Origin: a plasmid | Direction: 5' to 3' (one strand) | Sequence record: CP132210.1 | DNA length: 64,000 bases | In this document: one piece after another, positions 1 through 64,000 of the stretch | How the letters are laid out: the number at the start of each line of letters is the position of its first letter | How positions within the stretch are numbered: position 1 is the first letter of the stretch | Position numbers and translations under genes: made by a program | Notes under the pieces: model-generated | Databases searched by the model: none | What the model saw: only the letters and a program-made list of their open reading frames with translations | What the model was told of the DNA's origin: nothing

Positions 1-1380
1 GCAGATTTCGTAGAATTTCCGGTCGAGGCCTTCCGGGGTGATCACCAGCGGCTTCCAGCGCGGCTTGATGAAGGCCGTGGGTGCATCGGCCGGCACCTTG
101 CGCAGGTTGTCGGCGTTCATCTCACGCAGGGTCTGCACGGCTGCCAGCACGCCTTGCGCGGCCGGCGCGGCGCGCAGTTCCAGCACCTCCAGCAAGGCCG
201 GCGTGTAACGGCGCAGGGTGGCGAAGTTCTCGCCGACCAGGTGCAGGTGGTCGAAGCCTTCCGGCCGGGCCAGCAGCTCGGCCTCGCTGACGCTCTCGGT
301 GAACTCGTCCCAGGGAATCACCGCCTCGATGGCGGCATAGGGGTCGCTGCCGCTTTCCTTCGCTTCCAGCAGCGCCTGGCCGATCCTGGAGTACAGGCGC
401 ACCTTGTCGTTGATCGCCTTGCCCTGCTTCTGGAACTGCTGCTGATGCTTGTGCTTCGCGCCGCTGAACAGCTTGACCAGGATGCGGTCATGCAGATCGA
501 CCAGCTCATCGATCACGGTCGCGGTGCTCTCCAGCACCACGGCGGCCAGGGTCGCGTAGCGGCGCTGCGGCTCGAACTTACCGAGGTCTTTGGGCGTCAT
601 CTGCCCACCCTCGCGGGCCAGCTTGAGCAGGCGGTTCTGGTGGATGTGCCGGCCCAGGCCTTCGGGCAAGTCCACCAACTGAAATGTCTTCAGCCGCTCG
701 ATGTGTTCCAGCATGTGCCGAGAGTTGGGTTTCAGCGGTGCCTGGCGCAGCCAGGTCAACCAGGTGATGCTGCTGCCGGCCTTGAGCTTCAACAGCTCGT
801 CCAGCTTGGCCCGATGCGAGTCCGTGAGTGGTTCGACCAGGGCGCGGTAGACCCGCCGATTGGCTCGCGCAATGGCTTCCGAGCAGGCCCGGTCAATCAC
901 GCTCAGCGCCGGCAGGATGCGTCGTTTCTGCCGTAGGCTCTCCAGGGCCTGACCGGCCAGCAGCAAGCCTTTGTCGGTCTGCTGGGCCAGCTCGGTTAGC
1001 TCGCGCACCAGGGCGCGGAAGTCGGACAGGCCGAACGGGGCCAGTTGCAGGTAGGTGCGCAGTTCCTGGGCATGCTCGCGACGGGTCACGTCGCGCTCGC
1101 CGTACTTTGCCCAGCTCGCCGGCTCGGCCTGGACTTGCTTCGCCACCCACAGGATGACCGGCTCGGGCAGCTCGCTGTCGGTTCCCAGCGCGTAACCGGG
1201 GTAGCGCAGCAGGCAGAGCTGCACGGCGAAGCCGAGGCGGTTGGCGTCGCCGCGTCGCTGGCGGATCAGCGACAGGTCGGAGTCGTTGAAGGTGTAGTAG
1301 CGGATCAGGTCATCCTGGCTTTCCGGCAGCGCAAGCAGGGTGTCCCGCTCCGTGGCCGAGAGGATCAAGCGACGCGGCAT
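1..1380 (-). CDS. tnpA: Tn21-subfamily (Tn3-family) transposase TnpA, N-terminal about 460 aa; the C-terminus lies beyond the window start
   Basis: Manual minus-strand translation from the ATG at 1380..1378 gives [62 protein letters not shown]..., collinear with Tn21/Tn501 TnpA. No stop before position 1. It sits directly downstream of tnpR, as in Tn21. Confidence 0.85.
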
Positions 1381-1383
1381 GTG

Positions 1384-1944
1384 TCAGTCGTCCGTGCGGA
1401 GGTACTGGTAGAGGGTTTCCCGGCTGATGTTGAACTCGCGGGCAAGCTGCGCCTTGGGCTCGCCGGCCGTCGCTCGCTGCCGCAGGGTAGCAGCCTGCTC
1501 ATCGGACAGGGCTTTCTTGCGGCCCCGGTACGCGCCACGCTGCTTGGCCAAGGCGATGCCCTCACGCTGCCGCTCGCGGATCAGGGCGCGCTCGAACTCA
1601 GCGAAGGCCCCCATCACCGACAGCATCAGGTTGGCCATCGGCGAGTCCTCGCCAGTGAACACCAGGCCCTCCTTCAGGAACTCGATGCGCACGCCGCGCT
1701 GAGTCAGCTTCTGTACCAAGCGACGCAGGTCATCGAGGTTGCGGGCCAGCCGATCCATGCTGTGCACCACCACTGTATCGCCTTCGCGGACGAAGCTCAG
1801 CAGCGCTTCGAGCTGGGGGCGCTGGGTGTCCTTGCCCGATGCCTTGTCGGTGAACACCTTGCTCACCTGGGTTTGTTCCAGCTGGCGTTCCGGGTTCTGG
1901 TCAAAGCTGCTGACCCGGACGTAGCCGATGCGGTGCCCCTGCAC
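1384..1944 (-). CDS. tnpR: Serine resolvase TnpR of a Tn21/Tn1721-subfamily transposon
   Basis: 186-aa ORF MQGHRIGYVRVSSFDQNPERQ...SMDRLARN...ISRETLYQYL. Resolvase catalytic Ser region and C-terminal HTH are present. Position res-tnpR-tnpA matches the family. Confidence 0.9.
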   Translation of the reverse strand: MQGHRIGYVRVSSFDQNPERQLEQTQVSKVFTDKASGKDTQRPQLEALLSFVREGDTVVVHSMDRLARNLDDLRRLVQKLTQRGVRIEFLKEGLVFTGEDSPMANLMLSVMGAFAEFERALIRERQREGIALAKQRGAYRGRKKALSDEQAATLRQRATAGEPKAQLAREFNISRETLYQYLRTDD

Positions 1945-2099
1945 GATGTCTCCTTGGTTGAAGGCGGCTTAAGTGCACTTTCTGTTCCGTTGTGCCTCAA
2001 AGCCCATTTCTGTCAGGCTGAAATCTATAACCTTCGCGGGCATGTGTCAAAAAATGGGAAAGCAGACTCTATTCTGACGAAGCGGCGCGGCCCTGCCTG
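1945..2099. promoter_or_regulatory. Putative res site (resolution site plus tnpR promoter) of the Tn21-like transposon
   Basis: Non-coding interval immediately upstream of tnpR, between tnpR and tnpM, where res lies in Tn21/Tn501. Subsites were not mapped. Confidence 0.45.
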
Positions 2100-2119
2100 A
2101 CATCAAGTTAGGGTATGCC

Positions 2120-2470
2120 TCAACCTGACGGCGGCGAATCACAAGCGTCCGGTTTGACGCTGGTTTCGGTCGCAGTGCTGGCCCGCGCCTGGAAGCGCTG
2201 ATAGCACTCCAGCCCGCAGAAATGCTCCACGTACTCGGCCCCTTCCGGCGTGAAGGCGGCATCGAGCGGGATTTCCTTGCAGCACACGCAGCAACTGGTG
2301 CTCGGTTCATTGGCGTTCATGGTGGTGTTCCTCCATTGGTTGACGAAGCCGACGAAGGCCGCCGCCGGCATCGGCCTGGCGAACAGGAAACCCTGCACCG
2401 TGTCGCAACCCGCCTGCCGCAACCACGCAAGGCAGTCGGGTGTTTCCACACCCTCGGCTACCACCTCCAT
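2120..2470 (-). CDS. tnpM: TnpM / urf2 C-terminal EAL-domain fragment, interrupted by class 1 integron insertion
   Basis: Residues [39 protein letters not shown] (EAL-domain C-terminus) ...[20 protein letters not shown]. The reading frame abuts IRi at 2471. The listed 204-aa ORF has an artefactual N-terminal extension into integron sequence. Confidence 0.7.
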
Positions 2471-2495
2471 TGTCGTTTTCAGAAGACGGCTGCAC
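2471..2495 (+). repeat. IRi, the 25-bp inverted repeat at the intI1 end of a class 1 integron (integron 1)
   Basis: Exact TGTCGTTTTCAGAAGACGGCTGCAC. Confidence 0.95.
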
Positions 2496-2672
2496 TGAAC
2501 GTCAGAAGCCGACTGCACTATAGCAGCGGAGGGGTTGGATCCATCAGGCAACGACGGGCTGCTGCCGGCCATCAGCGGACGCAGGGAGGACTTTCCGCAA
2601 CCGGCCGTTCGATGCGGCACCGATGGCCTTCGCGCAGGGGTAGTGAATCCGCCAGGATTGACTTGCGCTGCC

Positions 2673-3686
2673 CTACCTCTCACTAGTGAGGGGCGGCAGC
2701 GCATCAAGCGGTGAGCGCACTCCGGCACCGCCAACTTTCAGCACATGCGTGTAAATCATCGTCGTAGAGACGTCGGAATGGCCGAGCAGATCCTGCACGG
2801 TTCGAATGTCGTAACCGCTGCGGAGCAAGGCCGTCGCGAACGAGTGGCGGAGGGTGTGCGGTGTGGCGGGCTTCGTGATGCCTGCTTGTTCTACGGCACG
2901 TTTGAAGGCGCGCTGAAAGGTCTGGTCATACATGTGATGGCGACGCACGACACCGCTCCGTGGATCGGTCGAATGCGTGTGCTGCGCAAAAACCCAGAAC
3001 CACGGCCAGGAATGCCCGGCGCGCGGATACTTCCGCTCAAGGGCGTCGGGAAGCGCAACGCCGCTGCGGCCCTCGGCCTGGTCCTTCAGCCACCATGCCC
3101 GTGCACGCGACAGCTGCTCGCGCAGGCTGGGTGCCAAGCTCTCGGGTAACATCAAGGCCCGATCCTTGGAGCCCTTGCCCTCCCGCACGATGATCGTGCC
3201 GTGATCGAAATCCAGATCCTTGACCCGCAGTTGCAAACCCTCACTGATCCGCATGCCCGTTCCATACAGAAGCTGGGCGAACAAACGATGCTCGCCTTCC
3301 AGAAAACCGAGGATGCGAACCACTTCATCCGGGGTCAGCACCACCGGCAAGCGCCGCGACGGCCGAGGTCTTCCGATCTCCTGAAGCCAGGGCAGATCCG
3401 TGCACAGCACCTTGCCGTAGAAGAACAGCAAGGCCGCCAATGCCTGACGATGCGTGGAGACCGAAACCTTGCGCTCGTTCGCCAGCCAGGACAGAAATGC
3501 CTCGACTTCGCTGCTGCCCAAGGTTGCCGGGTGACGCACACCGTGGAAACGGATGAAGGCACGAACCCAGTGGACATAAGCCTGTTCGGTTCGTAAACTG
3601 TAATGCAAGTAGCGTATGCGCTCACGCAACTGGTCCAGAACCTTGACCGAACGCAGCGGTGGTAACGGCGCAGTGGCGGTTTTCAT
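2673..3686 (-). CDS. intI1: Class 1 integron integrase IntI1
   Basis: 337-aa [52 protein letters not shown]..., canonical IntI1. Identical copy at 16302..17315. Confidence 0.98.
3571..3599 (+). promoter_or_regulatory. Cassette promoter Pc, weak variant (-35 TGGACA, -10 TAAACT). P2 is inactive because the GGG insertion is absent
   Basis: TGGACATAAGCCTGTTCGGTTCGTAAACT inside intI1. Downstream ttgttatgactgtttttttgtacagt lacks the GGG that creates P2. Confidence 0.8.
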
Positions 3687-3757
3687 GGCTTGTTATGACT
3701 GTTTTTTTGTACAGTCTATGCCTCGGGCATCCAAGCAGCAAGCGCGTTACGCCGTGG

Positions 3758-3823
3758 GTCGATGTTTGATGTTATGGAGCAGCAACGATGTTACGCAGCA
3801 GGGCAGTCGCCCTAAAACAAAGT
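3758..3823 (+). other. attI1 recombination site, with crossover at G|TTAACC
   Basis: Sequence ...GCAGGGCAGTCGCCCTAAAACAAAG|TTAACC immediately 5' of the first cassette. Confidence 0.7.
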
Positions 3824-3832
3824 TAACCCAGG

Positions 3833-4315
3833 ATGAGAACCTTGAAAGTATCATTGATGGCTGCGAAAGCGAAAAACGGCGTGATTGGTTGCGGTCCAGA
3901 CATACCCTGGTCCGCGAAAGGGGAGCAGCTACTTTTTAAAGCATTGACCTACAATCAGTGGCTTCTGGTGGGTCGCAAGACGTTTGAATCTATGGGCGCA
4001 CTCCCCAATAGGAAATACGCGGTCGTTACCCGCTCAGGTTGGACATCAAATGATGACAATGTAGTTGTATTTCAGTCAATCGAAGAGGCCATGGACAGGC
4101 TAGCTGAATTCACCGGTCACGTTATAGTGTCTGGTGGCGGAGAAATTTACCGAGAAACATTACCCATGGCCTCTACGCTCCACTTATCGACGATCGACAT
4201 CGAGCCAGAGGGGGATGTTTTCTTCCCGAGTATTCCAAATACCTTCGAAGTTGTTTTTGAGCAACACTTTACTTCAAACATTAACTATTGCTATCAAATT
4301 TGGAAAAAGGGTTAA
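3833..4315 (+). CDS. dfrA14: Trimethoprim-resistant dihydrofolate reductase DfrA, dfrA5/dfrA14 group, as a gene cassette
   Basis: 160-aa [71 protein letters not shown]...[12 protein letters not shown]...[12 protein letters not shown]. Very close to DfrA1/A5/A14. The exact allele was not verified. A TTG start at 3842 is possible. Confidence 0.85.
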
Positions 4316-4526
4316 CAAAGCTATGCAATCGACGGCAAAAAGCTTCGTTCGCTTCGCGCACTACGCCTTTTCCGCGATTGATAGCGACGTTATGTGAATA
4401 TTGAAATGAGCATTCCAAAGAAAGGAAGTAGAAAAATTATCGTGGGCGAAAATGAGTTTTTGTGGCTCATTAGGTCAAAACTCACATATTCGCAGGACTG
4501 TTTAGGTACAGAAATGACTGCGGTCG

Positions 4527-4767
4527 TTGAACCGGATGCCGGTCCTCACTGATGAAGAAGTGAACACCGTACGGGAATCGTGCCGGCAGCTTGGAGCTAT
4601 CGGCCGGAACCTCAACCAGGTGGCCAGGGCCTTGAACATCGAGTTCAGGGAAAGTGACAAGCTCAAGCAAGAGGCCATCGAAAAACTGGCCGAACGGATC
4701 GACCAGCATTTGGACCATGTGTCTGAGCTGTTCGATAAGACCTGGAGCCGGTGGCACGATTGTCATT
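4527..4767 (+). pseudogene. mobC: mobC-like relaxosome accessory gene, 3'-truncated at the inverted IRt copy
   Basis: ORF MNRMPVLTDEEVNTVRESCRQLGAIGRNLNQVARALNIEF... (MobC-like RHH). Its reading frame runs into the IRt sequence at 4768. Confidence 0.55.
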
Positions 4768-4883
4768 TTCAGAAGACGACTGCACCAGTTGATTGGGCGT
4801 AATGGCTGTTGTGCAGCCAGCTCCTGACAGTTCAATATCAGAAGTGATCTGCACCAATCTCGACTATGCTCAATACTCGTGTG
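4768..4883 (+). repeat. Inverted copy of the IRt end of a Tn402-type integron (IRt 25 bp plus 91 bp) abutting IS6100, an In4-like arrangement
   Basis: TGTCATTTTCAGAAGACGACTGCAC CAGTTGATTGGGCGTAATGGCTG... up to the IS6100 IR. Its orientation is inverted relative to a normal IRt. Confidence 0.8.
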
Positions 4884-5763
4884 GGCTCTGTTGCAAAAAT
4901 CGTGAAGCTTGAGCATGCTTGGCGGAGATTGGACGGACGGAACGATGACGGATTTCAAGTGGCGCCATTTCCAGGGTGATGTGATCCTGTGGGCGGTGCG
5001 CTGGTATTGTCGCTATCCGATCAGCTATCGCGACCTTGAGGAAATGCTGGCGGAACGCGGCATTTCGGTCGACCATACGACGATCTATCGCTGGGTCCAG
5101 TGCTACGCCCCGGAGATGGAGAAGCGGCTGCGCTGGTTCTGGCGGCGTGGCTTTGATCCGAGCTGGCGCCTGGATGAAACCTACGTCAAGGTGCGGGGCA
5201 AGTGGACCTACCTGTACCGGGCAGTCGACAAGCGGGGCGACACGATCGATTTCTACCTGTCGCCGACCCGCAGCGCCAAGGCAGCGAAGCGGTTCCTGGG
5301 CAAGGCCCTGCGAGGCCTGAAGCACTGGGAAAAGCCTGCCACGCTCAATACCGACAAAGCGCCGAGCTATGGTGCAGCGATCACCGAATTGAAGCGCGAA
5401 GGAAAGCTGGACCGGGAGACGGCCCACCGGCAGGTGAAGTATCTCAATAACGTGATCGAGGCCGATCACGGAAAGCTCAAGATACTGATCAAGCCGGTGC
5501 GCGGTTTCAAATCGATCCCCACGGCCTATGCCACGATCAAGGGATTCGAAGTCATGCGAGCCCTGCGCAAAGGACAGGCTCGCCCCTGGTGCCTGCAGCC
5601 CGGCATCAGGGGCGAGGTGCGCCTTGTGGAGAGAGCTTTTGGCATTGGGCCCTCGGCGCTGACGGAGGCCATGGGCATGCTCAACCACCATTTCGCAGCA
5701 GCCGCCTGATCGGCGCAGAGCGACAGCCTACCTCTGACTGCCGCCAATCTTTGCAACAGAGCC
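4884..5763 (+). mobile_element. IS6100 (IS6 family), 880 bp
   Basis: Terminal IRs GGCTCTGTTGCAAA (4884..4897) and TTTGCAACAGAGCC (5750..5763). The transposase ORF lies inside. Confidence 0.92.
4945..5709 (+). CDS. tnpA: IS6100 transposase
   Basis: [52 protein letters not shown]... The ORF listed from 4909 carries an N-terminal extension. Confidence 0.9.
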   Translation: MTDFKWRHFQGDVILWAVRWYCRYPISYRDLEEMLAERGISVDHTTIYRWVQCYAPEMEKRLRWFWRRGFDPSWRLDETYVKVRGKWTYLYRAVDKRGDTIDFYLSPTRSAKAAKRFLGKALRGLKHWEKPATLNTDKAPSYGAAITELKREGKLDRETAHRQVKYLNNVIEADHGKLKILIKPVRGFKSIPTAYATIKGFEVMRALRKGQARPWCLQPGIRGEVRLVERAFGIGPSALTEAMGMLNHHFAAAA

Positions 5764-6201
5764 CGCCGTGCTAGTCTGCTCGGTGATGGTGGAGTGAAGC
5801 CAACCCGCAATCGGGTTATGAATCTGCATCGCGATTCGCAATCAGCTGTCTCTTGAGCATGTCGAACTCCTGCGATGTTATCTCGCCGTGCTCGTGCTGC
5901 TACACCAACTTGTCCAACTCATCCGCCACACCGCTCCCCACCACCTGCGATGGCCAGGTTGTTTGCTGGGCGCATTGGCGGAGTATCGTCTCGACCCGGG
6001 ACACCCACACCGGCACAACCTTACGGGAGTGATTCACTGTCAAAGAATCGGCCCGGTGCTCTGACGCAAGTATCGGGATGGTCACCATTTGTAAGCCGTA
6101 GACCTGAGTGGTGATCAAGACTTCGATACCACCGACCGTACCGGTACTAATCGACGACGGTCGTGTTCGTCGCCTGCCGCAGGGACTCTGCACACCTCCG
6201 T

Positions 6202-6786
6202 TTACGCATGTGCCTGGAGGAGTTGGAAATCGTCGTGTTCGGGAAACATTAAACACAGGATGGCAGCGATCTGAGCCAGCACATGATCAGCTAGCTCACC
6301 ATCCGGATCGACGGCCCACTGCATCGTCGCGCCAGCGATGACCGAGTGCAGGAGCAACTCAGCTGCCGCAGGAGCACCTGGGGGCAGTCGCTTGCGGATC
6401 CCCTCCACCACCGCGCGGTTCCGCTGGATCGCAAGCGTGCGTAGCTCCGGCACCTGGAGCTCGTACCAGGAGATGAGATAGTTCACCGAGAAGTCGTTGC
6501 GAGTGTTCATGCTCCGAACGAGCACCTGCAAAAATTCCCAGAGCCCTTGCGGCCCTGCGCCTATCGGTATCGCATTCAGGTAATGCCGCACCTGCTCGAC
6601 GCCGCGCTCCATCATCCTCACCAGCAGCGTATCGCGGTTGGTGAAGCGCTGGATTAACGCTGCGCGGGAGAGCCCCACCTCCTTTGCTACTCCGCTGAGC
6701 GTGAACTCTATGGGACCGCAACGCTTCAGCACTACGGTGGCGGCCTCGAGTACCTCGTCATCGGACTTGAGCTTGGGGCGGGGCAT
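6202..6786 (-). CDS. mphR(A): TetR-family repressor MphR(A) of the macrolide phosphotransferase operon
   Basis: 194-aa ORF MPRPKLKSDDEVLEAATVVLKRCGPIEFTLSGVAKEVGLSRAALIQRF... Last gene of the mph(A)-mrx-mphR operon and adjacent to IS6100. Confidence 0.9.
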   Translation of the reverse strand: MPRPKLKSDDEVLEAATVVLKRCGPIEFTLSGVAKEVGLSRAALIQRFTNRDTLLVRMMERGVEQVRHYLNAIPIGAGPQGLWEFLQVLVRSMNTRNDFSVNYLISWYELQVPELRTLAIQRNRAVVEGIRKRLPPGAPAAAELLLHSVIAGATMQWAVDPDGELADHVLAQIAAILCLMFPEHDDFQLLQAHA

Positions 6787-8024
6787 CAGTGTTCACCTTC
6801 TGTATGGGTTGGGGCGGAGGCTGTGGCTGCCGCCGCCATTGTAGCAAATTGAAGACGGAGCGAGAGTAGAGCCACGAGCCCCGCAAACACGGCCGATACA
6901 ACGAGGCCAGGGAGCGGACCAGCAAGGTCGACAAACGCGCCGGCCGCAAGCATAACCATGGGCGAGGCTGACAGCATCACCGCCGAGACCGTGCCGAGTA
7001 CCCGGCCGAGAAGTTCTGGCGGCGTGCGGTTGTAGATGGCAGCGTTGAGAATGGGAGAGACTGAGCCGGTCAGCAGTCCCACGAGCGCGCCCAACAACAT
7101 CAGCACCGGCACGCCTGGCAACTGTGAAAGCAGAAGCGAGCCCACCGCAGAGCCACAAAATGCCACCGCCAGCCAGTTCTGCGCTGATATCCGGGCGCCG
7201 ACCGACGCATGAATGGCAATGCCAAGGAGACCACCAGCCCCCATCATTGAGGAGAACAGCCCGAGCTCTGCTACTTGGCGTCCTGCATCTACAAACAGCG
7301 CAGGCATGATGACGCTGCCGTTGGCGCCAACGATGCCCACGAAGATCATCACTATACCAAAGAGAGGGCGCAGCAGGGGTTCGCTCCAGAGAAAAGCGAC
7401 GCCGGCGCGCATGGAGAGAGTCGCCGTCGTGGTCATCGTCCGAGCGGCACGCGCGGGAAGCACCCACGCGCCGAGCAGACCTGCAAGGACGGAGCAGAAC
7501 GCCGTCAGCCCGAGCGTTGGCGCAGCGCCAAGCAGGCCGATTGCGGCCCCCCCAAGGGCCGGGCCACCTAGAATCGCGACGTTCCCGATCACCGCTTTCA
7601 GTGACGAGACGCGCTCAACGGAGAGCCCGGCGACGTGGCCGAGTTTGGGCAGCTCACTGTCCTGCGCGGCCATACCGGGTGCGTCGAACGCGGCACCGAG
7701 CACCACGCAAGCGATCAGCCCAGTGTTCGAGAGGGCGCCAACGGCATCGAGCAGTGGGATGCTCGCCATGGCCACGCCGCCCACCACACCCGAGATCAAT
7801 GCGACGGGCGCGCGCCCGAACCGATCGACGAGGCCACCACCAACCCACGCGCCGATGATGGTCGCGATGACGCTGCTAGCGGCCGTGGCGCCCGCCCAGG
7901 CCGCGCTCTTTGTATGAGACAGGACGAACCATGGAAGCGCGAGGGCCGCCACCGCGTTGCCGATCCGGAAGAGAAAGGTCGCCGCGAACAGCGTCGCGAG
8001 CGGGCTATATCGACGTTCGCTCAT
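6786..8024 (-). CDS. mrx: MFS-type membrane protein Mrx
   Basis: 412-aa hydrophobic ORF between mph(A) and mphR(A). Confidence 0.85.
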   Translation of the reverse strand: MSERRYSPLATLFAATFLFRIGNAVAALALPWFVLSHTKSAAWAGATAASSVIATIIGAWVGGGLVDRFGRAPVALISGVVGGVAMASIPLLDAVGALSNTGLIACVVLGAAFDAPGMAAQDSELPKLGHVAGLSVERVSSLKAVIGNVAILGGPALGGAAIGLLGAAPTLGLTAFCSVLAGLLGAWVLPARAARTMTTTATLSMRAGVAFLWSEPLLRPLFGIVMIFVGIVGANGSVIMPALFVDAGRQVAELGLFSSMMGAGGLLGIAIHASVGARISAQNWLAVAFCGSAVGSLLLSQLPGVPVLMLLGALVGLLTGSVSPILNAAIYNRTPPELLGRVLGTVSAVMLSASPMVMLAAGAFVDLAGPLPGLVVSAVFAGLVALLSLRLQFATMAAAATASAPTHTEGEH

Positions 8025-8926
8025 TCCGCTGCGGCGAGCTGCGCCTTCGCCGCAGCGAGGTACTCTTCGTTACCCGAGTCGAGGGCGAAGAGTGCGTAGG
8101 TGACCGCCCCGAACGCAAGGCGCTCCGCGATGTGGTGGGCGAGCCGCGGCCACACCCGGCCACCGGCCGCTTCATACGTGAGGAGGAGCTTCGCGAGCCC
8201 CTCTTCACCAAAGACCATAAGGTGCGCGGCCATGTCGATGGCAGGGTCATCAACGCGGGCCTCGCTCCAGTCGATCATCCCGCTGACGCGCTCCGTGTTG
8301 TCGATGAGCACATGGCCCACGTAGAGATCGCCATGCACCACCACGGAGAAATCTGGCCACGACGAATCGTCGTCGAGCCAGCGCTGCCACCGGTGGAGGC
8401 GCTTGTCGTTCACCACGAACTCGCGTCGGACGCGGTCAACGTCGTCGGCCACCTTCTGACGGGCCTGCGTCGGTGTACGGATGAGCATCCCCGCATCCAC
8501 GGCGGCGGAAATGGGGACGGCATGCAGGGCGGCGAGCGCGGTCGCGAAGCTCTCCGCGAAGACCTCCGAGTCCTGCGGCACGACCCAGTCGGGCGTGGAC
8601 GAACCAGGCTGGATGACCATCGCAGTCGAGTCTTCGAGCATGGGATAGGCAACGAGCTCGGCGTTGGCCACGCGCCAGTCCGGCACCGCGAACGGCAGGC
8701 GATTCTTGAGCATTGCCAGCACCCGCGCCTCTGGTTCGACCTTCGCGCTTACCTCGGCTCGGCGCGGGATGCGCAGCACCCACCGACGTCCATCGTCGAC
8801 GGTGGCGATCACGATCCTATAGTCGAGCCCAAGCTCATTGACAGTCAGCGGGCCATGGAGCTTGAGCCCATGTCGGGCTGCAAGTGCGTACAGTTGGGAG
8901 GTATCGGCGGTCGTGACTACGGTCAT
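8021..8926 (-). CDS. mph(A): Macrolide 2'-phosphotransferase Mph(A)
   Basis: 301-aa ORF MTVVTTADTSQLYALAARHGLKLHGPLTVNELGLDYRIVIATVDDGRRWVLRIP...HGDLYVGHVLID..., matching Mph(A). Confidence 0.95.
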   Translation of the reverse strand: MTVVTTADTSQLYALAARHGLKLHGPLTVNELGLDYRIVIATVDDGRRWVLRIPRRAEVSAKVEPEARVLAMLKNRLPFAVPDWRVANAELVAYPMLEDSTAMVIQPGSSTPDWVVPQDSEVFAESFATALAALHAVPISAAVDAGMLIRTPTQARQKVADDVDRVRREFVVNDKRLHRWQRWLDDDSSWPDFSVVVHGDLYVGHVLIDNTERVSGMIDWSEARVDDPAIDMAAHLMVFGEEGLAKLLLTYEAAGGRVWPRLAHHIAERLAFGAVTYALFALDSGNEEYLAAAKAQLAAAE

Positions 8927-8995
8927 GATTCACTCCTGAGGGCTTGACGGGTTTAGCCACCTAAATGTAACAGTCACATCGGTTATATTCAATCC

Positions 8996-9815
8996 GGCAC
9001 TGTTGCAAAGTTAGCGATGAGGCAGCCTTTTGTCTTATTCAAAGGCCTTACATTTCAAAAACTCTGCTTACCAGGCGCATTTCGCCCAGGGGATCACCAT
9101 AATAAAATGCTGAGGCCTGGCCTTTGCGTAGTGCACGCATCACCTCAATACCTTTGATGGTGGCGTAAGCCGTCTTCATGGATTTAAATCCCAGCGTGGC
9201 GCCGATTATCCGTTTCAGTTTGCCATGATCGCATTCAATCACGTTGTTCCGGTACTTAATCTGTCGGTGTTCAACGTCAGACGGGCACCGGCCTTCGCGT
9301 TTGAGCAGAGCAAGCGCGCGACCATAGGCGGGCGCTTTATCCGTGTTGATGAATCGCGGGATCTGCCACTTCTTCACGTTGTTGAGGATTTTACCCAGAA
9401 ACCGGTATGCAGCTTTGCTGTTACGACGGGAGGAGAGATAAAAATCGACAGTGCGGCCCCGGCTGTCGACGGCCCGGTACAGATACGCCCAGCGGCCATT
9501 GACCTTCACGTAGGTTTCATCCATGTGCCACGGGCAAAGATCGGAAGGGTTACGCCAGTACCAGCGCAGCCGTTTTTCCATTTCAGGCGCATAACGCTGA
9601 ACCCAGCGGTAAATCGTGGAGTGATCGACATTCACTCCGCGTTCAGCCAGCATCTCCTGCAGCTCACGGTAACTGATGCCGTATTTGCAGTACCAGCGTA
9701 CGGCCCACAGAATGATGTCACGCTGAAAATGCCGGCCTTTGAATGGGTTCATGTGCAGCTCCATCAGCAAAAGGGGATGATAAGTTTATCACCACCGACT
9801 ATTTGCAACAGTGCC
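8996..9815 (-). mobile_element. IS26 copy 1 (820 bp), transposase on the minus strand
   Basis: IRs GGCACTGTTGCAAA at 8996..9009 and TTTGCAACAGTGCC at 9802..9815. Flanks ttcaatcc and aaaatggc give no 8-bp TSD. Confidence 0.97.
9048..9752 (-). CDS. tnpA: IS26 transposase Tnp26
   Basis: [54 protein letters not shown]... The listed 240-aa ORF includes 6 extra N-terminal codons. Confidence 0.97.
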
Positions 9816-11131
9816 AAAATGGCGACCACTATTGGGTAAGTGCTTATGTAACGCCAATAGCTAAGAATGGTTCGATTGTTGAATACCAGTCTGTAAGGAC
9901 CAAGCCTGAACCTGAGCAGGTTTTGGCTGCGGAAAAATTATATGCTCAATTGAGAAGCGGGAAGGCCGCGAGGCCGAAATTGGCTGCTAGCTTTTCCGTG
10001 AAAATACTCTTGCTCATATGGGGTAGTATTATATCAAGCGCAATGGCTGCCGGCATGCTTACTGATACATCAATAAGCAGCTTATTGTTAGCCACTTTAA
10101 TGTCAGGAAGCTTAAGCTCTGTTAGTGTTTTGGCTATTCTCTCTCCTCTTGGAAGACTGGTTGAAAGAGCCAGGAATATTTCCAATAACCCATTAAGTCA
10201 ATCCCTCTACACTGGGCGCACCGATGAGTTTGGCCAAATAGAGTTTGCTTTACGAATGATGCAAGCTGAAACAGGCGCCATAGTAGGTCGCATAGGTGAT
10301 GCATCAAATCGGCTTAGCGAACACACCCGAGGCCTACTAAAGGATATTGAGTCAAGCAATGTACTTACAGTTGAGCAGCAGGCAGAGACAGATCAAATAG
10401 CAACGGCAGTAAACCAAATGGTGGCAAGCATTCAAGAGGTTGCGAGCAATGCACAGCATGCTGCAGATGCGGCCGGAAGAGCAGACACTGAGACGGCATC
10501 TGGCCAGCGTCTGGTAGCCCACACAAGCCAGTCAATCACTGCCCTTGAAGGTGAAATTAGGCAAGCCACTCAGGTTATTCATGAGCTTGAAGGTCAAAGT
10601 AACGAGATATCAAAAGTTCTTGACGTTATACGAGGGATCGCCGAGCAAACGAATTTGTTGGCACTCAACGCAGCAATTGAGGCCGCGCGTGCTGGTGAGC
10701 AGGGGCGTGGTTTTGCTGTTGTCGCCGATGAGGTTCGCAGTCTTGCTGCTCGCACACAGCAATCGACAACGGATATTCAAAGCATGATCAGCGCTCTACA
10801 AGAGCGAGCGCAATCCGCTGTTACAGTCATGGAGCAAAGTAGTCGGCAAGCGCACACGAGTGTAGCTCACGCAGAGGAAGCAGCTACAGCTCTTGATGGA
10901 ATTGGCCAACGCGTTAACGAAATTACCGACATGAACGCGCAAATAGCGACTGCGGTCGAGCAGCAGGGAGCAGTAAGTGAAGACATAAACCGCAGTATTA
11001 TCAATATACGCGATGCTGCTGATACCAATGTACAGACCGGGCAGAATAATTTGCAAAGTGCGAAATCTGTCGCTCAGTTAACTAGCGCTCTGAGCGAACT
11101 GGCAAAACAGTTTTGGGAAAAACGAGGATAA
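9816..11131 (+). pseudogene. mcp: 5'-truncated methyl-accepting chemotaxis protein gene (Tn1721 orfI-like), cut by IS26
   Basis: ORF with HAMP and MCP signalling domain: ...[38 protein letters not shown]... Its N-terminal residues are read from IS26. A Tn1721-type 38-bp IR follows it. Confidence 0.8.
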
Positions 11132-11281
11132 CGCTTTTCAGTATCTCGACAGGGATAACTTACTTTACCATCGGTTATCCCTTTTAGCCGCACAAATTTT
11201 AGCCATGGCTTTTCAGGAAGTCAGGGCTATCAGAATGGCCTTAGAAAGCCTAGTCAAAGAGCTGTCACGAGAACACCGTTA

Positions 11282-11319
11282 GCTTAGCGTACGATTTTTT
11301 CCGAATTCTGCGGTTCCCC
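11282..11319 (-). repeat. Tn1721/Tn501-type 38-bp terminal inverted repeat (outer GGGG at 11319)
   Basis: Reverse complement is GGGGGAACCGCAGAATTCGGAAAAAATCGTACGCTAAG, the Tn3-family IR with an EcoRI site. Confidence 0.8.
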
Positions 11320-11458
11320 CAAAGAGGCTGCACAGCGGCGATTCTTGCCCTAAAATAGCGTAAAAAACAGCGGCAAAGCGCGATAACAACACCGGGTGTC
11401 GCCAGGGCCGTAGCCTGGGTGGTGACGCCTGGTGTGAAAAAATGGTAAGGGGAGAGCG

Positions 11459-12220
11459 GTGATTCCAATAGAACGACATCAGCGTATTTTAGCCCTGGTG
11501 GAGCAGCGTGGGGCGGTAAGCATTAACGAGCTGACGGAGATCCTCGGCGTGTCCCATATGACCATCCGTCGGGACGTCAGTAAACTGGAGGAGCAGGGGC
11601 TGCTGGTCAGCGTCTCGGGCGGCGTACGCGCCGTCAGCCGGCTGGCCGCGGAACCCAGTCATCTGGTGAAAAGCACGCTGCAGAGTGAGGAGAAACAGGC
11701 GATCGGCGCGCTGGCGGCGAGTCATATCGCTAAAAACAGTTGCATCTATCTGGATGCCGGGACTACCACCCTGGCGCTGGCGCGGGCGATCCTCGACCGG
11801 AACGATCTCCAGGTGGTCACCAATGATTTTGAGATAACCCAGCTGCTGATCGATGCCAGCCAGTGCGGCGTGATCCACACCGGCGGCACTCTGTGCCGGG
11901 AGAACCGCTCCTGCGTGGGCGAATCGGCGGCGCGTACGTTACGCCACCTGGCTATCGATACGGCCTTTATCTCCGCCAGCGGCTGGGACAGTCGCGGGAT
12001 ATTCACCCCTGATGAGAACAAGGTTACCGTCAAGGAGACCGTCAGCCAGGTCAGCGCGAGAAGCATCCTGCTGTGCGACAGTTCGAAATACAATCAGGTG
12101 GCCACGTTTATGGCGTTACCTTTGACCCGGTTCACCACCATCATTACCGACCGGCATCTTTCCGATGCCGCCGCCAGTCATATCGCCCGGCACGCCTGCG
12201 AGGTGCTGCGGGCCGGATAA
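11459..12220 (+). CDS. DeoR-family transcriptional regulator, a Klebsiella chromosomal neighbour of blaSHV
   Basis: 253-aa ORF MIPIERHQRILALVEQRGAVSINELTEILGVSHMTIRRDVSKLEEQG..., with a DeoR HTH and sugar-binding domain. Confidence 0.85.
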   Translation: MIPIERHQRILALVEQRGAVSINELTEILGVSHMTIRRDVSKLEEQGLLVSVSGGVRAVSRLAAEPSHLVKSTLQSEEKQAIGALAASHIAKNSCIYLDAGTTTLALARAILDRNDLQVVTNDFEITQLLIDASQCGVIHTGGTLCRENRSCVGESAARTLRHLAIDTAFISASGWDSRGIFTPDENKVTVKETVSQVSARSILLCDSSKYNQVATFMALPLTRFTTIITDRHLSDAAASHIARHACEVLRAG

Positions 12221-12240
12221 CGCGCGCGGCCACCGCCGGG

Positions 12241-13101
12241 TTAGCGTTGCCAGTGCTCGATCAGCGCCGCGCCGATCCCGGCGATTTGCTGATTTCGCTC
12301 GGCCATGCTCGCCGGCGTATCCCGCAGATAAATCACCACAATGCGCTCTGCTTTGTTATTCGGGCCAAGCAGGGCGACAATCCCGCGCGCACCCCGCTTG
12401 CTAGCTCCGGTCTTATCGGCGATAAACCAGCCCGCCGGCAGCACGGAGCGGATCAACGGTCCGGCGACCCGATCGTCCACCATCCACTGCAGCAGCTGCC
12501 GTTGCGAACGGGCGCTCAGACGCTGGCTGGTCAGCAGCTTGCGCAGGGTCGCGGCCATGCTGGCCGGGGTAGTGGTGTCGCGGGCGTCGCCGGGAAGCGC
12601 CTCATTCAGTTCCGTTTCCCAGCGGTCAAGGCGGGTGACGTTGTCGCCGATCTGGCGCAAAAAGGCAGTCAATCCTGCGGGGCCGCCGACGGTGGCCAGC
12701 AGCAGATTGGCGGCGCTGTTATCGCTCATGGTAATGGCGGCGGCGCAGAGTTCGCCGACCGTCATGCCGTCGGCAAGGTGTTTTTCGCTGACCGGCGAGT
12801 AGTCCACCAGATCCTGCTGGCGATAGTGGATCTTTCGCTCCAGCTGTTCGTCACCGGCATCCACCCGCGCCAGCACTGCGCCGCAGAGCACTACTTTAAA
12901 GGTGCTCATCATGGGAAAGCGTTCATCGGCGCGCCAGGCGGTCAGCGTGCGGCCGCTGGCCAGATCCATTTCTATCATGCCTACGCGGCCCGACAGCTGG
13001 CTTTCGCTTTGTTTAATTTGCTCAAGCGGCTGCGGGCTGGCGTGTACCGCCAGCGGCAGGGTGGCTAACAGGGAGATAATACACAGGCGAATATAACGCA
13101 T
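12241..13101 (-). CDS. blaSHV-12: Class A extended-spectrum beta-lactamase SHV-12 (L35Q, G238S, E240K)
   Basis: [35 protein letters not shown]... shows Q35. ...[19 protein letters not shown] shows S238 and K240. The listed ORF extends upstream spuriously to 13179. Confidence 0.92.
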
Positions 13102-13188
13102 AACCACAATACATCCTTGAGTGAAGGCCGATAAAGGCGAGTAAAGAAGCGACAAATAAGAATAACCCGGCGTTGGCACTGTTGCAAA
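13102..13188 (-). promoter_or_regulatory. IS26-derived hybrid promoter region for blaSHV
   Basis: The IS26 right end (13175..13188) lies 73 bp upstream of the blaSHV start codon. This is the arrangement known to supply a -35 box to blaSHV-2a/5/12. Confidence 0.55.
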
Positions 13189-13994
13189 TAGTCGGTGGTG
13201 ATAAACTTATCATCCCCTTTTGCTGATGGAGCTGCACATGAACCCATTCAAAGGCCGGCATTTTCAGCGTGACATCATTCTGTGGGCCGTACGCTGGTAC
13301 TGCAAATACGGCATCAGTTACCGTGAGCTGCAGGAGATGCTGGCTGAACGCGGAGTGAATGTCGATCACTCCACGATTTACCGCTGGGTTCAGCGTTATG
13401 CGCCTGAAATGGAAAAACGGCTGCGCTGGTACTGGCGTAACCCTTCCGATCTTTGCCCGTGGCACATGGATGAAACCTACGTGAAGGTCAATGGCCGCTG
13501 GGCGTATCTGTACCGGGCCGTCGACAGCCGGGGCCGCACTGTCGATTTTTATCTCTCCTCCCGTCGTAACAGCAAAGCTGCATACCGGTTTCTGGGTAAA
13601 ATCCTCAACAACGTGAAGAAGTGGCAGATCCCGCGATTCATCAACACGGATAAAGCGCCCGCCTATGGTCGCGCGCTTGCTCTGCTCAAACGCGAAGGCC
13701 GGTGCCCGTCTGACGTTGAACACCGACAGATTAAGTACCGGAACAACGTGATTGAATGCGATCATGGCAAACTGAAACGGATAATCGGCGCCACGCTGGG
13801 ATTTAAATCCATGAAGACGGCTTACGCCACCATCAAAGGTATTGAGGTGATGCGTGCACTACGCAAAGGCCAGGCCTCAGCATTTTATTATGGTGATCCC
13901 CTGGGCGAAATGCGCCTGGTAAGCAGAGTTTTTGAAATGTAAGGCCTTTGAATAAGACAAAAGGCTGCCTCATCGCTAACTTTGCAACAGTGCC
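13175..13994 (+). mobile_element. IS26 copy 2, transposase on the plus strand
   Basis: IRs at 13175..13188 and 13981..13994. Flanks ccggcgtt and cgtcttgc give no TSD. Confidence 0.97.
13238..13942 (+). CDS. tnpA: IS26 transposase
   Basis: Identical Tnp26 protein. Confidence 0.97.
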   Translation: MNPFKGRHFQRDIILWAVRWYCKYGISYRELQEMLAERGVNVDHSTIYRWVQRYAPEMEKRLRWYWRNPSDLCPWHMDETYVKVNGRWAYLYRAVDSRGRTVDFYLSSRRNSKAAYRFLGKILNNVKKWQIPRFINTDKAPAYGRALALLKREGRCPSDVEHRQIKYRNNVIECDHGKLKRIIGATLGFKSMKTAYATIKGIEVMRALRKGQASAFYYGDPLGEMRLVSRVFEM

Positions 13995-14516
13995 GTCTTG
14001 CTCACCTTGAGCCGTGTAGCGGCCTCTCGGACATTAAGCCCGTTGGCGATGTGCTCCCGCGCTCGCTGCAACTTGTCGGCGGTGACAACCGGCTTTCGCC
14101 CGCCCTTCCTCCCACGAGCGGCGGCGGCAGTCAACCCGGCCTTGGTGCGCTCGCGGATCAAGTCGCGCTCGAACTGGCCCAGCGCGCCGAACACGTGGAA
14201 GATGAGCCGCCCGCCTGGCGTGGTGGTGTCGATGGCTTCCGTCAGAGAACGGAAGCCGACGCCTCGCGCTTCCAGCGCGCCTATCGTTTCGATTAGGTGC
14301 GGCATAGAGCGCCCGAGCCGATCCAGCCGCCAGACGGCCAGCACGTCGCCGTCGCGCAGGTAGGCCAGCGCATCAGCCAAGCCGGGGCGGTCGGCCTTGG
14401 CCCCGGAAGCCGTGTCCTCGAAAACGCGCTCGCAGCCTGCCTTGCGTAGCGCATCCGTCTGCAAGGCGGTGTCCTGTTCCGCCGTCGATACCCGCGCATA
14501 GCCGATCAGTGCCATT
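13995..14516 (-). pseudogene. Serine resolvase (TniR/TnpR-like), 3'-truncated by IS26
   Basis: MALIGYARVSTAEQDTALQTDALRKAGCERVFEDTASGAKADRPGLADALAYLRDGDVLAVWRLDRLGRS... The C-terminal residues of the listed ORF are encoded by IS26. Confidence 0.8.
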
Positions 14517-14660
14517 TGCCGCCTCTCTTGTCCGTCATTCCGTCCGCCTATCTTAATGTCCGACAACCCGTTGTGCAATAACTTTGCTGGACAGTGTCCG
14601 GCATGGCCGACTAATGATCGTTTGACGGACATTGACGGTAAGGCATTTTTGCATTACTAT
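14517..14660. promoter_or_regulatory. Putative res site, an array of TGTCCG/CGGACA inverted-repeat subsites upstream of the resolvase gene
   Basis: tgtccgtcattccgtccg, taatgtccgacaa, ggacagtgtccgg and tttgacggacattgacgg in the interval between the resolvase start and the vapB-like gene. Confidence 0.5.
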
Positions 14661-14678
14661 GTGAAGCATCAACCTTGA

Positions 14679-14948
14679 TTGCGAGGGCAAACCACCATGA
14701 CCACATTGACCGTTACCGCACGGGGACAAGTGACGTTTCGGAAGGACGTACTGCAACACCTCGGCATCAGGCCAGGCGACAAGATCGAGCTGGACTTGTT
14801 GCCAGACGGTCGGGGCGTGCTCAAGGCGGCACGGCCCGCAGGGACGATAGCCAGCTTTGTCGGCCTGCTCGCGGGCAAGACGCAGAAGGTTGCCACCATC
14901 GAAGAAATCAACGAGGCGGCGGCGCAAGGCTGGGCAGGTAAGCAATGA
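14679..14948 (+). CDS. AbrB/MazE-fold antitoxin (VapB-like)
   Basis: MTTLTVTARGQVTFRKDVLQHLGIRPGDKIELDLLPDGRGVLKAA... (SpoVT/AbrB swapped-hairpin). Overlaps the PIN gene by 4 nt. The start may be 14697. Confidence 0.7.
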   Translation: MRGQTTMTTLTVTARGQVTFRKDVLQHLGIRPGDKIELDLLPDGRGVLKAARPAGTIASFVGLLAGKTQKVATIEEINEAAAQGWAGKQ

Positions 14949-15340
14949 AGGTCGCAGTCGATACCAACGTCCTTGTGCGTGCGGTTGTGCGTGACGATCC
15001 CGCACAAGCGGACGTTGCCGCCGCAGTCTTGACCGACGCCGAGTTGATCGCGGTCGCGCTGCCGTGCCTATGCGAATTTGTTTGGGTGCTGCTGCGTGTC
15101 TACGGCTTCCAGCAAGCCGACGCGGCCAGCGCGATCCGGGCACTACTGGCCGCCGCGAATGTGGAAGTGAACCGGCCTGCCGTGGAGGCTGGCTTGCTGG
15201 TGCTCGACGCGGGCGGAGACTTTGCCGATGGCGTCATTGCCTACGAAGGCAACTGGCTTGGCGGGGAAACCTTCGTTTCCTTCGATAAGAAGGCGGTGGC
15301 ACTTCTCACGGCGCAAGGGCAATCAACGCGCCTTTTGTGA
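14945..15340 (+). CDS. PIN-domain toxin (VapC-like)
   Basis: 131-aa ORF MKVAVDTNVLVRAVVRDDPAQ... with a PIN acidic-residue pattern and an antitoxin gene immediately upstream. Confidence 0.7.
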   Translation: MKVAVDTNVLVRAVVRDDPAQADVAAAVLTDAELIAVALPCLCEFVWVLLRVYGFQQADAASAIRALLAAANVEVNRPAVEAGLLVLDAGGDFADGVIAYEGNWLGGETFVSFDKKAVALLTAQGQSTRLL

Positions 15341-15888
15341 CGGACATGAGCATGAACGAATTCCGCCGACTGGCCGCGAAGATCGACCAACACATGCAGC
15401 AGCTTGCCGCCCAGGGTGTCAGCGAGGCCCATGCCATCATCAATCGCATGATGGGGTACGGGCCTGACCTGCACAGGATTTGGGTCGGCACATCCGATCA
15501 GCAGCTCATGGCGCTGTCCCGCGAGTTCCCAGGGTTCTACCGCTACGCCCGCATCATGGAAGAGGCATCCGAAGCCGAGCGCCGCAAGGCTTCGCGGCCC
15601 TATGACGGCATGGCCGAGTTCTCCGAACAGCACAAGCAAATGGGCGCGCAACTGCTGACCACGGCGGCCACGCTTGAGCGTGGCTACCAGGCGTTTCGTG
15701 CGAGCGGCAGTCTCCAAGACTTCCGGCCTCAGCTCGACGAGCTGGGCCGCCTGCATCGGCAATGGCTGTCCGACCTGGAAGCCTTCAAAGACTCGCTGCG
15801 CACGCAGGGCGCAGAACCCAAGGTGCTGGAATACGTGAACGAGGCTTTCGGCCGCCTGGCCGAGCGCATCAAGCAGCTTGCCGGTTGA
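15337..15888 (+). CDS. Hypothetical protein, 183 aa
   Basis: Intact ORF translationally coupled to vapC. No family recognised. Confidence 0.5.
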   Translation: MTDMSMNEFRRLAAKIDQHMQQLAAQGVSEAHAIINRMMGYGPDLHRIWVGTSDQQLMALSREFPGFYRYARIMEEASEAERRKASRPYDGMAEFSEQHKQMGAQLLTTAATLERGYQAFRASGSLQDFRPQLDELGRLHRQWLSDLEAFKDSLRTQGAEPKVLEYVNEAFGRLAERIKQLAG

Positions 15889-16037
15889 TCGCCGGAATTT
15901 TCGGCGGTTCCGGCTTTGTCGCGCCGTGCACAAGAGTTCTGAGCAATTCCGATCTCTCGCGGCGCTTCGTGCATAGAACTTCTGACCGTTCCCGGTCAGA
16001 AGTTCTATGCACACACGGCGGCCAGCCCAGTGAACTG

Positions 16038-16062
16038 GTGCAGTCGCCTTCTGAAAACGACA
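16038..16062 (-). repeat. Extra Tn402-family 25-bp IR-like sequence, inverted, 37 bp left of IRi of integron 2
   Basis: Reverse complement TGTCGTTTTCAGAAGGCGACTGCAC is 2 mismatches from both IRi and IRt. A 20-bp perfect hairpin at 15970..16013 precedes it. Confidence 0.6.
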
Positions 16063-16099
16063 GCGGCAGCCTGTCGCGTAACTTAGGACTTGTGCGACA

Positions 16100-16124
16100 T
16101 GTCGTTTTCAGAAGACGGCTGCAC
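16100..16124 (+). repeat. IRi of class 1 integron 2
   Basis: Exact TGTCGTTTTCAGAAGACGGCTGCAC. The following 1.35 kb is identical to 2471..3822. Confidence 0.95.
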
Positions 16125-16301
16125 TGAACGTCAGAAGCCGACTGCACTATAGCAGCGGAGGGGTTGGATCCATCAGGCAACGACGGGCTGCTGCCGGCCA
16201 TCAGCGGACGCAGGGAGGACTTTCCGCAACCGGCCGTTCGATGCGGCACCGATGGCCTTCGCGCAGGGGTAGTGAATCCGCCAGGATTGACTTGCGCTGC
16301 C

Positions 16302-18282
<1,981 letters not shown>

Positions 18283-18389
18283 CAGATGCGGCATAACAAA
18301 TCGTTGGAGCGGGACTTTTGCTACGCAGGCTGCGCCTACTCCGCAAAAGCCCCTCAACTCAGGCGTTAGGCATCACAAAGTACAGCATC

Positions 18390-18944
18390 GTGACCAACAG
18401 CAACGATTCCGTCACACTGCGCCTCATGACTGAGCATGACCTTGCGATGCTCTATGAGTGGCTAAATCGATCTCATATCGTCGAGTGGTGGGGCGGAGAA
18501 GAAGCACGCCCGACACTTGCTGACGTACAGGAACAGTACTTGCCAAGCGTTTTAGCGCAAGAGTCCGTCACTCCATACATTGCAATGCTGAATGGAGAGC
18601 CGATTGGGTATGCCCAGTCGTACGTTGCTCTTGGAAGCGGGGACGGATGGTGGGAAGAAGAAACCGATCCAGGAGTACGCGGAATAGACCAGTCACTGGC
18701 GAATGCATCACAACTGGGCAAAGGCTTGGGAACCAAGCTGGTTCGAGCACTGGTTGAGTTGCTGTTCAATGATCCCGAGGTCACCAAGATCCAAACGGAC
18801 CCGTCGCCGAGCAACTTGCGAGCGATCCGATGCTACGAGAAAGCGGGGTTTGAGAGGCAAGGTACCGTAACCACCCCAGATGGTCCAGCCGTGTACATGG
18901 TTCAAACACGCCAGGCATTCGAGCGAACACGCAGTGATGCCTAA
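18390..18944 (+). CDS. aac(6')-Ib: Aminoglycoside 6'-N-acetyltransferase AAC(6')-Ib, aacA4 cassette, Leu-to-Ser (QSLANAS) variant
   Basis: ...[40 protein letters not shown]...[21 protein letters not shown]... The cassette starts at GTTAGGC (18365). The start codon is ambiguous: TTG 18318, GTG 18390 or ATG 18426. W102 and D179 show it is not the -cr allele. Confidence 0.9.
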
Positions 18945-19014
18945 CCCTTCCATCGAGGGGGACGTCCAAGGGCTGGCGCCCTTGGCCGCCCCTCATGTCA
19001 AACGTTAGACCGCT

Positions 19015-19809
19015 ATGACAGTCGCCCTCGACGAAGTATCTGAACTAAAGAATTTGCTTTCACCCTTGTTGGATGAATGCACTTTTGAAGAAGTTGAGTA
19101 TGGTCAGTCAGATGCTCGAGTGATTCGAGTTCTATTTCCTGATCGCAATACCGCGTATCTAAAGTACGCCTCCGGATCTTCTGCTCAAGAAATTCTTCAA
19201 GAGCATCAGCGCACTAGATGGCTCAGAACACGAGCTCTCGTACCGGAAGTGATCTCATATGTCTCGACTTCAACTGTCACCATCCTGTTGACAAAAGCAT
19301 TGATTGGCCACAATGCCGCTGACGCCGCAGATGCAGATCCAGTTATTGTTGTTGCAGAGATGGCACGAGCGTTACGCGACCTCCATTCGATCTCGCCTGA
19401 CGATTGCCCATTCGACGAAAGGCTCCACCTGCGACTGAAGCTGGCTTCGGGCCGTTTGGAAGCCGGGTTAGTTGATGAGGAGGACTTTGATCACGCAAGG
19501 CAAGGCATGCTGGCGCGGGATGTTTACGAGCAACTTTTTATACAAATGCCTGGAGCGGAGCAGCTGGTAGTCACACATGGCGACGCCTGTCCCGAGAACT
19601 TCATCTTCCAAGGTAATGCCTTCGTCGGCTTCATAGACTGCGGTCGGGTCGGGCTTGCCGATAAGTATCAAGACCTGGCGCTTGCATCGAGAAACATTGA
19701 CGCGGTATTTGGACCAGAACTCACTAACCAGTTCTTCATCGAGTATGGAGAGCCAAATCCGAACATAGCTAAGATTGAGTACTACCGGATCTTGGATGAG
19801 TTCTTCTAA
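19015..19809 (+). CDS. aphA15: Aminoglycoside 3'-phosphotransferase APH(3')-XV as a gene cassette
   Basis: 264-aa ORF MTVALDEVSELKNLLSPLLDECTFEEVEYGQSDARVIRV...HGDACPENFIF...DCGRVGLADKYQDLA. APH(3') motifs are present, and it sits in a blaVIM-1-aacA4-aphA15-aadA1 array as in In70-type integrons. Confidence 0.85.
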   Translation: MTVALDEVSELKNLLSPLLDECTFEEVEYGQSDARVIRVLFPDRNTAYLKYASGSSAQEILQEHQRTRWLRTRALVPEVISYVSTSTVTILLTKALIGHNAADAADADPVIVVAEMARALRDLHSISPDDCPFDERLHLRLKLASGRLEAGLVDEEDFDHARQGMLARDVYEQLFIQMPGAEQLVVTHGDACPENFIFQGNAFVGFIDCGRVGLADKYQDLALASRNIDAVFGPELTNQFFIEYGEPNPNIAKIEYYRILDEFF

Positions 19810-19925
19810 GCGCGGTCTAACAATTCGTTCAAGCCGAGATCGCTTCGCGGCCGCGGAGTTGTTCTGTAAATTGTCACAACGCCGCGGCCGCAAAGCGCTC
19901 CGGCTTAACTCAGGCGTTAAACATC

Positions 19926-20717
19926 ATGAGGGAAGCGGTGATCGCCGAAGTATCGACTCAACTATCAGAGGTAGTTGGCGTCATCGAGCGCCATCTCGAA
20001 CCGACGTTGCTGGCCGTACATTTGTACGGCTCCGCAGTGGATGGCGGCCTGAAGCCACACAGTGATATTGATTTGCTGGTTACGGTGACCGTAAGGCTTG
20101 ATGAAACAACGCGGCGAGCTTTGATCAACGACCTTTTGGAAACTTCGGCTTCCCCTGGAGAGAGCGAGATTCTCCGCGCTGTAGAAGTCACCATTGTTGT
20201 GCACGACGACATCATTCCGTGGCGTTATCCAGCTAAGCGCGAACTGCAATTTGGAGAATGGCAGCGCAATGACATTCTTGCAGGTATCTTCGAGCCAGCC
20301 ACGATCGACATTGATCTGGCTATCTTGCTGACAAAAGCAAGAGAACATAGCGTTGCCTTGGTAGGTCCAGCGGCGGAGGAACTCTTTGATCCGGTTCCTG
20401 AACAGGATCTATTTGAGGCGCTAAATGAAACCTTAACGCTATGGAACTCGCCGCCCGACTGGGCTGGCGATGAGCGAAATGTAGTGCTTACGTTGTCCCG
20501 CATTTGGTACAGCGCAGTAACCGGCAGAATCGCGCCGAAGGATGTCGCTGCCGACTGGGCAATGGAGCGCCTGCCGGCCCAGTATCAGCCCGTCATACTT
20601 GAAGCTAGACAGGCTTATCTTGGACAAGAAGAAGATCGCTTGGCCTCGCGCGCAGATCAGTTGGAAGAATTTGTTCACTACGTGAAAGGCGAGATCACCA
20701 AGGTAGTCGGCAAATAA
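19926..20717 (+). CDS. aadA1: Aminoglycoside 3''-adenylyltransferase AadA1
   Basis: 263-aa ORF MREAVIAEVSTQLSEVVGVIERHLEPTLLAVHLYGSAVDGGLKPHSDIDLLVTV...EITKVVGK. Confidence 0.95.
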   Translation: MREAVIAEVSTQLSEVVGVIERHLEPTLLAVHLYGSAVDGGLKPHSDIDLLVTVTVRLDETTRRALINDLLETSASPGESEILRAVEVTIVVHDDIIPWRYPAKRELQFGEWQRNDILAGIFEPATIDIDLAILLTKAREHSVALVGPAAEELFDPVPEQDLFEALNETLTLWNSPPDWAGDERNVVLTLSRIWYSAVTGRIAPKDVAADWAMERLPAQYQPVILEARQAYLGQEEDRLASRADQLEEFVHYVKGEITKVVGK

Positions 20718-20769
20718 TACATGTTAGGCGACGCGTGGAGTCGCTCTAGAATTTTCGGGTACAAATTTT

Positions 20770-21402
20770 ATGACGAATTATTTTGAGAGTCCCTTCAAAG
20801 GGAAGCTTCTGACTGAGCAGGTGAAGAATCCGAACATCAAGGTAGGGCGGTATAGCTACTATTCCGGCTATTACCATGGGCACTCGTTTGATGATTGTGC
20901 TCGCTACCTTCTACCAGACCGTGATGACGTTGATCAGCTGATTATCGGCAGCTTCTGCTCCATCGGATCAGGCGCAGCTTTTATTATGGCTGGGAATCAA
21001 GGCCACCGATATGATTGGGTCTCTTCTTTCCCTTTCTTCTACATGAACGAGGAGCCCGCGTTTGCAAAATCAGTCGATGCATTCCAGCGGGCTGGCGACA
21101 CAGTTATAGGAAGTGATGTGTGGATCGGTTCGGAGGCCATGATCATGCCCGGGATCAAGATCGGGCATGGAGCGGTGATAGGTAGCCGCGCTTTGGTTGC
21201 CAAAGACGTGGAACCCTACACCATAGTGGGGGGAAACCCTGCAAAGTCGATTAGGAAGCGCTTTTCTGAAGAAGAAATTTCTATGCTTTTAGATATGGCT
21301 TGGTGGGATTGGCCGCTGGAACAAATCAAGGAAGCAATGCCTTTTCTTTGTTCGTCTGGCATTGCCAGCCTGTATCGTCGCTGGCAAGGCACAAGCGCCT
21401 AA
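20770..21402 (+). CDS. catB2: Chloramphenicol acetyltransferase CatB2 (hexapeptide xenobiotic acetyltransferase)
   Basis: 210-aa [57 protein letters not shown]... Confidence 0.9.
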
Positions 21403-21570
21403 CAATACGCTACACACGGACAAATTACTCGCTGCGCTCCTAATTTGCCGGTGAGCGTGGCGTTAGATGCACTAAGCACATAATTGCTCACAGCCAAACT
21501 ATCAGGTCAAGTCTGCTTTTATTATTTTTAAGCGTGCATAATAAGCCCTACACAAATTGGGAGATATATC

Positions 21571-21918
21571 ATGAAAGGCTGGCTTTTTCTTGTTATCGCA
21601 ATAGTTGGCGAAGTAATCGCAACATCCGCATTAAAATCTAGCGAGGGCTTTACTAAGCTTGCCCCTTCCGCCGTTGTCATAATCGGTTATGGCATCGCAT
21701 TTTATTTTCTTTCTCTGGTTCTGAAATCCATCCCTGTCGGTGTTGCTTATGCAGTCTGGTCGGGACTCGGCGTCGTCATAATTACAGCCATTGCCTGGTT
21801 GCTTCATGGGCAAAAGCTTGATGCGTGGGGCTTTGTAGGTATGGGGCTCATAATTGCTGCCTTTTTGCTCGCCCGATCCCCATCGTGGAAGTCGCTGCGG
21901 AGGCCGACGCCATGGTGA
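21571..21918 (+). CDS. qacEdelta1: Truncated SMR efflux protein QacEdelta1, start of the 3'-CS
   Basis: 115-aa [118 protein letters not shown]. Confidence 0.97.
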
Positions 21919-22751
21919 CGGTGTTCGGCATTCTGAATCTCACCGAGGACTCCTTCTTCGATGAGAGCCGGCGGCTAGACCCCGCCGGCGCTGTCACCGC
22001 GGCGATCGAAATGCTGCGAGTCGGATCAGACGTCGTGGATGTCGGACCGGCCGCCAGCCATCCGGACGCGAGGCCTGTATCGCCGGCCGATGAGATCAGA
22101 CGTATTGCGCCGCTCTTAGACGCCCTGTCCGATCAGATGCACCGTGTTTCAATCGACAGCTTCCAACCGGAAACCCAGCGCTATGCGCTCAAGCGCGGCG
22201 TGGGCTACCTGAACGATATCCAAGGATTTCCTGACCCTGCGCTCTATCCCGATATTGCTGAGGCGGACTGCAGGCTGGTGGTTATGCACTCAGCGCAGCG
22301 GGATGGCATCGCCACCCGCACCGGTCACCTTCGACCCGAAGACGCGCTCGACGAGATTGTGCGGTTCTTCGAGGCGCGGGTTTCCGCCTTGCGACGGAGC
22401 GGGGTCGCTGCCGACCGGCTCATCCTCGATCCGGGGATGGGATTTTTCTTGAGCCCCGCACCGGAAACATCGCTGCACGTGCTGTCGAACCTTCAAAAGC
22501 TGAAGTCGGCGTTGGGGCTTCCGCTATTGGTCTCGGTGTCGCGGAAATCCTTCTTGGGCGCCACCGTTGGCCTTCCTGTAAAGGATCTGGGTCCAGCGAG
22601 CCTTGCGGCGGAACTTCACGCGATCGGCAATGGCGCTGACTACGTCCGCACCCACGCGCCTGGAGATCTGCGAAGCGCAATCACCTTCTCGGAAACCCTC
22701 GCGAAATTTCGCAGTCGCGACGCCAGAGACCGAGGGTTAGATCATGCCTAG
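21912..22751 (+). CDS. sul1: Sulfonamide-resistant dihydropteroate synthase Sul1
   Basis: [51 protein letters not shown]..., 279 aa. The listed ORF starts 29 codons upstream. Confidence 0.97.
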
Positions 22752-22878
22752 CATTCACCTTCCGGCCGCCCGCTAGCGGACCCTGGTCAGGTTCCGCGAA
22801 GGTGGGCGCAGACATGCTGGGCTCGTCAGGATCAAACTGCACTATGAGGCGGCGGTTCATACCGCGCCAGGGGAGCGA

Positions 22879-23379
22879 ATGGACAGCGAGGAGCCTCCGA
22901 ACGTTCGGGTCGCCTGCTCGGGTGATATCGACGAGGTTGTGCGGCTGATGCACGACGCTGCGGCGTGGATGTCCGCCAAGGGAACGCCCGCCTGGGACGT
23001 CGCGCGGATCGACCGGACATTCGCGGAGACCTTCGTCCTGAGATCCGAGCTCCTAGTCGCGAGTTGCAGCGACGGCATCGTCGGCTGTTGCACCTTGTCG
23101 GCCGAGGATCCCGAGTTCTGGCCCGACGCCCTCAAGGGGGAGGCCGCATATCTGCACAAGCTCGCGGTGCGACGGACACATGCGGGCCGGGGTGTCAGCT
23201 CCGCGCTGATCGAGGCTTGCCGCCATGCCGCGCGAACGCAGGGGTGCGCCAAGCTGCGGCTCGACTGCCACCCGAACCTGCGTGGCCTATACGAGCGGCT
23301 CGGATTCACCCACGTCGACACTTTCAATCCCGGCTGGGATCCAACCTTCATCGCAGAACGCCTAGAACTCGAAATCTAA
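22879..23379 (+). CDS. orf5: GNAT acetyltransferase orf5 of the 3'-CS
   Basis: 166-aa ORF MDSEEPPNVRVACSGDIDEVVRLMHDAAAWMSAKGTPAWDV... Confidence 0.9.
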   Translation: MDSEEPPNVRVACSGDIDEVVRLMHDAAAWMSAKGTPAWDVARIDRTFAETFVLRSELLVASCSDGIVGCCTLSAEDPEFWPDALKGEAAYLHKLAVRRTHAGRGVSSALIEACRHAARTQGCAKLRLDCHPNLRGLYERLGFTHVDTFNPGWDPTFIAERLELEI

Positions 23380-23435
23380 CGTCCGTTCGGGCATCGAGGT
23401 CCATGTCGGGGTGGGACGGGCCCGTGGCTTCAAGA

Positions 23436-24344
23436 TCACTTGCAGTCCGACCGCGATGTCTTGGTTGCGCGAGAGGTTGTCGATATGCTGAGTGTGCGAT
23501 GGTTGATCGCTTCCTCGCCGCTCTCCACGGCGACGATGGCCGCCGCCATCAGCAAGTGCGCCAGTTCCCCTATGGTGCCCTCGCTGCGTGTGAGCAGGTA
23601 GCGAGCCATGTCCAGCGTGGCAATTGGGGAAGGCCGGCGCAGCGGGAGCGAAGCGGCGAAGCTGGCCAGCAGTGAGCAGCAATCGTCGTTGGCCTCCCAT
23701 ACCGGCAGCATCATCGGCTCGAAGCGATTTTCCAACTGGTCATCGGAGCGGATGGCTAGGTAGGCGTCGCGCGTGCCTACCCCAACCAACGGGATGCGCA
23801 GTTCGTTGCCGAGGAAGCGCAGCAGGTTGAGGAATTCCCGGCGGTTGACGCTGTTGCCGGCCAGCACGTTGTGCAGCTCGTCGATCACCAGCATGCGCAC
23901 GCCGACCTTGCGCAGCAGTGCCAGAGCCAGTTGCTCCATTTCCGGCAACCGTGGGCGTGGGCGCAGCGGCGCGCCCATCGCGGCGAGCAGCGCGACGTAG
24001 AAGCGGATCACGGACGGCTCGGACGGCATCTGCACGACCAACACCGGGATGTGCTCCTGGTCGGCGTCGGAGCTGGCCGGGTGGGTGCGGCGGAACTTCT
24101 CGACGATCATCGACTTGCCATTGTTGGTCGGGCCAACCAGCAGCAGGTTGGGCATGCGTTGCTTGTTTGGCCACGCATAAAGGGCTTCCAGCCGGTTCAG
24201 CGCCTCGACTGCGCGCGGATAGCCGATCCAGCGGTCGGCGCGAAGGCGCTGGATGCGCTCGTCCGCCGGAAGACGGGCCAAGCCCTGGGCCGCCGGCAGC
24301 AGGTGGGACAGGTCGATGATGGGATATTCGTCCACGGCTACCAC
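23436..24344 (-). CDS. tniB: TniB ATP-binding transposition protein (Tn402 tni module), probably 3'-truncated (tniBdelta) with a fused tail
   Basis: MVAVDEYPIIDLSHLLPAAQGLARLPADERIQRLRADRWIGYPRAVEALNRLEALYAWPNKQRMPNLLLVGPTNNGKSMIVEKF... (Walker A). The end ...TLSISTTSRATKTSRSDCK reads into 3'-CS-derived sequence only 57 bp after orf5. Confidence 0.8.
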   Translation of the reverse strand: MVAVDEYPIIDLSHLLPAAQGLARLPADERIQRLRADRWIGYPRAVEALNRLEALYAWPNKQRMPNLLLVGPTNNGKSMIVEKFRRTHPASSDADQEHIPVLVVQMPSEPSVIRFYVALLAAMGAPLRPRPRLPEMEQLALALLRKVGVRMLVIDELHNVLAGNSVNRREFLNLLRFLGNELRIPLVGVGTRDAYLAIRSDDQLENRFEPMMLPVWEANDDCCSLLASFAASLPLRRPSPIATLDMARYLLTRSEGTIGELAHLLMAAAIVAVESGEEAINHRTLSISTTSRATKTSRSDCK

Positions 24345-26017
24345 TCCTCAATCTGGTCGAACGGTTTGGCGGGTGGCAAGTTGTCTGCCTGCGGGTCGGC
24401 AATATCCGTATCCGGCGGAACGGGCTTGTCCGGCCGAGCTGATGTCTTGAGGTGCTGGCGGCGATCCGCGTCACGCCGCGCCTTGCGTGTGGCCTTCTGC
24501 GCGCTGGTCACAATCTCACGCATCTGGCCGATCATGCGGAACAGCGCCGACTCATCCACCTGTTCGCGCCCTTGCTGCCGCAGTTTCGCCAGCGCCTGCC
24601 GTTGTTCCCAGAGGGTGACAGCCGGATGCGACAAGGTACGGTAGGGAATTTCCAGGTAATGCTGTCCCTCCGGTTCCAGGACCCAGATACGGCTGATGTC
24701 GCGCGGATCGCGCCGGATCAGAAAGGACGGCCAGCGTTCACGCCGCGCAATCCACGGCTTGAGCGCATCGGCGTAGTAGTGGATGTGGTCGATGACAAAG
24801 CCGGTGCGGGTCAGCGTGCGCCGGAGGATCGGCAGAAAATCGACCAGGAACGAAGTAGCGCGTGTGACGACGGCCGGTACGCCGACACGCGCCACGGCCT
24901 CGGCCCAGCGCGCGGCCGGCGGTTGGAGCAGGCCGTTGTGCACCGAACCGTGGTAGGTGCCGACCGCCAATGTGAGCCAGCGCTCTAGCTCGCGCAGCGT
25001 CAGGGCGGCCTTGTTTTCGGAATCGTAGTCGCCGCGCTGGTCAGGGTTGGAGAAGGTCGTTCCCGGCAGTTCGTCGTGAATCATCTGCATCGCCGTGCCG
25101 ATGATCCGTTCCACGATGCCGCCATAGTGCGGCTGTCCCAGCGGGCGATAGTCCAGCCGGATGCCATGCTGCTCGCAACCCCGGCGCAGGGCCTCGCTCT
25201 TGAACTCGGCCGCGTTGTCTAGGTAGAGCAGCAAGGGCTTGCCGCTCATCTGCCAATCCATTTCCACGTTCAGTCCTTCCAGCCAAGGGCGCTTGTCGCA
25301 GGCGACATGCACGAGGCACAGGCCAACCGAAACGGCAGACGGCGCTTCCAGCGTGACGACCATGCCGAGCACGCAGCGGGTGAACACGTCGATGGCGAGG
25401 GTCAGGTACGGGCGGCCAATAGGTTGTCGGTCGCGGTCATCGACCACGATCAGGTCGATGACCGTATGGTCTATCTGCACCTGCTCCAGCGGCGCGGTCA
25501 CGGCAGGAGGCTCGCCGCCCACACCTTGTAGGTCACGAGCGGCATCCTGGCCTTCCCGCCGGCGGATGACCTTGCGCGGGTCAAGGCTAGCGATCCGTAA
25601 GGCCACGGTATTGCGCGCCGGCACTCGCAGTTTTTGAGCCTTGCACACCTGAGTGACTTCGCGGTGAAAGGCCGCTAGGCTGCGCTTCTGCTTGGTCAGG
25701 AACCGCTTTTGCAGTAGCTCGTGGATGACGCGCTCGACCGGTTCCGGCAAGCGCCCCTTACCTTTACCTCCACCGGACTGGCCGGGCACCAGATCCGTCA
25801 CGAGGCCGCTGCCTTGCCGGGCACGCCGGATCAGAACGTATACCTGGCGCCGAGACAAGCCCAGCGCCTGAGCCGCCATATCGGCCGCTTCGTGCCCGAC
25901 CGTCTCCGACTGCGCCAACGGACTGATGATCTCCGCACGACGGCGCGCACGCTCCCAAGCCTCATCAGGCAGAGTGGCCACGCCTTGTTCTGGAATCCGT
26001 GGGGTGTCCGTCGCCAT
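24338..26017 (-). CDS. tniA: TniA transposase (DDE) of the Tn402-like tni module
   Basis: MATDTPRIPEQGVATLPDEAWERARRRAEIISPLAQSETVGHEAADMAAQALGLSRRQVYVLIRR... about 559 aa. The listed ORF carries a 12-codon upstream extension. Confidence 0.9.
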   Translation of the reverse strand: MATDTPRIPEQGVATLPDEAWERARRRAEIISPLAQSETVGHEAADMAAQALGLSRRQVYVLIRRARQGSGLVTDLVPGQSGGGKGKGRLPEPVERVIHELLQKRFLTKQKRSLAAFHREVTQVCKAQKLRVPARNTVALRIASLDPRKVIRRREGQDAARDLQGVGGEPPAVTAPLEQVQIDHTVIDLIVVDDRDRQPIGRPYLTLAIDVFTRCVLGMVVTLEAPSAVSVGLCLVHVACDKRPWLEGLNVEMDWQMSGKPLLLYLDNAAEFKSEALRRGCEQHGIRLDYRPLGQPHYGGIVERIIGTAMQMIHDELPGTTFSNPDQRGDYDSENKAALTLRELERWLTLAVGTYHGSVHNGLLQPPAARWAEAVARVGVPAVVTRATSFLVDFLPILRRTLTRTGFVIDHIHYYADALKPWIARRERWPSFLIRRDPRDISRIWVLEPEGQHYLEIPYRTLSHPAVTLWEQRQALAKLRQQGREQVDESALFRMIGQMREIVTSAQKATRKARRDADRRQHLKTSARPDKPVPPDTDIADPQADNLPPAKPFDQIEEW

Positions 26018-26062
26018 GCTCACCTCGCTTTGGTGCACACGAGTATTGAGCATAGTCGAGAT

Positions 26063-26882
26063 GGCACTGTTGCAAAGTTAGCGATGAGGCAGCCTTTTGT
26101 CTTATTCAAAGGCCTTACATTTCAAAAACTCTGCTTACCAGGCGCATTTCGCCCAGGGGATCACCATAATAAAATGCTGAGGCCTGGCCTTTGCGTAGTG
26201 CACGCATCACCTCAATACCTTTGATGGTGGCGTAAGCCGTCTTCATGGATTTAAATCCCAGCGTGGCGCCGATTATCCGTTTCAGTTTGCCATGATCGCA
26301 TTCAATCACGTTGTTCCGGTACTTAATCTGTCGGTGTTCAACGTCAGACGGGCACCGGCCTTCGCGTTTGAGCAGAGCAAGCGCGCGACCATAGGCGGGC
26401 GCTTTATCCGTGTTGATGAATCGCGGGATCTGCCACTTCTTCACGTTGTTGAGGATTTTACCCAGAAACCGGTATGCAGCTTTGCTGTTACGACGGGAGG
26501 AGAGATAAAAATCGACAGTGCGGCCCCGGCTGTCGACGGCCCGGTACAGATACGCCCAGCGGCCATTGACCTTCACGTAGGTTTCATCCATGTGCCACGG
26601 GCAAAGATCGGAAGGGTTACGCCAGTACCAGCGCAGCCGTTTTTCCATTTCAGGCGCATAACGCTGAACCCAGCGGTAAATCGTGGAGTGATCGACATTC
26701 ACTCCGCGTTCAGCCAGCATCTCCTGCAGCTCACGGTAACTGATGCCGTATTTGCAGTACCAGCGTACGGCCCACAGAATGATGTCACGCTGAAAATGCC
26801 GGCCTTTGAATGGGTTCATGTGCAGCTCCATCAGCAAAAGGGGATGATAAGTTTATCACCACCGACTATTTGCAACAGTGCC
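26063..26882 (-). mobile_element. IS26 copy 3; replaces IRt and about 85 bp of the tni end
   Basis: IRs at 26063..26076 and 26869..26882. The flank atctcgactatgctcaatactcgtgtgcacc is internal tni-end sequence, and the IRt TGTCATTTTCAGAAGACGACTGCAC is absent. Confidence 0.97.
26115..26819 (-). CDS. tnpA: IS26 transposase
   Basis: Identical Tnp26. Confidence 0.97.
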   Translation of the reverse strand: MNPFKGRHFQRDIILWAVRWYCKYGISYRELQEMLAERGVNVDHSTIYRWVQRYAPEMEKRLRWYWRNPSDLCPWHMDETYVKVNGRWAYLYRAVDSRGRTVDFYLSSRRNSKAAYRFLGKILNNVKKWQIPRFINTDKAPAYGRALALLKREGRCPSDVEHRQIKYRNNVIECDHGKLKRIIGATLGFKSMKTAYATIKGIEVMRALRKGQASAFYYGDPLGEMRLVSRVFEM

Positions 26883-27141
26883 GCAAGCTGCGCAGACGCA
26901 CCGTCACCGTCCGCAGCATCCAGCGCCCGGCACAGCCGCGCCAGTGCGTCCAGGCCGATACCCGCTTCGAAGGCAGCCCGTACAAAGCGCAGCCGTTGCA
27001 ACGCGGTGTCATCGAACAAGCCGTAGCCGCCCGTGGTGCACGCGACCGGCCGTAGCAATCCGCGCAGCAGGTAGTCGCGCACGATATGCACGCTCACCCC
27101 GGCATCAAGGGCCAGCCGGGACACTGTGTAGGCGCTCATTG
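26883..27141 (-). pseudogene. merD: merD, 3'-truncated by IS26
   Basis: [79 protein letters not shown]... The frame continues into IS26. Confidence 0.85.
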
Positions 27142-27156
27142 AACACCTCCTTTTCC

Positions 27157-29292
<2,136 letters not shown>

Positions 29293-29312
29293 CTAGGTTC
29301 GGGTTCAGTGGT

Positions 29313-29594
29313 TCACTGCTTGACGCTGGACGGATAGCCCGCGTCTCCGGTTGCCTTGGTTAGCTTCTGCACGCTGGTCTTGGCATCATCGAACGTGACA
29401 ACCGCTTCGCGTGTCTCGAAGGTCACGTCAATTTTGCTGACGCCTTCGACCTTGGAAATCGCCTTCTTGACGGTGATCGGGCAGGCGGAGCAGGTCATGC
29501 CCGGTACGGACAGCGTGACGGTCTGGGTGGCGGCCCACACGGGGGCAACAACGGCAGCGAGGGCGAGGGCGAGGGCGGCAAACAGTTTTTTCAT
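29313..29594 (-). CDS. merP: Periplasmic mercury-binding protein MerP
   Basis: MKKLFAALALALAAVVAPVWAATQTVTLSVPGMTCSACPITVKKAISKVEGV... Confidence 0.95.
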   Translation of the reverse strand: MKKLFAALALALAAVVAPVWAATQTVTLSVPGMTCSACPITVKKAISKVEGVSKIDVTFETREAVVTFDDAKTSVQKLTKATGDAGYPSSVKQ

Positions 29595-29609
29595 GATGAA
29601 CTCCTGTGA

Positions 29610-29960
29610 TTAATAGAAAAATAGCATGACGTAGGGAAATCCGAGCGCGACCAGGACCAGCGCGGCCACGATCCAGAAAATGAGCTTGTAAGTAGCCCGC
29701 ACTTGGGGAATCGCGCACACGTCCCCCGGTTTGCAGGCTTGCGCCGGGCGATAGATGCGCCGCCAGGCAAAGAACAACGCGACCAGCGCTGCGCCGATGA
29801 AGATCGGGCGATAGGGTTCCAGAACCGTCAGGTTGCCGATCCATGCCCCGCTGAATCCCAAGGCGACCAAGACCAGCGGCCCGAGGCAGCAGGCCGATGC
29901 AAGAATGGCGGCTAGCGCGCCGGTGAAGAGCGCGCCGCGCCCGTTTTGTGGTTCAGACAT
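29610..29960 (-). CDS. merT: Mercury transporter MerT
   Basis: MSEPQNGRGALFTGALAAILASACCLGPLVLVALGFSGAWIGNL... Confidence 0.95.
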   Translation of the reverse strand: MSEPQNGRGALFTGALAAILASACCLGPLVLVALGFSGAWIGNLTVLEPYRPIFIGAALVALFFAWRRIYRPAQACKPGDVCAIPQVRATYKLIFWIVAALVLVALGFPYVMLFFY

Positions 29961-30031
29961 ACGCTTGTCCTTTCAAATTTGTATTGGATAGCTTAAGCTT
30001 ACTTCCGTAGTTATGTACGGAGTCAAGCGAT

Positions 30032-30487
30032 ATGGAAAACAATTTTGAGAATCTGACCATTGGCGTTTTCGCCAAGGCGGCCGGGGTCAATGTGGAGACC
30101 ATACGGTTCTACCAGCGCAAGGGCCTGCTGCCGGAGCCAGACAAGCCCTACGGCAGCATTCGCCGCTATGGCGAGGCGGATGTAACACGGGTGCGCTTCG
30201 TGAAATCGGCCCAGCGGCTGGGCTTTAGCCTGGACGAAATCGCCGAGCTACTGCGGCTGGAGGATGGCACCCATTGCGAGGAAGCCAGCGGCCTGGCCGA
30301 GCACAAGCTCAAGGATGTGCGCGAGAAGATGGCCGACTTGGCGCGCATGGAGGCCGTGCTGTCTGAACTGGTGTGCGCCTGCCATACGCGGAAAGGGAAC
30401 GTTTCCTGCCCGCTGATTGCGTCACTACAAGACGGAACGAAGCTCGCTGCATCGGCGCGGGGGAGTCACGGGGTGACTACGCCTTAG
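30032..30487 (+). CDS. merR: Hg(II)-responsive regulator MerR
   Basis: [76 protein letters not shown]... The 3' end runs into IRmer, and the C-terminus is slightly longer than the 144-aa Tn21 MerR. Confidence 0.93.
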
Positions 30488-30522
30488 CGTGCTTTATTTT
30501 CCGAATTCTGAGACGACCCCCA
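30485..30522 (-). repeat. IRmer, the 38-bp terminal IR of the Tn21-like transposon (outer GGGG at 30522)
   Basis: Reverse complement GGGGTCGTCTCAGAATTCGGAAAATAAAGCACGCTAAG, a Tn21-type IR with a GAATTC variant. Confidence 0.85.
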
Positions 30523-30552
30523 ATAGCCCTCAACAAGAGTTGCTGGTGTTCG

Positions 30553-31088
30553 GTGATATGGACAGCAATGAGAAGCGCAGCATCTCAACTATCGCGCAGC
30601 AAGTTGTTCGGCCAGGAACCCAAGACGACGTTCTCAACATGTTTGTACAGGATGTTGCCCAGTGCGTGGGAGCTCAATGGCGCTGTGAGCATGAAGTGTC
30701 ACTTGGTCTGCGATCCAAGCATTTCAAAAGCTTGCTCAACGATGGCGTTAAGCAGGTCCCCCCAGACCACGTAGGTGTAGTGCATATTTGGTATGAGACC
30801 TGCGAAGGTATAGAGATTGAGGAACTCCGTAGAGGTAAGCACATCGAGAATATCTCGGCATATGATGCTTCCCAAACAACCGTGCTGGGTGTTTTCCTAC
30901 ACGCCGTGAATTACTACCCATTCGAGGATAACTATGAGTGGGCTGAGACTGTACAAGACTTTGGCTGCGTGCCCGGTTTAATGGGACTCTTCCCTAGACA
31001 GGCTTTGATGCTCGCGTTTGACTCGACGCCGGAGGTCGAAGGCGCCACACACTGGGGGCAGGACAAGGCCGCAAAATACACGCGCTGA
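30553..31088 (+). CDS. Hypothetical protein, about 178 aa
   Basis: ORF MDSNEKRSISTIAQQVVRPGTQDDVLNMFVQDVAQCVGAQWRCEHEV... begins just outside IRmer. No family recognised. The listed ORF start at 30489 overlaps IRmer. Confidence 0.45.
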
Positions 31089-31491
31089 CCGAGACATGGG
31101 CAGGGTGAATTGTCGGAACTGCTTTCCAACCACCCTGCTCACACATAAAAGTTAGACCATCATGCAGAGTGGGGTATAAAATCCCACTCCAACCCCCGAG
31201 GCCCACCTGTTACCCCGGCACAACCCTGACGAGCGCGTCTCTTCTTTCTCTCTCTTTTTCTCTCTTTCTCAATCTAATCTCCCGCGAGCGCGGGCCTAGC
31301 ACAGAGGTTGAGCTCGATCGGGGTAAGGCTCACCGGGTCAAAGATTGTCACGATAAAACATCGGGCTCGCCCTCCCCCGACGCCGCGCAGCGGCGGCGAT
31401 GGGGTCTCCTACCCCTCGTTGCATGATGGTCTAATACTGTCTACGATGTAACCAATGATCCGTTGGAACAAACCCACACACAGGCGGCCAC

Positions 31492-32370
31492 ATGGCGAAC
31501 AACTTCATCTCAGAACAATTCTCGGCAATGTGCCGCGACCTGACGAGCCTCTCTTCCCTTCTTATCAAACGACTACCTCCACGGTACGCAAAAGTTGCGG
31601 CAATCCCTCCAACCAGAAAAGGAATGGAGAATGAGGCCATCAACAGGATTGTTGTCACAGAACAAACTGGCCGCGAAGCTCTTGAGCTGGCAGCGCACAG
31701 CTACAGGGATCTTCACATTAACCCAGACTATTCGCAGAAGTCTGCCAGGCGCACCGTAGGGGTGCTCTGGTTCTCCCCTTCCAGGATTGGTGTTGCTGAC
31801 GAAATTGCGGCGACGGTTGAACGCATAAATGCGGCCAAAGCTGGTATCGAGGAGTTCATTATCTCGACGTACCCCACCAGACAAGAGAGGTTTGAAGCAC
31901 TCCGAGCGGAATGCCCTGGCGTCATGACTCTGCACCTTTACAGACAAATCAGGTGCTATGCCAATGGCGACATCGACTCTATCCGCTTCACTTGGCAACG
32001 GAAGGACTCATTGAAAAGGCCGGTAAAAGAGGAGCTTTTGCAACGCATCAGAGAGGAGCTGGAGCGATCAGGGCCAGACTATCAACTTCCCCTGGAGCAG
32101 CTTATCCAGAAGATAGCAAACACCCCGGAGCCTTATCTCCGGGAGCGAAGGGAGGTGAAGGTTCAGCCGGTGGCAAACATCATGGCCGCTGGCGAACTCA
32201 AAACTGTCACCGCGCCAATGCCCCTAATCGTGCTCCAGGATAAGGATATTCAGCTCAAATTGCTTCGTAACTTCGACGCCTCAGAACAACGCAAAACGCG
32301 ATCTGATAAAGCGGCATCGGAAATCCTTGGCACCTTCGGTGGCATCACTATCGAATCCTTCCCCGGATGA
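31492..32370 (+). CDS. Divergent Tus-like protein (DNA replication terminus site-binding protein family)
   Basis: 292 aa. Recalled E. coli Tus aligns in several blocks: NPLNRIEVKQHLG...SKAAVRLPGVL vs EAINRIVVTEQTG...SARRTVGVLW; LPGLITLNAYRTL...LRFGWANK vs CPGVMTLHLYRQI...IRFTWQRK; KRPVKVQPIARVW...PTPLIAL vs RREVKVQPVANIM...PMPLIVL. Confidence 0.55.
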   Translation: MANNFISEQFSAMCRDLTSLSSLLIKRLPPRYAKVAAIPPTRKGMENEAINRIVVTEQTGREALELAAHSYRDLHINPDYSQKSARRTVGVLWFSPSRIGVADEIAATVERINAAKAGIEEFIISTYPTRQERFEALRAECPGVMTLHLYRQIRCYANGDIDSIRFTWQRKDSLKRPVKEELLQRIREELERSGPDYQLPLEQLIQKIANTPEPYLRERREVKVQPVANIMAAGELKTVTAPMPLIVLQDKDIQLKLLRNFDASEQRKTRSDKAASEILGTFGGITIESFPG

Positions 32371-32406
32371 ACCTGCGTGACAACGTAACAAAGCCCTTCT
32401 CCAAGA

Positions 32407-32673
32407 GGGGTCGCTTCAGAATTCGGAAATTAAAGCACGTTAAGAGATCCGATACCCAGCAACTGCGCGGCTTTGCGCAAGCTGCCAACCCCTAGAAACA
32501 GCATTTTCGTGGTTCTCGAAACTCGGCTGTTTCAGCCGTGCAATATGAGAGTGGTTTTCGAGAAAGCAACATGCCATACCAGCACTAGCGCGGATCTGAT
32601 TCTCATTGAAGCCTCTCAAAAACGATCGTTTGCGAGAAGCTAGACCATGCCAGCGGCTTACCGTACGATTTTT
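32407..32673 (+). mobile_element. TIME-like (Tn3-derived inverted-repeat miniature) element: 38-bp IR, 212 bp interior, then the inner 17 bp of a second IR; interrupted by IS5075
   Basis: Left IR GGGGTCGCTTCAGAATTCGGAAATTAAAGCACGTTAAG at 32407..32444. At 32657..32673, cttaccgtacgattttt is the reverse complement of AAAAATCGTACGGTAAG, the inner part of a Tn501/Tn1721-type IR. IS5075 abuts it exactly at its known IR target position. No coding capacity between the IRs. Confidence 0.55.
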
Positions 32674-33592
32674 AATGAGATGGTCACTCCCTCCTTCCCG
32701 GTACTATGCTGAGGACAGGCTTTCATTCGGAGAACTATCATGGAAAACATTGCGCTCATTGGTATCGATCTGGGTAAAAACTCTTTCCATATTCATTGCC
32801 AGGATCGTCGCGGGAAGGCTGTTTACCGTAAAAAATTTACCCGGCCAAAGTTGATCGAATTTTTGGCGACATGCCCCGCTACAACCATCGCAATGGAAGC
32901 CTGTGGCGGTTCTCACTTTATGGCACGCAAGTTGGAAGAGTTGGGGCATTCCCCAAAGCTGATATCACCACAATTTGTCCGCCCGTTCGTTAAAAGCAAT
33001 AAAAACGACTTTGTCGACGCCGAAGCTATTTGTGAAGCTGCATCGCGTCCGTCTATGCGTTTTGTGCAGCCCAGAACGGAATCTCAGCAGGCAATGCGGG
33101 CTCTGCATCGTGTCCGTGAATCCCTGGTTCAGGATAAGGTAAAAACAACCAATCAAATGCATGCTTTTCTGCTGGAATTTGGCATTAGCGTTCCCCGAGG
33201 AGCTGCCGTTATTAGCCGACTGAGTACCATTCTTGAGGACAATAGTTTGCCTCTTTACCTCAGCCAGTTATTGCTGAAATTACAACAGCATTATCACTAT
33301 CTTGTTGAGCAGATTAAAGATTTGGAATCCCAGTTGAAACGAAAGTTGGACGAAGATGAGGTTGGACAGCGCTTGCTGAGCATTCCCTGCGTCGGAACAC
33401 TGACAGCGAGTACTATTTCAACTGAGATTGGCGACGGGAAGCAGTACGCCAGCAGCCGTGACTTTGCGGCGGCAACAGGGCTTGTACCTCGGCAGTACAG
33501 CACGGGAGGTAGGACGACATTGCTGGGAATTAGTAAGCGAGGTAATAAAAAGATCCGAACTTTGTTGGTTCAATGGTAATCCCCCCATTTTT
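32674..33592 (+). mobile_element. IS5075/IS4321-type (IS110 family) element, 3'-truncated
   Basis: The end aatgagatggtcactccctcc matches the tnp-proximal end of the complete copy at 44554..45880. The transposase ORF stops prematurely at 33579, where the IS3-family element begins. Confidence 0.85.
32740..33579 (+). pseudogene. IS5075-type transposase, truncated (279 of 334 aa)
   Basis: MENIALIGIDLGKNSFHIHCQDRRGKAVYRKKF... is about 98% identical to the ORF at 44810..45814 and ends ...IRTLLVQW. Confidence 0.9.
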
Positions 33593-33613
33593 TGGAGCAC
33601 TCAAAAGTAGAGG

Positions 33614-34441
33614 TCATGCGGCCTGTGCCAAGCGCTGTTTCGGCGTGTAGCCGCCCAGCGCCATATTGGGCCGCTCATGGTTATAAACCCACAGCCAGTT
33701 CGTGGCAAATTCCTGTAACTCATTCAGTGACTCAAACAGGTAATGGCCCAACCAGTCGTAACGCACAGTGCGGTTAAATCGCTCTATGTAGGCATTCTGC
33801 TGCGGGTTGCCTGGCTGGATATACCTCAGCGCAATCCTCTTCTGCTGCGCCCATTGCTTGAGCTCTTCGCTGATGTATTCCGGACCATTATCACAGCGGA
33901 TAGCGGCTGGTTTGCCCCGCCACTCGATGACCTGCTCCAGCACCCGTTTGACTCGCGAGGCAGGCAAGGAAAAATCCACCTCGATGCACAGTGCTTCGCG
34001 ATTGAAGTCATCGATCACATTAAACAACCGCACCGAACGACCATCGCTGAGCTGGTCATGCATAAAGTCCATCGACCAACAGTGATTCGGTTGGTCAGGG
34101 ACTGCCAACGGCTCCGGCTTGGCCCGCACTAGCCGCTTCTTGGGTTTTATCCGCAGATTGAGCTCTAGCGCCCGATAGATCCGGTAGACCCGCTTGTGGT
34201 TCCAGCCAAAGCCTTTGACGTTACGCAGGTACAGGAAGCACAGTCCGAAACCCCAGTTGCGCTGGTTGGCGGTGAGGCGCAGCAGCCAGTCGGCAATCTC
34301 CTGGTTTTCATCAGCCAGCACGGGCTGATAACGGTAGCAACCCTCGCTCACCTTGAACACCTGGCAAGCCAGACGGATAGAAATGGCGTAATGAGCCACA
34401 GCCTTGGTCGCCATCTCCCTGCGGGCAGATGGCGTCACCAC
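33614..34441 (-). CDS. IS3-family transposase OrfB (DDE integrase core)
   Basis: 275 aa. Overlaps orfA by 7 nt in the -1 frame. Confidence 0.8.
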
Positions 34442-34701
34442 TTTTTTGCCATCGCCTCGGAGATGATCTCAGCCTTTAGGCGCTCCTCGGCATACATCTT
34501 CTTAAGGCGACGATTTTCCTCTTCCAGCTCTTTGAGGCGCGCCATGAGAGAGGCATCCATGCCACCGAATTTGGAGCGCCACTTGTAGAAGGTGGCGGAG
34601 CTGATGCCATGCTCACGGCAGAGCTCAGGGACGGGTGAACCAGACTCGGCCTGCTTGAGGATGGCGATGATCTGTGCATCGCTAAAGCGTGATGTTTTCA
34701 T
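34435..34701 (-). CDS. IS3-family transposase OrfA
   Basis: 88-aa HTH protein. Confidence 0.8.
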
Positions 34702-34989
34702 GTAGAACCTCCTGCGTTCAAGATAGGGGTCTGAGGTCCAACCATGCGAAAAACCACGTTAAGAAAGCAACCTTCTGAAAAGGCGACGTTTATCAGTTTT
34801 TTTTCCGGCCATAAAGGGGGCGGAAATTATTCCCTGCACGGGTATTCGCAAGGATTTCGGTAGTGCTCTGGCTCTGCCCCCCATAACCTGGCGGACAGAG
34901 CATGATTGGGAAAGCGGTACCCTCACGGCAGAAACGATTGACGCAGGCTATATTTCTATTATTCTGGAAATATAGATAAAGGAGGTATT

Positions 34990-35170
34990 ATGGATTTAAA
35001 CACTGCTGCAAACGCACTTCGAGAACTGGGCCACCCGACACGTCTCAGCATATACCGGGAGCTGGTCAGGGCGGGTCATGAAGGCCTGCCGGTTGGCGAA
35101 CTGCAGAAGCACCTTGAGATTCCTGCCTCCACGCTCAGCCATCATCTTTCAGCGCTGATATCCGCTGGAC
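34990..35170 (+). pseudogene. arsR: ArsR/SmtB-family regulator, 3'-truncated by IS26
   Basis: MDLNTAANALRELGHPTRLSIYRELVRAGHEGLPVGELQKHLEIPASTLSHHLSALISAG, with the frame continuing into the IS26 IR. The preceding Shine-Dalgarno sequence aaggagg is intact. Confidence 0.7.
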
Positions 35171-35990
35171 GGCACTGTTGCAAATAGTCGGTGGTGATAA
35201 ACTTATCATCCCCTTTTGCTGATGGAGCTGCACATGAACCCATTCAAAGGCCGGCATTTTCAGCGTGACATCATTCTGTGGGCCGTACGCTGGTACTGCA
35301 AATACGGCATCAGTTACCGTGAGCTGCAGGAGATGCTGGCTGAACGCGGAGTGAATGTCGATCACTCCACGATTTACCGCTGGGTTCAGCGTTATGCGCC
35401 TGAAATGGAAAAACGGCTGCGCTGGTACTGGCGTAACCCTTCCGATCTTTGCCCGTGGCACATGGATGAAACCTACGTGAAGGTCAATGGCCGCTGGGCG
35501 TATCTGTACCGGGCCGTCGACAGCCGGGGCCGCACTGTCGATTTTTATCTCTCCTCCCGTCGTAACAGCAAAGCTGCATACCGGTTTCTGGGTAAAATCC
35601 TCAACAACGTGAAGAAGTGGCAGATCCCGCGATTCATCAACACGGATAAAGCGCCCGCCTATGGTCGCGCGCTTGCTCTGCTCAAACGCGAAGGCCGGTG
35701 CCCGTCTGACGTTGAACACCGACAGATTAAGTACCGGAACAACGTGATTGAATGCGATCATGGCAAACTGAAACGGATAATCGGCGCCACGCTGGGATTT
35801 AAATCCATGAAGACGGCTTACGCCACCATCAAAGGTATTGAGGTGATGCGTGCACTACGCAAAGGCCAGGCCTCAGCATTTTATTATGGTGATCCCCTGG
35901 GCGAAATGCGCCTGGTAAGCAGAGTTTTTGAAATGTAAGGCCTTTGAATAAGACAAAAGGCTGCCTCATCGCTAACTTTGCAACAGTGCC
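35171..35990 (+). mobile_element. IS26 copy 4
   Basis: IRs at 35171..35184 and 35977..35990. Flanks cgctggac and ttttttcc give no TSD. Confidence 0.97.
35234..35938 (+). CDS. tnpA: IS26 transposase
   Basis: Identical Tnp26. Confidence 0.97.
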   Translation: MNPFKGRHFQRDIILWAVRWYCKYGISYRELQEMLAERGVNVDHSTIYRWVQRYAPEMEKRLRWYWRNPSDLCPWHMDETYVKVNGRWAYLYRAVDSRGRTVDFYLSSRRNSKAAYRFLGKILNNVKKWQIPRFINTDKAPAYGRALALLKREGRCPSDVEHRQIKYRNNVIECDHGKLKRIIGATLGFKSMKTAYATIKGIEVMRALRKGQASAFYYGDPLGEMRLVSRVFEM

Positions 35991-36442
35991 TTTTTTCCTG
36001 CGGTGTACGACGCCGACGCCGCTCAGGTCCTGATAACACTCCAACCATCTTATCGTTCTGACTGGTATTAAACATAGTTCCAAGACTACCTCTTATTTTA
36101 AGAGAGTCGAAGTGTCTGGTGATCTATGGGGCCAGTCTAGCCCTCTTCCAAGTGTAGGGAGATATAGTCAAAGTTTGCTTCTCCGCCGATGAGTCCGCCC
36201 TGCGTCGGATAGTCCGATTTTTTACCGGCGAAGCACGGCTCTCCTAACCCTATCTAAAGCGAATAACTTTTTTCAACAGGGCCGCGTGCCAATGCAAGAG
36301 CGATAGGCGCTCTACGCGCCAATTTGACCACTTAAAACAGGTAAATTGAGGGGTTGTAATGTGTTGATGTAACAGGCTTTTATTTTAATGTCTTGGCATA
36401 TGTATAATGGTAGTCTAGCCCTCCTTTCAACAAGGAGTACTC

Positions 36443-37099
36443 ATGGAAACCTACAATCATACATATCGGCACCACAACTTTTCACATAAAGACTTAAGTG
36501 ATCTCACCTTCACCGCTTGCACATTCATTCGCAGCGACTTTCGACGTGCTAACTTGCGTGATACGACATTCGTCAACTGCAAGTTCATTGAACAGGGTGA
36601 TATCGAAGGCTGCCACTTTGATGTCGCAGATCTTCGTGATGCAAGTTTCCAACAATGCCAACTTGCGATGGCAAACTTCAGTAATGCCAATTGCTACGGT
36701 ATAGAGTTCCGTGCGTGTGATTTAAAAGGTGCCAACTTTTCCCGAACAAACTTTGCCCATCAAGTGAGTAATCGTATGTACTTTTGCTCAGCATTTATTT
36801 CTGGATGTAATCTTTCCTATGCCAATATGGAGAGGGTTTGTTTAGAAAAATGTGAGTTGTTTGAAAATCGCTGGATAGGAACGAACCTAGCGGGTGCATC
36901 ACTGAAAGAGTCAGACTTAAGTCGAGGTGTTTTTTCCGAAGATGTCTGGGGGCAATTTAGCCTACAGGGTGCCAATTTATGCCACGCCGAACTCGACGGT
37001 TTAGATCCCCGCAAAGTCGATACATCAGGTATCAAAATTGCAGCCTGGCAGCAAGAACTGATTCTCGAAGCACTGGGTATTGTTGTTTATCCTGACTAA
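36443..37099 (+). CDS. qnrS1: Pentapeptide-repeat quinolone resistance protein QnrS1
   Basis: 218-aa ORF METYNHTYRHHNFSHKDLSDLTFTACTFIRSDFRRANLRDTTFVNCKFIEQGDIEGCHFDVADLRDASFQQCQLAMANF... Confidence 0.95.
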   Translation: METYNHTYRHHNFSHKDLSDLTFTACTFIRSDFRRANLRDTTFVNCKFIEQGDIEGCHFDVADLRDASFQQCQLAMANFSNANCYGIEFRACDLKGANFSRTNFAHQVSNRMYFCSAFISGCNLSYANMERVCLEKCELFENRWIGTNLAGASLKESDLSRGVFSEDVWGQFSLQGANLCHAELDGLDPRKVDTSGIKIAAWQQELILEALGIVVYPD

Positions 37100-37417
37100 T
37101 TGCTTTGATGTGTGATTTTAAACGCTCAAATTTATAAAACGAATAATATTGTCAACCTTGCAATAATAGACATAGGGACAACCATGTATAAATTTTTACC
37201 CTCAGGCGTCTTCACAATAGAGCCATATAGCAGTGGGTCACTTAGTGGGCTTAATTTTTCCATTAAAGATAATATTAATATTGCTCAGTATAAAACATCA
37301 TATGGTAGCCCATCTTGGCAAGTAAACATAAGGCTGCCATTTATAAGGCACTGTTGCAAAAATGTGGAGGTGATAGGGGTACTACGCCGGAACCCCAGAT
37401 TTTTCCGTCCGTTCAAA

Positions 37418-38032
37418 TTATCCACGGTTGAACAGCTTGATCCCGTCCGCCCGCAGTTGACCAACAGGGGAAATATGCCTGTACAAAGTTTGCCGGGTTA
37501 TCCCAAGTTCCTGGCATAGCGTACTGACCTTTGTTTCTGATTGTCCCATTGATGCCATTGCCAGTCGCAGTTTGACTGGCGTCATTTTATAAGGTCGGCC
37601 GCCGTTCCGCCCACGGGCTCTTGCTGATGCCAGACCTGCAGTCGTTCTTTCAGCAATCAGTTCGCGCTCAAACTCCGCCAGTGCGGCAAAGATACCGAAG
37701 ACAAGCTTGCCAGCGGCCGTTGTTGTGTCGATAGTCGCCCCGTGACCGGTCAGCACTTTCAGACCGGTCCCCCTCGCGGTCAGGTCGTGCACTGTATTAA
37801 TGAGATGACGAAGATCACGACCGAGGCGGTCCAGCTTCCATACGACCAGCGTGTCTCCGGGTCGTAGTGCTTTCAGACAGGCTGTAAGTCCAGGACGCTC
37901 TTCTCGTTTGCCCGATGCCCGGTCCTCATAAAAATGTGCGGCATCAACACCTGCGGCGATCAGTGCATCACGTTGTAAATCATTCGTCTGCGAACCATCC
38001 GCTTTTGACATCCGAATATATCCGATGAACAT
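37418..38032 (-). CDS. Serine resolvase/invertase (TnpR-like)
   Basis: MFIGYIRMSKADGSQTNDLQRDALIAAGVDAAHFYEDRASGKREERPGLTACLKALRPGDTLVVWKLDRLGRD... The listed ORF extends 18 codons further upstream. Confidence 0.8.
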   Translation of the reverse strand: MFIGYIRMSKADGSQTNDLQRDALIAAGVDAAHFYEDRASGKREERPGLTACLKALRPGDTLVVWKLDRLGRDLRHLINTVHDLTARGTGLKVLTGHGATIDTTTAAGKLVFGIFAALAEFERELIAERTTAGLASARARGRNGGRPYKMTPVKLRLAMASMGQSETKVSTLCQELGITRQTLYRHISPVGQLRADGIKLFNRG

Positions 38033-38273
38033 ATTTCCTCTGTCACATATACGTTCGATTATGTGACATTCTGATTTGGGTACCATAATCTGTCAACGGT
38101 AGTCACATTACCCGTAATTTAAATTATGACACGTAAAGGTTCTATGTTAATGATAATGTGACAAGCGCGTTTAAATAGGCAGAGAGCATGAAAAACCTCG
38201 GGGCAGCCATCGAATGATGCCATCTACAGGGGTTAAAATAACCACCATCATTTCATAACAATACCTGCTGACT

Positions 38274-38864
38274 ATGAAGATCTACGTCATCAAAATAGCA
38301 GTTCATGGAGTCAGTCCGATGGTCTGGCGTCGGCTGAGAATTGCTGCCGACACGTCACTGGCCGCGCTTCACTTCATTTTCCAGATAGTGCAGGGCTGGG
38401 GGGACGACCATCTCCATCAATTTCACATTTATGGCAAAGATTACGGTATCTCCTACGAAGGAGGCATCGGTTTTGTCGATAATCCGTTCCGGGTCGTGAT
38501 TGATGATTTTGCTTTTGATGCTGGCGATCGCTTTACCTATGAATACAATTTCTTTGAGCACTGGCTTCATGACATTCGTGTTGAGGCCATTTATGAAAAC
38601 TCTACGCTGAAAGCGCCGTTTTGTATAAGCGGCCATGGTATGCCCGGAGCCACAGCTGCGGATGAGTTCGATAAAACCCTGGCGTTTCTTGAAGCTATCG
38701 TTAATGCGGATGATGAAACAACGGTCGGCGAGATCCGCCCTTTTGCTGACGACCTGGATGCTGTCAGGTTCAACCGCCACAAAATCAACCGGCAACTGAG
38801 CAGGCTCGACCTTGCATCTCCGGTACTGGAGCCTGAAGTTATCTGGCTGGGCCGTCGTCGCTGA
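38274..38864 (+). CDS. Hypothetical protein (pRiA4b ORF-3-like family)
   Basis: 196-aa ORF. Family assigned by recollection of domain similarity only. Confidence 0.4.
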   Translation: MKIYVIKIAVHGVSPMVWRRLRIAADTSLAALHFIFQIVQGWGDDHLHQFHIYGKDYGISYEGGIGFVDNPFRVVIDDFAFDAGDRFTYEYNFFEHWLHDIRVEAIYENSTLKAPFCISGHGMPGATAADEFDKTLAFLEAIVNADDETTVGEIRPFADDLDAVRFNRHKINRQLSRLDLASPVLEPEVIWLGRRR

Positions 38865-39000
38865 CTGATGTCTATAAAGGTATACGTTTTCAGCATGCCT
38901 CTCAGATCCCCGAAAAAATGTCTATAAACCTCCCTAAATCAGTGTTTATGGATTATTCTTTAAATCTCTATGATGTTTAAAGACCTTCCGGAGGTTTTGC

Positions 39001-39573
39001 GTGCAATATGCCTACATCAGGGTAAGCTCGGCCGATCAGAATACGGCCCGTCAGGAAGAGGCATTGTCAAAGGCGGGTTTTCAGCCTGATAAAATTTGTG
39101 TTGAGCATGCCAGCGCGAAGGACACAAACCGCCCGGGGTTACAGGAACTCCTGGGGCAATTACGCCCTGGTGATACGCTTCTGGTTCATTCCATCGATCG
39201 CCTTTGCCGGAATATGTCGGATATGTGCGCTGTCACCACCCGGCTTCGTGACCAGGGCGTTACCCTTATTTTTCTGAAAGAGCAGCTGACGTTCAGCGCC
39301 GGCACAAACAATCCGATGCAGGAACTGCAGCTGCACATGATGTCGGCATTCAGCCAGTTTGAACGAGCCTTACTGAAGGAAAGGCAGGCCGACGGCATCG
39401 CCGCGAAAAAAGCACGGGGTGAAAAAACAGGGCGCCCCGGCGCCGATATCAAAAAGATCCAGGAAATTGACGCACTCAGAAGCAGAGGGGTCAGGCTCAG
39501 GATCGCCTGCGACCATGCGGGCCTTGGCGTTTCCACATATTATAAGCTTCGTCACCAGATGAACAACCAGTAG
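39001..39573 (+). CDS. Serine recombinase (resolvase/invertase family)
   Basis: MQYAYIRVSSADQNTARQEEALSKAGFQPDKICVEHASAKDTNRPGLQELLGQLRPGDTLLVHSIDRLCRN..., with the catalytic Ser and Arg pattern of small serine recombinases. Confidence 0.8.
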   Translation: MQYAYIRVSSADQNTARQEEALSKAGFQPDKICVEHASAKDTNRPGLQELLGQLRPGDTLLVHSIDRLCRNMSDMCAVTTRLRDQGVTLIFLKEQLTFSAGTNNPMQELQLHMMSAFSQFERALLKERQADGIAAKKARGEKTGRPGADIKKIQEIDALRSRGVRLRIACDHAGLGVSTYYKLRHQMNNQ

Positions 39574-39606
39574 CCGGGAGATAGTCATCCACCACAGCAG
39601 GAGGCA

Positions 39607-41001
39607 ATGATGCAACTGACGCTCCAGATAGTCATCACCGATGAATCAGGCTCCAGTCGAACGGAGGAACTGATGACAATCCAGAAATCAGGGGAGACCC
39701 GGAACGACATCGGATTATCGGTGTCAGAATCCAAGCTGTTGCTGAATACGGTCCAGCAGTCGGTGGTCCAGCTGCAGGCAGACGAATATACTCAACACCA
39801 TATCCGGTGCCCTCACTGCCTTGCTGCGCGCAGAATCAAAGGCAAACAGAAAATACGGTACCGGACGCTGTTTGGCGTTATTCCGGTATCCGGGCTTCGG
39901 GTGTACCGGTGCCGTTGTGAAGAGAGTGATACAAAGACAGTCAGTTTGCTCAGCGACTGGGCCGGCGATTATTCTCACCCGGCACTGAAATATATTGAAA
40001 CCCGCTGGGCCTCGATGATCTCCTATGAAATGACGACTCGTCTGCTGAAAGATATTCTGCCGGTGGGCCACAGCCTGAATGCCTCAACGGTGAGGAATCA
40101 TTTATGCCAGGTGGCGCAGCGTCTTGACGCTGAGGCTGAAGCTCATTCAGGTTTTCTTTCCGGCTGCCCCCGCGACTGGGGGAACCTGCCCAGGCCAGGA
40201 AAACCGCTTGTGGTGGGTATAGATGGTGGTTATGTTCGCGATCGGGATGACAAAAAGCGTAATTTTGAAATTATTGCCGGGAAGTCTTTTTCCGTTGGTG
40301 CGCCTGCTGACACCCGCCGCTTCGGTTTTGTTCAGAAGGATGACTGTCATCCGGAACGCAGGCTCATGACCCACCTTTCAGCGCAGGGAATGCAGGCCAA
40401 CCAGCAGATATTTTTTCTGTCCGACGGCGCGGATAATCTCAGGGACCTCCAGTTCGGTATGTACCCTGAGTCAACGCATGTGCTGGACTGGTTTCATATC
40501 ACCATGAGGCTGACGGTGCTCATGCAATATGCCCGGGGACTGCTGGTATCAGATCCAGAGGCGGGGAGTAAAGTTCTGGCACTGCTGGAAAGCATTAAAC
40601 GATATCTCTGGCATGGCAATGTTGTCGCTGCGCTGGAACATATTGATAATTGCGTTATGTATTGCGATGACCCTGAACTCAGCTATCCTAGCCTGAAATC
40701 CCTGCAAAAACATCTGGATGAAATGTATACCTACATCCGGAATAATAAGATGATGATCCCAAACTACGGCGAAATGCGTCGGTACGGAGAGCCGGTATCA
40801 ACCGCGTTTGTGGAATCCACGATCAATGAAGTGATCGCCAGACGAATGGCCAAAAAGCAGCAGATGCAGTGGAGCAGAAAAGGGGCTCATTATTTGTTAC
40901 AGACCCGGACCGCCGTTTTGAATAACGAACTGCAGGATAAATTTGTCTGCTGGTATCCGGGTTTTCAAAGTGACGGGAAGGGACCAGCGATGGCAGCATA
41001 G
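39607..41001 (+). CDS. ISKra4-family transposase (ISKpn19-like), commonly linked to qnrS1
   Basis: 464-aa ORF with zinc-finger-like CPHC...CRC N-terminus and a DDE region. Position next to qnrS1 is the classic context. The element boundaries (roughly 38.9..41.03 kb) were not resolved. Confidence 0.7.
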   Translation: MMQLTLQIVITDESGSSRTEELMTIQKSGETRNDIGLSVSESKLLLNTVQQSVVQLQADEYTQHHIRCPHCLAARRIKGKQKIRYRTLFGVIPVSGLRVYRCRCEESDTKTVSLLSDWAGDYSHPALKYIETRWASMISYEMTTRLLKDILPVGHSLNASTVRNHLCQVAQRLDAEAEAHSGFLSGCPRDWGNLPRPGKPLVVGIDGGYVRDRDDKKRNFEIIAGKSFSVGAPADTRRFGFVQKDDCHPERRLMTHLSAQGMQANQQIFFLSDGADNLRDLQFGMYPESTHVLDWFHITMRLTVLMQYARGLLVSDPEAGSKVLALLESIKRYLWHGNVVAALEHIDNCVMYCDDPELSYPSLKSLQKHLDEMYTYIRNNKMMIPNYGEMRRYGEPVSTAFVESTINEVIARRMAKKQQMQWSRKGAHYLLQTRTAVLNNELQDKFVCWYPGFQSDGKGPAMAA

Positions 41002-41095
41002 CTCACGCTGCCCCAATATTTTTTATGCTCTCCTAAAAGAACTTTCCGCTAAGCGATAGACTGTATGTAAACACAGTATTGCAAGGACGCGGAAC

Positions 41096-41521
41096 ATGCC
41101 TCATGTGGCGGCCAGGACGGCCAGCCGGGATCGGGATACTGGTCGTTACCAGAGCCACCGACCCGAGCAAACCCTTCTCTATCAGATCGTTGACGAGTAT
41201 TACCCGGCATTCGCTGCGCTTATGGCAGAGCAGGGAAAGGAATTGCCGGGCTATGTGCAACGGGAATTTGAAGAATTTCTCCAATGCGGGCGGCTGGAGC
41301 ATGGCTTTCTACGGGTTCGCTGCGAGTCTTGCCACGCCGAGCACCTGGTCGCTTTCAGCTGTAAGCGTCGCGGTTTCTGCCCGAGCTGTGGGGCGCGGCG
41401 GATGGCCGAAAGTGCCGCCTTGCTGGTTGATGAAGTACTGCCTGAACAACCCATGCGTCAGTGGGTGTTGAGCTTCCCGTTTCAGCTGCGTTTCCTGTTT
41501 GGGGTCGTTTGCGGGAAGGGG
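41096..41521 (+). pseudogene. ISCR2 (IS91-family rolling-circle) transposase, N-terminal fragment
   Basis: MPHVAARTASRDRDTGRYQSHRPEQTLLYQIVDEYYPAFAALMAEQGKELPGYVQREFEEFLQCGRLEHGFLRVRCESCHAEHLVAFSCKRRGFCPSCGARRMAESAALLVDEVLPEQPMRQWVLSFPFQLRFLF, an IS91-family N-terminus. It ends in junk, and truncated CR2 beside strB is the typical setting. Confidence 0.8.
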
Positions 41522-41606
41522 CGGAATCCTACGCTAAGGCTTTGGCCAGCGATATTCTCCGGTGAGATTGATGTGTTCCCAGGGGATAGGAGAAGTCGCT
41601 TGATAT

Positions 41607-42443
41607 CTAGTATGACGTCTGTCGCACCTGCTTGATCGCGGCCGCGATAGCTAGATCGCGTTGCTCCTCTTCTCCATCCGCGTTCCAAGCTGCGGAAAGG
41701 CACCCATAAGCGTACGCCTGGTCGAGCAGGCGACGCGGATCGACGTCCAGCGCACGAGAGAATGCGTCCGCCATCTGTGCAATGCGTCTAGGATCGAGAC
41801 AAAGGTCGTCTCTGTCAGCCGGATCGTAGAACATATTGGCGGCGCCAAAGCCCACTTCACCGACCAGACCGACGGGATCTATCACCAGCCAGCCGCGACT
41901 GGAGAACATGATGTTTTCATGATGCAGATCGCCATGTAGCCCACGCAGTTCCGAGGCATTGCTCATCATTTGATCGGCTATAATCGCCGCGTGGACGTAG
42001 TCAGTTTGACAACCTGCGTTTTGATCATCGCGCGCCCGCTGAAACAAAGCTGCAAAGCGATCCCGGATCGGGAGAAGGGCAGAAGGCAGGGGTTCCTCAG
42101 ATGCGGCATACAGCTTCGCCATTAGTTCCGCTGCAATTTCGGTCGCCTGGTAGTCGCCGTGCTCGGCAACGATGTGAGAGAGCATTCGCTCCCCGGCATA
42201 TTCGAGCAACATCAGATTGTTCTCACGACCGAGCAACCGGACTGCTCCCCTCCCATTGCGCCATACCAGATAGTCGGCCCCGCGCAGTTCATCAGCAATG
42301 TCTTTTATAGGTTTCAATCCCTTGACGATTGCAGGAGTCCCGTCTGGCAATGAAACTTTCCAAACGAGGCTGGAAAAGGTGTCCGCAATGAGAACAGGTT
42401 GCGAAACGTGCCAATGAGCAGGAAAAACAGGCGGCATGAACAT
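41607..42443 (-). CDS. strB: Aminoglycoside 6-phosphotransferase APH(6)-Id (StrB)
   Basis: MFMPPVFPAHWHVSQPVLIADTFSSLVWKVSLPDGTPAIVKGLKPIKDIADELRGADYLVWRNGRGAVRLLG... The listed ORF starts 3 codons upstream. Confidence 0.95.
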   Translation of the reverse strand: MFMPPVFPAHWHVSQPVLIADTFSSLVWKVSLPDGTPAIVKGLKPIKDIADELRGADYLVWRNGRGAVRLLGRENNLMLLEYAGERMLSHIVAEHGDYQATEIAAELMAKLYAASEEPLPSALLPIRDRFAALFQRARDDQNAGCQTDYVHAAIIADQMMSNASELRGLHGDLHHENIMFSSRGWLVIDPVGLVGEVGFGAANMFYDPADRDDLCLDPRRIAQMADAFSRALDVDPRRLLDQAYAYGCLSAAWNADGEEEQRDLAIAAAIKQVRQTSY

Positions 42444-43246
42444 CAACCCCAAGTCAGAGGGTCCAATCGCAGATAGAAGGCAAGGCGTTCGCGGTCGGGG
42501 GCTTCGATCCCCAATACATTGAATAGGACAGCGAAGGCGCGCTCTGCTTCATCTGGCGCTGCCCAGTTCTCTTCGGCGTTAGCAATCATGAGTGCCAAAT
42601 CGGCATAGCGATCTGCTGTTCCGAGCCGCCCAAGGTCGATCAGACCCGTGCATTGAAGAGTTTTAGGGTCCACCATGAAGTTCGGCATGCAGGGATCACC
42701 ATGGCAAACAACCATATCGGTGCGCTCTTGGTCGAGCCGCACCGGTAGCTCTCGTTCGACACGAGCCAAAAGATCGAGCTGCGGCGTACTCTTGTCCTCG
42801 TCCGGTAAGAAGTCGGGATTGACGGCATTGCGGGACACCACATCAACGGCGCGTCCGAACATTCGCGACAGCCTGCGCTCAAACGGACATTGATCAACCG
42901 ATAGGCTGTGAACAGCGCCAAGTTGCTGCCCCATTGACGGCCACGCTTTGAGCAAATCCGCTCCAGACAGATCAGCCGCCGGTACTCCCGGAATTGCCGT
43001 TATCACCAAGCATGCACCCTCCTGTTCCTCCTGCCAGTTGATGACCTCGGGGCAAGCCACACCTCGACCTTTGAGCCAAATGAGGCGGTCACGCTCTCCA
43101 GCGAGCTCACCGCGGCGGGAAGCAGGTGCGATTTTCGCGAAGGCATGCCCGTCACCACGTCGAAAAACAAAATCACCAGATTCTCCGCCTCTGACAGGCA
43201 ACCAGTCAGAATGCGATTCACCAAAAAAAATATTAGTTCGATTCAA
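42443..43246 (-). CDS. strA: Aminoglycoside 3''-phosphotransferase APH(3'')-Ib (StrA)
   Basis: 267-aa ORF MNRTNIFFGESHSDWLPVRGGESGDFVFRRGDGHAFAKIAPASRRGELAGERDRLIWLKGRGVACPEV... Confidence 0.95.
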   Translation of the reverse strand: MNRTNIFFGESHSDWLPVRGGESGDFVFRRGDGHAFAKIAPASRRGELAGERDRLIWLKGRGVACPEVINWQEEQEGACLVITAIPGVPAADLSGADLLKAWPSMGQQLGAVHSLSVDQCPFERRLSRMFGRAVDVVSRNAVNPDFLPDEDKSTPQLDLLARVERELPVRLDQERTDMVVCHGDPCMPNFMVDPKTLQCTGLIDLGRLGTADRYADLALMIANAEENWAAPDEAERAFAVLFNVLGIEAPDRERLAFYLRLDPLTWG

Positions 43247-43306
43247 TGGAGGTTCCTTCAGTTTTCTGATGAAGCGCGAATATAGAGAAATATCCCGAAT
43301 GTGCAG

Positions 43307-44122
43307 TTAACGAATTCTTGCGGTTTCTTTCAGCGCCGCCAATACCGCCAGCCCGTCGCGCAAGGGGCGCGGCTCGTGTGTGCGGATGAAGTCAGCTCCA
43401 CCTGCGGCGGCGGCAAGCTCTGCAGCGAGTGTCGCGGCCCCGACATCCCCCGGACCACGGCCTGTGAGCGCGCGCAGAAAGGATTTGCGCGAAACAGACA
43501 GAAGCACCGGCAAATCGAAGCGCAGCCGCAATTCATCGAACCGCGCCAGCACCGAGAGCGAGGTTTCGGGAGCAGCCCCCAGAAAAAACCCCATGCCGGG
43601 ATCAAGGACAAGGCGGTTGCGTTTGATACCGGCACCCGTCAGCGCCGCGATGCGCGCGTCAAAGAACGCCGCAATGTGATCCATGATGTCGCCAGCGGGT
43701 GCCTCGCGCCGATCTGCCTGCCCGTCTTGCACCGAATGCATAACGACGAGTTTGGCAGATGATTTCGCCAATTGCGGATAGAACGCAGCGTCTGGAAAAC
43801 CGCGAATATCATTGAGATAGGCCACACCACGCGACAAGGCATAGGCTTGCGTCGCGGGTTGATAACTGTCGAGCGAGACGGGAATGCCATCTGCCTTGAG
43901 CGCGTCCAGCACCGGCGCGATACGCGCGATTTCTGTGTCGGACGAAACAGGCGCGGCGTCGGGATTGCTGGATGCCGGACCGAGGTCGATCACATCTGCC
44001 CCCTCGGCCATCAGCTTACGCGCCTGCGCAATGGCTGCGTCTGGCGCCAGATACCGGCCTCCATCGGAGAAACTGTCCGAGGTTATGTTGACGATGCCGA
44101 AAATGATGAGCGATTTATTCAT
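43307..44122 (-). CDS. sul2: Sulfonamide-resistant dihydropteroate synthase Sul2
   Basis: 271-aa ORF MNKSLIIFGIVNITSDSFSDGGRYLAPDAAIAQARKLMAEGADVIDLGPASSNPDAAPV... Confidence 0.95.
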   Translation of the reverse strand: MNKSLIIFGIVNITSDSFSDGGRYLAPDAAIAQARKLMAEGADVIDLGPASSNPDAAPVSSDTEIARIAPVLDALKADGIPVSLDSYQPATQAYALSRGVAYLNDIRGFPDAAFYPQLAKSSAKLVVMHSVQDGQADRREAPAGDIMDHIAAFFDARIAALTGAGIKRNRLVLDPGMGFFLGAAPETSLSVLARFDELRLRFDLPVLLSVSRKSFLRALTGRGPGDVGAATLAAELAAAAGGADFIRTHEPRPLRDGLAVLAALKETARIR

Positions 44123-44553
44123 GGGGGCTTCTATAATAATAATAATCGAGCATGAGTCTCATACGGATGCTCGGGTCGAAAGGGAATCCCCAGGCGAGTA
44201 ACCTGTTTGCGGTGCTCCATTAGCTGCAGGAGCAGAATAGCATACATCTGGAAGCAAAGCCAGGAAAGCGGCCTATGGAGCTGTGCGGCAGCGCTCAGTA
44301 GGCAATTTTTCAAAATATTGTTAAGCCTTTTCTGAGCATGGTATTTTTCATGGTATTACCAATTAGCAGGAAAATAAGCCATTGAATATAAAAGATAAAA
44401 ATGTCTTGTTTACAATAGAGTGGGTATCGGAGACGAAGAAGGACAAGGTACATGCTGACCGATACCAAGCTGCGCAATCTCAAGCCCAGGGACAAACTCT
44501 ACAAAGTGAATGACCGGGAAGGTCTCTATGTGGGGGTCGCCTCAGAAAACGGA

Positions 44554-45880
44554 ATCTATGGTCACTCCCGTTTTTGCAACACCGATTTTGACGACAAGTT
44601 GGCTTGCTTGAATCTATCCGGCGTCTGAATGGGATTTTATTCCCGCGCCTCGATGAGTTCCGCGCCTGATGAACCTCCAGAAAATATACGGCTTCAATGA
44701 GCCTTTCCGTTTTACAGGTTCCTCAACAGGCCGGTGGGCCGTTAGTATCATCAATATCAGTATTCGCAAAACCAGATGAATGATTGTTTAAACTGGTGTA
44801 TTTCTGCCTTTATGCTTCGTAAGTTTGCTGTCGCGCCGTCAGTGCCCAGGCTATTCTGGCCAGCTTGTTTGCCAGAGCACAGGTGACGACAAAGTTGCTT
44901 TTCCGACACAACAACTCCCTGACCCAGTCGGCCAACTTGCCAGACTGGTGTTCCAGTTTTTGTATGAATACCCTGGCACACTGAACCAACAAAGTTCGGA
45001 TCTTTTTGTTGCCCCGCTTGCTAATCCCTAACAATGTCGTCCGACCTCCCGTGCTGTACTGTCGGGGTACCAGCCCTGTTGCCGCCGCAAAGTCACGGCT
45101 GCTGGCGTACTGCTTCCCGTCGCCAATCTCAGTTGAAATAGTACTGGCAGTCAGCGTTCCAACGCAGGGAATACTCAGCAAGCGCTGTCCAACCTCATCT
45201 TCGTCCAACTTTCGTTTCAACTGAGATTCCAGATCTTTAATCTGCTCAACAAGATAGTGATAATGCTGTTGTAATTTCAGCAGTAACTGGCTGAGATAAA
45301 GAGGCAAACTACTGTCCTCAAGAAGGGTACTCAGTCGACTAATAACGGCAGCACCTCGCGGAACGCTGATACCAAATTCCAGCAGAAAAGCATGCATCTG
45401 ATTAGTTGTTTTCACCTTATCCTGAACCAGGGATTCACGGACACGATGCAGAGCTCGCATTGCCTGCTGAGATTCGGTTCTGGGCTGCACGAAACGCATA
45501 GATGGACGTGATGCTGCTTCACAGATAGCTTCAGCATCAACGAAGTCATTTTTGTTGCTTTTAACGAATGGGCGGACAAATTGCGGTGATATCAGCTTTG
45601 GAAAATGCCCTAACTCTTCCAGCTTGCGTGCCATAAAGTGAGAACCGCCACAGGCTTCCATCGCGATGGTTGTTGCCGGGCATGTCGCCAGAAATTCGAT
45701 TAGCTTTGGTCGGGTGAATTTTTTACGGTAAACGGCCTTCCCACGATGATCCTGACAATGAATATGGAAAGAGTTCTTACCCAGATCGATACCAATAAGC
45801 GCAATGTTTTCCATGATGGTTCTCCGAATGAAAGCCTGTCCTCAGCATAGTACTGGGAAGGAGGGAGTGACCATCTCATT
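44554..45880 (-). mobile_element. IS5075/IS4321 (IS110 family), complete 1327-bp copy inside IRtnp
   Basis: Boundaries were defined by the split IR. It carries an intact 334-aa transposase. Confidence 0.9.
44810..45814 (-). CDS. IS5075-type transposase (IS110 family, DEDD)
   Basis: 334-aa ORF MENIALIGIDLGKNSFHIHCQDHRGKAVYRKKFTRPKLIEFLATCPATTIAMEACGGSHFMARK... Confidence 0.9.
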   Translation of the reverse strand: MENIALIGIDLGKNSFHIHCQDHRGKAVYRKKFTRPKLIEFLATCPATTIAMEACGGSHFMARKLEELGHFPKLISPQFVRPFVKSNKNDFVDAEAICEAASRPSMRFVQPRTESQQAMRALHRVRESLVQDKVKTTNQMHAFLLEFGISVPRGAAVISRLSTLLEDSSLPLYLSQLLLKLQQHYHYLVEQIKDLESQLKRKLDEDEVGQRLLSIPCVGTLTASTISTEIGDGKQYASSRDFAAATGLVPRQYSTGGRTTLLGISKRGNKKIRTLLVQCARVFIQKLEHQSGKLADWVRELLCRKSNFVVTCALANKLARIAWALTARQQTYEA

Positions 45881-45892
45881 AAATAAAGCACG

Positions 45893-47658
45893 CTAAGCCG
45901 GTTGCAGCGGTCGTAGCGGCCTGAACTTGCCCGCGCCGATCTTGGCGCTGCTGCGCCAGAGGTAATCGCCGGTGAGGTTGATGTGCTCCCAACCGAGCGG
46001 CGACAGGTACTGCAACAGCGCGTCATCAACGGCATGGCCGTTGCCACGCAGCGCGTGCGCAGCCCGTTCCAGATAGACCGTGTTCCACAACACGACGGCA
46101 GCCGTTACCAGATTGAGGCCGCTAGCCCGGTAGCGCTGCTGCTCGAAACTGCGGTCGCGGATTTCACCCAGGCGGTTGAAAAACACTGCCCTGGCCAGCG
46201 CATTGCGCGCCTCGCCCTTGTTCAGGCCGGCATGCACGCGGCGGCGCAGTTCCACGCTTTGCAGCCAGTCCAGGATGAACAGCGTGCGCTCGATGCGGCC
46301 CAGCTCGCGGAGCGCCACGGCCAGGCCGTTCTGGCGTGGGTAGCTGCCGAGCTTTCGGAGCATCAGGGAGGCCGTCACCGTGCCCTGCTTGATCGAGGTG
46401 GCCAGCCGCAGGATTTCGTCCCAATGGGCGCGGACGTGCTTGATGTTGAGCGTGCCGCCGATCATGGGTTTCAGCGCGTCATAGGCGGCGTCGCCCTTCG
46501 GGATGTAGAGCTTGGTGTCGCCCAGGTCGCGGATGCGCGGCGCGAAGCGGAAGCCCAGGAGGTGCATCAGGGCGAAGACGTGATCGGTGAAGCCCGCCGT
46601 GTCGGTGTAATGCTCCTCGATCCGCAAGTCGGACTCGTGGTACAGCAGGCCGTCGAGCACGTAGGTCGAATCGCGCACGCCGACGTTCACGACCTTGGTG
46701 TGAAATGGCGCGTACTGGTCAGAAATGTGGGTGTAGAACGTCCGCCCTGGGCTGCTCCCGTATTTCGGGTTGATGTGGCCGGTGCTCTCGGCCTTGCTGC
46801 CGGTGCGGAAGTTCTGGCCGTCCGACGATGAGGTGGTGCCGTCGCCCCAGTGCTCGGCGAAGGGATGGCGGAACTGTGCGTTGACCAGATCGGCCAGCGC
46901 CGCCCCGTAGGTTTCGTCGCGGATGTGCCAGGCTTGCAGCCAAGCCAGCTTGGCGTAGGTCGTGCCGGGGCAAGACTCCGCCATCTTGGTCAGGCCCAGG
47001 TTGATCGCGTCGGCGAGGATCGTGGTCAGCAACAGGTTCTTGTCTTTGGCCGGGTCGCCCGATTTCAGATGCGCGAAATGCCGAGTGAAGCCCGTCCATT
47101 CGTCCACCTCCAGCAGCAGTTCGGTGATCTTGACGTGCGGCAGGATCATTGCCGTCTGGTCGATCAGCGCTTGGGCGGTGTCGGGTACCGCCGCGTCGAG
47201 CGGCGTGATCTTCAAGCCTGACTCGGTGATGATGGCGTCCGGCAGCTCGTTGGCCGTCGCCATACGGTTGACGGTGGCAAGCTGTGTTTCCAGCAGCGTC
47301 AGCCGGTCGTTCAGGTACCGGTTGCAGTCGGTGGCCACGGCCAGCGGCAATTCGCTGGCCTGCTTGAGGCTGGCGAATTTCGCGGGCGGCACCAGGTAGT
47401 CCTCGAAGTCCTTGAACTGGCGCGACCCCTGCACCCAGATGTCGCCGGAACGCAACGCGTTCTTCATCTCCGACAGCGCGCACAGTTCGTAGTAGCGCCG
47501 GTCGATGCCGGTGTCGGTCATGACCAGCTTCTGCCAGCGCGGCTTGATGAACTCGGTCGGCGCGTCGGCGGGCACCTTGCGGGCGTTGTCGCTGTTCATG
47601 CCGCGCAGCACCTCGATGGCGTCGAGCACGTCCTTCGCGGCGGGAGCGGCCCGCAGCT
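45893..47658 (-). pseudogene. tnpA: Tn21-type TnpA, C-terminal about 588 aa, 5'-truncated by IS26 copy 5
   Basis: ...[61 protein letters not shown]...RPLRPLQPA. The stop abuts IRtnp. It is only about 70% identical to the tnpA fragment at 1..1380 in the overlapping region, so it belongs to a different transposon. Confidence 0.9.
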
Positions 47659-48478
47659 GGCACTGTTGCAAAGTTAGCGATGAGGCAGCCTTTTGTCTTA
47701 TTCAAAGGCCTTACATTTCAAAAACTCTGCTTACCAGGCGCATTTCGCCCAGGGGATCACCATAATAAAATGCTGAGGCCTGGCCTTTGCGTAGTGCACG
47801 CATCACCTCAATACCTTTGATGGTGGCGTAAGCCGTCTTCATGGATTTAAATCCCAGCGTGGCGCCGATTATCCGTTTCAGTTTGCCATGATCGCATTCA
47901 ATCACGTTGTTCCGGTACTTAATCTGTCGGTGTTCAACGTCAGACGGGCACCGGCCTTCGCGTTTGAGCAGAGCAAGCGCGCGACCATAGGCGGGCGCTT
48001 TATCCGTGTTGATGAATCGCGGGATCTGCCACTTCTTCACGTTGTTGAGGATTTTACCCAGAAACCGGTATGCAGCTTTGCTGTTACGACGGGAGGAGAG
48101 ATAAAAATCGACAGTGCGGCCCCGGCTGTCGACGGCCCGGTACAGATACGCCCAGCGGCCATTGACCTTCACGTAGGTTTCATCCATGTGCCACGGGCAA
48201 AGATCGGAAGGGTTACGCCAGTACCAGCGCAGCCGTTTTTCCATTTCAGGCGCATAACGCTGAACCCAGCGGTAAATCGTGGAGTGATCGACATTCACTC
48301 CGCGTTCAGCCAGCATCTCCTGCAGCTCACGGTAACTGATGCCGTATTTGCAGTACCAGCGTACGGCCCACAGAATGATGTCACGCTGAAAATGCCGGCC
48401 TTTGAATGGGTTCATGTGCAGCTCCATCAGCAAAAGGGGATGATAAGTTTATCACCACCGACTATTTGCAACAGTGCC
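47659..48478 (-). mobile_element. IS26 copy 5
   Basis: IRs at 47659..47672 and 48465..48478. Flanks ccgcagct and cagtccac give no TSD. Confidence 0.97.
47711..48415 (-). CDS. tnpA: IS26 transposase
   Basis: Identical Tnp26. Confidence 0.97.
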   Translation of the reverse strand: MNPFKGRHFQRDIILWAVRWYCKYGISYRELQEMLAERGVNVDHSTIYRWVQRYAPEMEKRLRWYWRNPSDLCPWHMDETYVKVNGRWAYLYRAVDSRGRTVDFYLSSRRNSKAAYRFLGKILNNVKKWQIPRFINTDKAPAYGRALALLKREGRCPSDVEHRQIKYRNNVIECDHGKLKRIIGATLGFKSMKTAYATIKGIEVMRALRKGQASAFYYGDPLGEMRLVSRVFEM

Positions 48479-48978
48479 CAGTCCACGCCTCAGAACTTGT
48501 GGGCTCGCTTTTAAAAAGTTCCCGTCCGTCAGGGCTGGCGCAGGCGATTATGGAGGTGGGACGGGTCAACAAGACGCTGTACCTCCTCAACTACATTGAT
48601 GATGAAGAATATCGTCGCAGGATACTGACTCAGCTTAACCGGGGAGAAGGCCGTCACGCCGTGGCAAGGGCGATCTGTTACGGCCAACGTGGTGAGATTA
48701 GAAAACGTTACCGTGAGGGGCAGGAGGATCAACTGGGTGCGCTGGGGCTTGTCACTAACGCAGTTGTATTGTGGAACACGCTTTATATGCAGGAAGCGCT
48801 ATCACATTTGCGCAGCGCTGGTGAGATCCCGGAAGACGAGCATATCTCACGCCTGTCGCCACTGATGTACGGTCATATCAACATGCTGGGACATTATACG
48901 TTCACGCTGCCGGAAAATATTCTGAAGGGAGAGTTGAGGCCATTAAATTTCAATTCAAACAATGAATTATTGCCTTAA
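48479..48978 (+). pseudogene. tnpA: Tn3-family (Tn3/Tn2-like) TnpA C-terminal fragment, 5'-truncated by IS26
   Basis: ...LNRGEGRHAVARAICYGQRGEIRKRYREGQEDQLGALGLVTNAVVLWNTLYMQEALSHLRSAGEIPEDEHISRLSPLMYGHINMLGHYTFTLPENILKGELRPLNFNSNNELLP, ending in its 38-bp IR. Confidence 0.8.
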
Positions 48979-49011
48979 CGTGGTTTTTTACACGATTGAA
49001 CCTCGAACCCC
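48974..49011 (-). repeat. 38-bp Tn3-family terminal IR (outer GGGG at 49011) belonging to the tnpA fragment at 48479..48978
   Basis: CTTAACGTGGTTTTTTACACGATTGAACCTCGAACCCC is the reverse complement of a GGGG...TAAG IR. Confidence 0.7.
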
Positions 49012-49069
49012 AGATACGAGAAAATTCTACTTATGAGCACCTCAGTTTTTCGGGGGGATTACCCAATGT

Positions 49070-49536
49070 GCCAGGGTATTCATACAAAAACTGGAACACC
49101 AGTCTGGAAAATTGGCCGATTGGGTCAGGGATTTACTGTGCCGGAAAAGCAACTTTGTCGTCACTTGTGCTCTGGCAAACAAGCTGGCCAGAATAGCCTG
49201 GGCCCTAACGGCACGACAGCAAACTTATGTAGCATAACGGCAGAAATACACCGGTTTAAAGAATTACTGATCTGGTTTTGCGAATACTGATATTGATGAT
49301 ACTAACGGCCCACCGGCCTGTTGAGGAACCTGTAAAACGGAAAGGCTCATTGAAGCCGTATATTTTCTGGAGGTTCATCAGGCGCGGAACTCATCAAGGC
49401 GCGGGAATAAAATCCCATTCAGACGCCGGATAGATTCAAGCAAGCCAACTTGTCGTCAAAATCGGTGTTGCAAAAACGGGAGTGACCATAGATTCCGTTT
49501 TCTGAGGTGACCCCCAAGAGGACGAAGGGCTTTGTT
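49070..49536 (+). mobile_element. 3'-end fragment (about 445 bp) of an IS5075/IS4321-like element plus the outer 21 bp of the Tn21-family IR it targeted
   Basis: 49075..49515 is about 90% identical to the reverse complement of 44554..44990. tccgttttctgaggtgacccc at 49516..49536 is the reverse complement of GGGGTCACCTCAGAAAACGGA. The transposase end of the IS is missing. Confidence 0.75.
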
Positions 49537-49638
49537 CCACACAAACAATTCCAATCGACTACCGCATAATATAGAATTACGGTAATTACCGTATTACGAT
49601 AATTACCATAAACATTACAGTTTAAAAGGAATGCGCTC

Positions 49639-50595
49639 ATGGCTAGAAAATTAGTTGAGTTTAACGATGTAGCGGCAGCAGCCCAAAAGCTCAAGGACGC
49701 CGGTAAACGCCCCACTGTCATCGCAATCAGGGACCTCCTTGGTAAGGGGAGCTTCACCACCATTTCGACATACCTCAAGCAGTGGTCAGAGGAACACTCT
49801 CTCGATGAAGAGCCGGTTGAGGTTGTCCTGCCAGAATCAGTTATGAGCGATGCAGAGCTATTCCTGCGGAAGATCTACACGGTAGCGAAAACAAGCGCCG
49901 ATGAGCAGCTTGAGCGCGAGCGTGAACAGCTACGACAGAGAGAGCTTGAGTACCAGGAAGACATGCAGCAAGCCGTGGACATGGCAAATGATGCCACCGA
50001 ACGGGCTGAACTACTGGAAGAGCAGCTTGAATCTCTCACCAACAAAAAAACAGAGCTCGATGCAGCCCTTGGTAAGGCAGAAAACTCGCTATCCCTCAAG
50101 TCTGCTGAGCTGGCCCGAGCACAGGATCGCTTGGAGCAGGCTGAAAGTGAAAATCGCTCTTTGAGCCAAAAATTGGCAACTACAGAGGGTGAGTTGGCAT
50201 TGCAAAAAGGCAAGAGTATAGAGCAGACAGAAAAGCTCCGGGCAGCTCAGGAACAAAGTACATCCCTAAAAGAACAGCTCGAAAATGCACAGGCCAAACT
50301 GGCCCAATCACAGGACTCCCTTGCCACGGCCAAAGCTCATGGCGAATCTGCTGAACGAGAGTGCCAGCGCCTATCTGGAGAGGTAGAAAAGCTGGAAACC
50401 AAACTGTCCAGCGCCGAAGCAGAAGCTCGCTCTCTTGTTCAAGACAAAGGCATGATCGCTGGTCAGTTGCAGGAAAAAGACCAGCAGGCCAAGAGCCTCG
50501 AACAAAGACTGACTGATGCGCTGACCAAAATTTCTGGGTTGGAGCAAGAGCGAATTAAAGCTGGTGGGGGAGAGAAAAAGAAAGAGGAAAACTGA
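49639..50595 (+). CDS. kfrA: KfrA-like plasmid protein (N-terminal DNA-binding domain plus long alanine-rich coiled coil)
   Basis: 318-aa ORF MARKLVEFNDVAAAAQKLKDAGKRPTVIAIRDLLGKGSFTTISTYLKQW... followed by heptad-repeat-rich sequence (EQLE..., AQ...LE...). A palindrome lies upstream. Confidence 0.65.
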   Translation: MARKLVEFNDVAAAAQKLKDAGKRPTVIAIRDLLGKGSFTTISTYLKQWSEEHSLDEEPVEVVLPESVMSDAELFLRKIYTVAKTSADEQLEREREQLRQRELEYQEDMQQAVDMANDATERAELLEEQLESLTNKKTELDAALGKAENSLSLKSAELARAQDRLEQAESENRSLSQKLATTEGELALQKGKSIEQTEKLRAAQEQSTSLKEQLENAQAKLAQSQDSLATAKAHGESAERECQRLSGEVEKLETKLSSAEAEARSLVQDKGMIAGQLQEKDQQAKSLEQRLTDALTKISGLEQERIKAGGGEKKKEEN

Positions 50596-50873
50596 TGGCA
50601 AGAAAGGCTAAGTATTCAGAGGAATGGCGAAGCAGAGCTGCGGCTCTTCAAACCGAGATTGAGGAGGCTATGACACTAGCCACCTCATCTATTGGTGACT
50701 ATAGCTGGTTACACCGCCTTCATAGCTGGGTTATGGAGGTGGCTCAAGGTAAAGCCCCGGACTGGTGGACAGACTTGGATTGTGAAGTATCCCTTCCCCG
50801 AGAAGAGAAGCGTGTCAGCACGTTCCTTTCGACACAAAAGAAGCGCATCACACTCCAGATGTGCTTGTCGTAG
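50595..50873 (+). CDS. Hypothetical protein (92 aa) overlapping the kfrA stop and the helicase start
   Basis: Intact ORF in operon-like overlap with both flanking genes. Confidence 0.4.
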   Translation: MARKAKYSEEWRSRAAALQTEIEEAMTLATSSIGDYSWLHRLHSWVMEVAQGKAPDWWTDLDCEVSLPREEKRVSTFLSTQKKRITLQMCLS

Positions 50874-52393
50874 GGGGCCTCATGAAGCAACTTCCTCGTG
50901 ACACACCAGAGCAATCGCTGATCACTCAGTACAAAGGATCTCGCCTTGTCGTTAAGGCCTATGCTGGCACGGGCAAAACCACCACACTGGTGAAATACGC
51001 TCATAACAACCTCGACTCTCGCATCCTCTATCTGGCATACAACCGGGCCATCCGCGATGAGGCCAGAGAAAAATTTCCTGCAAACGTTGACTGCAAAACG
51101 TCCCACCAGCTTGCCTACGCCACTATAGGAAGGGGCTACCATCACAAACTCACAGGCAACCTAAGACTCACCGATATTGCTCAAGCGGTTAATACCAAAA
51201 ACTGGACGTTTGCCAAAGATATTCTCGACACACTCAACGCCTTCATGTGCAGTGCAGATATGCGGATTCTTTATACGCATTTTGCTCGTGCCGATACAGG
51301 CAAGGTACTTACATCCAAACAGGAGAGATACCAAATCCAGGTAGTCGAAGGTGCAGAACTGATATGGAAGCGGATGACCAACCTTCAAGATCCGTTCCCG
51401 ACCGTACACGACTGCTACCTCAAACAGTATCAGCTCGGGATGCCGAATCTGTCTCGTCGGTACACCACCATTCTTTTTGATGAGGCCCAAGACGCCAACC
51501 CGGTCACAAGCAGCATCGTCCTACAGCAGAAATGCAAGGTAATCCTGGTTGGAGATCGCCACCAGCAGATCTATAGGTTCAGAGGTGCAAACAACGCTCT
51601 TGATAGCAAAGAGCTCATGAACGCCGACCAACTCTATCTCACGCATAGCTTCCGCTTTGGCCCCAACGTGTCGCTGGTGGCAAACGCCCTTCTTGAACTC
51701 AAAGGCGAAACACGCCCTGTGGTTGGCCGGGGACCGGCAGATCAGGTAGTCATGTTCTTGCCTGGTGATGTCGGTCATCGCGCAATACTTCACCGAACCG
51801 TCATGGGTGTTATCGAGACAGCGCTCTCTGCGACTGAATCCGGATCACAAGTGTTTTGGGTTGGTGGCATCGACGCTTATCAGATCAATGAGCTCCAGGA
51901 TTTGTACTGGTTCTCGATGGCCGAGCCAGACCGTGTAAAAAACAAGAAGCTGCTTGATGAATATGAAGACTACTTTGAGTATCAAGAAGTAGCGAAGGCC
52001 ACCAAAGATCCTGAGATGATGAGGGCCGTCAAGATCATCAATAGCTATGATGAAATCCCTGAGCGCCTCACCACTCTTCGACGTAATACAGTCAAAGAAG
52101 AATTTGGGGCCGACATTACAGTCTCAACAGCTCATCGGTGCAAGGGGTTAGAGTGGGACTTTGTTCAGCTCTATGACGATTTTCCGGATGTCCTGGACCC
52201 GGAGCTCGACCCAATGGCCCGAGACGATGAAATAAACCTGCTCTACGTCGCATCCACAAGAGCGATGCGAATCCTCGCGTTAAATAGCGCGGTTGAGATG
52301 GTTATCCGCTATATCACCCAAAAGCGCATGGTCGAGAAGCAGATGAAGATGGCCGCAATGGCAACAGAAGTTGAAGGGAACACGACCAAATAG
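50861..52393 (+). CDS. Superfamily 1 UvrD/PcrA-like DNA helicase
   Basis: 510-aa ORF with Walker A (AYAGTGKTTTL), motifs II-VI (ILFDEAQD, THSFRFG..., STAHRCKGLEWDFV, LLYVASTRA). Confidence 0.8.
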   Translation: MLVVGGLMKQLPRDTPEQSLITQYKGSRLVVKAYAGTGKTTTLVKYAHNNLDSRILYLAYNRAIRDEAREKFPANVDCKTSHQLAYATIGRGYHHKLTGNLRLTDIAQAVNTKNWTFAKDILDTLNAFMCSADMRILYTHFARADTGKVLTSKQERYQIQVVEGAELIWKRMTNLQDPFPTVHDCYLKQYQLGMPNLSRRYTTILFDEAQDANPVTSSIVLQQKCKVILVGDRHQQIYRFRGANNALDSKELMNADQLYLTHSFRFGPNVSLVANALLELKGETRPVVGRGPADQVVMFLPGDVGHRAILHRTVMGVIETALSATESGSQVFWVGGIDAYQINELQDLYWFSMAEPDRVKNKKLLDEYEDYFEYQEVAKATKDPEMMRAVKIINSYDEIPERLTTLRRNTVKEEFGADITVSTAHRCKGLEWDFVQLYDDFPDVLDPELDPMARDDEINLLYVASTRAMRILALNSAVEMVIRYITQKRMVEKQMKMAAMATEVEGNTTK

Positions 52394-52404
52394 TTTGGTC
52401 AATT

Positions 52405-52422
52405 CTTTCACATGTGAAAGTT
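52405..52422. promoter_or_regulatory. Palindromic operator-like site CTTTCACATGTGAAAGTT overlapping a TTGACA -35 hexamer upstream of traF
   Basis: Perfect 16-bp palindrome. A second copy lies at 59094..59111 upstream of the Ner-like/FlhC-like operon. Confidence 0.5.
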
Positions 52423-52503
52423 GACAAATAAAACGCTCAAAGCGCCCTAAATGGGCGCTTACACCTGCCTAATTTCACGCCGCCCACCTCTACCATATCG
52501 AGC

Positions 52504-53544
52504 ATGGGAAAATACGTGCGTGAGACTATGAAAAGATCACCTTTGGATTTACTGCTCCTTGCAGCGCTCACGCTAGGGGCATCACACCAGGCTTGGGCTC
52601 AAGATGGCACAAGATCTGGCTTTTATGAGCGCAAAGAAGAGGGTTGGTTCTGGTACAAGGAAGAACCAAAAGAGCCGGAGAAGAAGCCAGAAAAGCCCAA
52701 ACCAAAGCCTGTGCCAGAGGCGAAGCTAACACCGCCGCTGCCTGCTGCTCCGCTACCAAGCGGTCCAGAAATGTTTTCGGCAGAATGGTTCCGGGAAAAC
52801 TTACCCAAGTACAAAGACCTTGCCTGGGACAATCCTACCGTTGAAAACGTCAGGACGTTTCTCTACTTGCAGAGATTTGCGATAGATCGCTCTGAACAGT
52901 TTTCCGATGCTACAGAGCTGGCGGTTGTGGGTGATCCGTTCCTGGATGAGATCACTCGACGTCCTGCGGCCACATTTGCCTCACAACAGGTTGATCGTGA
53001 CGCCGGTAATGCCAAAAACAAGCTGCTAAAAAGCGTAGCCGACCGAGTGGGAATATTCTTCTTCTACAAGTCCGACGATGAATACAGTGACTTGCAAGCA
53101 CCGCTAATCAAGATGCTTGAACAAGGAGAAGGCTTCTCGATCATTCCAGTTTCTATGGACGGCAAACCTCTCCCGAACGGGCTTTTCCCCCACTACAAGA
53201 CCGATGAAGGCCATGCCAAACAACTTGGCATTGTGACCTTCCCTGCTGTTTACCTCGCATCTCCAGACGGTCAGTTCGCACCTATAGGACAAGGACCAAT
53301 GTCTCTTCCTGAGTTGAATCACAGGATTTTGGTCGCCGCAAAACGCAACGGCTGGGTCACAGACGAAGAGTTCAATCGTACACGCCCGGTACTCAACCTA
53401 GAAAACAACATAGCCGAACGCTTGGCCTCACCAGAGCTGGGCTCTGACCTCAAACAGTTATCCCAAGCGAGCGGTGATAAAGACAACTTTGTGCCACCGG
53501 AGCAACTCATGAAGTACATCCGGGAAAAATTACAGGAGAACTAA
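52504..53544 (+). CDS. traF: F-type conjugative transfer protein TraF (thioredoxin-fold pilus assembly protein)
   Basis: 346-aa ORF with a signal peptide and a Pro/Lys-rich linker. Position is upstream of traH-traG, as in IncA/C and SXT transfer regions. Confidence 0.7.
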   Translation: MGKYVRETMKRSPLDLLLLAALTLGASHQAWAQDGTRSGFYERKEEGWFWYKEEPKEPEKKPEKPKPKPVPEAKLTPPLPAAPLPSGPEMFSAEWFRENLPKYKDLAWDNPTVENVRTFLYLQRFAIDRSEQFSDATELAVVGDPFLDEITRRPAATFASQQVDRDAGNAKNKLLKSVADRVGIFFFYKSDDEYSDLQAPLIKMLEQGEGFSIIPVSMDGKPLPNGLFPHYKTDEGHAKQLGIVTFPAVYLASPDGQFAPIGQGPMSLPELNHRILVAAKRNGWVTDEEFNRTRPVLNLENNIAERLASPELGSDLKQLSQASGDKDNFVPPEQLMKYIREKLQEN

Positions 53545-53545
53545 G

Positions 53546-54979
53546 ATGGTCACGCACAAGACTGTAAAAAGGAGCCTGCTTGCCCTGAGTGTAGCGGCTA
53601 CTCTCTTCATCGCCCCGACAGAGGCAATAGCCGCTAACGGACTCCAGTCTCAGATGGATAAACTCTTCAATGAGATGAGCAACACAACACCACCAGGAGT
53701 TTATGAAAGCCAACGGCGTGGCGTTCTAGCTGGTGGCCGGTTCACTGCCAAGACTCGACTCTTTGACGAGAACCTAGTTAGCCTTGCCCCACCATCGTGG
53801 AAAGCTGGTTGTGGGGGCGTCGATCTGTTCGGCGGCTCTCTTTCCTTCATTAACGCAGATCAAATTGTCCAGCTCCTCCGGGCTGTCGCAGCAAACGCCA
53901 AGGGATATGCCTTCCAGCTTGCGCTCGACAACGTTTTTCCGGACGGAGCCAAGTGGATAGAGAACTTCCAGAAGAAAGTACAAGCGCTCAACCAACATCT
54001 GGGCAATTCCTGCCAGCTCGCTCAAGGTTTCGTGAACGACCTAACCAGTGGCATGGATCTCAAACACAAAACTGATGCTTCCATCACCGCTACAACATCC
54101 GGCCTGTATGAAGATTTCTTCGGATCCAAGCAGGAAACCAGTGGCAAGAGTCCCCTAGAGGAACTGAAAGCTAACAAGCCTGACGAATACAACAAGATGA
54201 TTGGCAACATCGTCTGGAAGCAACTCAAGAGCAACAACGCCAATACTTGGTTTCAATACGGGGATAACACGCTGCTTGAAGCGATCATGTCTTTAACCGG
54301 CACAGTCATCATTGGTGATCTGGTAAACGACCCGAACTCAACCGGCTCGGGGGCGAAAACAACGCCTCTGACAACCTTACCAGGCAACAAGATCACCTTG
54401 TCAGACCTGATCTCGGGCGGTTCTGTTGAGATCTATTCATGTGATTCTGATACGACCAACTGCCTGAGTGCTGGCACCAGCAATAAAACTGTCGTGCTCA
54501 AAGGCATCAAGAACCAGATCACCGACATGCTGTTAGGAACCAGCTCTACACCGGGCGTCATCTACAAATACGCAACGAACTCTGGAACCTTAACCGATCC
54601 AGAAAAGGCCTTTGTTTCTAACCTCCCTGGAGGCATTGGCACCATCGTTCGTAACTTGTCTGTCCTTTCACAAGATGGCGCAAACCTGTTCGCAACAGAG
54701 TCATCGGGAGCGATTGCACTGACGATGATGTATAGCTTCTCGGAAGAGTTTTTCCGCGCAGCTCGCATTGCAATGGCTAATAGCAAGTCGCCCTACAAGA
54801 AAGAGGCGCTGGAGCTTCTCGCCCAATCGCAACAGCAAATCCGTGATGAATACACAATCTTGTCCTCTCAATATGGCGATCTATCAAGCCAGATTGAGAA
54901 ATACAACAACCTCCTGGACAACATCCGCAAGCAAAAATACATGCTCGCAACTTTGTCTAACCCTCCTAGCACGAACTAA
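53546..54979 (+). CDS. traH: F-type conjugative transfer protein TraH
   Basis: 477-aa secreted protein. Gene order traF-traH-traG. Confidence 0.7.
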   Translation: MVTHKTVKRSLLALSVAATLFIAPTEAIAANGLQSQMDKLFNEMSNTTPPGVYESQRRGVLAGGRFTAKTRLFDENLVSLAPPSWKAGCGGVDLFGGSLSFINADQIVQLLRAVAANAKGYAFQLALDNVFPDGAKWIENFQKKVQALNQHLGNSCQLAQGFVNDLTSGMDLKHKTDASITATTSGLYEDFFGSKQETSGKSPLEELKANKPDEYNKMIGNIVWKQLKSNNANTWFQYGDNTLLEAIMSLTGTVIIGDLVNDPNSTGSGAKTTPLTTLPGNKITLSDLISGGSVEIYSCDSDTTNCLSAGTSNKTVVLKGIKNQITDMLLGTSSTPGVIYKYATNSGTLTDPEKAFVSNLPGGIGTIVRNLSVLSQDGANLFATESSGAIALTMMYSFSEEFFRAARIAMANSKSPYKKEALELLAQSQQQIRDEYTILSSQYGDLSSQIEKYNNLLDNIRKQKYMLATLSNPPSTN

Positions 54980-54991
54980 GGGGCCATTGGA

Positions 54992-57900
54992 ATGGGAGCT
55001 TTTTCAATCCACTCTATCGGTGACTCTGCTTTTCTGGAGCAAATCCTGATTGCAGTATCAATGATCACCGGCACCGGAGACTTCGAGAAGATGGTCAGTA
55101 TTGGCCTGCTTCTTGGGATCTTGATGATCTGTATCCAGTCCGTCTTTCAAGGCGCGAAGCAAATCAATATCCAGCAAGTGCTGGTAGGTTGGATCATATA
55201 TGCCTGTTTCTTCGGCCCGACCACAACGGTGACTATCGAAGACGCTTACACAGGGCAGGTCCGAGTCGTCGCCAATGTGCCTATTGGAGTAGGCTTTGCT
55301 GGTGGTGTCATATCTAACGTGGGATACACCATCACCAATTTGTTTGAAACTGGATATGGCGTAATCGTACCCAATGTCACGGAAAGCCACTTCTCAGAAA
55401 CACTGAAACTTTTGAATGACGTTAGACGGCGGGCCTATGACACCGGGGTTTTCACTGCGCTTAACTCAGCAAATGGTGGCGGCTATGTTGACGTAAGACG
55501 TTCCTGGAACAATTACATCCGGGAATGCACATTAACCAAAGTTGATCTCAACCTAATGTCCCTTGATGAGTTGATGAATCGTTCAACCGACACGGCTTTG
55601 CGGTTCAACTCTCAGCTCTACGGAACCCGGTTGTATTTGTCCACATCCAACCCTGACGGCACTGACTACACATGTACCGATGGATGGGTGGCTATTAGCA
55701 CAGCAACTGCCAACCTAAGCAGCCCGGTTGTTGTTGATGCTCTAAACAGCCTGCTGGGTATTGACACATCAACCGGAGACAACGCTCTAACGAAGCTGAC
55801 TGATTCGCTTCAAGCGATGGGTGCCACAACCACCTCATCAATCGACTACCTGAAAGCCGCCGTTCTTGAGCCTCTCTATTATGAGGCCGCAGCAGGACGT
55901 TATCAGGACCTCCAGGACTATGGCTCTGCATTGATGATCAACCAAGCCATTCAGCAACGGAACACGCAGTGGGCCGCAGAACAGTCGATGTTCATGACCG
56001 TTGTCCGACCAATGCTGACATTCTTTGAGGGGTTCATTTACGCTATCACCCCGATCATTGCTTTTATTATCGTGATGGGCAGCTTCGGCATCCAGTTAGC
56101 CGGTAAATATGTACAAACCATCCTCTGGATTCAGCTATGGATGCCAGTCCTCTCAATTATCAACCTGTTTGTTCATACCGCCGCGTCAAATGAGATGTCT
56201 AGCCTCAGTGCTGGAGGTCTCAACTCCATGTACGCGCTTTCCTCAACTGGAGATGTGCTGCAACACTGGATTGCAACCGGCGGCATGTTGGCTGCGGCCA
56301 CTCCGGTAATTTCCCTGTTTATCGTTACAGGTAGCACTTATGCCTTCACCAGCTTGGCATCGAGAATAAGCGGTGCTGACCACGTTGACGAAAAGATGCA
56401 AACGCCAGATCTACTCAAGCAAGGTCCGGTTATGCAAAGTCAGCCAGCATACAATCACAACCAGTTTAGTGGTGCGATTGCGAACGGCGCAGAAAGCATG
56501 ATCAGCACCTTCTCGCTTGGCTCCACTCTGGCATCAGGTGTGAGCTCCGCACAGGCATTACAAAGCCAGAAATCGGAGGCCTTCCAAAGCACCCTCGGTC
56601 GAGGTTTTTCTGATGGAGTAAGTCAGGATCAAGCCTACTCAAGACTCTCCAATGTTGGGCGCAACGTTTCGTCTCAAAGCACAGCTCAGAGCCAATTGGT
56701 CAACCAACAAGCCAAGAACTTCATGGATAAGTTCCAAGTGGATGATAGCCACTCTGATGCGGTCAAAGGTGCTTTTGCCATGCAGGCTATGGGCACTCTC
56801 GATGCTGACGAAGCGGCTTCCATGCTTATGCCTATGGTTGGTAAGGTCAGGGCGGCAATGAAGGGGGCCGCTGGTATTAAATCAAACAGTACAGCACTTG
56901 TTCCTACTGGTGGTGATGGCGAATCAGGCGATGTGCTGGACATCAAAGCGCAGGCGAAGGGGGCAACAGAGTCCTCAGCTCAAGACTCCTCAAGCTGGTC
57001 AGCAAGCGATGTGTCTCAGTTCATGAAGGGTGTGAGTTATTCACAAACCGATAGCCAAGCGTTGACTAATCAATTGGCACAGGGTTTTAGTCGTTCCGGT
57101 AGCGAGTCGTTTAAGCAAACCTGGGGGGATAGCTTATCCCAGAACCTGTCCAAGTCGGCCTCTGAACTGGTGTCTGCATCCGACACCTTCACAACAATGA
57201 GCCAACTCCAGAATCAAATGGGCTCCATGACTAACACCGACTTTAAAACTCTCGGTGGTGCAGTGGCACAAACCCCTGAGGCCATGAATCAACTGAATGA
57301 CTATTTCCGAAATGCCGCGCCGCAGTCGGTTAAAGACGAGGCTGCTTCACTACAGCAAAGATACCAAGCCTACGGAATGTCGCCTCAGGTGGCTCAAGCA
57401 GCAGCTCGAATGACAGCAATGACCAACTCCAAAAACTATGATCCGGGTAAGGAGCTTGGCGGGTATCAAGCTGCACTACAGGCAATCAATACTGCGTCCG
57501 GGCGCAACGGATCCTTTAGTGGTGACGCCTACGGAAATAGCGGCATTGAAGGCCCGAATGTTCAAGGTCTACCAGGTCAGGTTCAAGGTGCTGTAGGCAG
57601 TGGACCTAATATCCCAACCGGATTCAGAGATAATGTGGCTGGGATGGCTGGAACTAATCCGGCATCCGAAGCAGGCCAGTTACCAACGAACAGCCCCCTT
57701 GTTCAAAATGAACATGCAGCAGGTACATCAGCTCTTCACAACCTGGCGCAGCAAACAGAGCGAAACGTAACTGCTCCCGAACTCAAAAAAGCACAAGATA
57801 ACCTCATTAACTCGCTTCCGGAGATGTCTTGGAGCGCTTCGGCATGGGGGGCGTGGGATAACTTCAGTGACAAGATGGGCCGCAGAGCTGAACAAGCAGG

Positions 57901-58597
57901 CGGGGCTCTCATTGCTGGTGGTCAGGCTGGCGCTGATGCGTTCTCACAAGCAATGGATCAAATGAGAACGATGACGCCTGAGCAACGCGACCAATTCGTC
58001 GCGGCAACTCAACGCGGCGATCAGGCAGTCAAAGAAGAGTTTGGCTGGGCCGGGGGCGCGATGGTTGGAATGGCTAAACTTGGCCGCAACGTCATGGGTG
58101 CTGCTGCAAGCGGCTATAGTGCAGCCAAAGAATGGTTAAGTGGTAAATCAGACCTATCAGAAGCCGCTAAAGGGATGAGCATGGAGGAACGCGGTGCGTT
58201 CTATGCAGCCGCGTTATCCTCTGCCGCAGAAGCCGGTGGTGGAGCAGCACAACAGTTTATGAACCAGTATGGCGATGAGTTCAAAGAGACAATGCAGTCA
58301 ATTGCTCAAAACCGCTATGGACTTACTCAAGGGCAAGCTGCTGTTTATGCTGAGTCTTTTGATACAAACGAAGGCCGCATGAACCAGGCAATTCAGAATC
58401 TGAAAATGGAATATGCAGAACGTAATCCGGATGGTTCACCGATGACGCAAGGTGGTCAGCCTGTTCTTTCTCAGCAAAACGAAGAGTTCGCTGACAAGCT
58501 GGTAAACGTATTGCAGAACTCGACGGGAGCTGGAGACCGTTCGGGGAGTTATTTGACTGCTGTCAGAGGGTACAACATAGCAAATCAAAGGTTCTAA
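54992..58597 (+). CDS. traG: F-type mating-pair stabilisation/entry-exclusion target protein TraG (1201 aa)
   Basis: N-terminal polytopic membrane domain and a long Gln/Ala/Ser-rich periplasmic C-terminal domain, of the size and architecture of SXT/IncA/C TraG. Confidence 0.75.
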   Translation: MGAFSIHSIGDSAFLEQILIAVSMITGTGDFEKMVSIGLLLGILMICIQSVFQGAKQINIQQVLVGWIIYACFFGPTTTVTIEDAYTGQVRVVANVPIGVGFAGGVISNVGYTITNLFETGYGVIVPNVTESHFSETLKLLNDVRRRAYDTGVFTALNSANGGGYVDVRRSWNNYIRECTLTKVDLNLMSLDELMNRSTDTALRFNSQLYGTRLYLSTSNPDGTDYTCTDGWVAISTATANLSSPVVVDALNSLLGIDTSTGDNALTKLTDSLQAMGATTTSSIDYLKAAVLEPLYYEAAAGRYQDLQDYGSALMINQAIQQRNTQWAAEQSMFMTVVRPMLTFFEGFIYAITPIIAFIIVMGSFGIQLAGKYVQTILWIQLWMPVLSIINLFVHTAASNEMSSLSAGGLNSMYALSSTGDVLQHWIATGGMLAAATPVISLFIVTGSTYAFTSLASRISGADHVDEKMQTPDLLKQGPVMQSQPAYNHNQFSGAIANGAESMISTFSLGSTLASGVSSAQALQSQKSEAFQSTLGRGFSDGVSQDQAYSRLSNVGRNVSSQSTAQSQLVNQQAKNFMDKFQVDDSHSDAVKGAFAMQAMGTLDADEAASMLMPMVGKVRAAMKGAAGIKSNSTALVPTGGDGESGDVLDIKAQAKGATESSAQDSSSWSASDVSQFMKGVSYSQTDSQALTNQLAQGFSRSGSESFKQTWGDSLSQNLSKSASELVSASDTFTTMSQLQNQMGSMTNTDFKTLGGAVAQTPEAMNQLNDYFRNAAPQSVKDEAASLQQRYQAYGMSPQVAQAAARMTAMTNSKNYDPGKELGGYQAALQAINTASGRNGSFSGDAYGNSGIEGPNVQGLPGQVQGAVGSGPNIPTGFRDNVAGMAGTNPASEAGQLPTNSPLVQNEHAAGTSALHNLAQQTERNVTAPELKKAQDNLINSLPEMSWSASAWGAWDNFSDKMGRRAEQAGGALIAGGQAGADAFSQAMDQMRTMTPEQRDQFVAATQRGDQAVKEEFGWAGGAMVGMAKLGRNVMGAAASGYSAAKEWLSGKSDLSEAAKGMSMEERGAFYAAALSSAAEAGGGAAQQFMNQYGDEFKETMQSIAQNRYGLTQGQAAVYAESFDTNEGRMNQAIQNLKMEYAERNPDGSPMTQGGQPVLSQQNEEFADKLVNVLQNSTGAGDRSGSYLTAVRGYNIANQRF

Positions 58598-58611
58598 AAG
58601 ACCGTTCAAAT

Positions 58612-58639
58612 AATAAGGGGGCCATCAGGCCCCCTTATT
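58612..58639. terminator. Bidirectional intrinsic terminator hairpin between the convergent traG and eex-like genes
   Basis: AATAAGGGGGCC-atca-GGCCCCCTTATT gives a 12-bp perfect stem. Confidence 0.6.
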
Positions 58640-58997
58640 CGTCTCCAGTCCCAATATGGTAGCGCTGGTCAAAATCATAGGAGTTTTGAAATCCACCAGC
58701 ATGTTTTTTTCTGTGCCGAATTGGCGGAGCTTCTTTATATGCTGACCGCGCAGCACCGATAAACCATGTTAGCCCAAACAGAGCCCCGACAGCCAAAGCA
58801 ACTTGCCACTGGAAGTAAGCGATCCCTCCCCAGAAGATAACAGCAGCCCAAATACTTCTGTGAATGAAAAACAGGAAACGAGCCCCCCAAACGGCGAAAG
58901 GAGCCAGGGCAACACCAAGCCCCCAAGGTGTATCAGCCATCATAGCGACCCCTAGAAGCACAACACCCAGCAGAAGAATATTGACCACATGTTTCAT
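58635..58997 (-). CDS. eex: Small inner-membrane protein, putative entry-exclusion protein (Eex-like)
   Basis: 120 aa with 3-4 transmembrane helices. Convergent and adjacent to traG, as eex is in SXT/IncA/C. Confidence 0.45.
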   Translation of the reverse strand: MKHVVNILLLGVVLLGVAMMADTPWGLGVALAPFAVWGARFLFFIHRSIWAAVIFWGGIAYFQWQVALAVGALFGLTWFIGAARSAYKEAPPIRHRKKHAGGFQNSYDFDQRYHIGTGDE

Positions 58998-59093
58998 ACC
59001 ATCCCCCTTATTATTTACCTCCAGTCTACCACGGCATCAAAAAATGCAACCGTGAATGTTCGTCGATTTTTATGGTGAAAGTTTGCTCTTAAA

Positions 59094-59111
59094 CTTTCAC
59101 ATGTGAAAGTT
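59094..59111. promoter_or_regulatory. Second copy of the CTTTCACATGTGAAAGTT palindrome, nested with GTGAAAGTTT-6-AAACTTTCAC
   Basis: Same 16-bp palindrome as at 52405, preceded by an overlapping 10-bp inverted repeat. Confidence 0.5.
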
Positions 59112-59681
59112 AGCCAGTGCGTAATAGGGCATTTGTTGACAAAGCATTACATAGTTGAACACGTCAATCAGATCGCATACACTATCAAATAGGCCATTGC
59201 TAACGCTTTGGTCCCTATCTGCAACACCGCAGAGTTACCTCCCCCAAATATCTCGCATTGTAAAAACCATCATCTTTGTGTGGTCGGGGCGCATCTTTGC
59301 CCACCCTACCCTCATCAGCTCCTGCTGTATTCGCAATTCCAGCCCTCGCTGTATACCCAAAACCACTTATACCTAAACGCTATTTACTTATCACAAAATA
59401 ACACACTTTCCGTGTGCTATTTCCGCCATTCATTTGGCGCACCTTCCATTTCTATCGAAAATCAATCGTATCCCTTTGATTCCTAAAAGTATTGTAACTT
59501 TGTTCTACCGGTACAAAGTTAAGTGTATGTTTTTAAAGGTTTTTTATTGTTGACAGCATCATTATTCGGGCTTATAAAGGCGCAAATTGTGTCAGTTTGT
59601 GACAATAAAAGAACTCTAAAAGCGTTCATTAAGTAACGCAGTTTTTGTACGGGCAATAACGCAGTTTAAAGGTGGCAAGAA

Positions 59682-59954
59682 ATGGACAAATGCCAGGTGA
59701 TAGACATCCCAAGCGACCTAGAAAAAAAACGCGAGTGGATCAAGTACAGGCTCAAGATCCAGGGTCTTTCTCTGGCCGCACTGGGCCGAAAACACAAAAC
59801 ATCTCGTCAGGTGGTGTCAACGGCACTCTACAAGCCCAGTCCACGCTGGGAGCATGAGATAGCGACAGCTTTGGGTATGAAGCCTTCTGAGATATGGCCG
59901 GAGCGGTACGACGAAGAACACGAAATACCCCTCAGACATAAGGAGGCAAGCTGA
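59682..59954 (+). CDS. Ner-like (Cro/C1-type) DNA-binding regulator (Acr1-like)
   Basis: MDKCQVIDIPSDLEKKREWIKYRLKIQGLSLAALGRKHKTSRQVVSTALYKPSPRWEHEIATALGMKPSEIWPERYDEE, with a Ner-family signature. First gene of an operon ending in an FlhC-like gene. Confidence 0.65.
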   Translation: MDKCQVIDIPSDLEKKREWIKYRLKIQGLSLAALGRKHKTSRQVVSTALYKPSPRWEHEIATALGMKPSEIWPERYDEEHEIPLRHKEAS

Positions 59955-60277
59955 TGAAGAACAAAGCCAAAGCGTTGGTTCTGTCTGCGGCAGTCCTGTC
60001 ATCAGCGGCCAATGGCATTGACCTGAGCGGAACCGTCTTCGACAAAGCGGCGAAAGCACATAACCTTGATCCTCTTCTGGTGTATTCGGTCGCACTGGCT
60101 GAATCTGCATCAGGGAGAGGTAATGGCTCTATAAGTCCTTGGCCTTGGACGCTGCGCGTTCCTGGACTCCCTTTCTATGCAAAGTCGGAAGACCAGGCAA
60201 AGGCTAAGCTCGCGGAGTTTCAGCGTTACGCATTTTACGCTGCGTTTTGCCCCGTGCATCATCGAAGAAATTCTTGA
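59954..60277 (+). CDS. Hypothetical protein in the position expected for the FlhD-like partner; has a signal-peptide-like N-terminus and an SLT-like motif
   Basis: MKNKAKALVLSAAVLSSAANG...LLVYSVALAESASG... It does not resemble FlhD/SetD. It may be truncated or frameshifted, and a 70-nt gap precedes the next gene. Confidence 0.35.
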   Translation: MKNKAKALVLSAAVLSSAANGIDLSGTVFDKAAKAHNLDPLLVYSVALAESASGRGNGSISPWPWTLRVPGLPFYAKSEDQAKAKLAEFQRYAFYAAFCPVHHRRNS

Positions 60278-60346
60278 TAACAGCCGGGAAGAGTTAACAC
60301 ACCCAGTATTGAAAAAATTGCAACAGTCTCTACAGGGACGTGGGAG

Positions 60347-60904
60347 GTGGAGATGAACATTGGCAACTCAGGTACATTGGGTCGCTGGGTTACAGCTCGA
60401 CACATGGCTCTTGCTGGGTACATCACAAAAATCATCATGATCGAGACAGGCCTGACCTACAAACAGGTCAGGCGGCTTTACCAGGACCTAGAGAGGGACG
60501 GATATTCTCTGGAACGAAAATCCAGAACGTTCCGTGGTGGTGCGACACTTATTCATAGTCACACATCCAAGATACAGGCTTCTCTTCTAATGCAGCTCTA
60601 CTTCAATATTGGTGGGGAGGCAGTGTTGCGATCTGTGAACATCAAAGCCTTGAACAAGGCATTCAGAATGTATCACGCAATCCGCAAAGAAGTGCCCGGA
60701 ATGAAAGGTGCCCGGTGGGCTCCATTCGATATTACTGATGCCTGGTGTCTTGCTTCGGAGTTGAGAAGCGGGGATGCGATGCTGGAGGTGTGCGATAATT
60801 GCAAGTGTACTTACTTCACCTCTGTTAACCAAAGAACCTGCGTAGAATGTCCGTTTTGCAAGGAACAAGGAAAGAGTGGTGGTGGGGAGAAGGAGTGTGC
60901 TTGA
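60347..60904 (+). CDS. FlhC-like master activator subunit (SetC/AcaC-like)
   Basis: 185-aa ORF with the C-terminal zinc-binding motif CDNCKCTYF...CVECPFC typical of FlhC-family proteins. Confidence 0.7.
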   Translation: MEMNIGNSGTLGRWVTARHMALAGYITKIIMIETGLTYKQVRRLYQDLERDGYSLERKSRTFRGGATLIHSHTSKIQASLLMQLYFNIGGEAVLRSVNIKALNKAFRMYHAIRKEVPGMKGARWAPFDITDAWCLASELRSGDAMLEVCDNCKCTYFTSVNQRTCVECPFCKEQGKSGGGEKECA

Positions 60905-60960
60905 GTAGACTATGACATTTCAGACCCGAAGTTGAGCGCCCAAATTGCGGCGCTCATTTT

Positions 60961-61380
60961 TTACTTCTTCTGTGGGATTCGGTAGCGCTCCAACTCGACA
61001 GCACCCAACCCCTTGAAAGCATCCGGGCGACGCCCTTGCCCACTCCACGAAACTCCGTCTTTTGAATATTTCGCATTATCAGGTTCTGATTTGCTCGTGA
61101 ACATCTCATTTAGCAAGCTGATGTCCACACCACAGGATTCCATGTCATTCATTATTCGCTCGGCCTGAGCTCGTTTTTCTTTTTCATCTTCTTCCCGCTT
61201 TTTGTACTCGCCCTCCAGTTCATTCAGAACGCCCGTCATTCTGTCAATAATCCCCCGAACTTCATCTAAAGGGAGCCCTCGCAACAAGGTGCGAATGCGG
61301 CTTTTTCGCTTTAACTCTGCGATTATTACCTCTCTACGCTCAGCCGCTGATAGCGTAGAGAACTCATCTTGTTCTCTCAT
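60961..61380 (-). CDS. H-NS-like nucleoid-associated protein (Acr2-like)
   Basis: 139-aa ORF with a coiled-coil N-terminus and a C-terminal DNA-binding motif, WSGQGRRPDAFKGLGAVELERYRI. Confidence 0.75.
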   Translation of the reverse strand: MREQDEFSTLSAAERREVIIAELKRKSRIRTLLRGLPLDEVRGIIDRMTGVLNELEGEYKKREEDEKEKRAQAERIMNDMESCGVDISLLNEMFTSKSEPDNAKYSKDGVSWSGQGRRPDAFKGLGAVELERYRIPQKK

Positions 61381-61381
61381 G

Positions 61382-61675
61382 TCACACGGAGCCCATCAGT
61401 TTTCCTTTAAGTGAATCACGTTGAGAGTTCAGCTTTTCATCAGCCTGCACTGGCTTGGTTTGATGCTGTGTAGGTTGAATATTGGAACTCTGTTGCTCAA
61501 AAAACCCAATGTTGCCAGAAAATCGAAGAGAATAAAGACCCAATAGAGCAAGGGCGCGGAGCCGATCACTACGCGCCTTATGCTGCATCTGGGACAGTTC
61601 ATGATAGAGCTCGGGGAAAGCTTGCTCCGATATGTTCAGATTAGATATTTTCCCATCCCATTTGCTACCAGTCAC
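61382..61675 (-). CDS. Small protein downstream of parM, candidate ParR-like centromere-binding adaptor
   Basis: 97-aa ORF immediately 3' of the parM-like gene in the same orientation. No strong motif. Confidence 0.4.
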   Translation of the reverse strand: MTGSKWDGKISNLNISEQAFPELYHELSQMQHKARSDRLRALALLGLYSLRFSGNIGFFEQQSSNIQPTQHQTKPVQADEKLNSQRDSLKGKLMGSV

Positions 61676-61691
61676 TACGACCTCCTATCTA

Positions 61692-62675
61692 TCAGCCGCA
61701 GAACCAGAAGCCCCTGGCATTAGATGCCACGGATTCTTCGGGCAGCACAATTCTGCTCTTAGGAAAAAGCTCCCTGGCAGCGTCTTGGTAAGCCTCGGCT
61801 CCCCCCCCAGCCAGTAGAACGACATCGGCATCCATCCCGTCTTCACGCATTGACTTGCGCATAGGGATCAATGCGTTCTGAGCAACTTTGGTTGAGGCTT
61901 TCTTGAAATAGTCTTTGATTGATACCTTTTCACCGTAGAGGAAGATTTCGCCCTTACCCGCACGAATTGCTTTCTCTATTTTTTCGATGCCAGGAGCACC
62001 ACCGTGGTCTTCCTGAATTAGCCGGTCTGTTTCCTGTAGCAACACAGACATCGCCTTGAGGCTGGTGCCCGATGAGTGATAGCGGACCTCCCCCTCTTCA
62101 AGAGCAACCCAATCCACAGAGAAAAAACCAGGGTCGATTACAACGGTTTTTCCTCCCTGAATAATTTCCAGGAGATCTTCGTCTTTGGTTGAGCTGACAA
62201 CATCCATGTAAGCTCCAGCAGGCTGAGGCACAACCACCACAGACTTAACCGCCACCGAACGTTTTGGCGTGATCTGGTGTTCACCCTCCAGTCGAGCTTT
62301 CAAAGCCTCTCTGCGCTCTACTTCCATATACTGACTTACAGGCAGGCCCGTCACCAGCACATCAATCTCCTTTTGCTCGGACATCAGGAGTGCTGCGTAG
62401 AAAAGCGCCTTATATGGATTGGTCGAAGGGTAGTCGCCATGAAGCTCTCGCTCCCAACCTTGCAAGCGATCAGGTTCGACGCCTGCAACCCATTTTTCCC
62501 CATCAATCACAACCTGAATGCTGGTCCCTGCACCACCAGTTAACTGTTGTGGCATCAGCTCCAGCGGACCTGCCCCCACTGGCATGATGACAGTTCGAGC
62601 TTCCCCACCTTTATGACCCATCGCCATTTTCAGGTTCGAGTAACCAATATCCAAACCCAGAACAAACTGACTCAT
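61692..62675 (-). CDS. parM: ParM/StbA-like actin-type ATPase (type II partition)
   Basis: MSQFVLGLDIGYSNLKMAMG... (actin-fold phosphate-1 motif) ...VLLAGGGAE (phosphate-2/adenosine motif). The listed ORF has a 35-codon upstream extension. Confidence 0.75.
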   Translation of the reverse strand: MSQFVLGLDIGYSNLKMAMGHKGGEARTVIMPVGAGPLELMPQQLTGGAGTSIQVVIDGEKWVAGVEPDRLQGWERELHGDYPSTNPYKALFYAALLMSEQKEIDVLVTGLPVSQYMEVERREALKARLEGEHQITPKRSVAVKSVVVVPQPAGAYMDVVSSTKDEDLLEIIQGGKTVVIDPGFFSVDWVALEEGEVRYHSSGTSLKAMSVLLQETDRLIQEDHGGAPGIEKIEKAIRAGKGEIFLYGEKVSIKDYFKKASTKVAQNALIPMRKSMREDGMDADVVLLAGGGAEAYQDAARELFPKSRIVLPEESVASNARGFWFCG

Positions 62676-62899
62676 TAAATCCTCCAGAGATTGCTTTTTG
62701 ATGGCTTTTTGATTGCTTGCCGCGTGTTGGATAGAGAATAAGGCCAACAAAAGGGATGGATGGCCTCTGTAATTGCCCAAAAGGGGCGTTTGGGTGGTTT
62801 TTAGGTGGCTTTTTGATTGGTGAGTGGGAAAACATGTGGGAACGCTGCACGGATAGGTTCAGATGAACAGACCTAACCCTATCAAGAGCCGCGACATCT

Positions 62900-63157
62900 C
62901 CCGCACCGGGACGCCCGCACCAAGAGAATGCTGGAAATACCTTTATTGGAATCTTAACAACCATCTCCAATATATCTGGAATCTTGAACTACAAATTCAC
63001 ATGCGGCGCAAAATTAAAGAATTTGAACGGCAAGATTCCAGATAGATGGAGGGGAAATTGACAAATTCCAAACATGGGTTAGCCTAGTGACAAAGCTAGA
63101 TTCCAATAGTGGAATAATTGGGTTTAGATTCCAGATAGATAGTTATGTGGATAGGAA
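62900..63157. repeat. Centromere-like (parC/srpC-like) array of short direct repeats upstream of parM
   Basis: Repeated units TGGAATCTT (x2), AGATTCCAGATAGAT (x2), AGATTCCAATAGTGGAAT and GGAATTGG between parM and the divergent gene at 63158. Confidence 0.5.
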
Positions 63158-63724
63158 TTGGATGGGAATTGGGAGGTTTTTGAGGTGAGTCTACCAACCG
63201 AGCGATGGTTAAACCTGCTCGATCCGAAGCTCGAAGAAGAACGATCCGAGATAACAGAGGATCTACTAGAGGCAGAGGGTAGAGAGTTTGTTGCGGAGGT
63301 ACGGAGCAAGCTGGATCACGCCTTAGCCGTTCTTGCTGTAGAGGCGCAGCAGGAAGCGGACATGTACTGGAGCGCGCACAAATCAGCGCGTGAAGAAGCG
63401 TCAGAAGACGAGCAGGGGCGTGTTGGTACGCGGGTTCGCATCCTCGGCGTATCACTCGTTGCAGAGTGGTATCGCAACAGATTTGTCGAGCAAGTTCCCG
63501 GACAAAAGAAAAGGGTTCTATCAACACATATCAAGAAGGGCCGGGGCTATGCCTACAGCATGTCGCACTTCAAGAAAGAACCCGCCTGGGCACAAGAGCT
63601 GATCCAGGAAGTAGAAACCAGATATGCCGCGTTAAGACAACGCGCCACGGCCATAGCAAAAATTCGCCGGGCGCTTAACGAGTATGAGAGGCTACTGAAC
63701 AAGACGCATAGCGACGAGGTGTGA
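63158..63724 (+). CDS. Hypothetical acidic protein (188 aa)
   Basis: Intact ORF. A GTG start at about 63186 is possible. No family recognised. Confidence 0.4.
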   Translation: MDGNWEVFEVSLPTERWLNLLDPKLEEERSEITEDLLEAEGREFVAEVRSKLDHALAVLAVEAQQEADMYWSAHKSAREEASEDEQGRVGTRVRILGVSLVAEWYRNRFVEQVPGQKKRVLSTHIKKGRGYAYSMSHFKKEPAWAQELIQEVETRYAALRQRATAIAKIRRALNEYERLLNKTHSDEV

Positions 63725-63728
63725 CAAC

Positions 63729-64000
63729 ATGACAACATCTGTAGCAGCTACAGAACTGGCGAAGCTGGGGAAATGTGAAGCGATGATCAAGAAAGTCGCC
63801 AACCATCCTCGCCCTGCCCTGTCAAAGCGCCCACAATCGCCACATGGCACAGATAACACCCTTCGGGGTGAGCTCGCCCACTTCCGGTATGAAGCGGCAG
63901 CCATGCGTTTCATGAGCAGCCTTGCGGGGGCTAAGCGTCGCGTCTACCAGCTAGTGTTTGCGGCAACGGTAGCTGCGGGAGTTTTGACACTGCTGGCGGC
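63729..64000 (+). CDS. Hypothetical protein; N-terminal part only, runs off the window
   Basis: ATG at 63729 with an open frame to the window end. Confidence 0.4.
   Translation, partial: MTTSVAATELAKLGKCEAMIKKVANHPRPALSKRPQSPHGTDNTLRGELAHFRYEAAAMRFMSSLAGAKRRVYQLVFAATVAAGVLTLLA

Follow-up and report, generated by a model that had tools for sequence, protein, structure and literature searches.

Judged by its sequence, the aacA4-type gene in the VIM-1 integron of this plasmid (sequence record CP132210.1) is the exact AAC(6')-Ib4 allele, with serine at the Leu/Ser specificity switch, residue 102. We consider it very probable that the gene is best explained as a class 1 integron cassette driven by a PcH1-type promoter and conferring the AAC(6')-II resistance pattern, that is, gentamicin resistance without amikacin resistance. 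The finding is not new: the allele occurs widely, has a name, is curated with regard to its gentamicin phenotype and has been characterised experimentally as a class. Coordinates below are positions in the window, by which we mean the whole 64,000-nucleotide stretch of DNA that was analysed.

The gene lies on the plus strand at 18390-18944, from a GTG at 18390 to a TAA at 18942-18944, and encodes 184 amino acids. A preliminary description of this DNA had reported a serine in the QSLANAS motif of aac(6')-Ib, and this is borne out: the 11-residue switch motif (GIDQSLAN...) begins at residue 98 of the 184-residue coding sequence, in frame 2 within 18650-18720, and its serine, residue 102, is encoded by TCA at 18693-18695 (plus strand), following the CAG codon of Gln101 at 18690-18692 (plus strand). 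Alignments to PDB chains and to AAC(6')-Ib reference alleles place this serine at the specificity-determining position. Because several numbering schemes are in use, note that residues of the 184-residue form correspond to those of the 199-residue -cr numbering when 15 is added (W102, S117, D179) and to the classical AF479774 numbering of reviews when 17 is added (W104, S119, D181), so that Ser102 here is residue 117 in the former and 119 in the latter. In a phmmer comparison with PDB chains, the change from Leu to Ser was the sole mismatch across all 184 residues to AAC(6')-Ib as crystallised in 1V0C, 2BUE and 2VQY, and Ser102 shares its alignment column with the serine of AAC(6')-Ib11, where 2PR8 reads GIDLSLAN. 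Since TCA versus TTA is a single-nucleotide state, chance statistics are inapplicable to it.

With regard to family membership and name, the protein scores 434.1 bits against the NCBIfam model NF033074 (AAC_6p_Ib), for which the curated cutoff is 400 bits, and its residues 1-184 align to profile positions 1-184. The exact 184-residue protein carries the name AAC(6')-Ib4 in the protein collection, in which the leucine form is named AAC(6')-Ib3. Identical DNA in twin plasmids is annotated as WP_003159191.1, 'aminoglycoside N-acetyltransferase AAC(6')-Ib4', with a 100% AMRFinderPlus call, and the window protein is indeed identical to that reference at 184 of 184 residues (WP_003159191.1/AAF72941.1, from AF231133), including W87, Q101, S102, D164 and D183. 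They agree in cassette form and in the W87/Q101/S102/D164 motif and show no protein-level difference, and the allele thus bears a name from the 'type I' series with a reported phenotype of type II. The earlier advice that the gene should not be annotated as plain aacA4 has in part been overtaken, in that public annotation of identical DNA already reads AAC(6')-Ib4; papers still write 'aacA4'.

The preliminary description had gone on to assign the enzyme to the AAC(6')-Ib' class. As a functional class this holds, because the NCBI reference for AAC(6')-Ib' (WP_014454105.1) likewise has serine at 102 (classical 119). As an exact allele it does not: the reference carries Val183 where the window protein carries Asp183, and with this one residue between them the exact name is Ib4 rather than Ib'. 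AAC(6')-Ib' itself reportedly came originally from P. fluorescens BM2687, in work attributed to Lambert in 1994.

Two further members of the family were considered and rejected. AAC(6')-Ib-cr belongs to the same gene family and cassette type but requires W87R and D164Y (W102R and D179Y in its own numbering) and has Leu102, whereas the window gene keeps a wild-type tryptophan (residue 87, W102 or W104 in other numberings; TGG at 18648-18650, plus strand) and a wild-type aspartate (residue 164, D179 or D181; GAT at 18879-18881, plus strand) alongside Ser102, in agreement with the earlier statement, whose residue equivalences are correct, that this is no -cr allele. AAC(6')-Ib11, known as 'subtype IV', requires Q101L in addition to L102S; it has Ser102 in common with the window protein, in which Q101 is retained, and the gene is therefore not Ib11. 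AAC(6')-Ib3, or AAC(6')-Ib in its crystallised form (PDB 1V0C, 2BUE, 2VQY), shares 183 of 184 residues (99.5%) with the window protein as well as fold and chemistry, and differs in having Leu102 and an amikacin-type (subtype I) phenotype. Somewhat further afield, AAC(6')-31 (82% identity) and AAC(6')-IIc (74% identity) have serine in the switch column of the allele alignment, and leucine is therefore the exceptional state within the wider clade. As an aside, the 90%-identity protein cluster that contains AAC(6')-Ib3 and Ib4 also includes short partial sequences under the names 'NAD(+)--rifampin ADP-ribosyltransferase' or ARR-2, probably fragmentary open reading frames across cassette junctions that are misclustered or misnamed, a database oddity.

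Given that only a single base (TCA versus TTA) distinguishes the two forms, one might suspect that the C at 18694 arose through faulty sequencing or assembly and that the true allele is the leucine form AAC(6')-Ib3, of amikacin type. We found nothing else in favour of this suspicion and regard it as vanishingly improbable. The 6450-bp integron is found at 100.0% identity (as printed, with bit scores near the maximum) in at least 19 plasmids of Enterobacter, Escherichia, Klebsiella and Citrobacter, and because these are independently sequenced records from several genera and countries a read error is ruled out. Nor is the serine codon rare. Scanning one genome per bacterial species with a 39-mer that spans the site and has Y in place of the variable base yielded 36 matches, 26 of them with TCA (Ser) and 10 with TTA (Leu). 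The 26 serine genomes are mostly Pseudomonas, Comamonas, Brevundimonas, Stenotrophomonas, Acinetobacter and other non-Enterobacterales, along with two actinobacteria; those with leucine are Enterobacterales except for one Vibrio, and six of the 10 are -cr. According to a published survey, the Ib4 class is present in 4250 genomes of Enterobacterales, 2247 of P. aeruginosa and 4434 of A. baumannii, and in the latter two species it is the commonest aac(6') (PMC11672645). Serine is the commoner state, and our scan agrees with those counts.

How would the serine be expected to alter the enzyme? The enzyme belongs to the GNAT acetyltransferases and uses acetyl-CoA to acetylate aminoglycosides at their 6'-amino group. 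Serine instead of leucine at residue 102 (classical 119), beside Gln101 in the aminoglycoside-binding region, would give rise to the AAC(6')-II resistance pattern, in which gentamicin would be covered, including its C6'-methylated major congeners C1 and C2, and 1-N-acylated amikacin would not; most sources add tobramycin and kanamycin to the spectrum. That the window allele belongs to this phenotypic class (gentamicin yes, amikacin no) is supported by the literature on enzymes with the same motif, as is the earlier contention that the Leu-to-Ser change gives gentamicin rather than amikacin resistance (PMC3656343, PMC11672645, NCBI AMRFinder preprint). Table 2 of PMC3656343 lists L119S (AAC(6')-Ib'/Ib7/Ib8) as 'Gm-r Ak-s', citing Rather 1992, Lambert 1994 and Casin 2003. 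In a systematic comparison that sorted Ib-family sequences by residues 87, 101, 102 and 164, WP_003159191.1 fell into the W87/Q101/S102/D164 class along with Ib'; when a member of that motif class (WP_013250882, not WP_003159191.1 itself) was cloned in E. coli DH5alpha and expressed from a defined promoter, gentamicin susceptibility fell and amikacin susceptibility was unchanged, which is the AAC(6')-II pattern (PMC11672645). Three clinical E. coli in which Ib4 was the only aminoglycoside gene likewise displayed the subtype II phenotype (PMC11672645). The NCBI AMRFinder preprint describes Ib4 as the Ib-family member giving gentamicin but not amikacin resistance. On tobramycin the sources disagree: subtype II enzymes including Ib4 are said to inactivate it (PMC11672645), whereas the NCBI AMRFinder preprint credits Ib4 with no tobramycin effect. 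That type I enzymes fail on gentamicin is put down to the C6'-methyl group of the major congeners C1 and C2 (PMC11672645). The structural rationale offered earlier for the specificity switch is criticised in the same study.

A broader spectrum might also be entertained, in which the enzyme keeps useful amikacin activity besides its activity on gentamicin, much like the 'subtype IV' enzyme AAC(6')-Ib11. The two proteins do share the serine, and Ser119 variants are said, in work by Casin and colleagues in 1998, to have acetylated amikacin in vitro while the cells remained susceptible. However, it is the additional Q101L of Ib11, absent here, that is credited with a loop rearrangement and a combined gentamicin/amikacin spectrum. 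The double mutant Q118L + L119S (Ib11) is scored 'Gm-r Ak-r' (PMC3656343). Moreover, the cloned Q101/S102 enzyme produced no amikacin MIC shift, all 16 of the 16 Ib4-positive Salmonella tested were amikacin-susceptible (NCBI AMRFinder preprint), and hosts with the same cassette array as the window have amikacin MICs of <=2 mg/L (see below). Useful amikacin activity is thus very unlikely, and we retain the AAC(6')-II pattern as the predicted phenotype.

The gene sits in a class 1 integron at 16302-22751 (6450 bp) comprising intI1, blaVIM-1, aacA4, aphA15, aadA1, catB2, qacEdelta1 and sul1. The integrase gene intI1 (337 aa) occupies 16302-17315 on the minus strand, as indicated by its open reading frame and by the annotation of identical DNA. 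All subsequent elements are on the plus strand. The blaVIM-1 cassette comes first, at 17452-18365 (junctions G|TTATGCC at 17451/17452 and G|TTAGGC at 18365/18366), and contains the 266-residue blaVIM-1 coding sequence at 17482-18282, starting from ATG 17482 (NF012100, 591.9 bits; identical DNA is annotated as VIM-1 at 100%). A listed open reading frame of 345 residues that runs from 17245 to 18282, through attI1 into blaVIM-1, was discarded as an artefactual upstream extension, the 266-residue sequence being the full-length match to the blaVIM model. The aacA4 (aac(6')-Ib4) cassette follows in second position at 18366-19004 (639 bp), bounded by core junctions G|TTAGGC at 18365/18366 and G|TTAGAC at 19004/19005. 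Its attC (18939-19010; R'' GCCTAAC ... R' GTTAGAC) overlaps the stop codon, and the bottom strand folds into an imperfect hairpin of -23.5 kcal/mol (z = -5.1; none of 200 shuffled sequences was as stable). The aacA4 unit thus has what defines a class 1 cassette: a single open reading frame, GTTRRRY core sites, an imperfect-palindrome attC at its 3' end, and intI1, attI1 and Pc upstream. Then come aphA15, or aph(3')-XV (19015-19809; NF033063, 620.2 bits), aadA1 (19926-20717; NF033126, 596.7 bits against a cutoff of 587), catB2 (20770-21402; NF000490, 440.1 bits; CatB2 in identical DNA) and, as read from open reading frames and the annotation of identical DNA, the 3'-conserved segment at 21571-22751, with qacEdelta1 at 21571-21918 and sul1 at 21912-22751.

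The array blaVIM-1-aacA4-aphA15-aadA1-catB2 is that of the In70/In916-type blaVIM-1 integrons of pOW16C2, pEco15-1, pCf-VIM and p5955A. The 5'- and 3'-conserved segments match at 100.0% as printed, the flanking IncA resistance region also matches, and no difference from these plasmids was found within the integron (identity as printed). We take the integron number to be In916.

Whether the allele matters for its host depends not only on what the enzyme acetylates but also on how much of it is made. The cassette is promoterless, and its transcription must start from a Pc cassette promoter inside intI1 and reach aac(6')-Ib4 second, after blaVIM-1. This promoter, at 17200-17228 on the plus strand, consists of a -35 element TGGACA (17200-17205), a 17-nt spacer and a -10 element TAAACT (17223-17228) and drives all cassettes; we take the combination to be the PcH1 variant, of intermediate-to-weak strength. 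The P2 site at 17319-17344 (plus strand; TTGTTA and TACAGT, with a hand-counted spacer of 14 nt) lacks the GGG insertion and is presumably inactive. There are three candidate starts for aacA4: a TTG at 18318, which would give 208 residues and extends into the attC of blaVIM-1, the GTG at 18390 (184 residues) and an ATG at 18426 (172 residues). On inspection of the sequence upstream of GTG 18390 and of ATG 18426, no Shine-Dalgarno-like sequence was seen. Taken together, the PcH1 promoter, the presumably inactive P2, the second cassette position and the lack of a clear ribosome-binding site suggest that aacA4 expression in this array is probably low, so that the shift in gentamicin MIC may be modest in an Enterobacterales host.

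The TTG start deserves comment, because a GGAG (18306-18309) lies 8 nt upstream of the in-frame TTG at 18318, inside the blaVIM-1 attC, and because RGI labels the longer, TTG-initiated open reading frame in twin plasmids 'AAC(6')-Ib8' (94.69%). Conceivably, then, the product made here is a context-specific 208-residue form with an N-terminal extension contributed by the upstream cassette, a suggestion we regard as rather unlikely. If it were true, the neighbouring cassette would, besides the Ser102 switch, set the level of gentamicin resistance.

Published MICs for hosts of the same array fit low expression. K. pneumoniae isolates with an IncA/C1 plasmid carrying this cassette array had a gentamicin MIC of 4 mg/L, scored as resistant, and an amikacin MIC of <=2 mg/L, with aadA1, aphA15 and aacA4 as their only aminoglycoside genes (PMC5675864). 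In an E. coli J53 transconjugant the values were <=1 mg/L for gentamicin, which is indistinguishable from the recipient at the lower limit of the assay, and <=2 mg/L for amikacin (PMC5675864). In E. coli, therefore, this integron would have at most a small effect on gentamicin susceptibility. Note that for the plasmid concerned (pIncAC_KP4898, KY882285) the allele is deduced from the paper, which describes the array as identical to the one in pOW16C2, for which we confirmed Ib4. The IncA VIM-1 plasmids of PMC10741216 have a different array (blaVIM-1-aacA4-qnrVC6-arr2-ant1) and were left out of the comparison.

These same data invite a stronger claim, namely that aacA4 is expressed so weakly here that it is near-silent for gentamicin in Enterobacterales and that calling the plasmid 'gentamicin-resistant' would be an overcall. 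The PcH1 promoter and the presumably inactive P2 point in this direction, as do the second cassette position, behind a structured attC, the lack of a Shine-Dalgarno-like sequence before GTG 18390 or ATG 18426, and the low gentamicin MICs of the transconjugant and even of the K. pneumoniae donors. So does the observation that tobramycin and kanamycin A are inactivated with much higher efficiency than either gentamicin or amikacin (PMC11672645). Against it, a MIC of 4 mg/L counted as resistant in the donors, whose sole candidate gentamicin determinant was aacA4, the three clinical E. coli with Ib4 as their sole aminoglycoside gene did show subtype II, and a reading of '<=1' is compatible with a two- to four-fold rise from a baseline of 0.25-0.5. 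We judge near-silence to be possible, perhaps a one-in-several prospect, and continue to favour a PcH1-driven cassette with low expression and the AAC(6')-II pattern.

Could gentamicin resistance be encoded elsewhere in the window? The other aminoglycoside genes present are aphA15, aadA1, aph(6)-Id and aph(3'')-Ib, and in the annotated twins covering the window neither a gentamicin-modifying gene of the aac(3) or ant(2'') type nor a 16S methyltransferase is listed. A second gentamicin-resistance gene in the window was rejected on these grounds, and any plasmid-borne gentamicin effect would therefore come from aac(6')-Ib4.

The VIM-1 integron is placed in the resistance region of an IncA-type plasmid. 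Window positions 1-16300 are 99.994% identical to pCf-VIM, 16100-47000 match p5955A except for a 193-bp gap, and 47001-64000 are IncA transfer backbone. The gap lies at 38181/38182, where the window lacks 193 bp that are present in the otherwise 99.99%-identical p5955A (26086-26278 of the compared stretch). It is flanked by a recombinase gene and a gene of the 'pRiA4b ORF-3 family' and lies downstream of qnrS1 (about 36443-37099). Upstream of the VIM-1 integron is a second class 1 integron, with intI1 at 2673-3686 (minus strand), a dfrA14 cassette at 3842-4312 and, after it, IS6100 at 4945-5709. The 5'-conserved segments of this integron (2471-3825) and of the VIM-1 integron (16100-17454) form a direct duplication of 1355 bp with 100% identity, through which the two integrons have a ready substrate for homologous recombination. 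The resistance region is an IS26 mosaic, with five copies at 8996-9815, 13175-13994, 26063-26882, 35171-35990 and 47659-48478; one pair encloses blaSHV-12 (12241-13101, minus strand) in a composite unit, and another pair lies on either side of a mer/Tus-like/ISAs22 segment. Two IS5075/IS4321-like elements, about 92% identical and in opposite orientation, occupy 32639-33575 and 44982-45917; the former has no listed feature in the PLSDB gene table of a twin plasmid. In the VIM-1 integron, intI1 has directly upstream of it a toxin-antitoxin pair (14697-15340), made up of a VapC toxin and an AbrB/MazE-family antitoxin, and a hypothetical gene of 178 residues (15352-15888). The Pseudomonas-type accessions of the proteins encoded at 14697-15888 are consistent with a non-fermenter origin of the integron module.

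What, then, does the serine mean in practice? NCBI AMRFinderPlus and the 2024 systematic study already capture the Ser102 phenotype, and therefore nothing new is learned. The practical value lies in correct genotype-to-phenotype prediction, since the labels 'Ib4' and 'aacA4' both conceal a type II phenotype. For a VIM-1 plasmid with a Ser102 'aacA4', gentamicin should be reported as compromised and amikacin as usable, the reverse of what 'aac(6')-Ib/aacA4' usually conveys.

Follow-up and report, generated by a model that had tools for sequence, protein, structure and literature searches.

IMU, a Tn3-derived miniature element, split by IS4321 and holding a nested resistance island in an IncA plasmid backbone

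The stretch of plasmid DNA analysed here (64,000 nucleotides from record CP132210.1; hereafter, the window) contains, at positions 32407 to 32673, a short piece that an earlier note, made from the sequence alone, had described as a complete 38-bp inverted repeat (IR), followed by 212 bp of non-coding DNA and the inner 17 bp of a second, inverted IR. All these components are present, exactly as described (Table 1). The question raised by this locus is whether they belong to a discrete mobile element, the rest of which lies elsewhere in the window, or are the end of a larger transposon that was lost by deletion, and what such an element might have to do with the resistance genes found in the same region.

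On sequence comparison, the feature proves to be a single, complete copy of IMU, a Tn3-derived inverted-repeat miniature element (TIME) of 288 bp that already bears a name. In plasmid pCHE-A, where IMU is present in two copies, the match to the 267-bp piece extends for another 21 bases, completing the second repeat and, with it, a 288-bp element. These outer 21 bp have one further occurrence within the window, directly after the 3’ end of a copy of IS4321, so that the outer part of the IR does reappear farther along the replicon, a possibility that the earlier note had proposed to check. The two parts, when joined, are identical to the pCHE-A element (L001 4001..4288) at 267/267 and 21/21 bases. 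The repeats of IMU are non-identical, with the left and right repeats matching each other at 28 of the 38 positions, and are identical to the Tn21 repeat at 32/38 and 31/38 positions. IMU goes back to the work of Poirel et al. (2009) on the Enterobacter cloacae plasmid pCHE-A, in which it is the MITE/TIME of the ‘integron mobilization unit’, and it counts as a TIME of Tn21-subgroup origin (PMC13367494); TIMEs generate 5-bp duplications, and the ends of IMU resemble those of Tn21 (Gomi & Yano 2026, PMC13367494). The copy in the window has the structural attributes of a TIME, being a discrete, gene-free and transposase-less unit of 288 bp with ~38-bp Tn3-family repeats at both ends and a 5-bp duplication, the usual length in TIMEs, in which 6 bp is rare; this bears out the earlier reading of a non-autonomous miniature element of the Tn3 family.

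Table 1. Features of the IMU copy, its nested insertions and its target site in the window
Feature	Position	Strand	Basis or remark
Target-site duplication, left copy, CAAGA	32402..32406		same pentamer beyond the right repeat
IMU part 1 (element positions 1-267)	32407..32673	+	100% to pCHE-A L001 4001..4267
IMU left repeat, 38 bp, GGGGTCGCTTCAGAATTCGGAAATTAAAGCACGTTAAG	32407..32444	+	sequence read
IMU interior, 212 bp without a gene	32445..32656	+	sequence read
Conserved interior blocks of the IMU family	32509..32637	+	alignment of relatives; putative res/regulatory region
Block B (element 103-119)	32509..32525	+	mean pairwise identity 92%
Block C (element 141-158)	32547..32564	+	mean pairwise identity 90%
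Block D	32579..32593	+	alignment
Block E (element 194-199)	32600..32605	+	mean pairwise identity 100%
Block F (element 206-231), 26-bp near-palindrome CTCTCAAAAACGATCGTTTGCGAGAA centred on CGATCG	32612..32637	+	alignment
IMU right repeat, inner 17 bp, CTTACCGTACGATTTTT	32657..32673	+	adjoins an IS1111-type IS from 32674 (AATGAGATGGTCACTCCC...)
IS4321, 5’ part (IS positions 1-902)	32674..33575	+	blastn 100% over 902 bp
ISAs22, main part, IS3 family, orfA/orfB	33576..34723	-	RefSeq annotation of identical sequence; ends ambiguous within duplicated CAATG
14.3-kb Tn3-family resistance unit in ISAs22	34724..49011		sequence read; annotation of NZ_CP107721.1, 100% identical
Second IS copy, IS5075 type	44554..45880		same orientation within the repeat as the IS in IMU; splits a Tn21-type repeat, 44533..44553 / 45881..45897
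ISAs22, remaining 52 bp, its 5’ end	49012..49063	-	AGATA duplication on one side, IS4321 resuming at 49064 on the other
IS4321, 3’ part (IS positions 898-1327)	49064..49493	+	blastn 99.8% over 430 bp
IMU part 2 (element positions 268-288), outer 21 bp of right repeat, TCCGTTTTCTGAGGTGACCCC	49494..49514	+	exact match, last 21 bp of the pCHE-A element
Target-site duplication, right copy, CAAGA	49515..49519		sequence read and empty-site test

We then considered the site in which the element resides. The empty site was rebuilt by joining 250 bp of the left flank to 250 bp of the right flank with one CAAGA retained, and this 500-bp sequence had gap-free, end-to-end matches with 99.0–99.8% identity in 21 plasmids among the matches listed. 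These carriers of the empty site are IncA plasmids, with RA1 (NC_012885.1) among them; hundreds of IncC-type plasmids match it at ~88%. The presence of CAAGA on both sides, together with the empty site in relatives, indicates that IMU with its contents is an insertion into the IncA backbone. The insertion point is located 32 bp downstream of a tus-like gene (31492..32370) of this backbone, and the empty site forms a hairpin (-29.5 kcal/mol) with a perfect 13-bp stem and the insertion point in the loop. In the first step of the history that we propose, IMU transposed into this hairpin loop, generating the CAAGA duplication. The copy is solitary, with a clean 5-bp duplication and an identified empty site. 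In the region from IMU to the island, the E. coli IncA plasmid NZ_CP107721.1 and the window agree at 100%.

The right repeat of IMU is interrupted by an insertion sequence that the earlier note had named IS5075 and placed at the usual IR target position of such elements. The position stands, but the name has to be corrected. Using as the reference the intact 1327-bp IS4321 of the IncA plasmid pIncA_Silv108 (L004 6675..8001), which RefSeq assigns to the IS4321 family, we found that both parts of the IS in the window are of the IS4321 type. This IS, whose truncated transposase ORF starts at 32740, splits the right repeat 17|21; across the junction, six T residues are conserved. IS5075 and IS4321 target one position in the 38-bp repeats of the Tn21 family (PMC6052338). 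The copy in IMU behaves as expected of these members of the IS1111 group (IS110 family), with its length of 1327 bp, its fixed position and orientation in the repeat, and no target duplication. The window's other copy, of the IS5075 type, splits its repeat 21|17, at the same point as in IMU, and is only 93.6% identical to the IS4321 within IMU.

The order of these two insertions can be deduced from other plasmids. At the same IncA site, pIncA_Silv108 contains exactly IMU::IS4321, without further nesting. Among IncP-6 plasmids that carry IMU at one and the same merT site, those of ~39 kb have the intact element and those of ~40.4 kb have IMU::IS4321; given that copies with and without IS4321 both exist, IS4321 came after IMU had already been placed. 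For the IncA site, we adopt the same order on the grounds of parsimony and the IncP-6 parallel: in the second step, for which pIncA_Silv108 supplies the intermediate, IS4321 entered the right repeat of IMU at its habitual position. The presence of IMU in the IncA backbone also explains how an IS that uses only Tn21-type repeats comes to sit in an intergenic region there.

IS4321 itself was broken by further insertions. Its two pieces overlap by 5 bp, and this overlap, CAATG, duplicated at 33571..33575 and 49064..49068, marks the entry of ISAs22, with terminal repeats GGTAATCCCCCC and GGGGGGATTACC. Within ISAs22, the 14.3-kb unit has 38-bp repeats of its own (34724..34761 and 48974..49011), is flanked by 5-bp AGATA (34719..34723 and 49012..49016), and carries two copies of IS26, qnrS1, ISKpn19, aph(6)-Id, aph(3’’)-Ib, sul2, IS5075 and truncated tnpA remnants. 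In the third step, ISAs22 entered IS4321, and in the fourth, the Tn3-family resistance unit entered ISAs22, duplicating AGATA, with the unit subsequently remodelled by IS26. As a result of this nesting, the halves of IMU are now ~16.8 kb apart. An IncA island denoted ‘ARI-I’ has been described without the nested structure (PMC7466171).

Because one CAAGA pair flanks the entire stretch, it could be argued that the 17.1 kb between 32407 and 49514 are a single transposon with IMU-type ends that was inserted whole, together with qnrS1, strAB and sul2. We consider this very unlikely: the inner elements have boundaries of their own, with the IS4321 halves joining exactly, CAATG around ISAs22 and AGATA around the Tn3-family unit; the intermediate with just IMU::IS4321 is found at the same site (L004); some plasmids share the sequence only as far as the ISAs22 break (hits H44-H48); and in such a move, the right repeat would be non-contiguous. 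Nor is the stretch a composite of the TIME-COMP kind. The window contains a single IMU left repeat and interior, a second IMU was not found there, and the 16.8 kb between the IMU parts consist of nested insertions, not of a passenger held between two TIME copies. Stepwise nesting, starting from IMU, is the reading that we follow below.

With respect to mobility, IMU-bounded composites containing blaGES-5 transposed when the TnpA of ISSod9, a member of the Tn21 subgroup, was provided in trans (Poirel 2009, as summarised in PMC13367494). IMU would move by replicative Tn3-type transposition, with a Tn21-subgroup TnpA acting in trans. A tblastn search detected no complete Tn3-family tnpA within the window: the TnAs1 tnpA (1..1380), the only possibly intact Tn21-subgroup tnpA there, is cut by the window edge, and the other two are truncated remnants. 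For this copy, the proposal of the earlier note that resident transposases could mobilise the element is therefore doubtful, with the TnAs1 gene running off the window edge and the right repeat split by ~16.8 kb. Given that the inner, transposase-binding part of the right repeat no longer adjoins the end that is cleaved, the IMU copy in the window is very probably immobile.

The resemblance to IMU is not due to chance: outside this plasmid, the 267-bp part is present, 100% identical (at a threshold of ≥99%), in ~105 PLSDB plasmids, including the 7.5-kb IncQ plasmid pCHE-A, whereas an identical intact right end is found in only ~49. Thus, comparing carriers of the 267-bp part with carriers of the intact right end, about half of the IMU carriers in PLSDB have the IS-split form. 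A junction-specific megablast count of the split copies was also attempted and turned out to be uninformative because other repeat::IS junctions match as well. A recent survey reported IMU in 7 of 11,572 genomes using cut-offs of ≥95% identity and ≥95% coverage (Gomi & Yano 2026); an IS-split IMU amounts to 267 of 288 bases (92.7%) and would be missed by the 95%-coverage criterion. Among complete E. coli genomes, we found IMU in 11 of 5426, plasmid-borne every time. Annotation pipelines leave the element blank or label it as a hypothetical protein.

Two groups of plasmids are especially informative for comparison. IncP-6 blaKPC-2 plasmids (p10265-KPC / p121SC21-KPC2 type) contain an identical IMU, and many of them also the same IS4321 at the same repeat position, but the insertion is at a different site, inside merT, and has a different duplication, ATGAT instead of CAAGA. 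The disruption of merT in these plasmids has been credited to IS4321, with no mention of the miniature element (PMC5487458). In pCHE-A, IMU has the same 288 bp and the same two non-identical repeats as the IncA copy; however, the composites of pCHE-A lack flanking duplications (PMC13367494), in contrast to the IncA copy, with its CAAGA pair and a right repeat split by IS4321 and the DNA nested in it.

IMU belongs to a wider family. Relatives with 70–95% identity were found in Aeromonas, Pseudomonas, Azotobacter and many Betaproteobacteria, nearly all of them exactly 288 bp long, and several are flanked by perfect 5-bp duplications (TGTTT, TAATA, TCCTT, TATTA, GTCCT, TGTTC). The search for other intact copies with duplications that the earlier note recommended thus yielded the same or related 288-bp elements, at other sites and with other duplications. 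One variant of the family recurs with 100% identity in seven genera, at eight loci that represent seven distinct sites. Duplications are missing from many copies, and these have one flank in common with another copy, in varying combinations (L015/L018/L027 and L020/L026). In two Aeromonas lineages, the repeat types are exchanged between the ends while the orientation of the interior is kept.

Alignment of the relatives revealed a series of conserved blocks in the interior (Table 1). Mean pairwise identity is 84% and 78% in the terminal repeats and 33–60% in the spacers, below that in blocks B, C and E. Within blocks B and C there is a 9-bp inverted repeat (TTCTCGAAA/TTTCGAGAA) that is invariant, and a motif close to TTCTCGAAAAC occurs four times, or five times if block E is counted. 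We considered and rejected two types of product. A small protein is ruled out because no reading frame is conserved across the family, relatives contain in-frame stops, and substitutions are distributed evenly over codon positions (50/47/47), without a third-position bias. For a small or structured RNA, the pairing predicted by RNAalifold was confined to the terminal repeats and the invariant 9-bp inverted repeat, the core lacked covariation, and the interior had no match in Rfam.

The likely source of IMU emerged from both its ends and its interior. The right repeat matches the tnpA-end repeat of transposons of the TnShfr1 family at 37 of 38 bases, and the left repeat matches the other repeat of these transposons at 32/38. 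We built a profile from the interior of the IMU family alone and used it to search outside the family; the best match was a 158-bp divergent region directly upstream of a TnShfr1-like tnpA. This match is weak (15.2 bits, E 7e-4) and colinear over IMU positions 107-235; in a control with 300 dinucleotide shuffles of the 6.2-kb transposon (1.87 Mb), the best score was 7.7 bits. The 3’ part of the interior aligns with L036 6012..6040 (...GAGAAG..GAGAC..CATGCC), that is, with the tnpA ribosome-binding region and ATG, suggesting that the ATG at 32647..32649 (+), ~7 bp before the right repeat, is a relic of the start of the parental tnpA. Judging from these alignments, IMU looks like an old deletion derivative of a TnShfr1/ISPa38-type transposon from which the tnpA body was removed, and it appears to have kept both parental ends, the divergent region upstream of tnpA and the tnpA start codon. 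Transposons of the putative parent type (for example, those in pSN1104-59, pKp_SB612_4 and pENT-1ac) resemble IMU in the repeats and in the colinear tnpA-upstream region, the likeness of the interiors being distant (15 bits). Unlike IMU, they are autonomous, and their 6.2 kb include tnpA, a resolvase gene, a toxin-antitoxin pair and other ORFs.

In a scan of species-representative genomes with the core pattern, a full-length parent was not found, and all 18 matches (18/18) were 288-bp relatives or fragments. Partial matches in Sulfuriferula and A. salmonicida were considered as parents and dismissed as degenerate or truncated family members. The left part of the interior (positions 39-102) was also examined as a potential relic of a resolvase C-terminus; no convincing match was obtained in tblastn with TinR, the TnShfr1-type resolvase (for example, BBE29235.1).

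An origin by deletion brings up the scenario that the earlier note itself offered as a refutation, namely, that the 267 bp are merely the end of a full-length Tn3-family transposon, the remainder of which was deleted at this very spot. The homology of the interior to the TnShfr1-like tnpA-upstream region and the apparent relic of the tnpA ATG are what one would see in such a remnant. However, the identical 288-bp unit is present at unrelated IncQ, IncP-6 and IncA sites with different 5-bp duplications, diverged relatives retain a length of exactly 288 bp, and an empty site exists for the IncA insertion. Therefore, the deletion must have happened once, long ago, elsewhere than in this plasmid, and we consider an in-situ remnant exceedingly improbable; with this scenario excluded for the plasmid at hand, the reading of a miniature element stands. 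Taken as one joint account, the identity of the feature as IMU, the proposed order of insertions, Tn3-type movement in trans and descent from a TnShfr1/ISPa38-type transposon are, in our estimation, very probably correct.

The function of the conserved interior is a separate and harder question. In the autonomous relatives, the homologous region has tnpA on one side and, on the other, a leftward operon whose last gene is that of the resolvase, and in two plasmids, a 25-bp terminal repeat of the Tn402/Tn5053 type lies in this region, at about the same point. Elements of the Tn402/Tn5053 type prefer to insert into resolvase-occupied res sites (PMC7765201). From the weak match of the interior combined with these insertions of res-hunting elements in the homologous region, we infer that the conserved interior could be the res/promoter region of the parent and could let a cognate resolvase resolve cointegrates, a reading to which we give real weight, if slightly short of an even balance. 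The interior contains conserved palindromic blocks, and a known res motif was not found in it. We know of no resolvase-binding motif for the IMU/TnShfr1 group.

Alternatively, the blocks might not be a res site at all but, instead, the promoter/operator of the parental tnpA, a binding site for some other factor, a device for outward transcription or regulation of neighbouring genes, or a sequence without function; we regard this as possible, on a tentative estimate. In the TnShfr1-like transposons, the homologous region has divergent operons on either side and extends to the ribosome-binding site and ATG of tnpA, and so must contain promoters, and the interior of IMU shows no similarity to characterised res sites, specifically, those of Tn3, Tn21 or Tn1721 (Gomi & Yano, PMC13367494). 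Against this, a scan of IMU for consensus sigma-70 promoters and terminators found none, res-hunting transposons occupy the homologous region, and conservation in blocks B, C and E exceeds that of the transposase-binding ends, even across lineages with exchanged repeat types. An interior that is better conserved than the ends argues for a function that the element itself needs. Moreover, the two readings are compatible rather than exclusive. In Tn3-type elements, the res site and promoters overlap.

If the interior does contain a res site, IMU would have counterparts in IS101 and TIME244, the TIMEs that carry the parental res site of gamma-delta and of the Tn21 subgroup, respectively. Like these, IMU has Tn3-family ends, no transposase, 5-bp duplications, and an interior that appears to come from the regulatory/res region of a parent. 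Unlike them, its res function is our reading of the interior, its parent is TnShfr1/ISPa38-like, that is, neither Tn3 nor Tn21 proper, and its interior bears no resemblance to the classical res sites (PMC13367494).

IMU itself is a known element, so the value of these observations lies in the architecture of the island, in the IS-split copies that have been overlooked, and in the proposal on the origin of the family and its possible res site. IMU and the insertions that followed explain the qnrS1/strAB/sul2 island, in which every element became the landing site for the next one. Beyond this, a broader proposition can be put forward that we consider unlikely, if only moderately so: that the defining, constrained part of the IMU family is the interior, a portable res/promoter module derived from TnShfr1/ISPa38-type transposons. 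If that were true, IMU copies would resolve their own cointegrates with a resolvase provided in trans, would be recombination hot spots that reshuffle flanking DNA, and would serve res-hunting Tn402/class 1 integron elements as a landing pad, besides the one that the right repeat offers to IS4321/IS5075. The proposition would account for the copies that lack duplications and share flanks in varying combinations, for a length and core conserved despite the exchange of repeat types, and for the presence of IMU beside remnants of integrons and at the base of a resistance island. The link between the interior and the region upstream of TnShfr1-type tnpA gives the IMU family an origin that can be put to the test and points to a candidate partner among resolvases.

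The target of IMU was the loop of a perfect 13-bp inverted repeat, AACAAAGCCCTTC / GAAGGGCTTTGTT, located downstream of a tus-like gene (reconstructed empty site, 32383..32406 plus 49515..49537). This repeat is unlike a classical terminator because no T-run follows it on either strand.

Within ISAs22 lies a Tn3-family unit bounded by two 38-bp repeats and a 5-bp duplication, AGATA, on both sides; its transposase survives merely as a C-terminal fragment (48430..48969). The unit corresponds to the qnrS1/strAB/sul2 island of the IncA literature, where it is named 'ARI-I' (PMC7466171) and described as IS26-flanked. The second IS1111-type element of the window, an IS5075-type IS, is inserted in a Tn21-type repeat (repeat and IS together, 44533..45897) and adjoined by a TnShfr1-like tnpA that is cut short by IS26 (45905..47671; residues 397-986 matched with 92% amino-acid identity).

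Elsewhere in the window, the vicinity of a solitary Tn1721-like repeat contains neither a partner repeat nor a transposase; this repeat lies directly downstream of a chemotaxis-receptor-like ORF (9743..11131), with a DeoR-type regulator ORF next. Among Tn21-type transposase genes within reach of IMU, only the TnAs1 gene, of the Tn21 subgroup, may be intact.

Tn3-family and IS1111-type features of the window
Feature	Position	Strand	Sequence or remark
Tn3-family unit, 14.3 kb	34719..49016		includes AGATA copies
Left-end 38-bp repeat of the unit	34724..34761		GGGGTCTGAGGTCCAACCATGCGAAAAACCACGTTAAG
Right-end 38-bp repeat of the unit	48974..49011		reverse complement reads GGGGTTCGAGGTTCAATCGTGTAAAAAACCACGTTAAG
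IS5075-type IS	44554..45880	minus	
Tn1721-like 38-bp repeat	11283..11320	minus	GGGGGAACCGCAGAATTCGGAAAAAATCGTACGCTAAG
TnAs1 transposase gene	1..1380	minus	N-terminal 460 codons; ends at window edge

The region upstream of tnpA in TnShfr1-type transposons also occurs as a variant, found in a K. pneumoniae IncR plasmid (locus L039, 2501..2600), from which ~80 bp are missing exactly between two motif copies ending in AGAA, TTTCAAGAA / GAAGGAAACCGCATG, a deletion that eliminates the C-like block along with the greater part of the F-like one.

Shortened relatives of IMU include a 189-bp fragment in pMG252 (locus L013, 3001..3189) and other IncC plasmids. This fragment covers the left two-thirds of IMU (left repeat and blocks B to D) with 88% identity, and directly borders a recombinase-family gene at that gene's 3' end. 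A ~129-bp element in A. salmonicida plasmids (search hits H105-H107) aligns, in two pieces with 85% identity, to no part of IMU but its two ends, and is perhaps a family derivative that is shorter still.

Repeat types within the family differ in their inner part, AAAAAATCGTACG vs AATTTAAAGTACG; alignment of the family (A2) against the pCHE-A reference copy (L001) showed that lineages from A. veronii pAV1812 and A. salmonicida (L007, L008) have the left and right types exchanged, with the orientation of the interior unchanged. Identical 288-bp family members from different Betaproteobacteria have either the left or the right flank in common, in varying combinations and without target duplications (loci L015, L018, L022, L027; L020, L024, L026, L029). 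This is the picture that recombination among copies, or a composite structure, would be expected to produce.

Follow-up and report, generated by a model that had tools for sequence, protein, structure and literature searches.

The window analyzed here, a 64,000-nucleotide stretch of plasmid record CP132210.1, consists of IncA plasmid DNA – ~15 kb of backbone together with a resistance island. Its identity to the IncA plasmid pR210-2-VIM is 100%, and to IncC plasmids about 92%. The parAB partition genes lie outside the window; genes for ParA, a KorB-domain ParB and an HTH protein were found on the 100%-identical pR210-2-VIM, and we assume that parAB is likewise carried by the present molecule. 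For comparison we used the IncC plasmid pVCR94 and the Aeromonas veronii plasmid pHX3, whose DNA is ~71% identical. The ParB protein of the IncA plasmid shares 90.6% identity with that of IncC and 62.5% with that of pHX3.

Two intergenic regions of the backbone share a palindrome. Reading the sequence directly, we found CTTTCACATGTGAAAGTT at 52405-52422 and again at 59094-59111, in agreement with a sequence-only reading of this DNA that had described two identical palindromes. A scan of the window allowing up to three mismatches identified no third copy, and a search for the 14-bp core TTTCACATGTGAAA that tolerated as many as two mismatches returned exactly these two places (shuffle expectation 0.2). 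About 0.06 pairs of exact 18-mers would be expected in 64 kb.

The first copy (site 1, 52402-52423, no strand assigned) lies between a helicase gene and traF. It reads ATTC-TTTCACATGTGAAA-GTTG, with the core at 52406-52419, and is identical in pVCR94. Directly upstream, a terminator-like hairpin on the plus strand (52384-52400, GACCAAATAGTTTGGTC) spans the helicase stop codon. Eighteen nucleotides downstream of the site 1 core begins the plus-strand AcaCD box of PtraF (52438-52466, CAAAGCGCCCTAAATGGGCGCTTACACCT), which we located by alignment to the pVCR94 box (109044-109072, defined by ChIP-exo/MAST) and which also scores as a box when the IncA plasmid is scanned with a position weight matrix. 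The AcaCD box is also palindromic and also upstream of traF (Carraro et al. 2014, PMC4207636), but it is of the GCCC-N5-GGGC type and stands beside site 1 without overlapping it. The shared palindrome has no match to this motif, and the earlier view that it is not the AcaCD box was correct.

The traF gene (52504-53544, plus strand) is the first of the traF-traH-traG operon. In pVCR94 its transcription start was mapped by 5′-RACE to 109108-109110, and transferring this position through a 98%-identical alignment would place the IncA start at 52502-52504. Because of this mapped start, the true traF start codon is probably GTG at 52516 or ATG at 52528. Relative to the inferred transcription start, site 1 is centered at about −90. 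A TTGACA hexamer (52421-52426) had been proposed as a −35 element overlapped by the palindrome. The overlap is real, amounting to 2 nt at the 3′ end of the palindrome, but the hexamer falls at about −82 to −77, too far from the mapped start to serve as a −35. A −35 element would call for a −10 element at a spacing of 16-18 nt and a transcription start about 35 nt downstream, but a scan around site 1 found no sigma-70-like promoter pair. pHX3 does not retain the hexamer, and a PtraF fragment is silent without AcaCD (PMC4207636). We therefore reject TTGACA as a sigma-70 −35 element.

The second copy (site 2, 59091-59112, no strand assigned) reads AAAC-TTTCACATGTGAAA-GTTA, with the core at 59095-59108, and lies in the eexC-acr1 intergenic region. 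On one side is the entry-exclusion gene eexC (58635-58997, minus strand), a homologue of vcrx145 (eexC = vcrx145; PMC11493245), whose divergent start codon at 58997 is about 98 bp from the site 2 core. On the other is acr1 (59682-59954, plus strand), which encodes a Ner-like (HTH_35) repressor and heads the acr1-SLT-acaD-acaC operon (PMC4207636). In the window, acaD shows an apparent deletion of 750 bp at 60224/60225. A candidate sigma-70 promoter for this operon, TTGACA-N17-TATAAA (59550-59578, plus strand), is conserved in IncC and is, we infer, Pacr1. This candidate lies ~440 bp downstream of site 2, and 574 bp separate site 2 from the acr1 ATG (59682); the earlier assignment of the second palindrome to the promoter region of that Ner-like/FlhC-like operon does not hold. 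Scans found no sigma-70 promoter pair around site 2 and no AcaCD box near it.

The nested inverted repeat reported at site 2 is present: GTGAAAGTTT (59075-59084) and AAACTTTCAC (59091-59100) stand 6 nt apart. It is formed by the left arm of site 2 together with an extra right half-site, GTGAAAGTTTGC (59075-59086, no strand assigned), which is a direct repeat of 59103-59114. This half-site is found only in IncA; IncC reads ATTAGAATTTGC at this position, and pHX3 lacks it.

The palindrome is an already published site. Kiss et al. (NAR 2024, PMC10954446) defined the parS of IncC and IncA plasmids as the core TTTCACATGTGAAA flanked by AAAC and GTTT, and reported 10-14 copies per IncA plasmid. Copies of this parS, which belongs to the parAB-053 system, include one near R55_170/DNA helicase and one near R55_174/eexC – the two described here – and traF was named among AcaCD promoters with an adjoining parS. 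For IncC (R55), electrophoretic mobility shift assays (EMSA) showed ParB binding to the eexC-adjacent and parA-promoter copies, and a 4-bp insertion in the center of parS abolished binding. ParB does not bind the 14-bp core by itself, and the flanks matter, especially the right-hand G and T. Copies of parS from IncC cause centromere-type incompatibility and stabilize replicons once ParA and ParB are supplied (PMC10954446).

Consistent with this definition, both sites in the window contain the exact core and keep the core-adjacent C and G as well as the right-hand GT. Alignment to pVCR94 identifies site 1 as the ortholog of the IncC parS at R55_170/helicase. Its left arm is weak, with ATTC matching AAAC at 1/4 positions. 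Site 2 agrees at 21/22 positions with the 22-mer consensus that ParB shifted in EMSA and, in the pVCR94 alignment, forms a conserved island amid diverged flanks; it differs from the published site in reading GTTA rather than GTTT, and in the adjoining half-site that IncA adds. The presumed cognate protein is of the same kind, a KorB-domain ParB. On pR210-2-VIM it contains ParB_N, HTH_ParB and KorB domains (Pfam KorB E = 4e-38) and carries a GERRWRA motif, and its closest relative of solved structure is RK2 KorB (8qa8, E = 1.6e-20). We are thus highly confident that both palindromes are parS sites, at which ParB loads in the manner of a centromere, of the IncA/IncC type Ia ParABS system. Binding of ParB to the IncA copies is predicted from the IncC (R55) sites, and binding at site 1 in particular is predicted from its sequence, the published EMSA having covered the eexC and parA copies.

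The core was also counted on whole plasmids. pR210-2-VIM, the closest complete IncA plasmid, carries 12 exact cores, within the published range for the class, and no variants with one or two mismatches. One core precedes the parA start codon by 50 bp; overall, 7/12 copies are intergenic and 5 are inside coding regions. The motif is thus not a link between just two loci, as had been suggested. Copies do occur elsewhere on the plasmid, coding regions included – a location that the sequence-only reading had counted against its own proposal – but they are not randomly distributed. Twelve exact cores and one with a single mismatch are present on the IncC plasmid pVCR94, and 12 of these 13 are orthologous in position to IncA copies, the exception being an exact copy without an IncA counterpart. 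Between IncA and IncC the cores are identical at 167/168 positions, as against 560/720 (78%) for the 30-nt flanks (Fisher P = 4e-15). The more distant pHX3 has 15 exact cores, including copies upstream of traF, eex and parA. The motif, its positions and its copy pattern in this IncA sequence thus agree with those of IncC and are under strong purifying selection, and the palindrome is, as first supposed, a genuine, selected protein-binding site common to both intergenic regions.

These sites resemble two other systems. The KorB operators (OB) of the IncP plasmid RK2/RP4 are likewise about 12 dispersed, short, perfect palindromes, some overlapping promoters and others tens to hundreds of base pairs away, and their binder is likewise a KorB-domain ParB-family protein that doubles as a partition protein. 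The operator itself, TTTAGC(G/C)GCTAAA, is a different sequence from the parS described here, and outside the N-terminal and HTH regions RK2 KorB and the A/C ParB are only distantly related. Regulation beyond parA autorepression is, for the A/C ParB, a proposal, and, unlike KorB, it has no known KorA or TrbA partner. The second parallel is provided by the direct repeats DR1 and DR2 of SGI1, parS mimics in which the identical 22-bp ParB site precedes AcaCD boxes by 10-25 bp; site 1 similarly stands 14-18 nt upstream of the PtraF box. SGI1, however, is a chromosomal island that hijacks the plasmid ParB, whereas the sites analyzed here are the plasmid's own.

Two readings without a role for ParB were considered. 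That the palindrome recurs by chance, or is a small repeat element, whether selfish or neutral, without binding function, might be entertained given that perfect 14-bp palindromes are not rare (about 4 expected per 64 kb). Against it stand the expectations of 0.06 exact 18-mer pairs and 0.2 cores, the 12 exact plasmid copies without degenerate variants, a core that is invariant in IncA, IncC and pHX3 while its flanks diverge, and the published ParB binding and incompatibility phenotypes (PMC10954446). In our view this reading already stands refuted, both by sequence conservation and by the EMSA results in the literature, and we give it practically no credence.

The other reading, which we consider very unlikely, holds that Acr1 (Ner-like) or Acr2 (H-NS-like) uses the palindrome as its operator, serving autoregulation of acr1-acaDC and co-repression of traF. 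Both sites do lie in intergenic DNA of the transfer and regulatory region, and repression by Acr1 and Acr2 has been seen with a Pacr1-lacZ fusion (PMC4207636) whose fragment of roughly 700 bp, judged from its primers, includes site 2. Yet the published PtraF and Pacr1 reporter fragments both contain parS, and cannot separate parS from Acr1 repression. An operator specific to this regulon would be expected at Pacr1; site 2 lies ~440 bp upstream of that likely promoter, and the 12 copies of the motif across the plasmid include one near the parA promoter and others in coding regions. H-NS-like proteins, moreover, need no strict palindrome, which counts against an Acr2 operator. Better candidates for Acr1 and AcaB operators are found at the promoter itself, where conserved repeats – an inverted one spanning 59495-59521 and direct ones starting from 59634 and 59657 – suggest their positions. 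PtraF is silent without AcaCD rather than constitutive and then repressed (PMC4207636), and in vitro ParB binds the very same sequence (PMC10954446). The proposal of a Ner-like or H-NS-like binder accordingly gives way to the published parS, whose eexC-adjacent copy is shifted by ParB (PMC10954446); Acr1 binding at site 2 is formally compatible with the Pacr1 reporter result but unlikely, and nothing points to Acr1 there. We also discarded a KfrA-like protein (49639-50595) and the small HTH protein '053' as binders, there being no supporting evidence for either and ParB binding being published.

Granting that both palindromes are parS, they could have a second function. The two sites may be at once centromeres and KorB-type operators for ParB, possibly acting as a CTP-dependent sliding clamp, in which case ParB would dampen or time transcription from PtraF and in the eexC/acr1 region, coupling partition status to the control of conjugation. 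We hold this to be possible rather than probable. In its favor, a parS lies within 80 bp of an AcaCD box in 4/13 cases in IncC, 4/12 in IncA and 3/16 in pHX3, a proximity far beyond chance (permutation P of about 2e-4, 5e-5 and 2e-3, respectively) – though this enrichment is circumstantial as evidence for promoter regulation. The copies 30-70 bp upstream of AcaCD boxes are those at traF, vcrx012, vcrx036 and vcrx068. The positions upstream of traF and eex are retained in pHX3 despite its divergence, and both this positional conservation and the significant grouping of parS with AcaCD boxes fit KorB-like regulation by ParB. ParB itself has a KorB domain and has RK2 KorB as its closest solved relative, and KorB, once loaded at parS, forms a CTP-dependent clamp able to silence distant promoters (PMC11790492). 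Furthermore, ParB autorepresses at PparA, mutation of a parS near an AcaCD box changes SGI1 copy control, and a role as global regulator has already been proposed for ParB by Kiss et al. (PMC10954446).

Other observations weigh against a regulatory function of these parS copies. The PtraF-lacZ fragment, which contains parS, depends entirely on AcaCD and is activated by AcaCD alone in plasmid-free cells (PMC4207636), so ParB is not required for PtraF activation. The intergenic location of 7 of the 12 IncA copies fits operators, but it could merely reflect avoidance of coding constraint. There is no report of a transcriptional effect of ParB on traF, eexC or acr1, and our literature search found no paper later than PMC10954446 on ParB regulation in A/C plasmids. 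The view that ParB of the A/C family could serve as a global regulator of the KorB kind, tuning the conjugation regulon and perhaps the acr1-acaDC master operon, is accordingly tentative.

Taken together, the analysis suggests the following model. A ParB dimer would recognize the 14-bp core TTTCACATGTGAAA plus the flanking C/G and GT, and the two sites in the window would be two of about 12 copies spread over the backbone. These dispersed copies would jointly nucleate a ParB partition complex that is segregated by ParA. At both sites ParB might act like the related KorB clamp, and the loaded protein may also modulate AcaCD-dependent PtraF and the eexC/acr1 region.

Among the vehicles of carbapenemase and multidrug resistance genes, IncA and IncC plasmids hold a major place. 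Recognizing parS in their backbone prevents both palindromes from being mis-annotated as a conjugation operator. The parS sites of these plasmids are also what SGI1-type islands imitate, so as to hijack partition and expel the helper plasmid. If ParB does regulate transfer promoters through these sites, the partition or copy state of the plasmid would be tied to its transfer.

Reads of both regions show CTTTCACATGTGAAAGTT at 52405-52422, in the helicase-traF spacer (site 1), and at 59094-59111, in the eexC-acr1 spacer (site 2). Together with mismatch searches, these reads confirm that the same palindrome occupies both positions, as a sequence-only reading of the window had proposed. Allowing up to two mismatches, a window search for the 14-bp core TTTCACATGTGAAA returned these two sites only, against 0.2 expected by chance, and our own scan found no further core copies in the window at up to three mismatches. 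By chance, 64 kb should contain ~0.06 exact 18-mer pairs.

Megablast against plasmids showed that the window is 100% identical to the IncA plasmid pR210-2-VIM (NZ_CP034084.1) and ~91.6% identical to roughly 950 IncC plasmids. A resistance island occupies 1 to ~49000, and the A/C backbone is restricted to 49064-64000, in the order kfrA-like, UvrD-like helicase, traF, traH, traG, eexC (minus strand; vcrx145 is its counterpart), acr1 (Ner-like, HTH_35), SLT transglycosylase, acaC (FlhC-like), acr2 (H-NS-like), stbA and mobI; parAB lies outside the window. The kfrA-like gene (49639-50595, a KfrA_N-domain protein) has ~75 bp fewer than in pR210-2-VIM at about 50104-50113, within a coiled-coil repeat region, and its frame remains open.

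A full-text literature search with the motif sequence matched Kiss et al., Nucleic Acids Res 2024 (PMC10954446), which defines the parS of the IncC parAB-053 partition system as a 22-bp inverted repeat – the 14-bp core fully conserved, with AAAC/GTTT on either side. In that study, purified ParB shifted the eexC-adjacent and parA-promoter copies, and binding was lost upon a 4-bp insertion at the parS centre. The flanks matter, since ParB failed to bind the bare core. The sites give centromere-type incompatibility and ParA/ParB-dependent stabilisation, number 10-14 in IncA plasmids, and lie just upstream of four AcaCD-regulated operons, traF being named among them (PMC10954446). The two palindromes in the window are exactly the published traF-upstream and eexC-adjacent copies, and the finding is thereby already known, published in 2024 (PMC10954446). 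Both sites would, with very high probability, be ParB loading sites of a ParABS partition system. The IncA ParB has ParB_N, HTH_ParB and KorB domains and a GERRWRA motif, and among solved structures RK2 KorB (8qa8, E = 1.6e-20) comes closest to it.

We observed 12 exact cores on the complete IncA plasmid pR210-2-VIM and none with one or two mismatches. Seven of the 12 are intergenic, one of the copies lying 50 bp upstream of the parA start codon, and five fall in coding regions; the suggestion that the palindrome is specific to two promoters therefore does not hold. The IncC plasmid pVCR94deltaX carries 12 exact copies and one with a single mismatch; 12 of these 13 are orthologous in position to IncA copies, and one exact copy lacks an IncA counterpart. 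In the 12 orthologous pairs, 167/168 core positions are identical versus 560/720 positions in the 30-nt flanks (Fisher P = 4e-15), and in the eexC-acr1 spacer the IncA-IncC alignment shows parS as a conserved island amid diverged flanks and a 30-bp indel. The Aeromonas veronii plasmid pHX3, ~71% identical in DNA here and with a 62.5% identical ParB, has the core in 15 exact copies; the positions ahead of traF and of the eex homologue are occupied, as is one 50 bp upstream of parA. A5-6/T5-6 runs flank the pHX3 cores in place of AAAC/GTTT, and the traF- and eex-upstream cores (10240-10266 and 16890-16920 of the pHX3 sequence L009) sit within 26-30-bp perfect palindromes. On sequence grounds, the pHX3 flanks and ParB divergence suggest that flank specificity may have co-evolved with ParB.

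Site 1 was thought to overlap a traF promoter. IncA and IncC share 98% identity across the helicase-traF spacer, and we moved pVCR94 ChIP-exo/5'-RACE coordinates (109044-109072 for the AcaCD box and 109108-109110 for the transcription start) onto the window. This transfer places the AcaCD box of PtraF, CAAAGCGCCCTAAATGGGCGCTTACACCT, at 52438-52466 – separate from the palindrome, which had correctly been taken for a shared, protein-binding element distinct from that box – and the inferred traF transcription start at ~52502-52504. The box follows the end of the parS core by 18 nt, and the centre of the core falls near -90 relative to the inferred start. The TTGACA at 52421-52426 had been read as a -35 hexamer. 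It is not one, because it lies at about -82 to -77, has no -10 partner in the promoter scan and is not conserved in pHX3, and because a PtraF-lacZ fusion (its fragment, judged by its primers, spans the parS) is silent without AcaCD and activated by AcaCD alone (PMC4207636). The annotated traF start, ATG 52504, falls on the transcription start that the pVCR94 5'-RACE data imply; GTG 52516 or ATG 52528 is more likely the true start codon. Translation from ATG 52528 gives MKRSPLDLLLL, which is signal-peptide-like.

Site 2 does not overlap a promoter either; its core lies upstream of both eexC and acr1, ~98 bp from the start codon of the former and 574 bp from the ATG of the latter. The inverted repeat described there is real (GTGAAAGTTT 59075-59084 and AAACTTTCAC 59091-59100) and represents a 12-nt duplication of the parS right half-site plus flank, seen as a direct repeat of GTGAAAGTTTGC and GTGAAAGTTAGC (59075-59086 versus 59103-59114, 28 nt apart). 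The duplication is IncA-specific, being absent from the corresponding regions of IncC and pHX3, and adjoins the 30-bp indel seen in the comparison with IncC; it may serve as an additional ParB half-site, or be no more than a duplication relic.

Acr1 could be imagined to bind site 2, as the published Pacr1 reporter fragment takes it in, judged by its primers. The copy distribution of the palindrome, the ParB EMSA and the distance of site 2 from the acr1 promoter argue against this, and the Ner-like or H-NS-like binder originally proposed gives way to ParB, which the published EMSA places on the eexC-adjacent copy. The acr1 promoter is likely the near-consensus TTGACA-N17-TATAAA at 59550-59578, overlooked by the promoter scan because its -10 ends in A. 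Just upstream is an inverted repeat, TAACTTTGT-N9-ACAAAGTTA (59495-59521), and TAACGCAGTTT occurs downstream as a direct repeat, its two copies 23 nt apart (59634-59667); all three elements are conserved in IncC. These repeats are plausible AcaB/Acr1 operators, and better candidates for that role than the parS palindrome.

At 60224/60225 the window has exactly 750 bp fewer than the otherwise identical pR210-2-VIM (its 139633-140382), removing the C-terminal half of the SLT transglycosylase and ~159/202 acaD codons and leaving acaC intact; ORF 59954-60277 is the truncated, frame-shifted SLT gene. The junction shows no microhomology, and none of ~1000 A/C plasmids in PLSDB shares the gap. As acaD is essential (PMC4207636), the deletion, if real, should abolish conjugation of the plasmid.

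Our additions to the published account are minor: quantified core-versus-flank conservation, the parS/AcaCD association in three lineages, the variant pHX3 flanks and the IncA-only half-site. The association bears on whether parS sites may, beyond partition, double as KorB-type operators – a role already proposed by Kiss et al., who call the work ongoing (PMC10954446), and for which our literature search found no follow-up paper. Scanning the three plasmids with an AcaCD position weight matrix built from 19 published boxes, we found parS within 80 bp of an AcaCD box for 4/13 IncC, 4/12 IncA and 3/16 pHX3 sites (permutation P ~2e-4, 5e-5 and 2e-3, respectively), with centre-to-centre spacings of ~36-40 bp or ~64-70 bp. 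RK2 KorB, a CTP clamp that loads at parS, silences promoters from a distance (PMC11790492). AcaCD activates PtraF without ParB (PMC4207636), so any effect of ParB would be modulatory.
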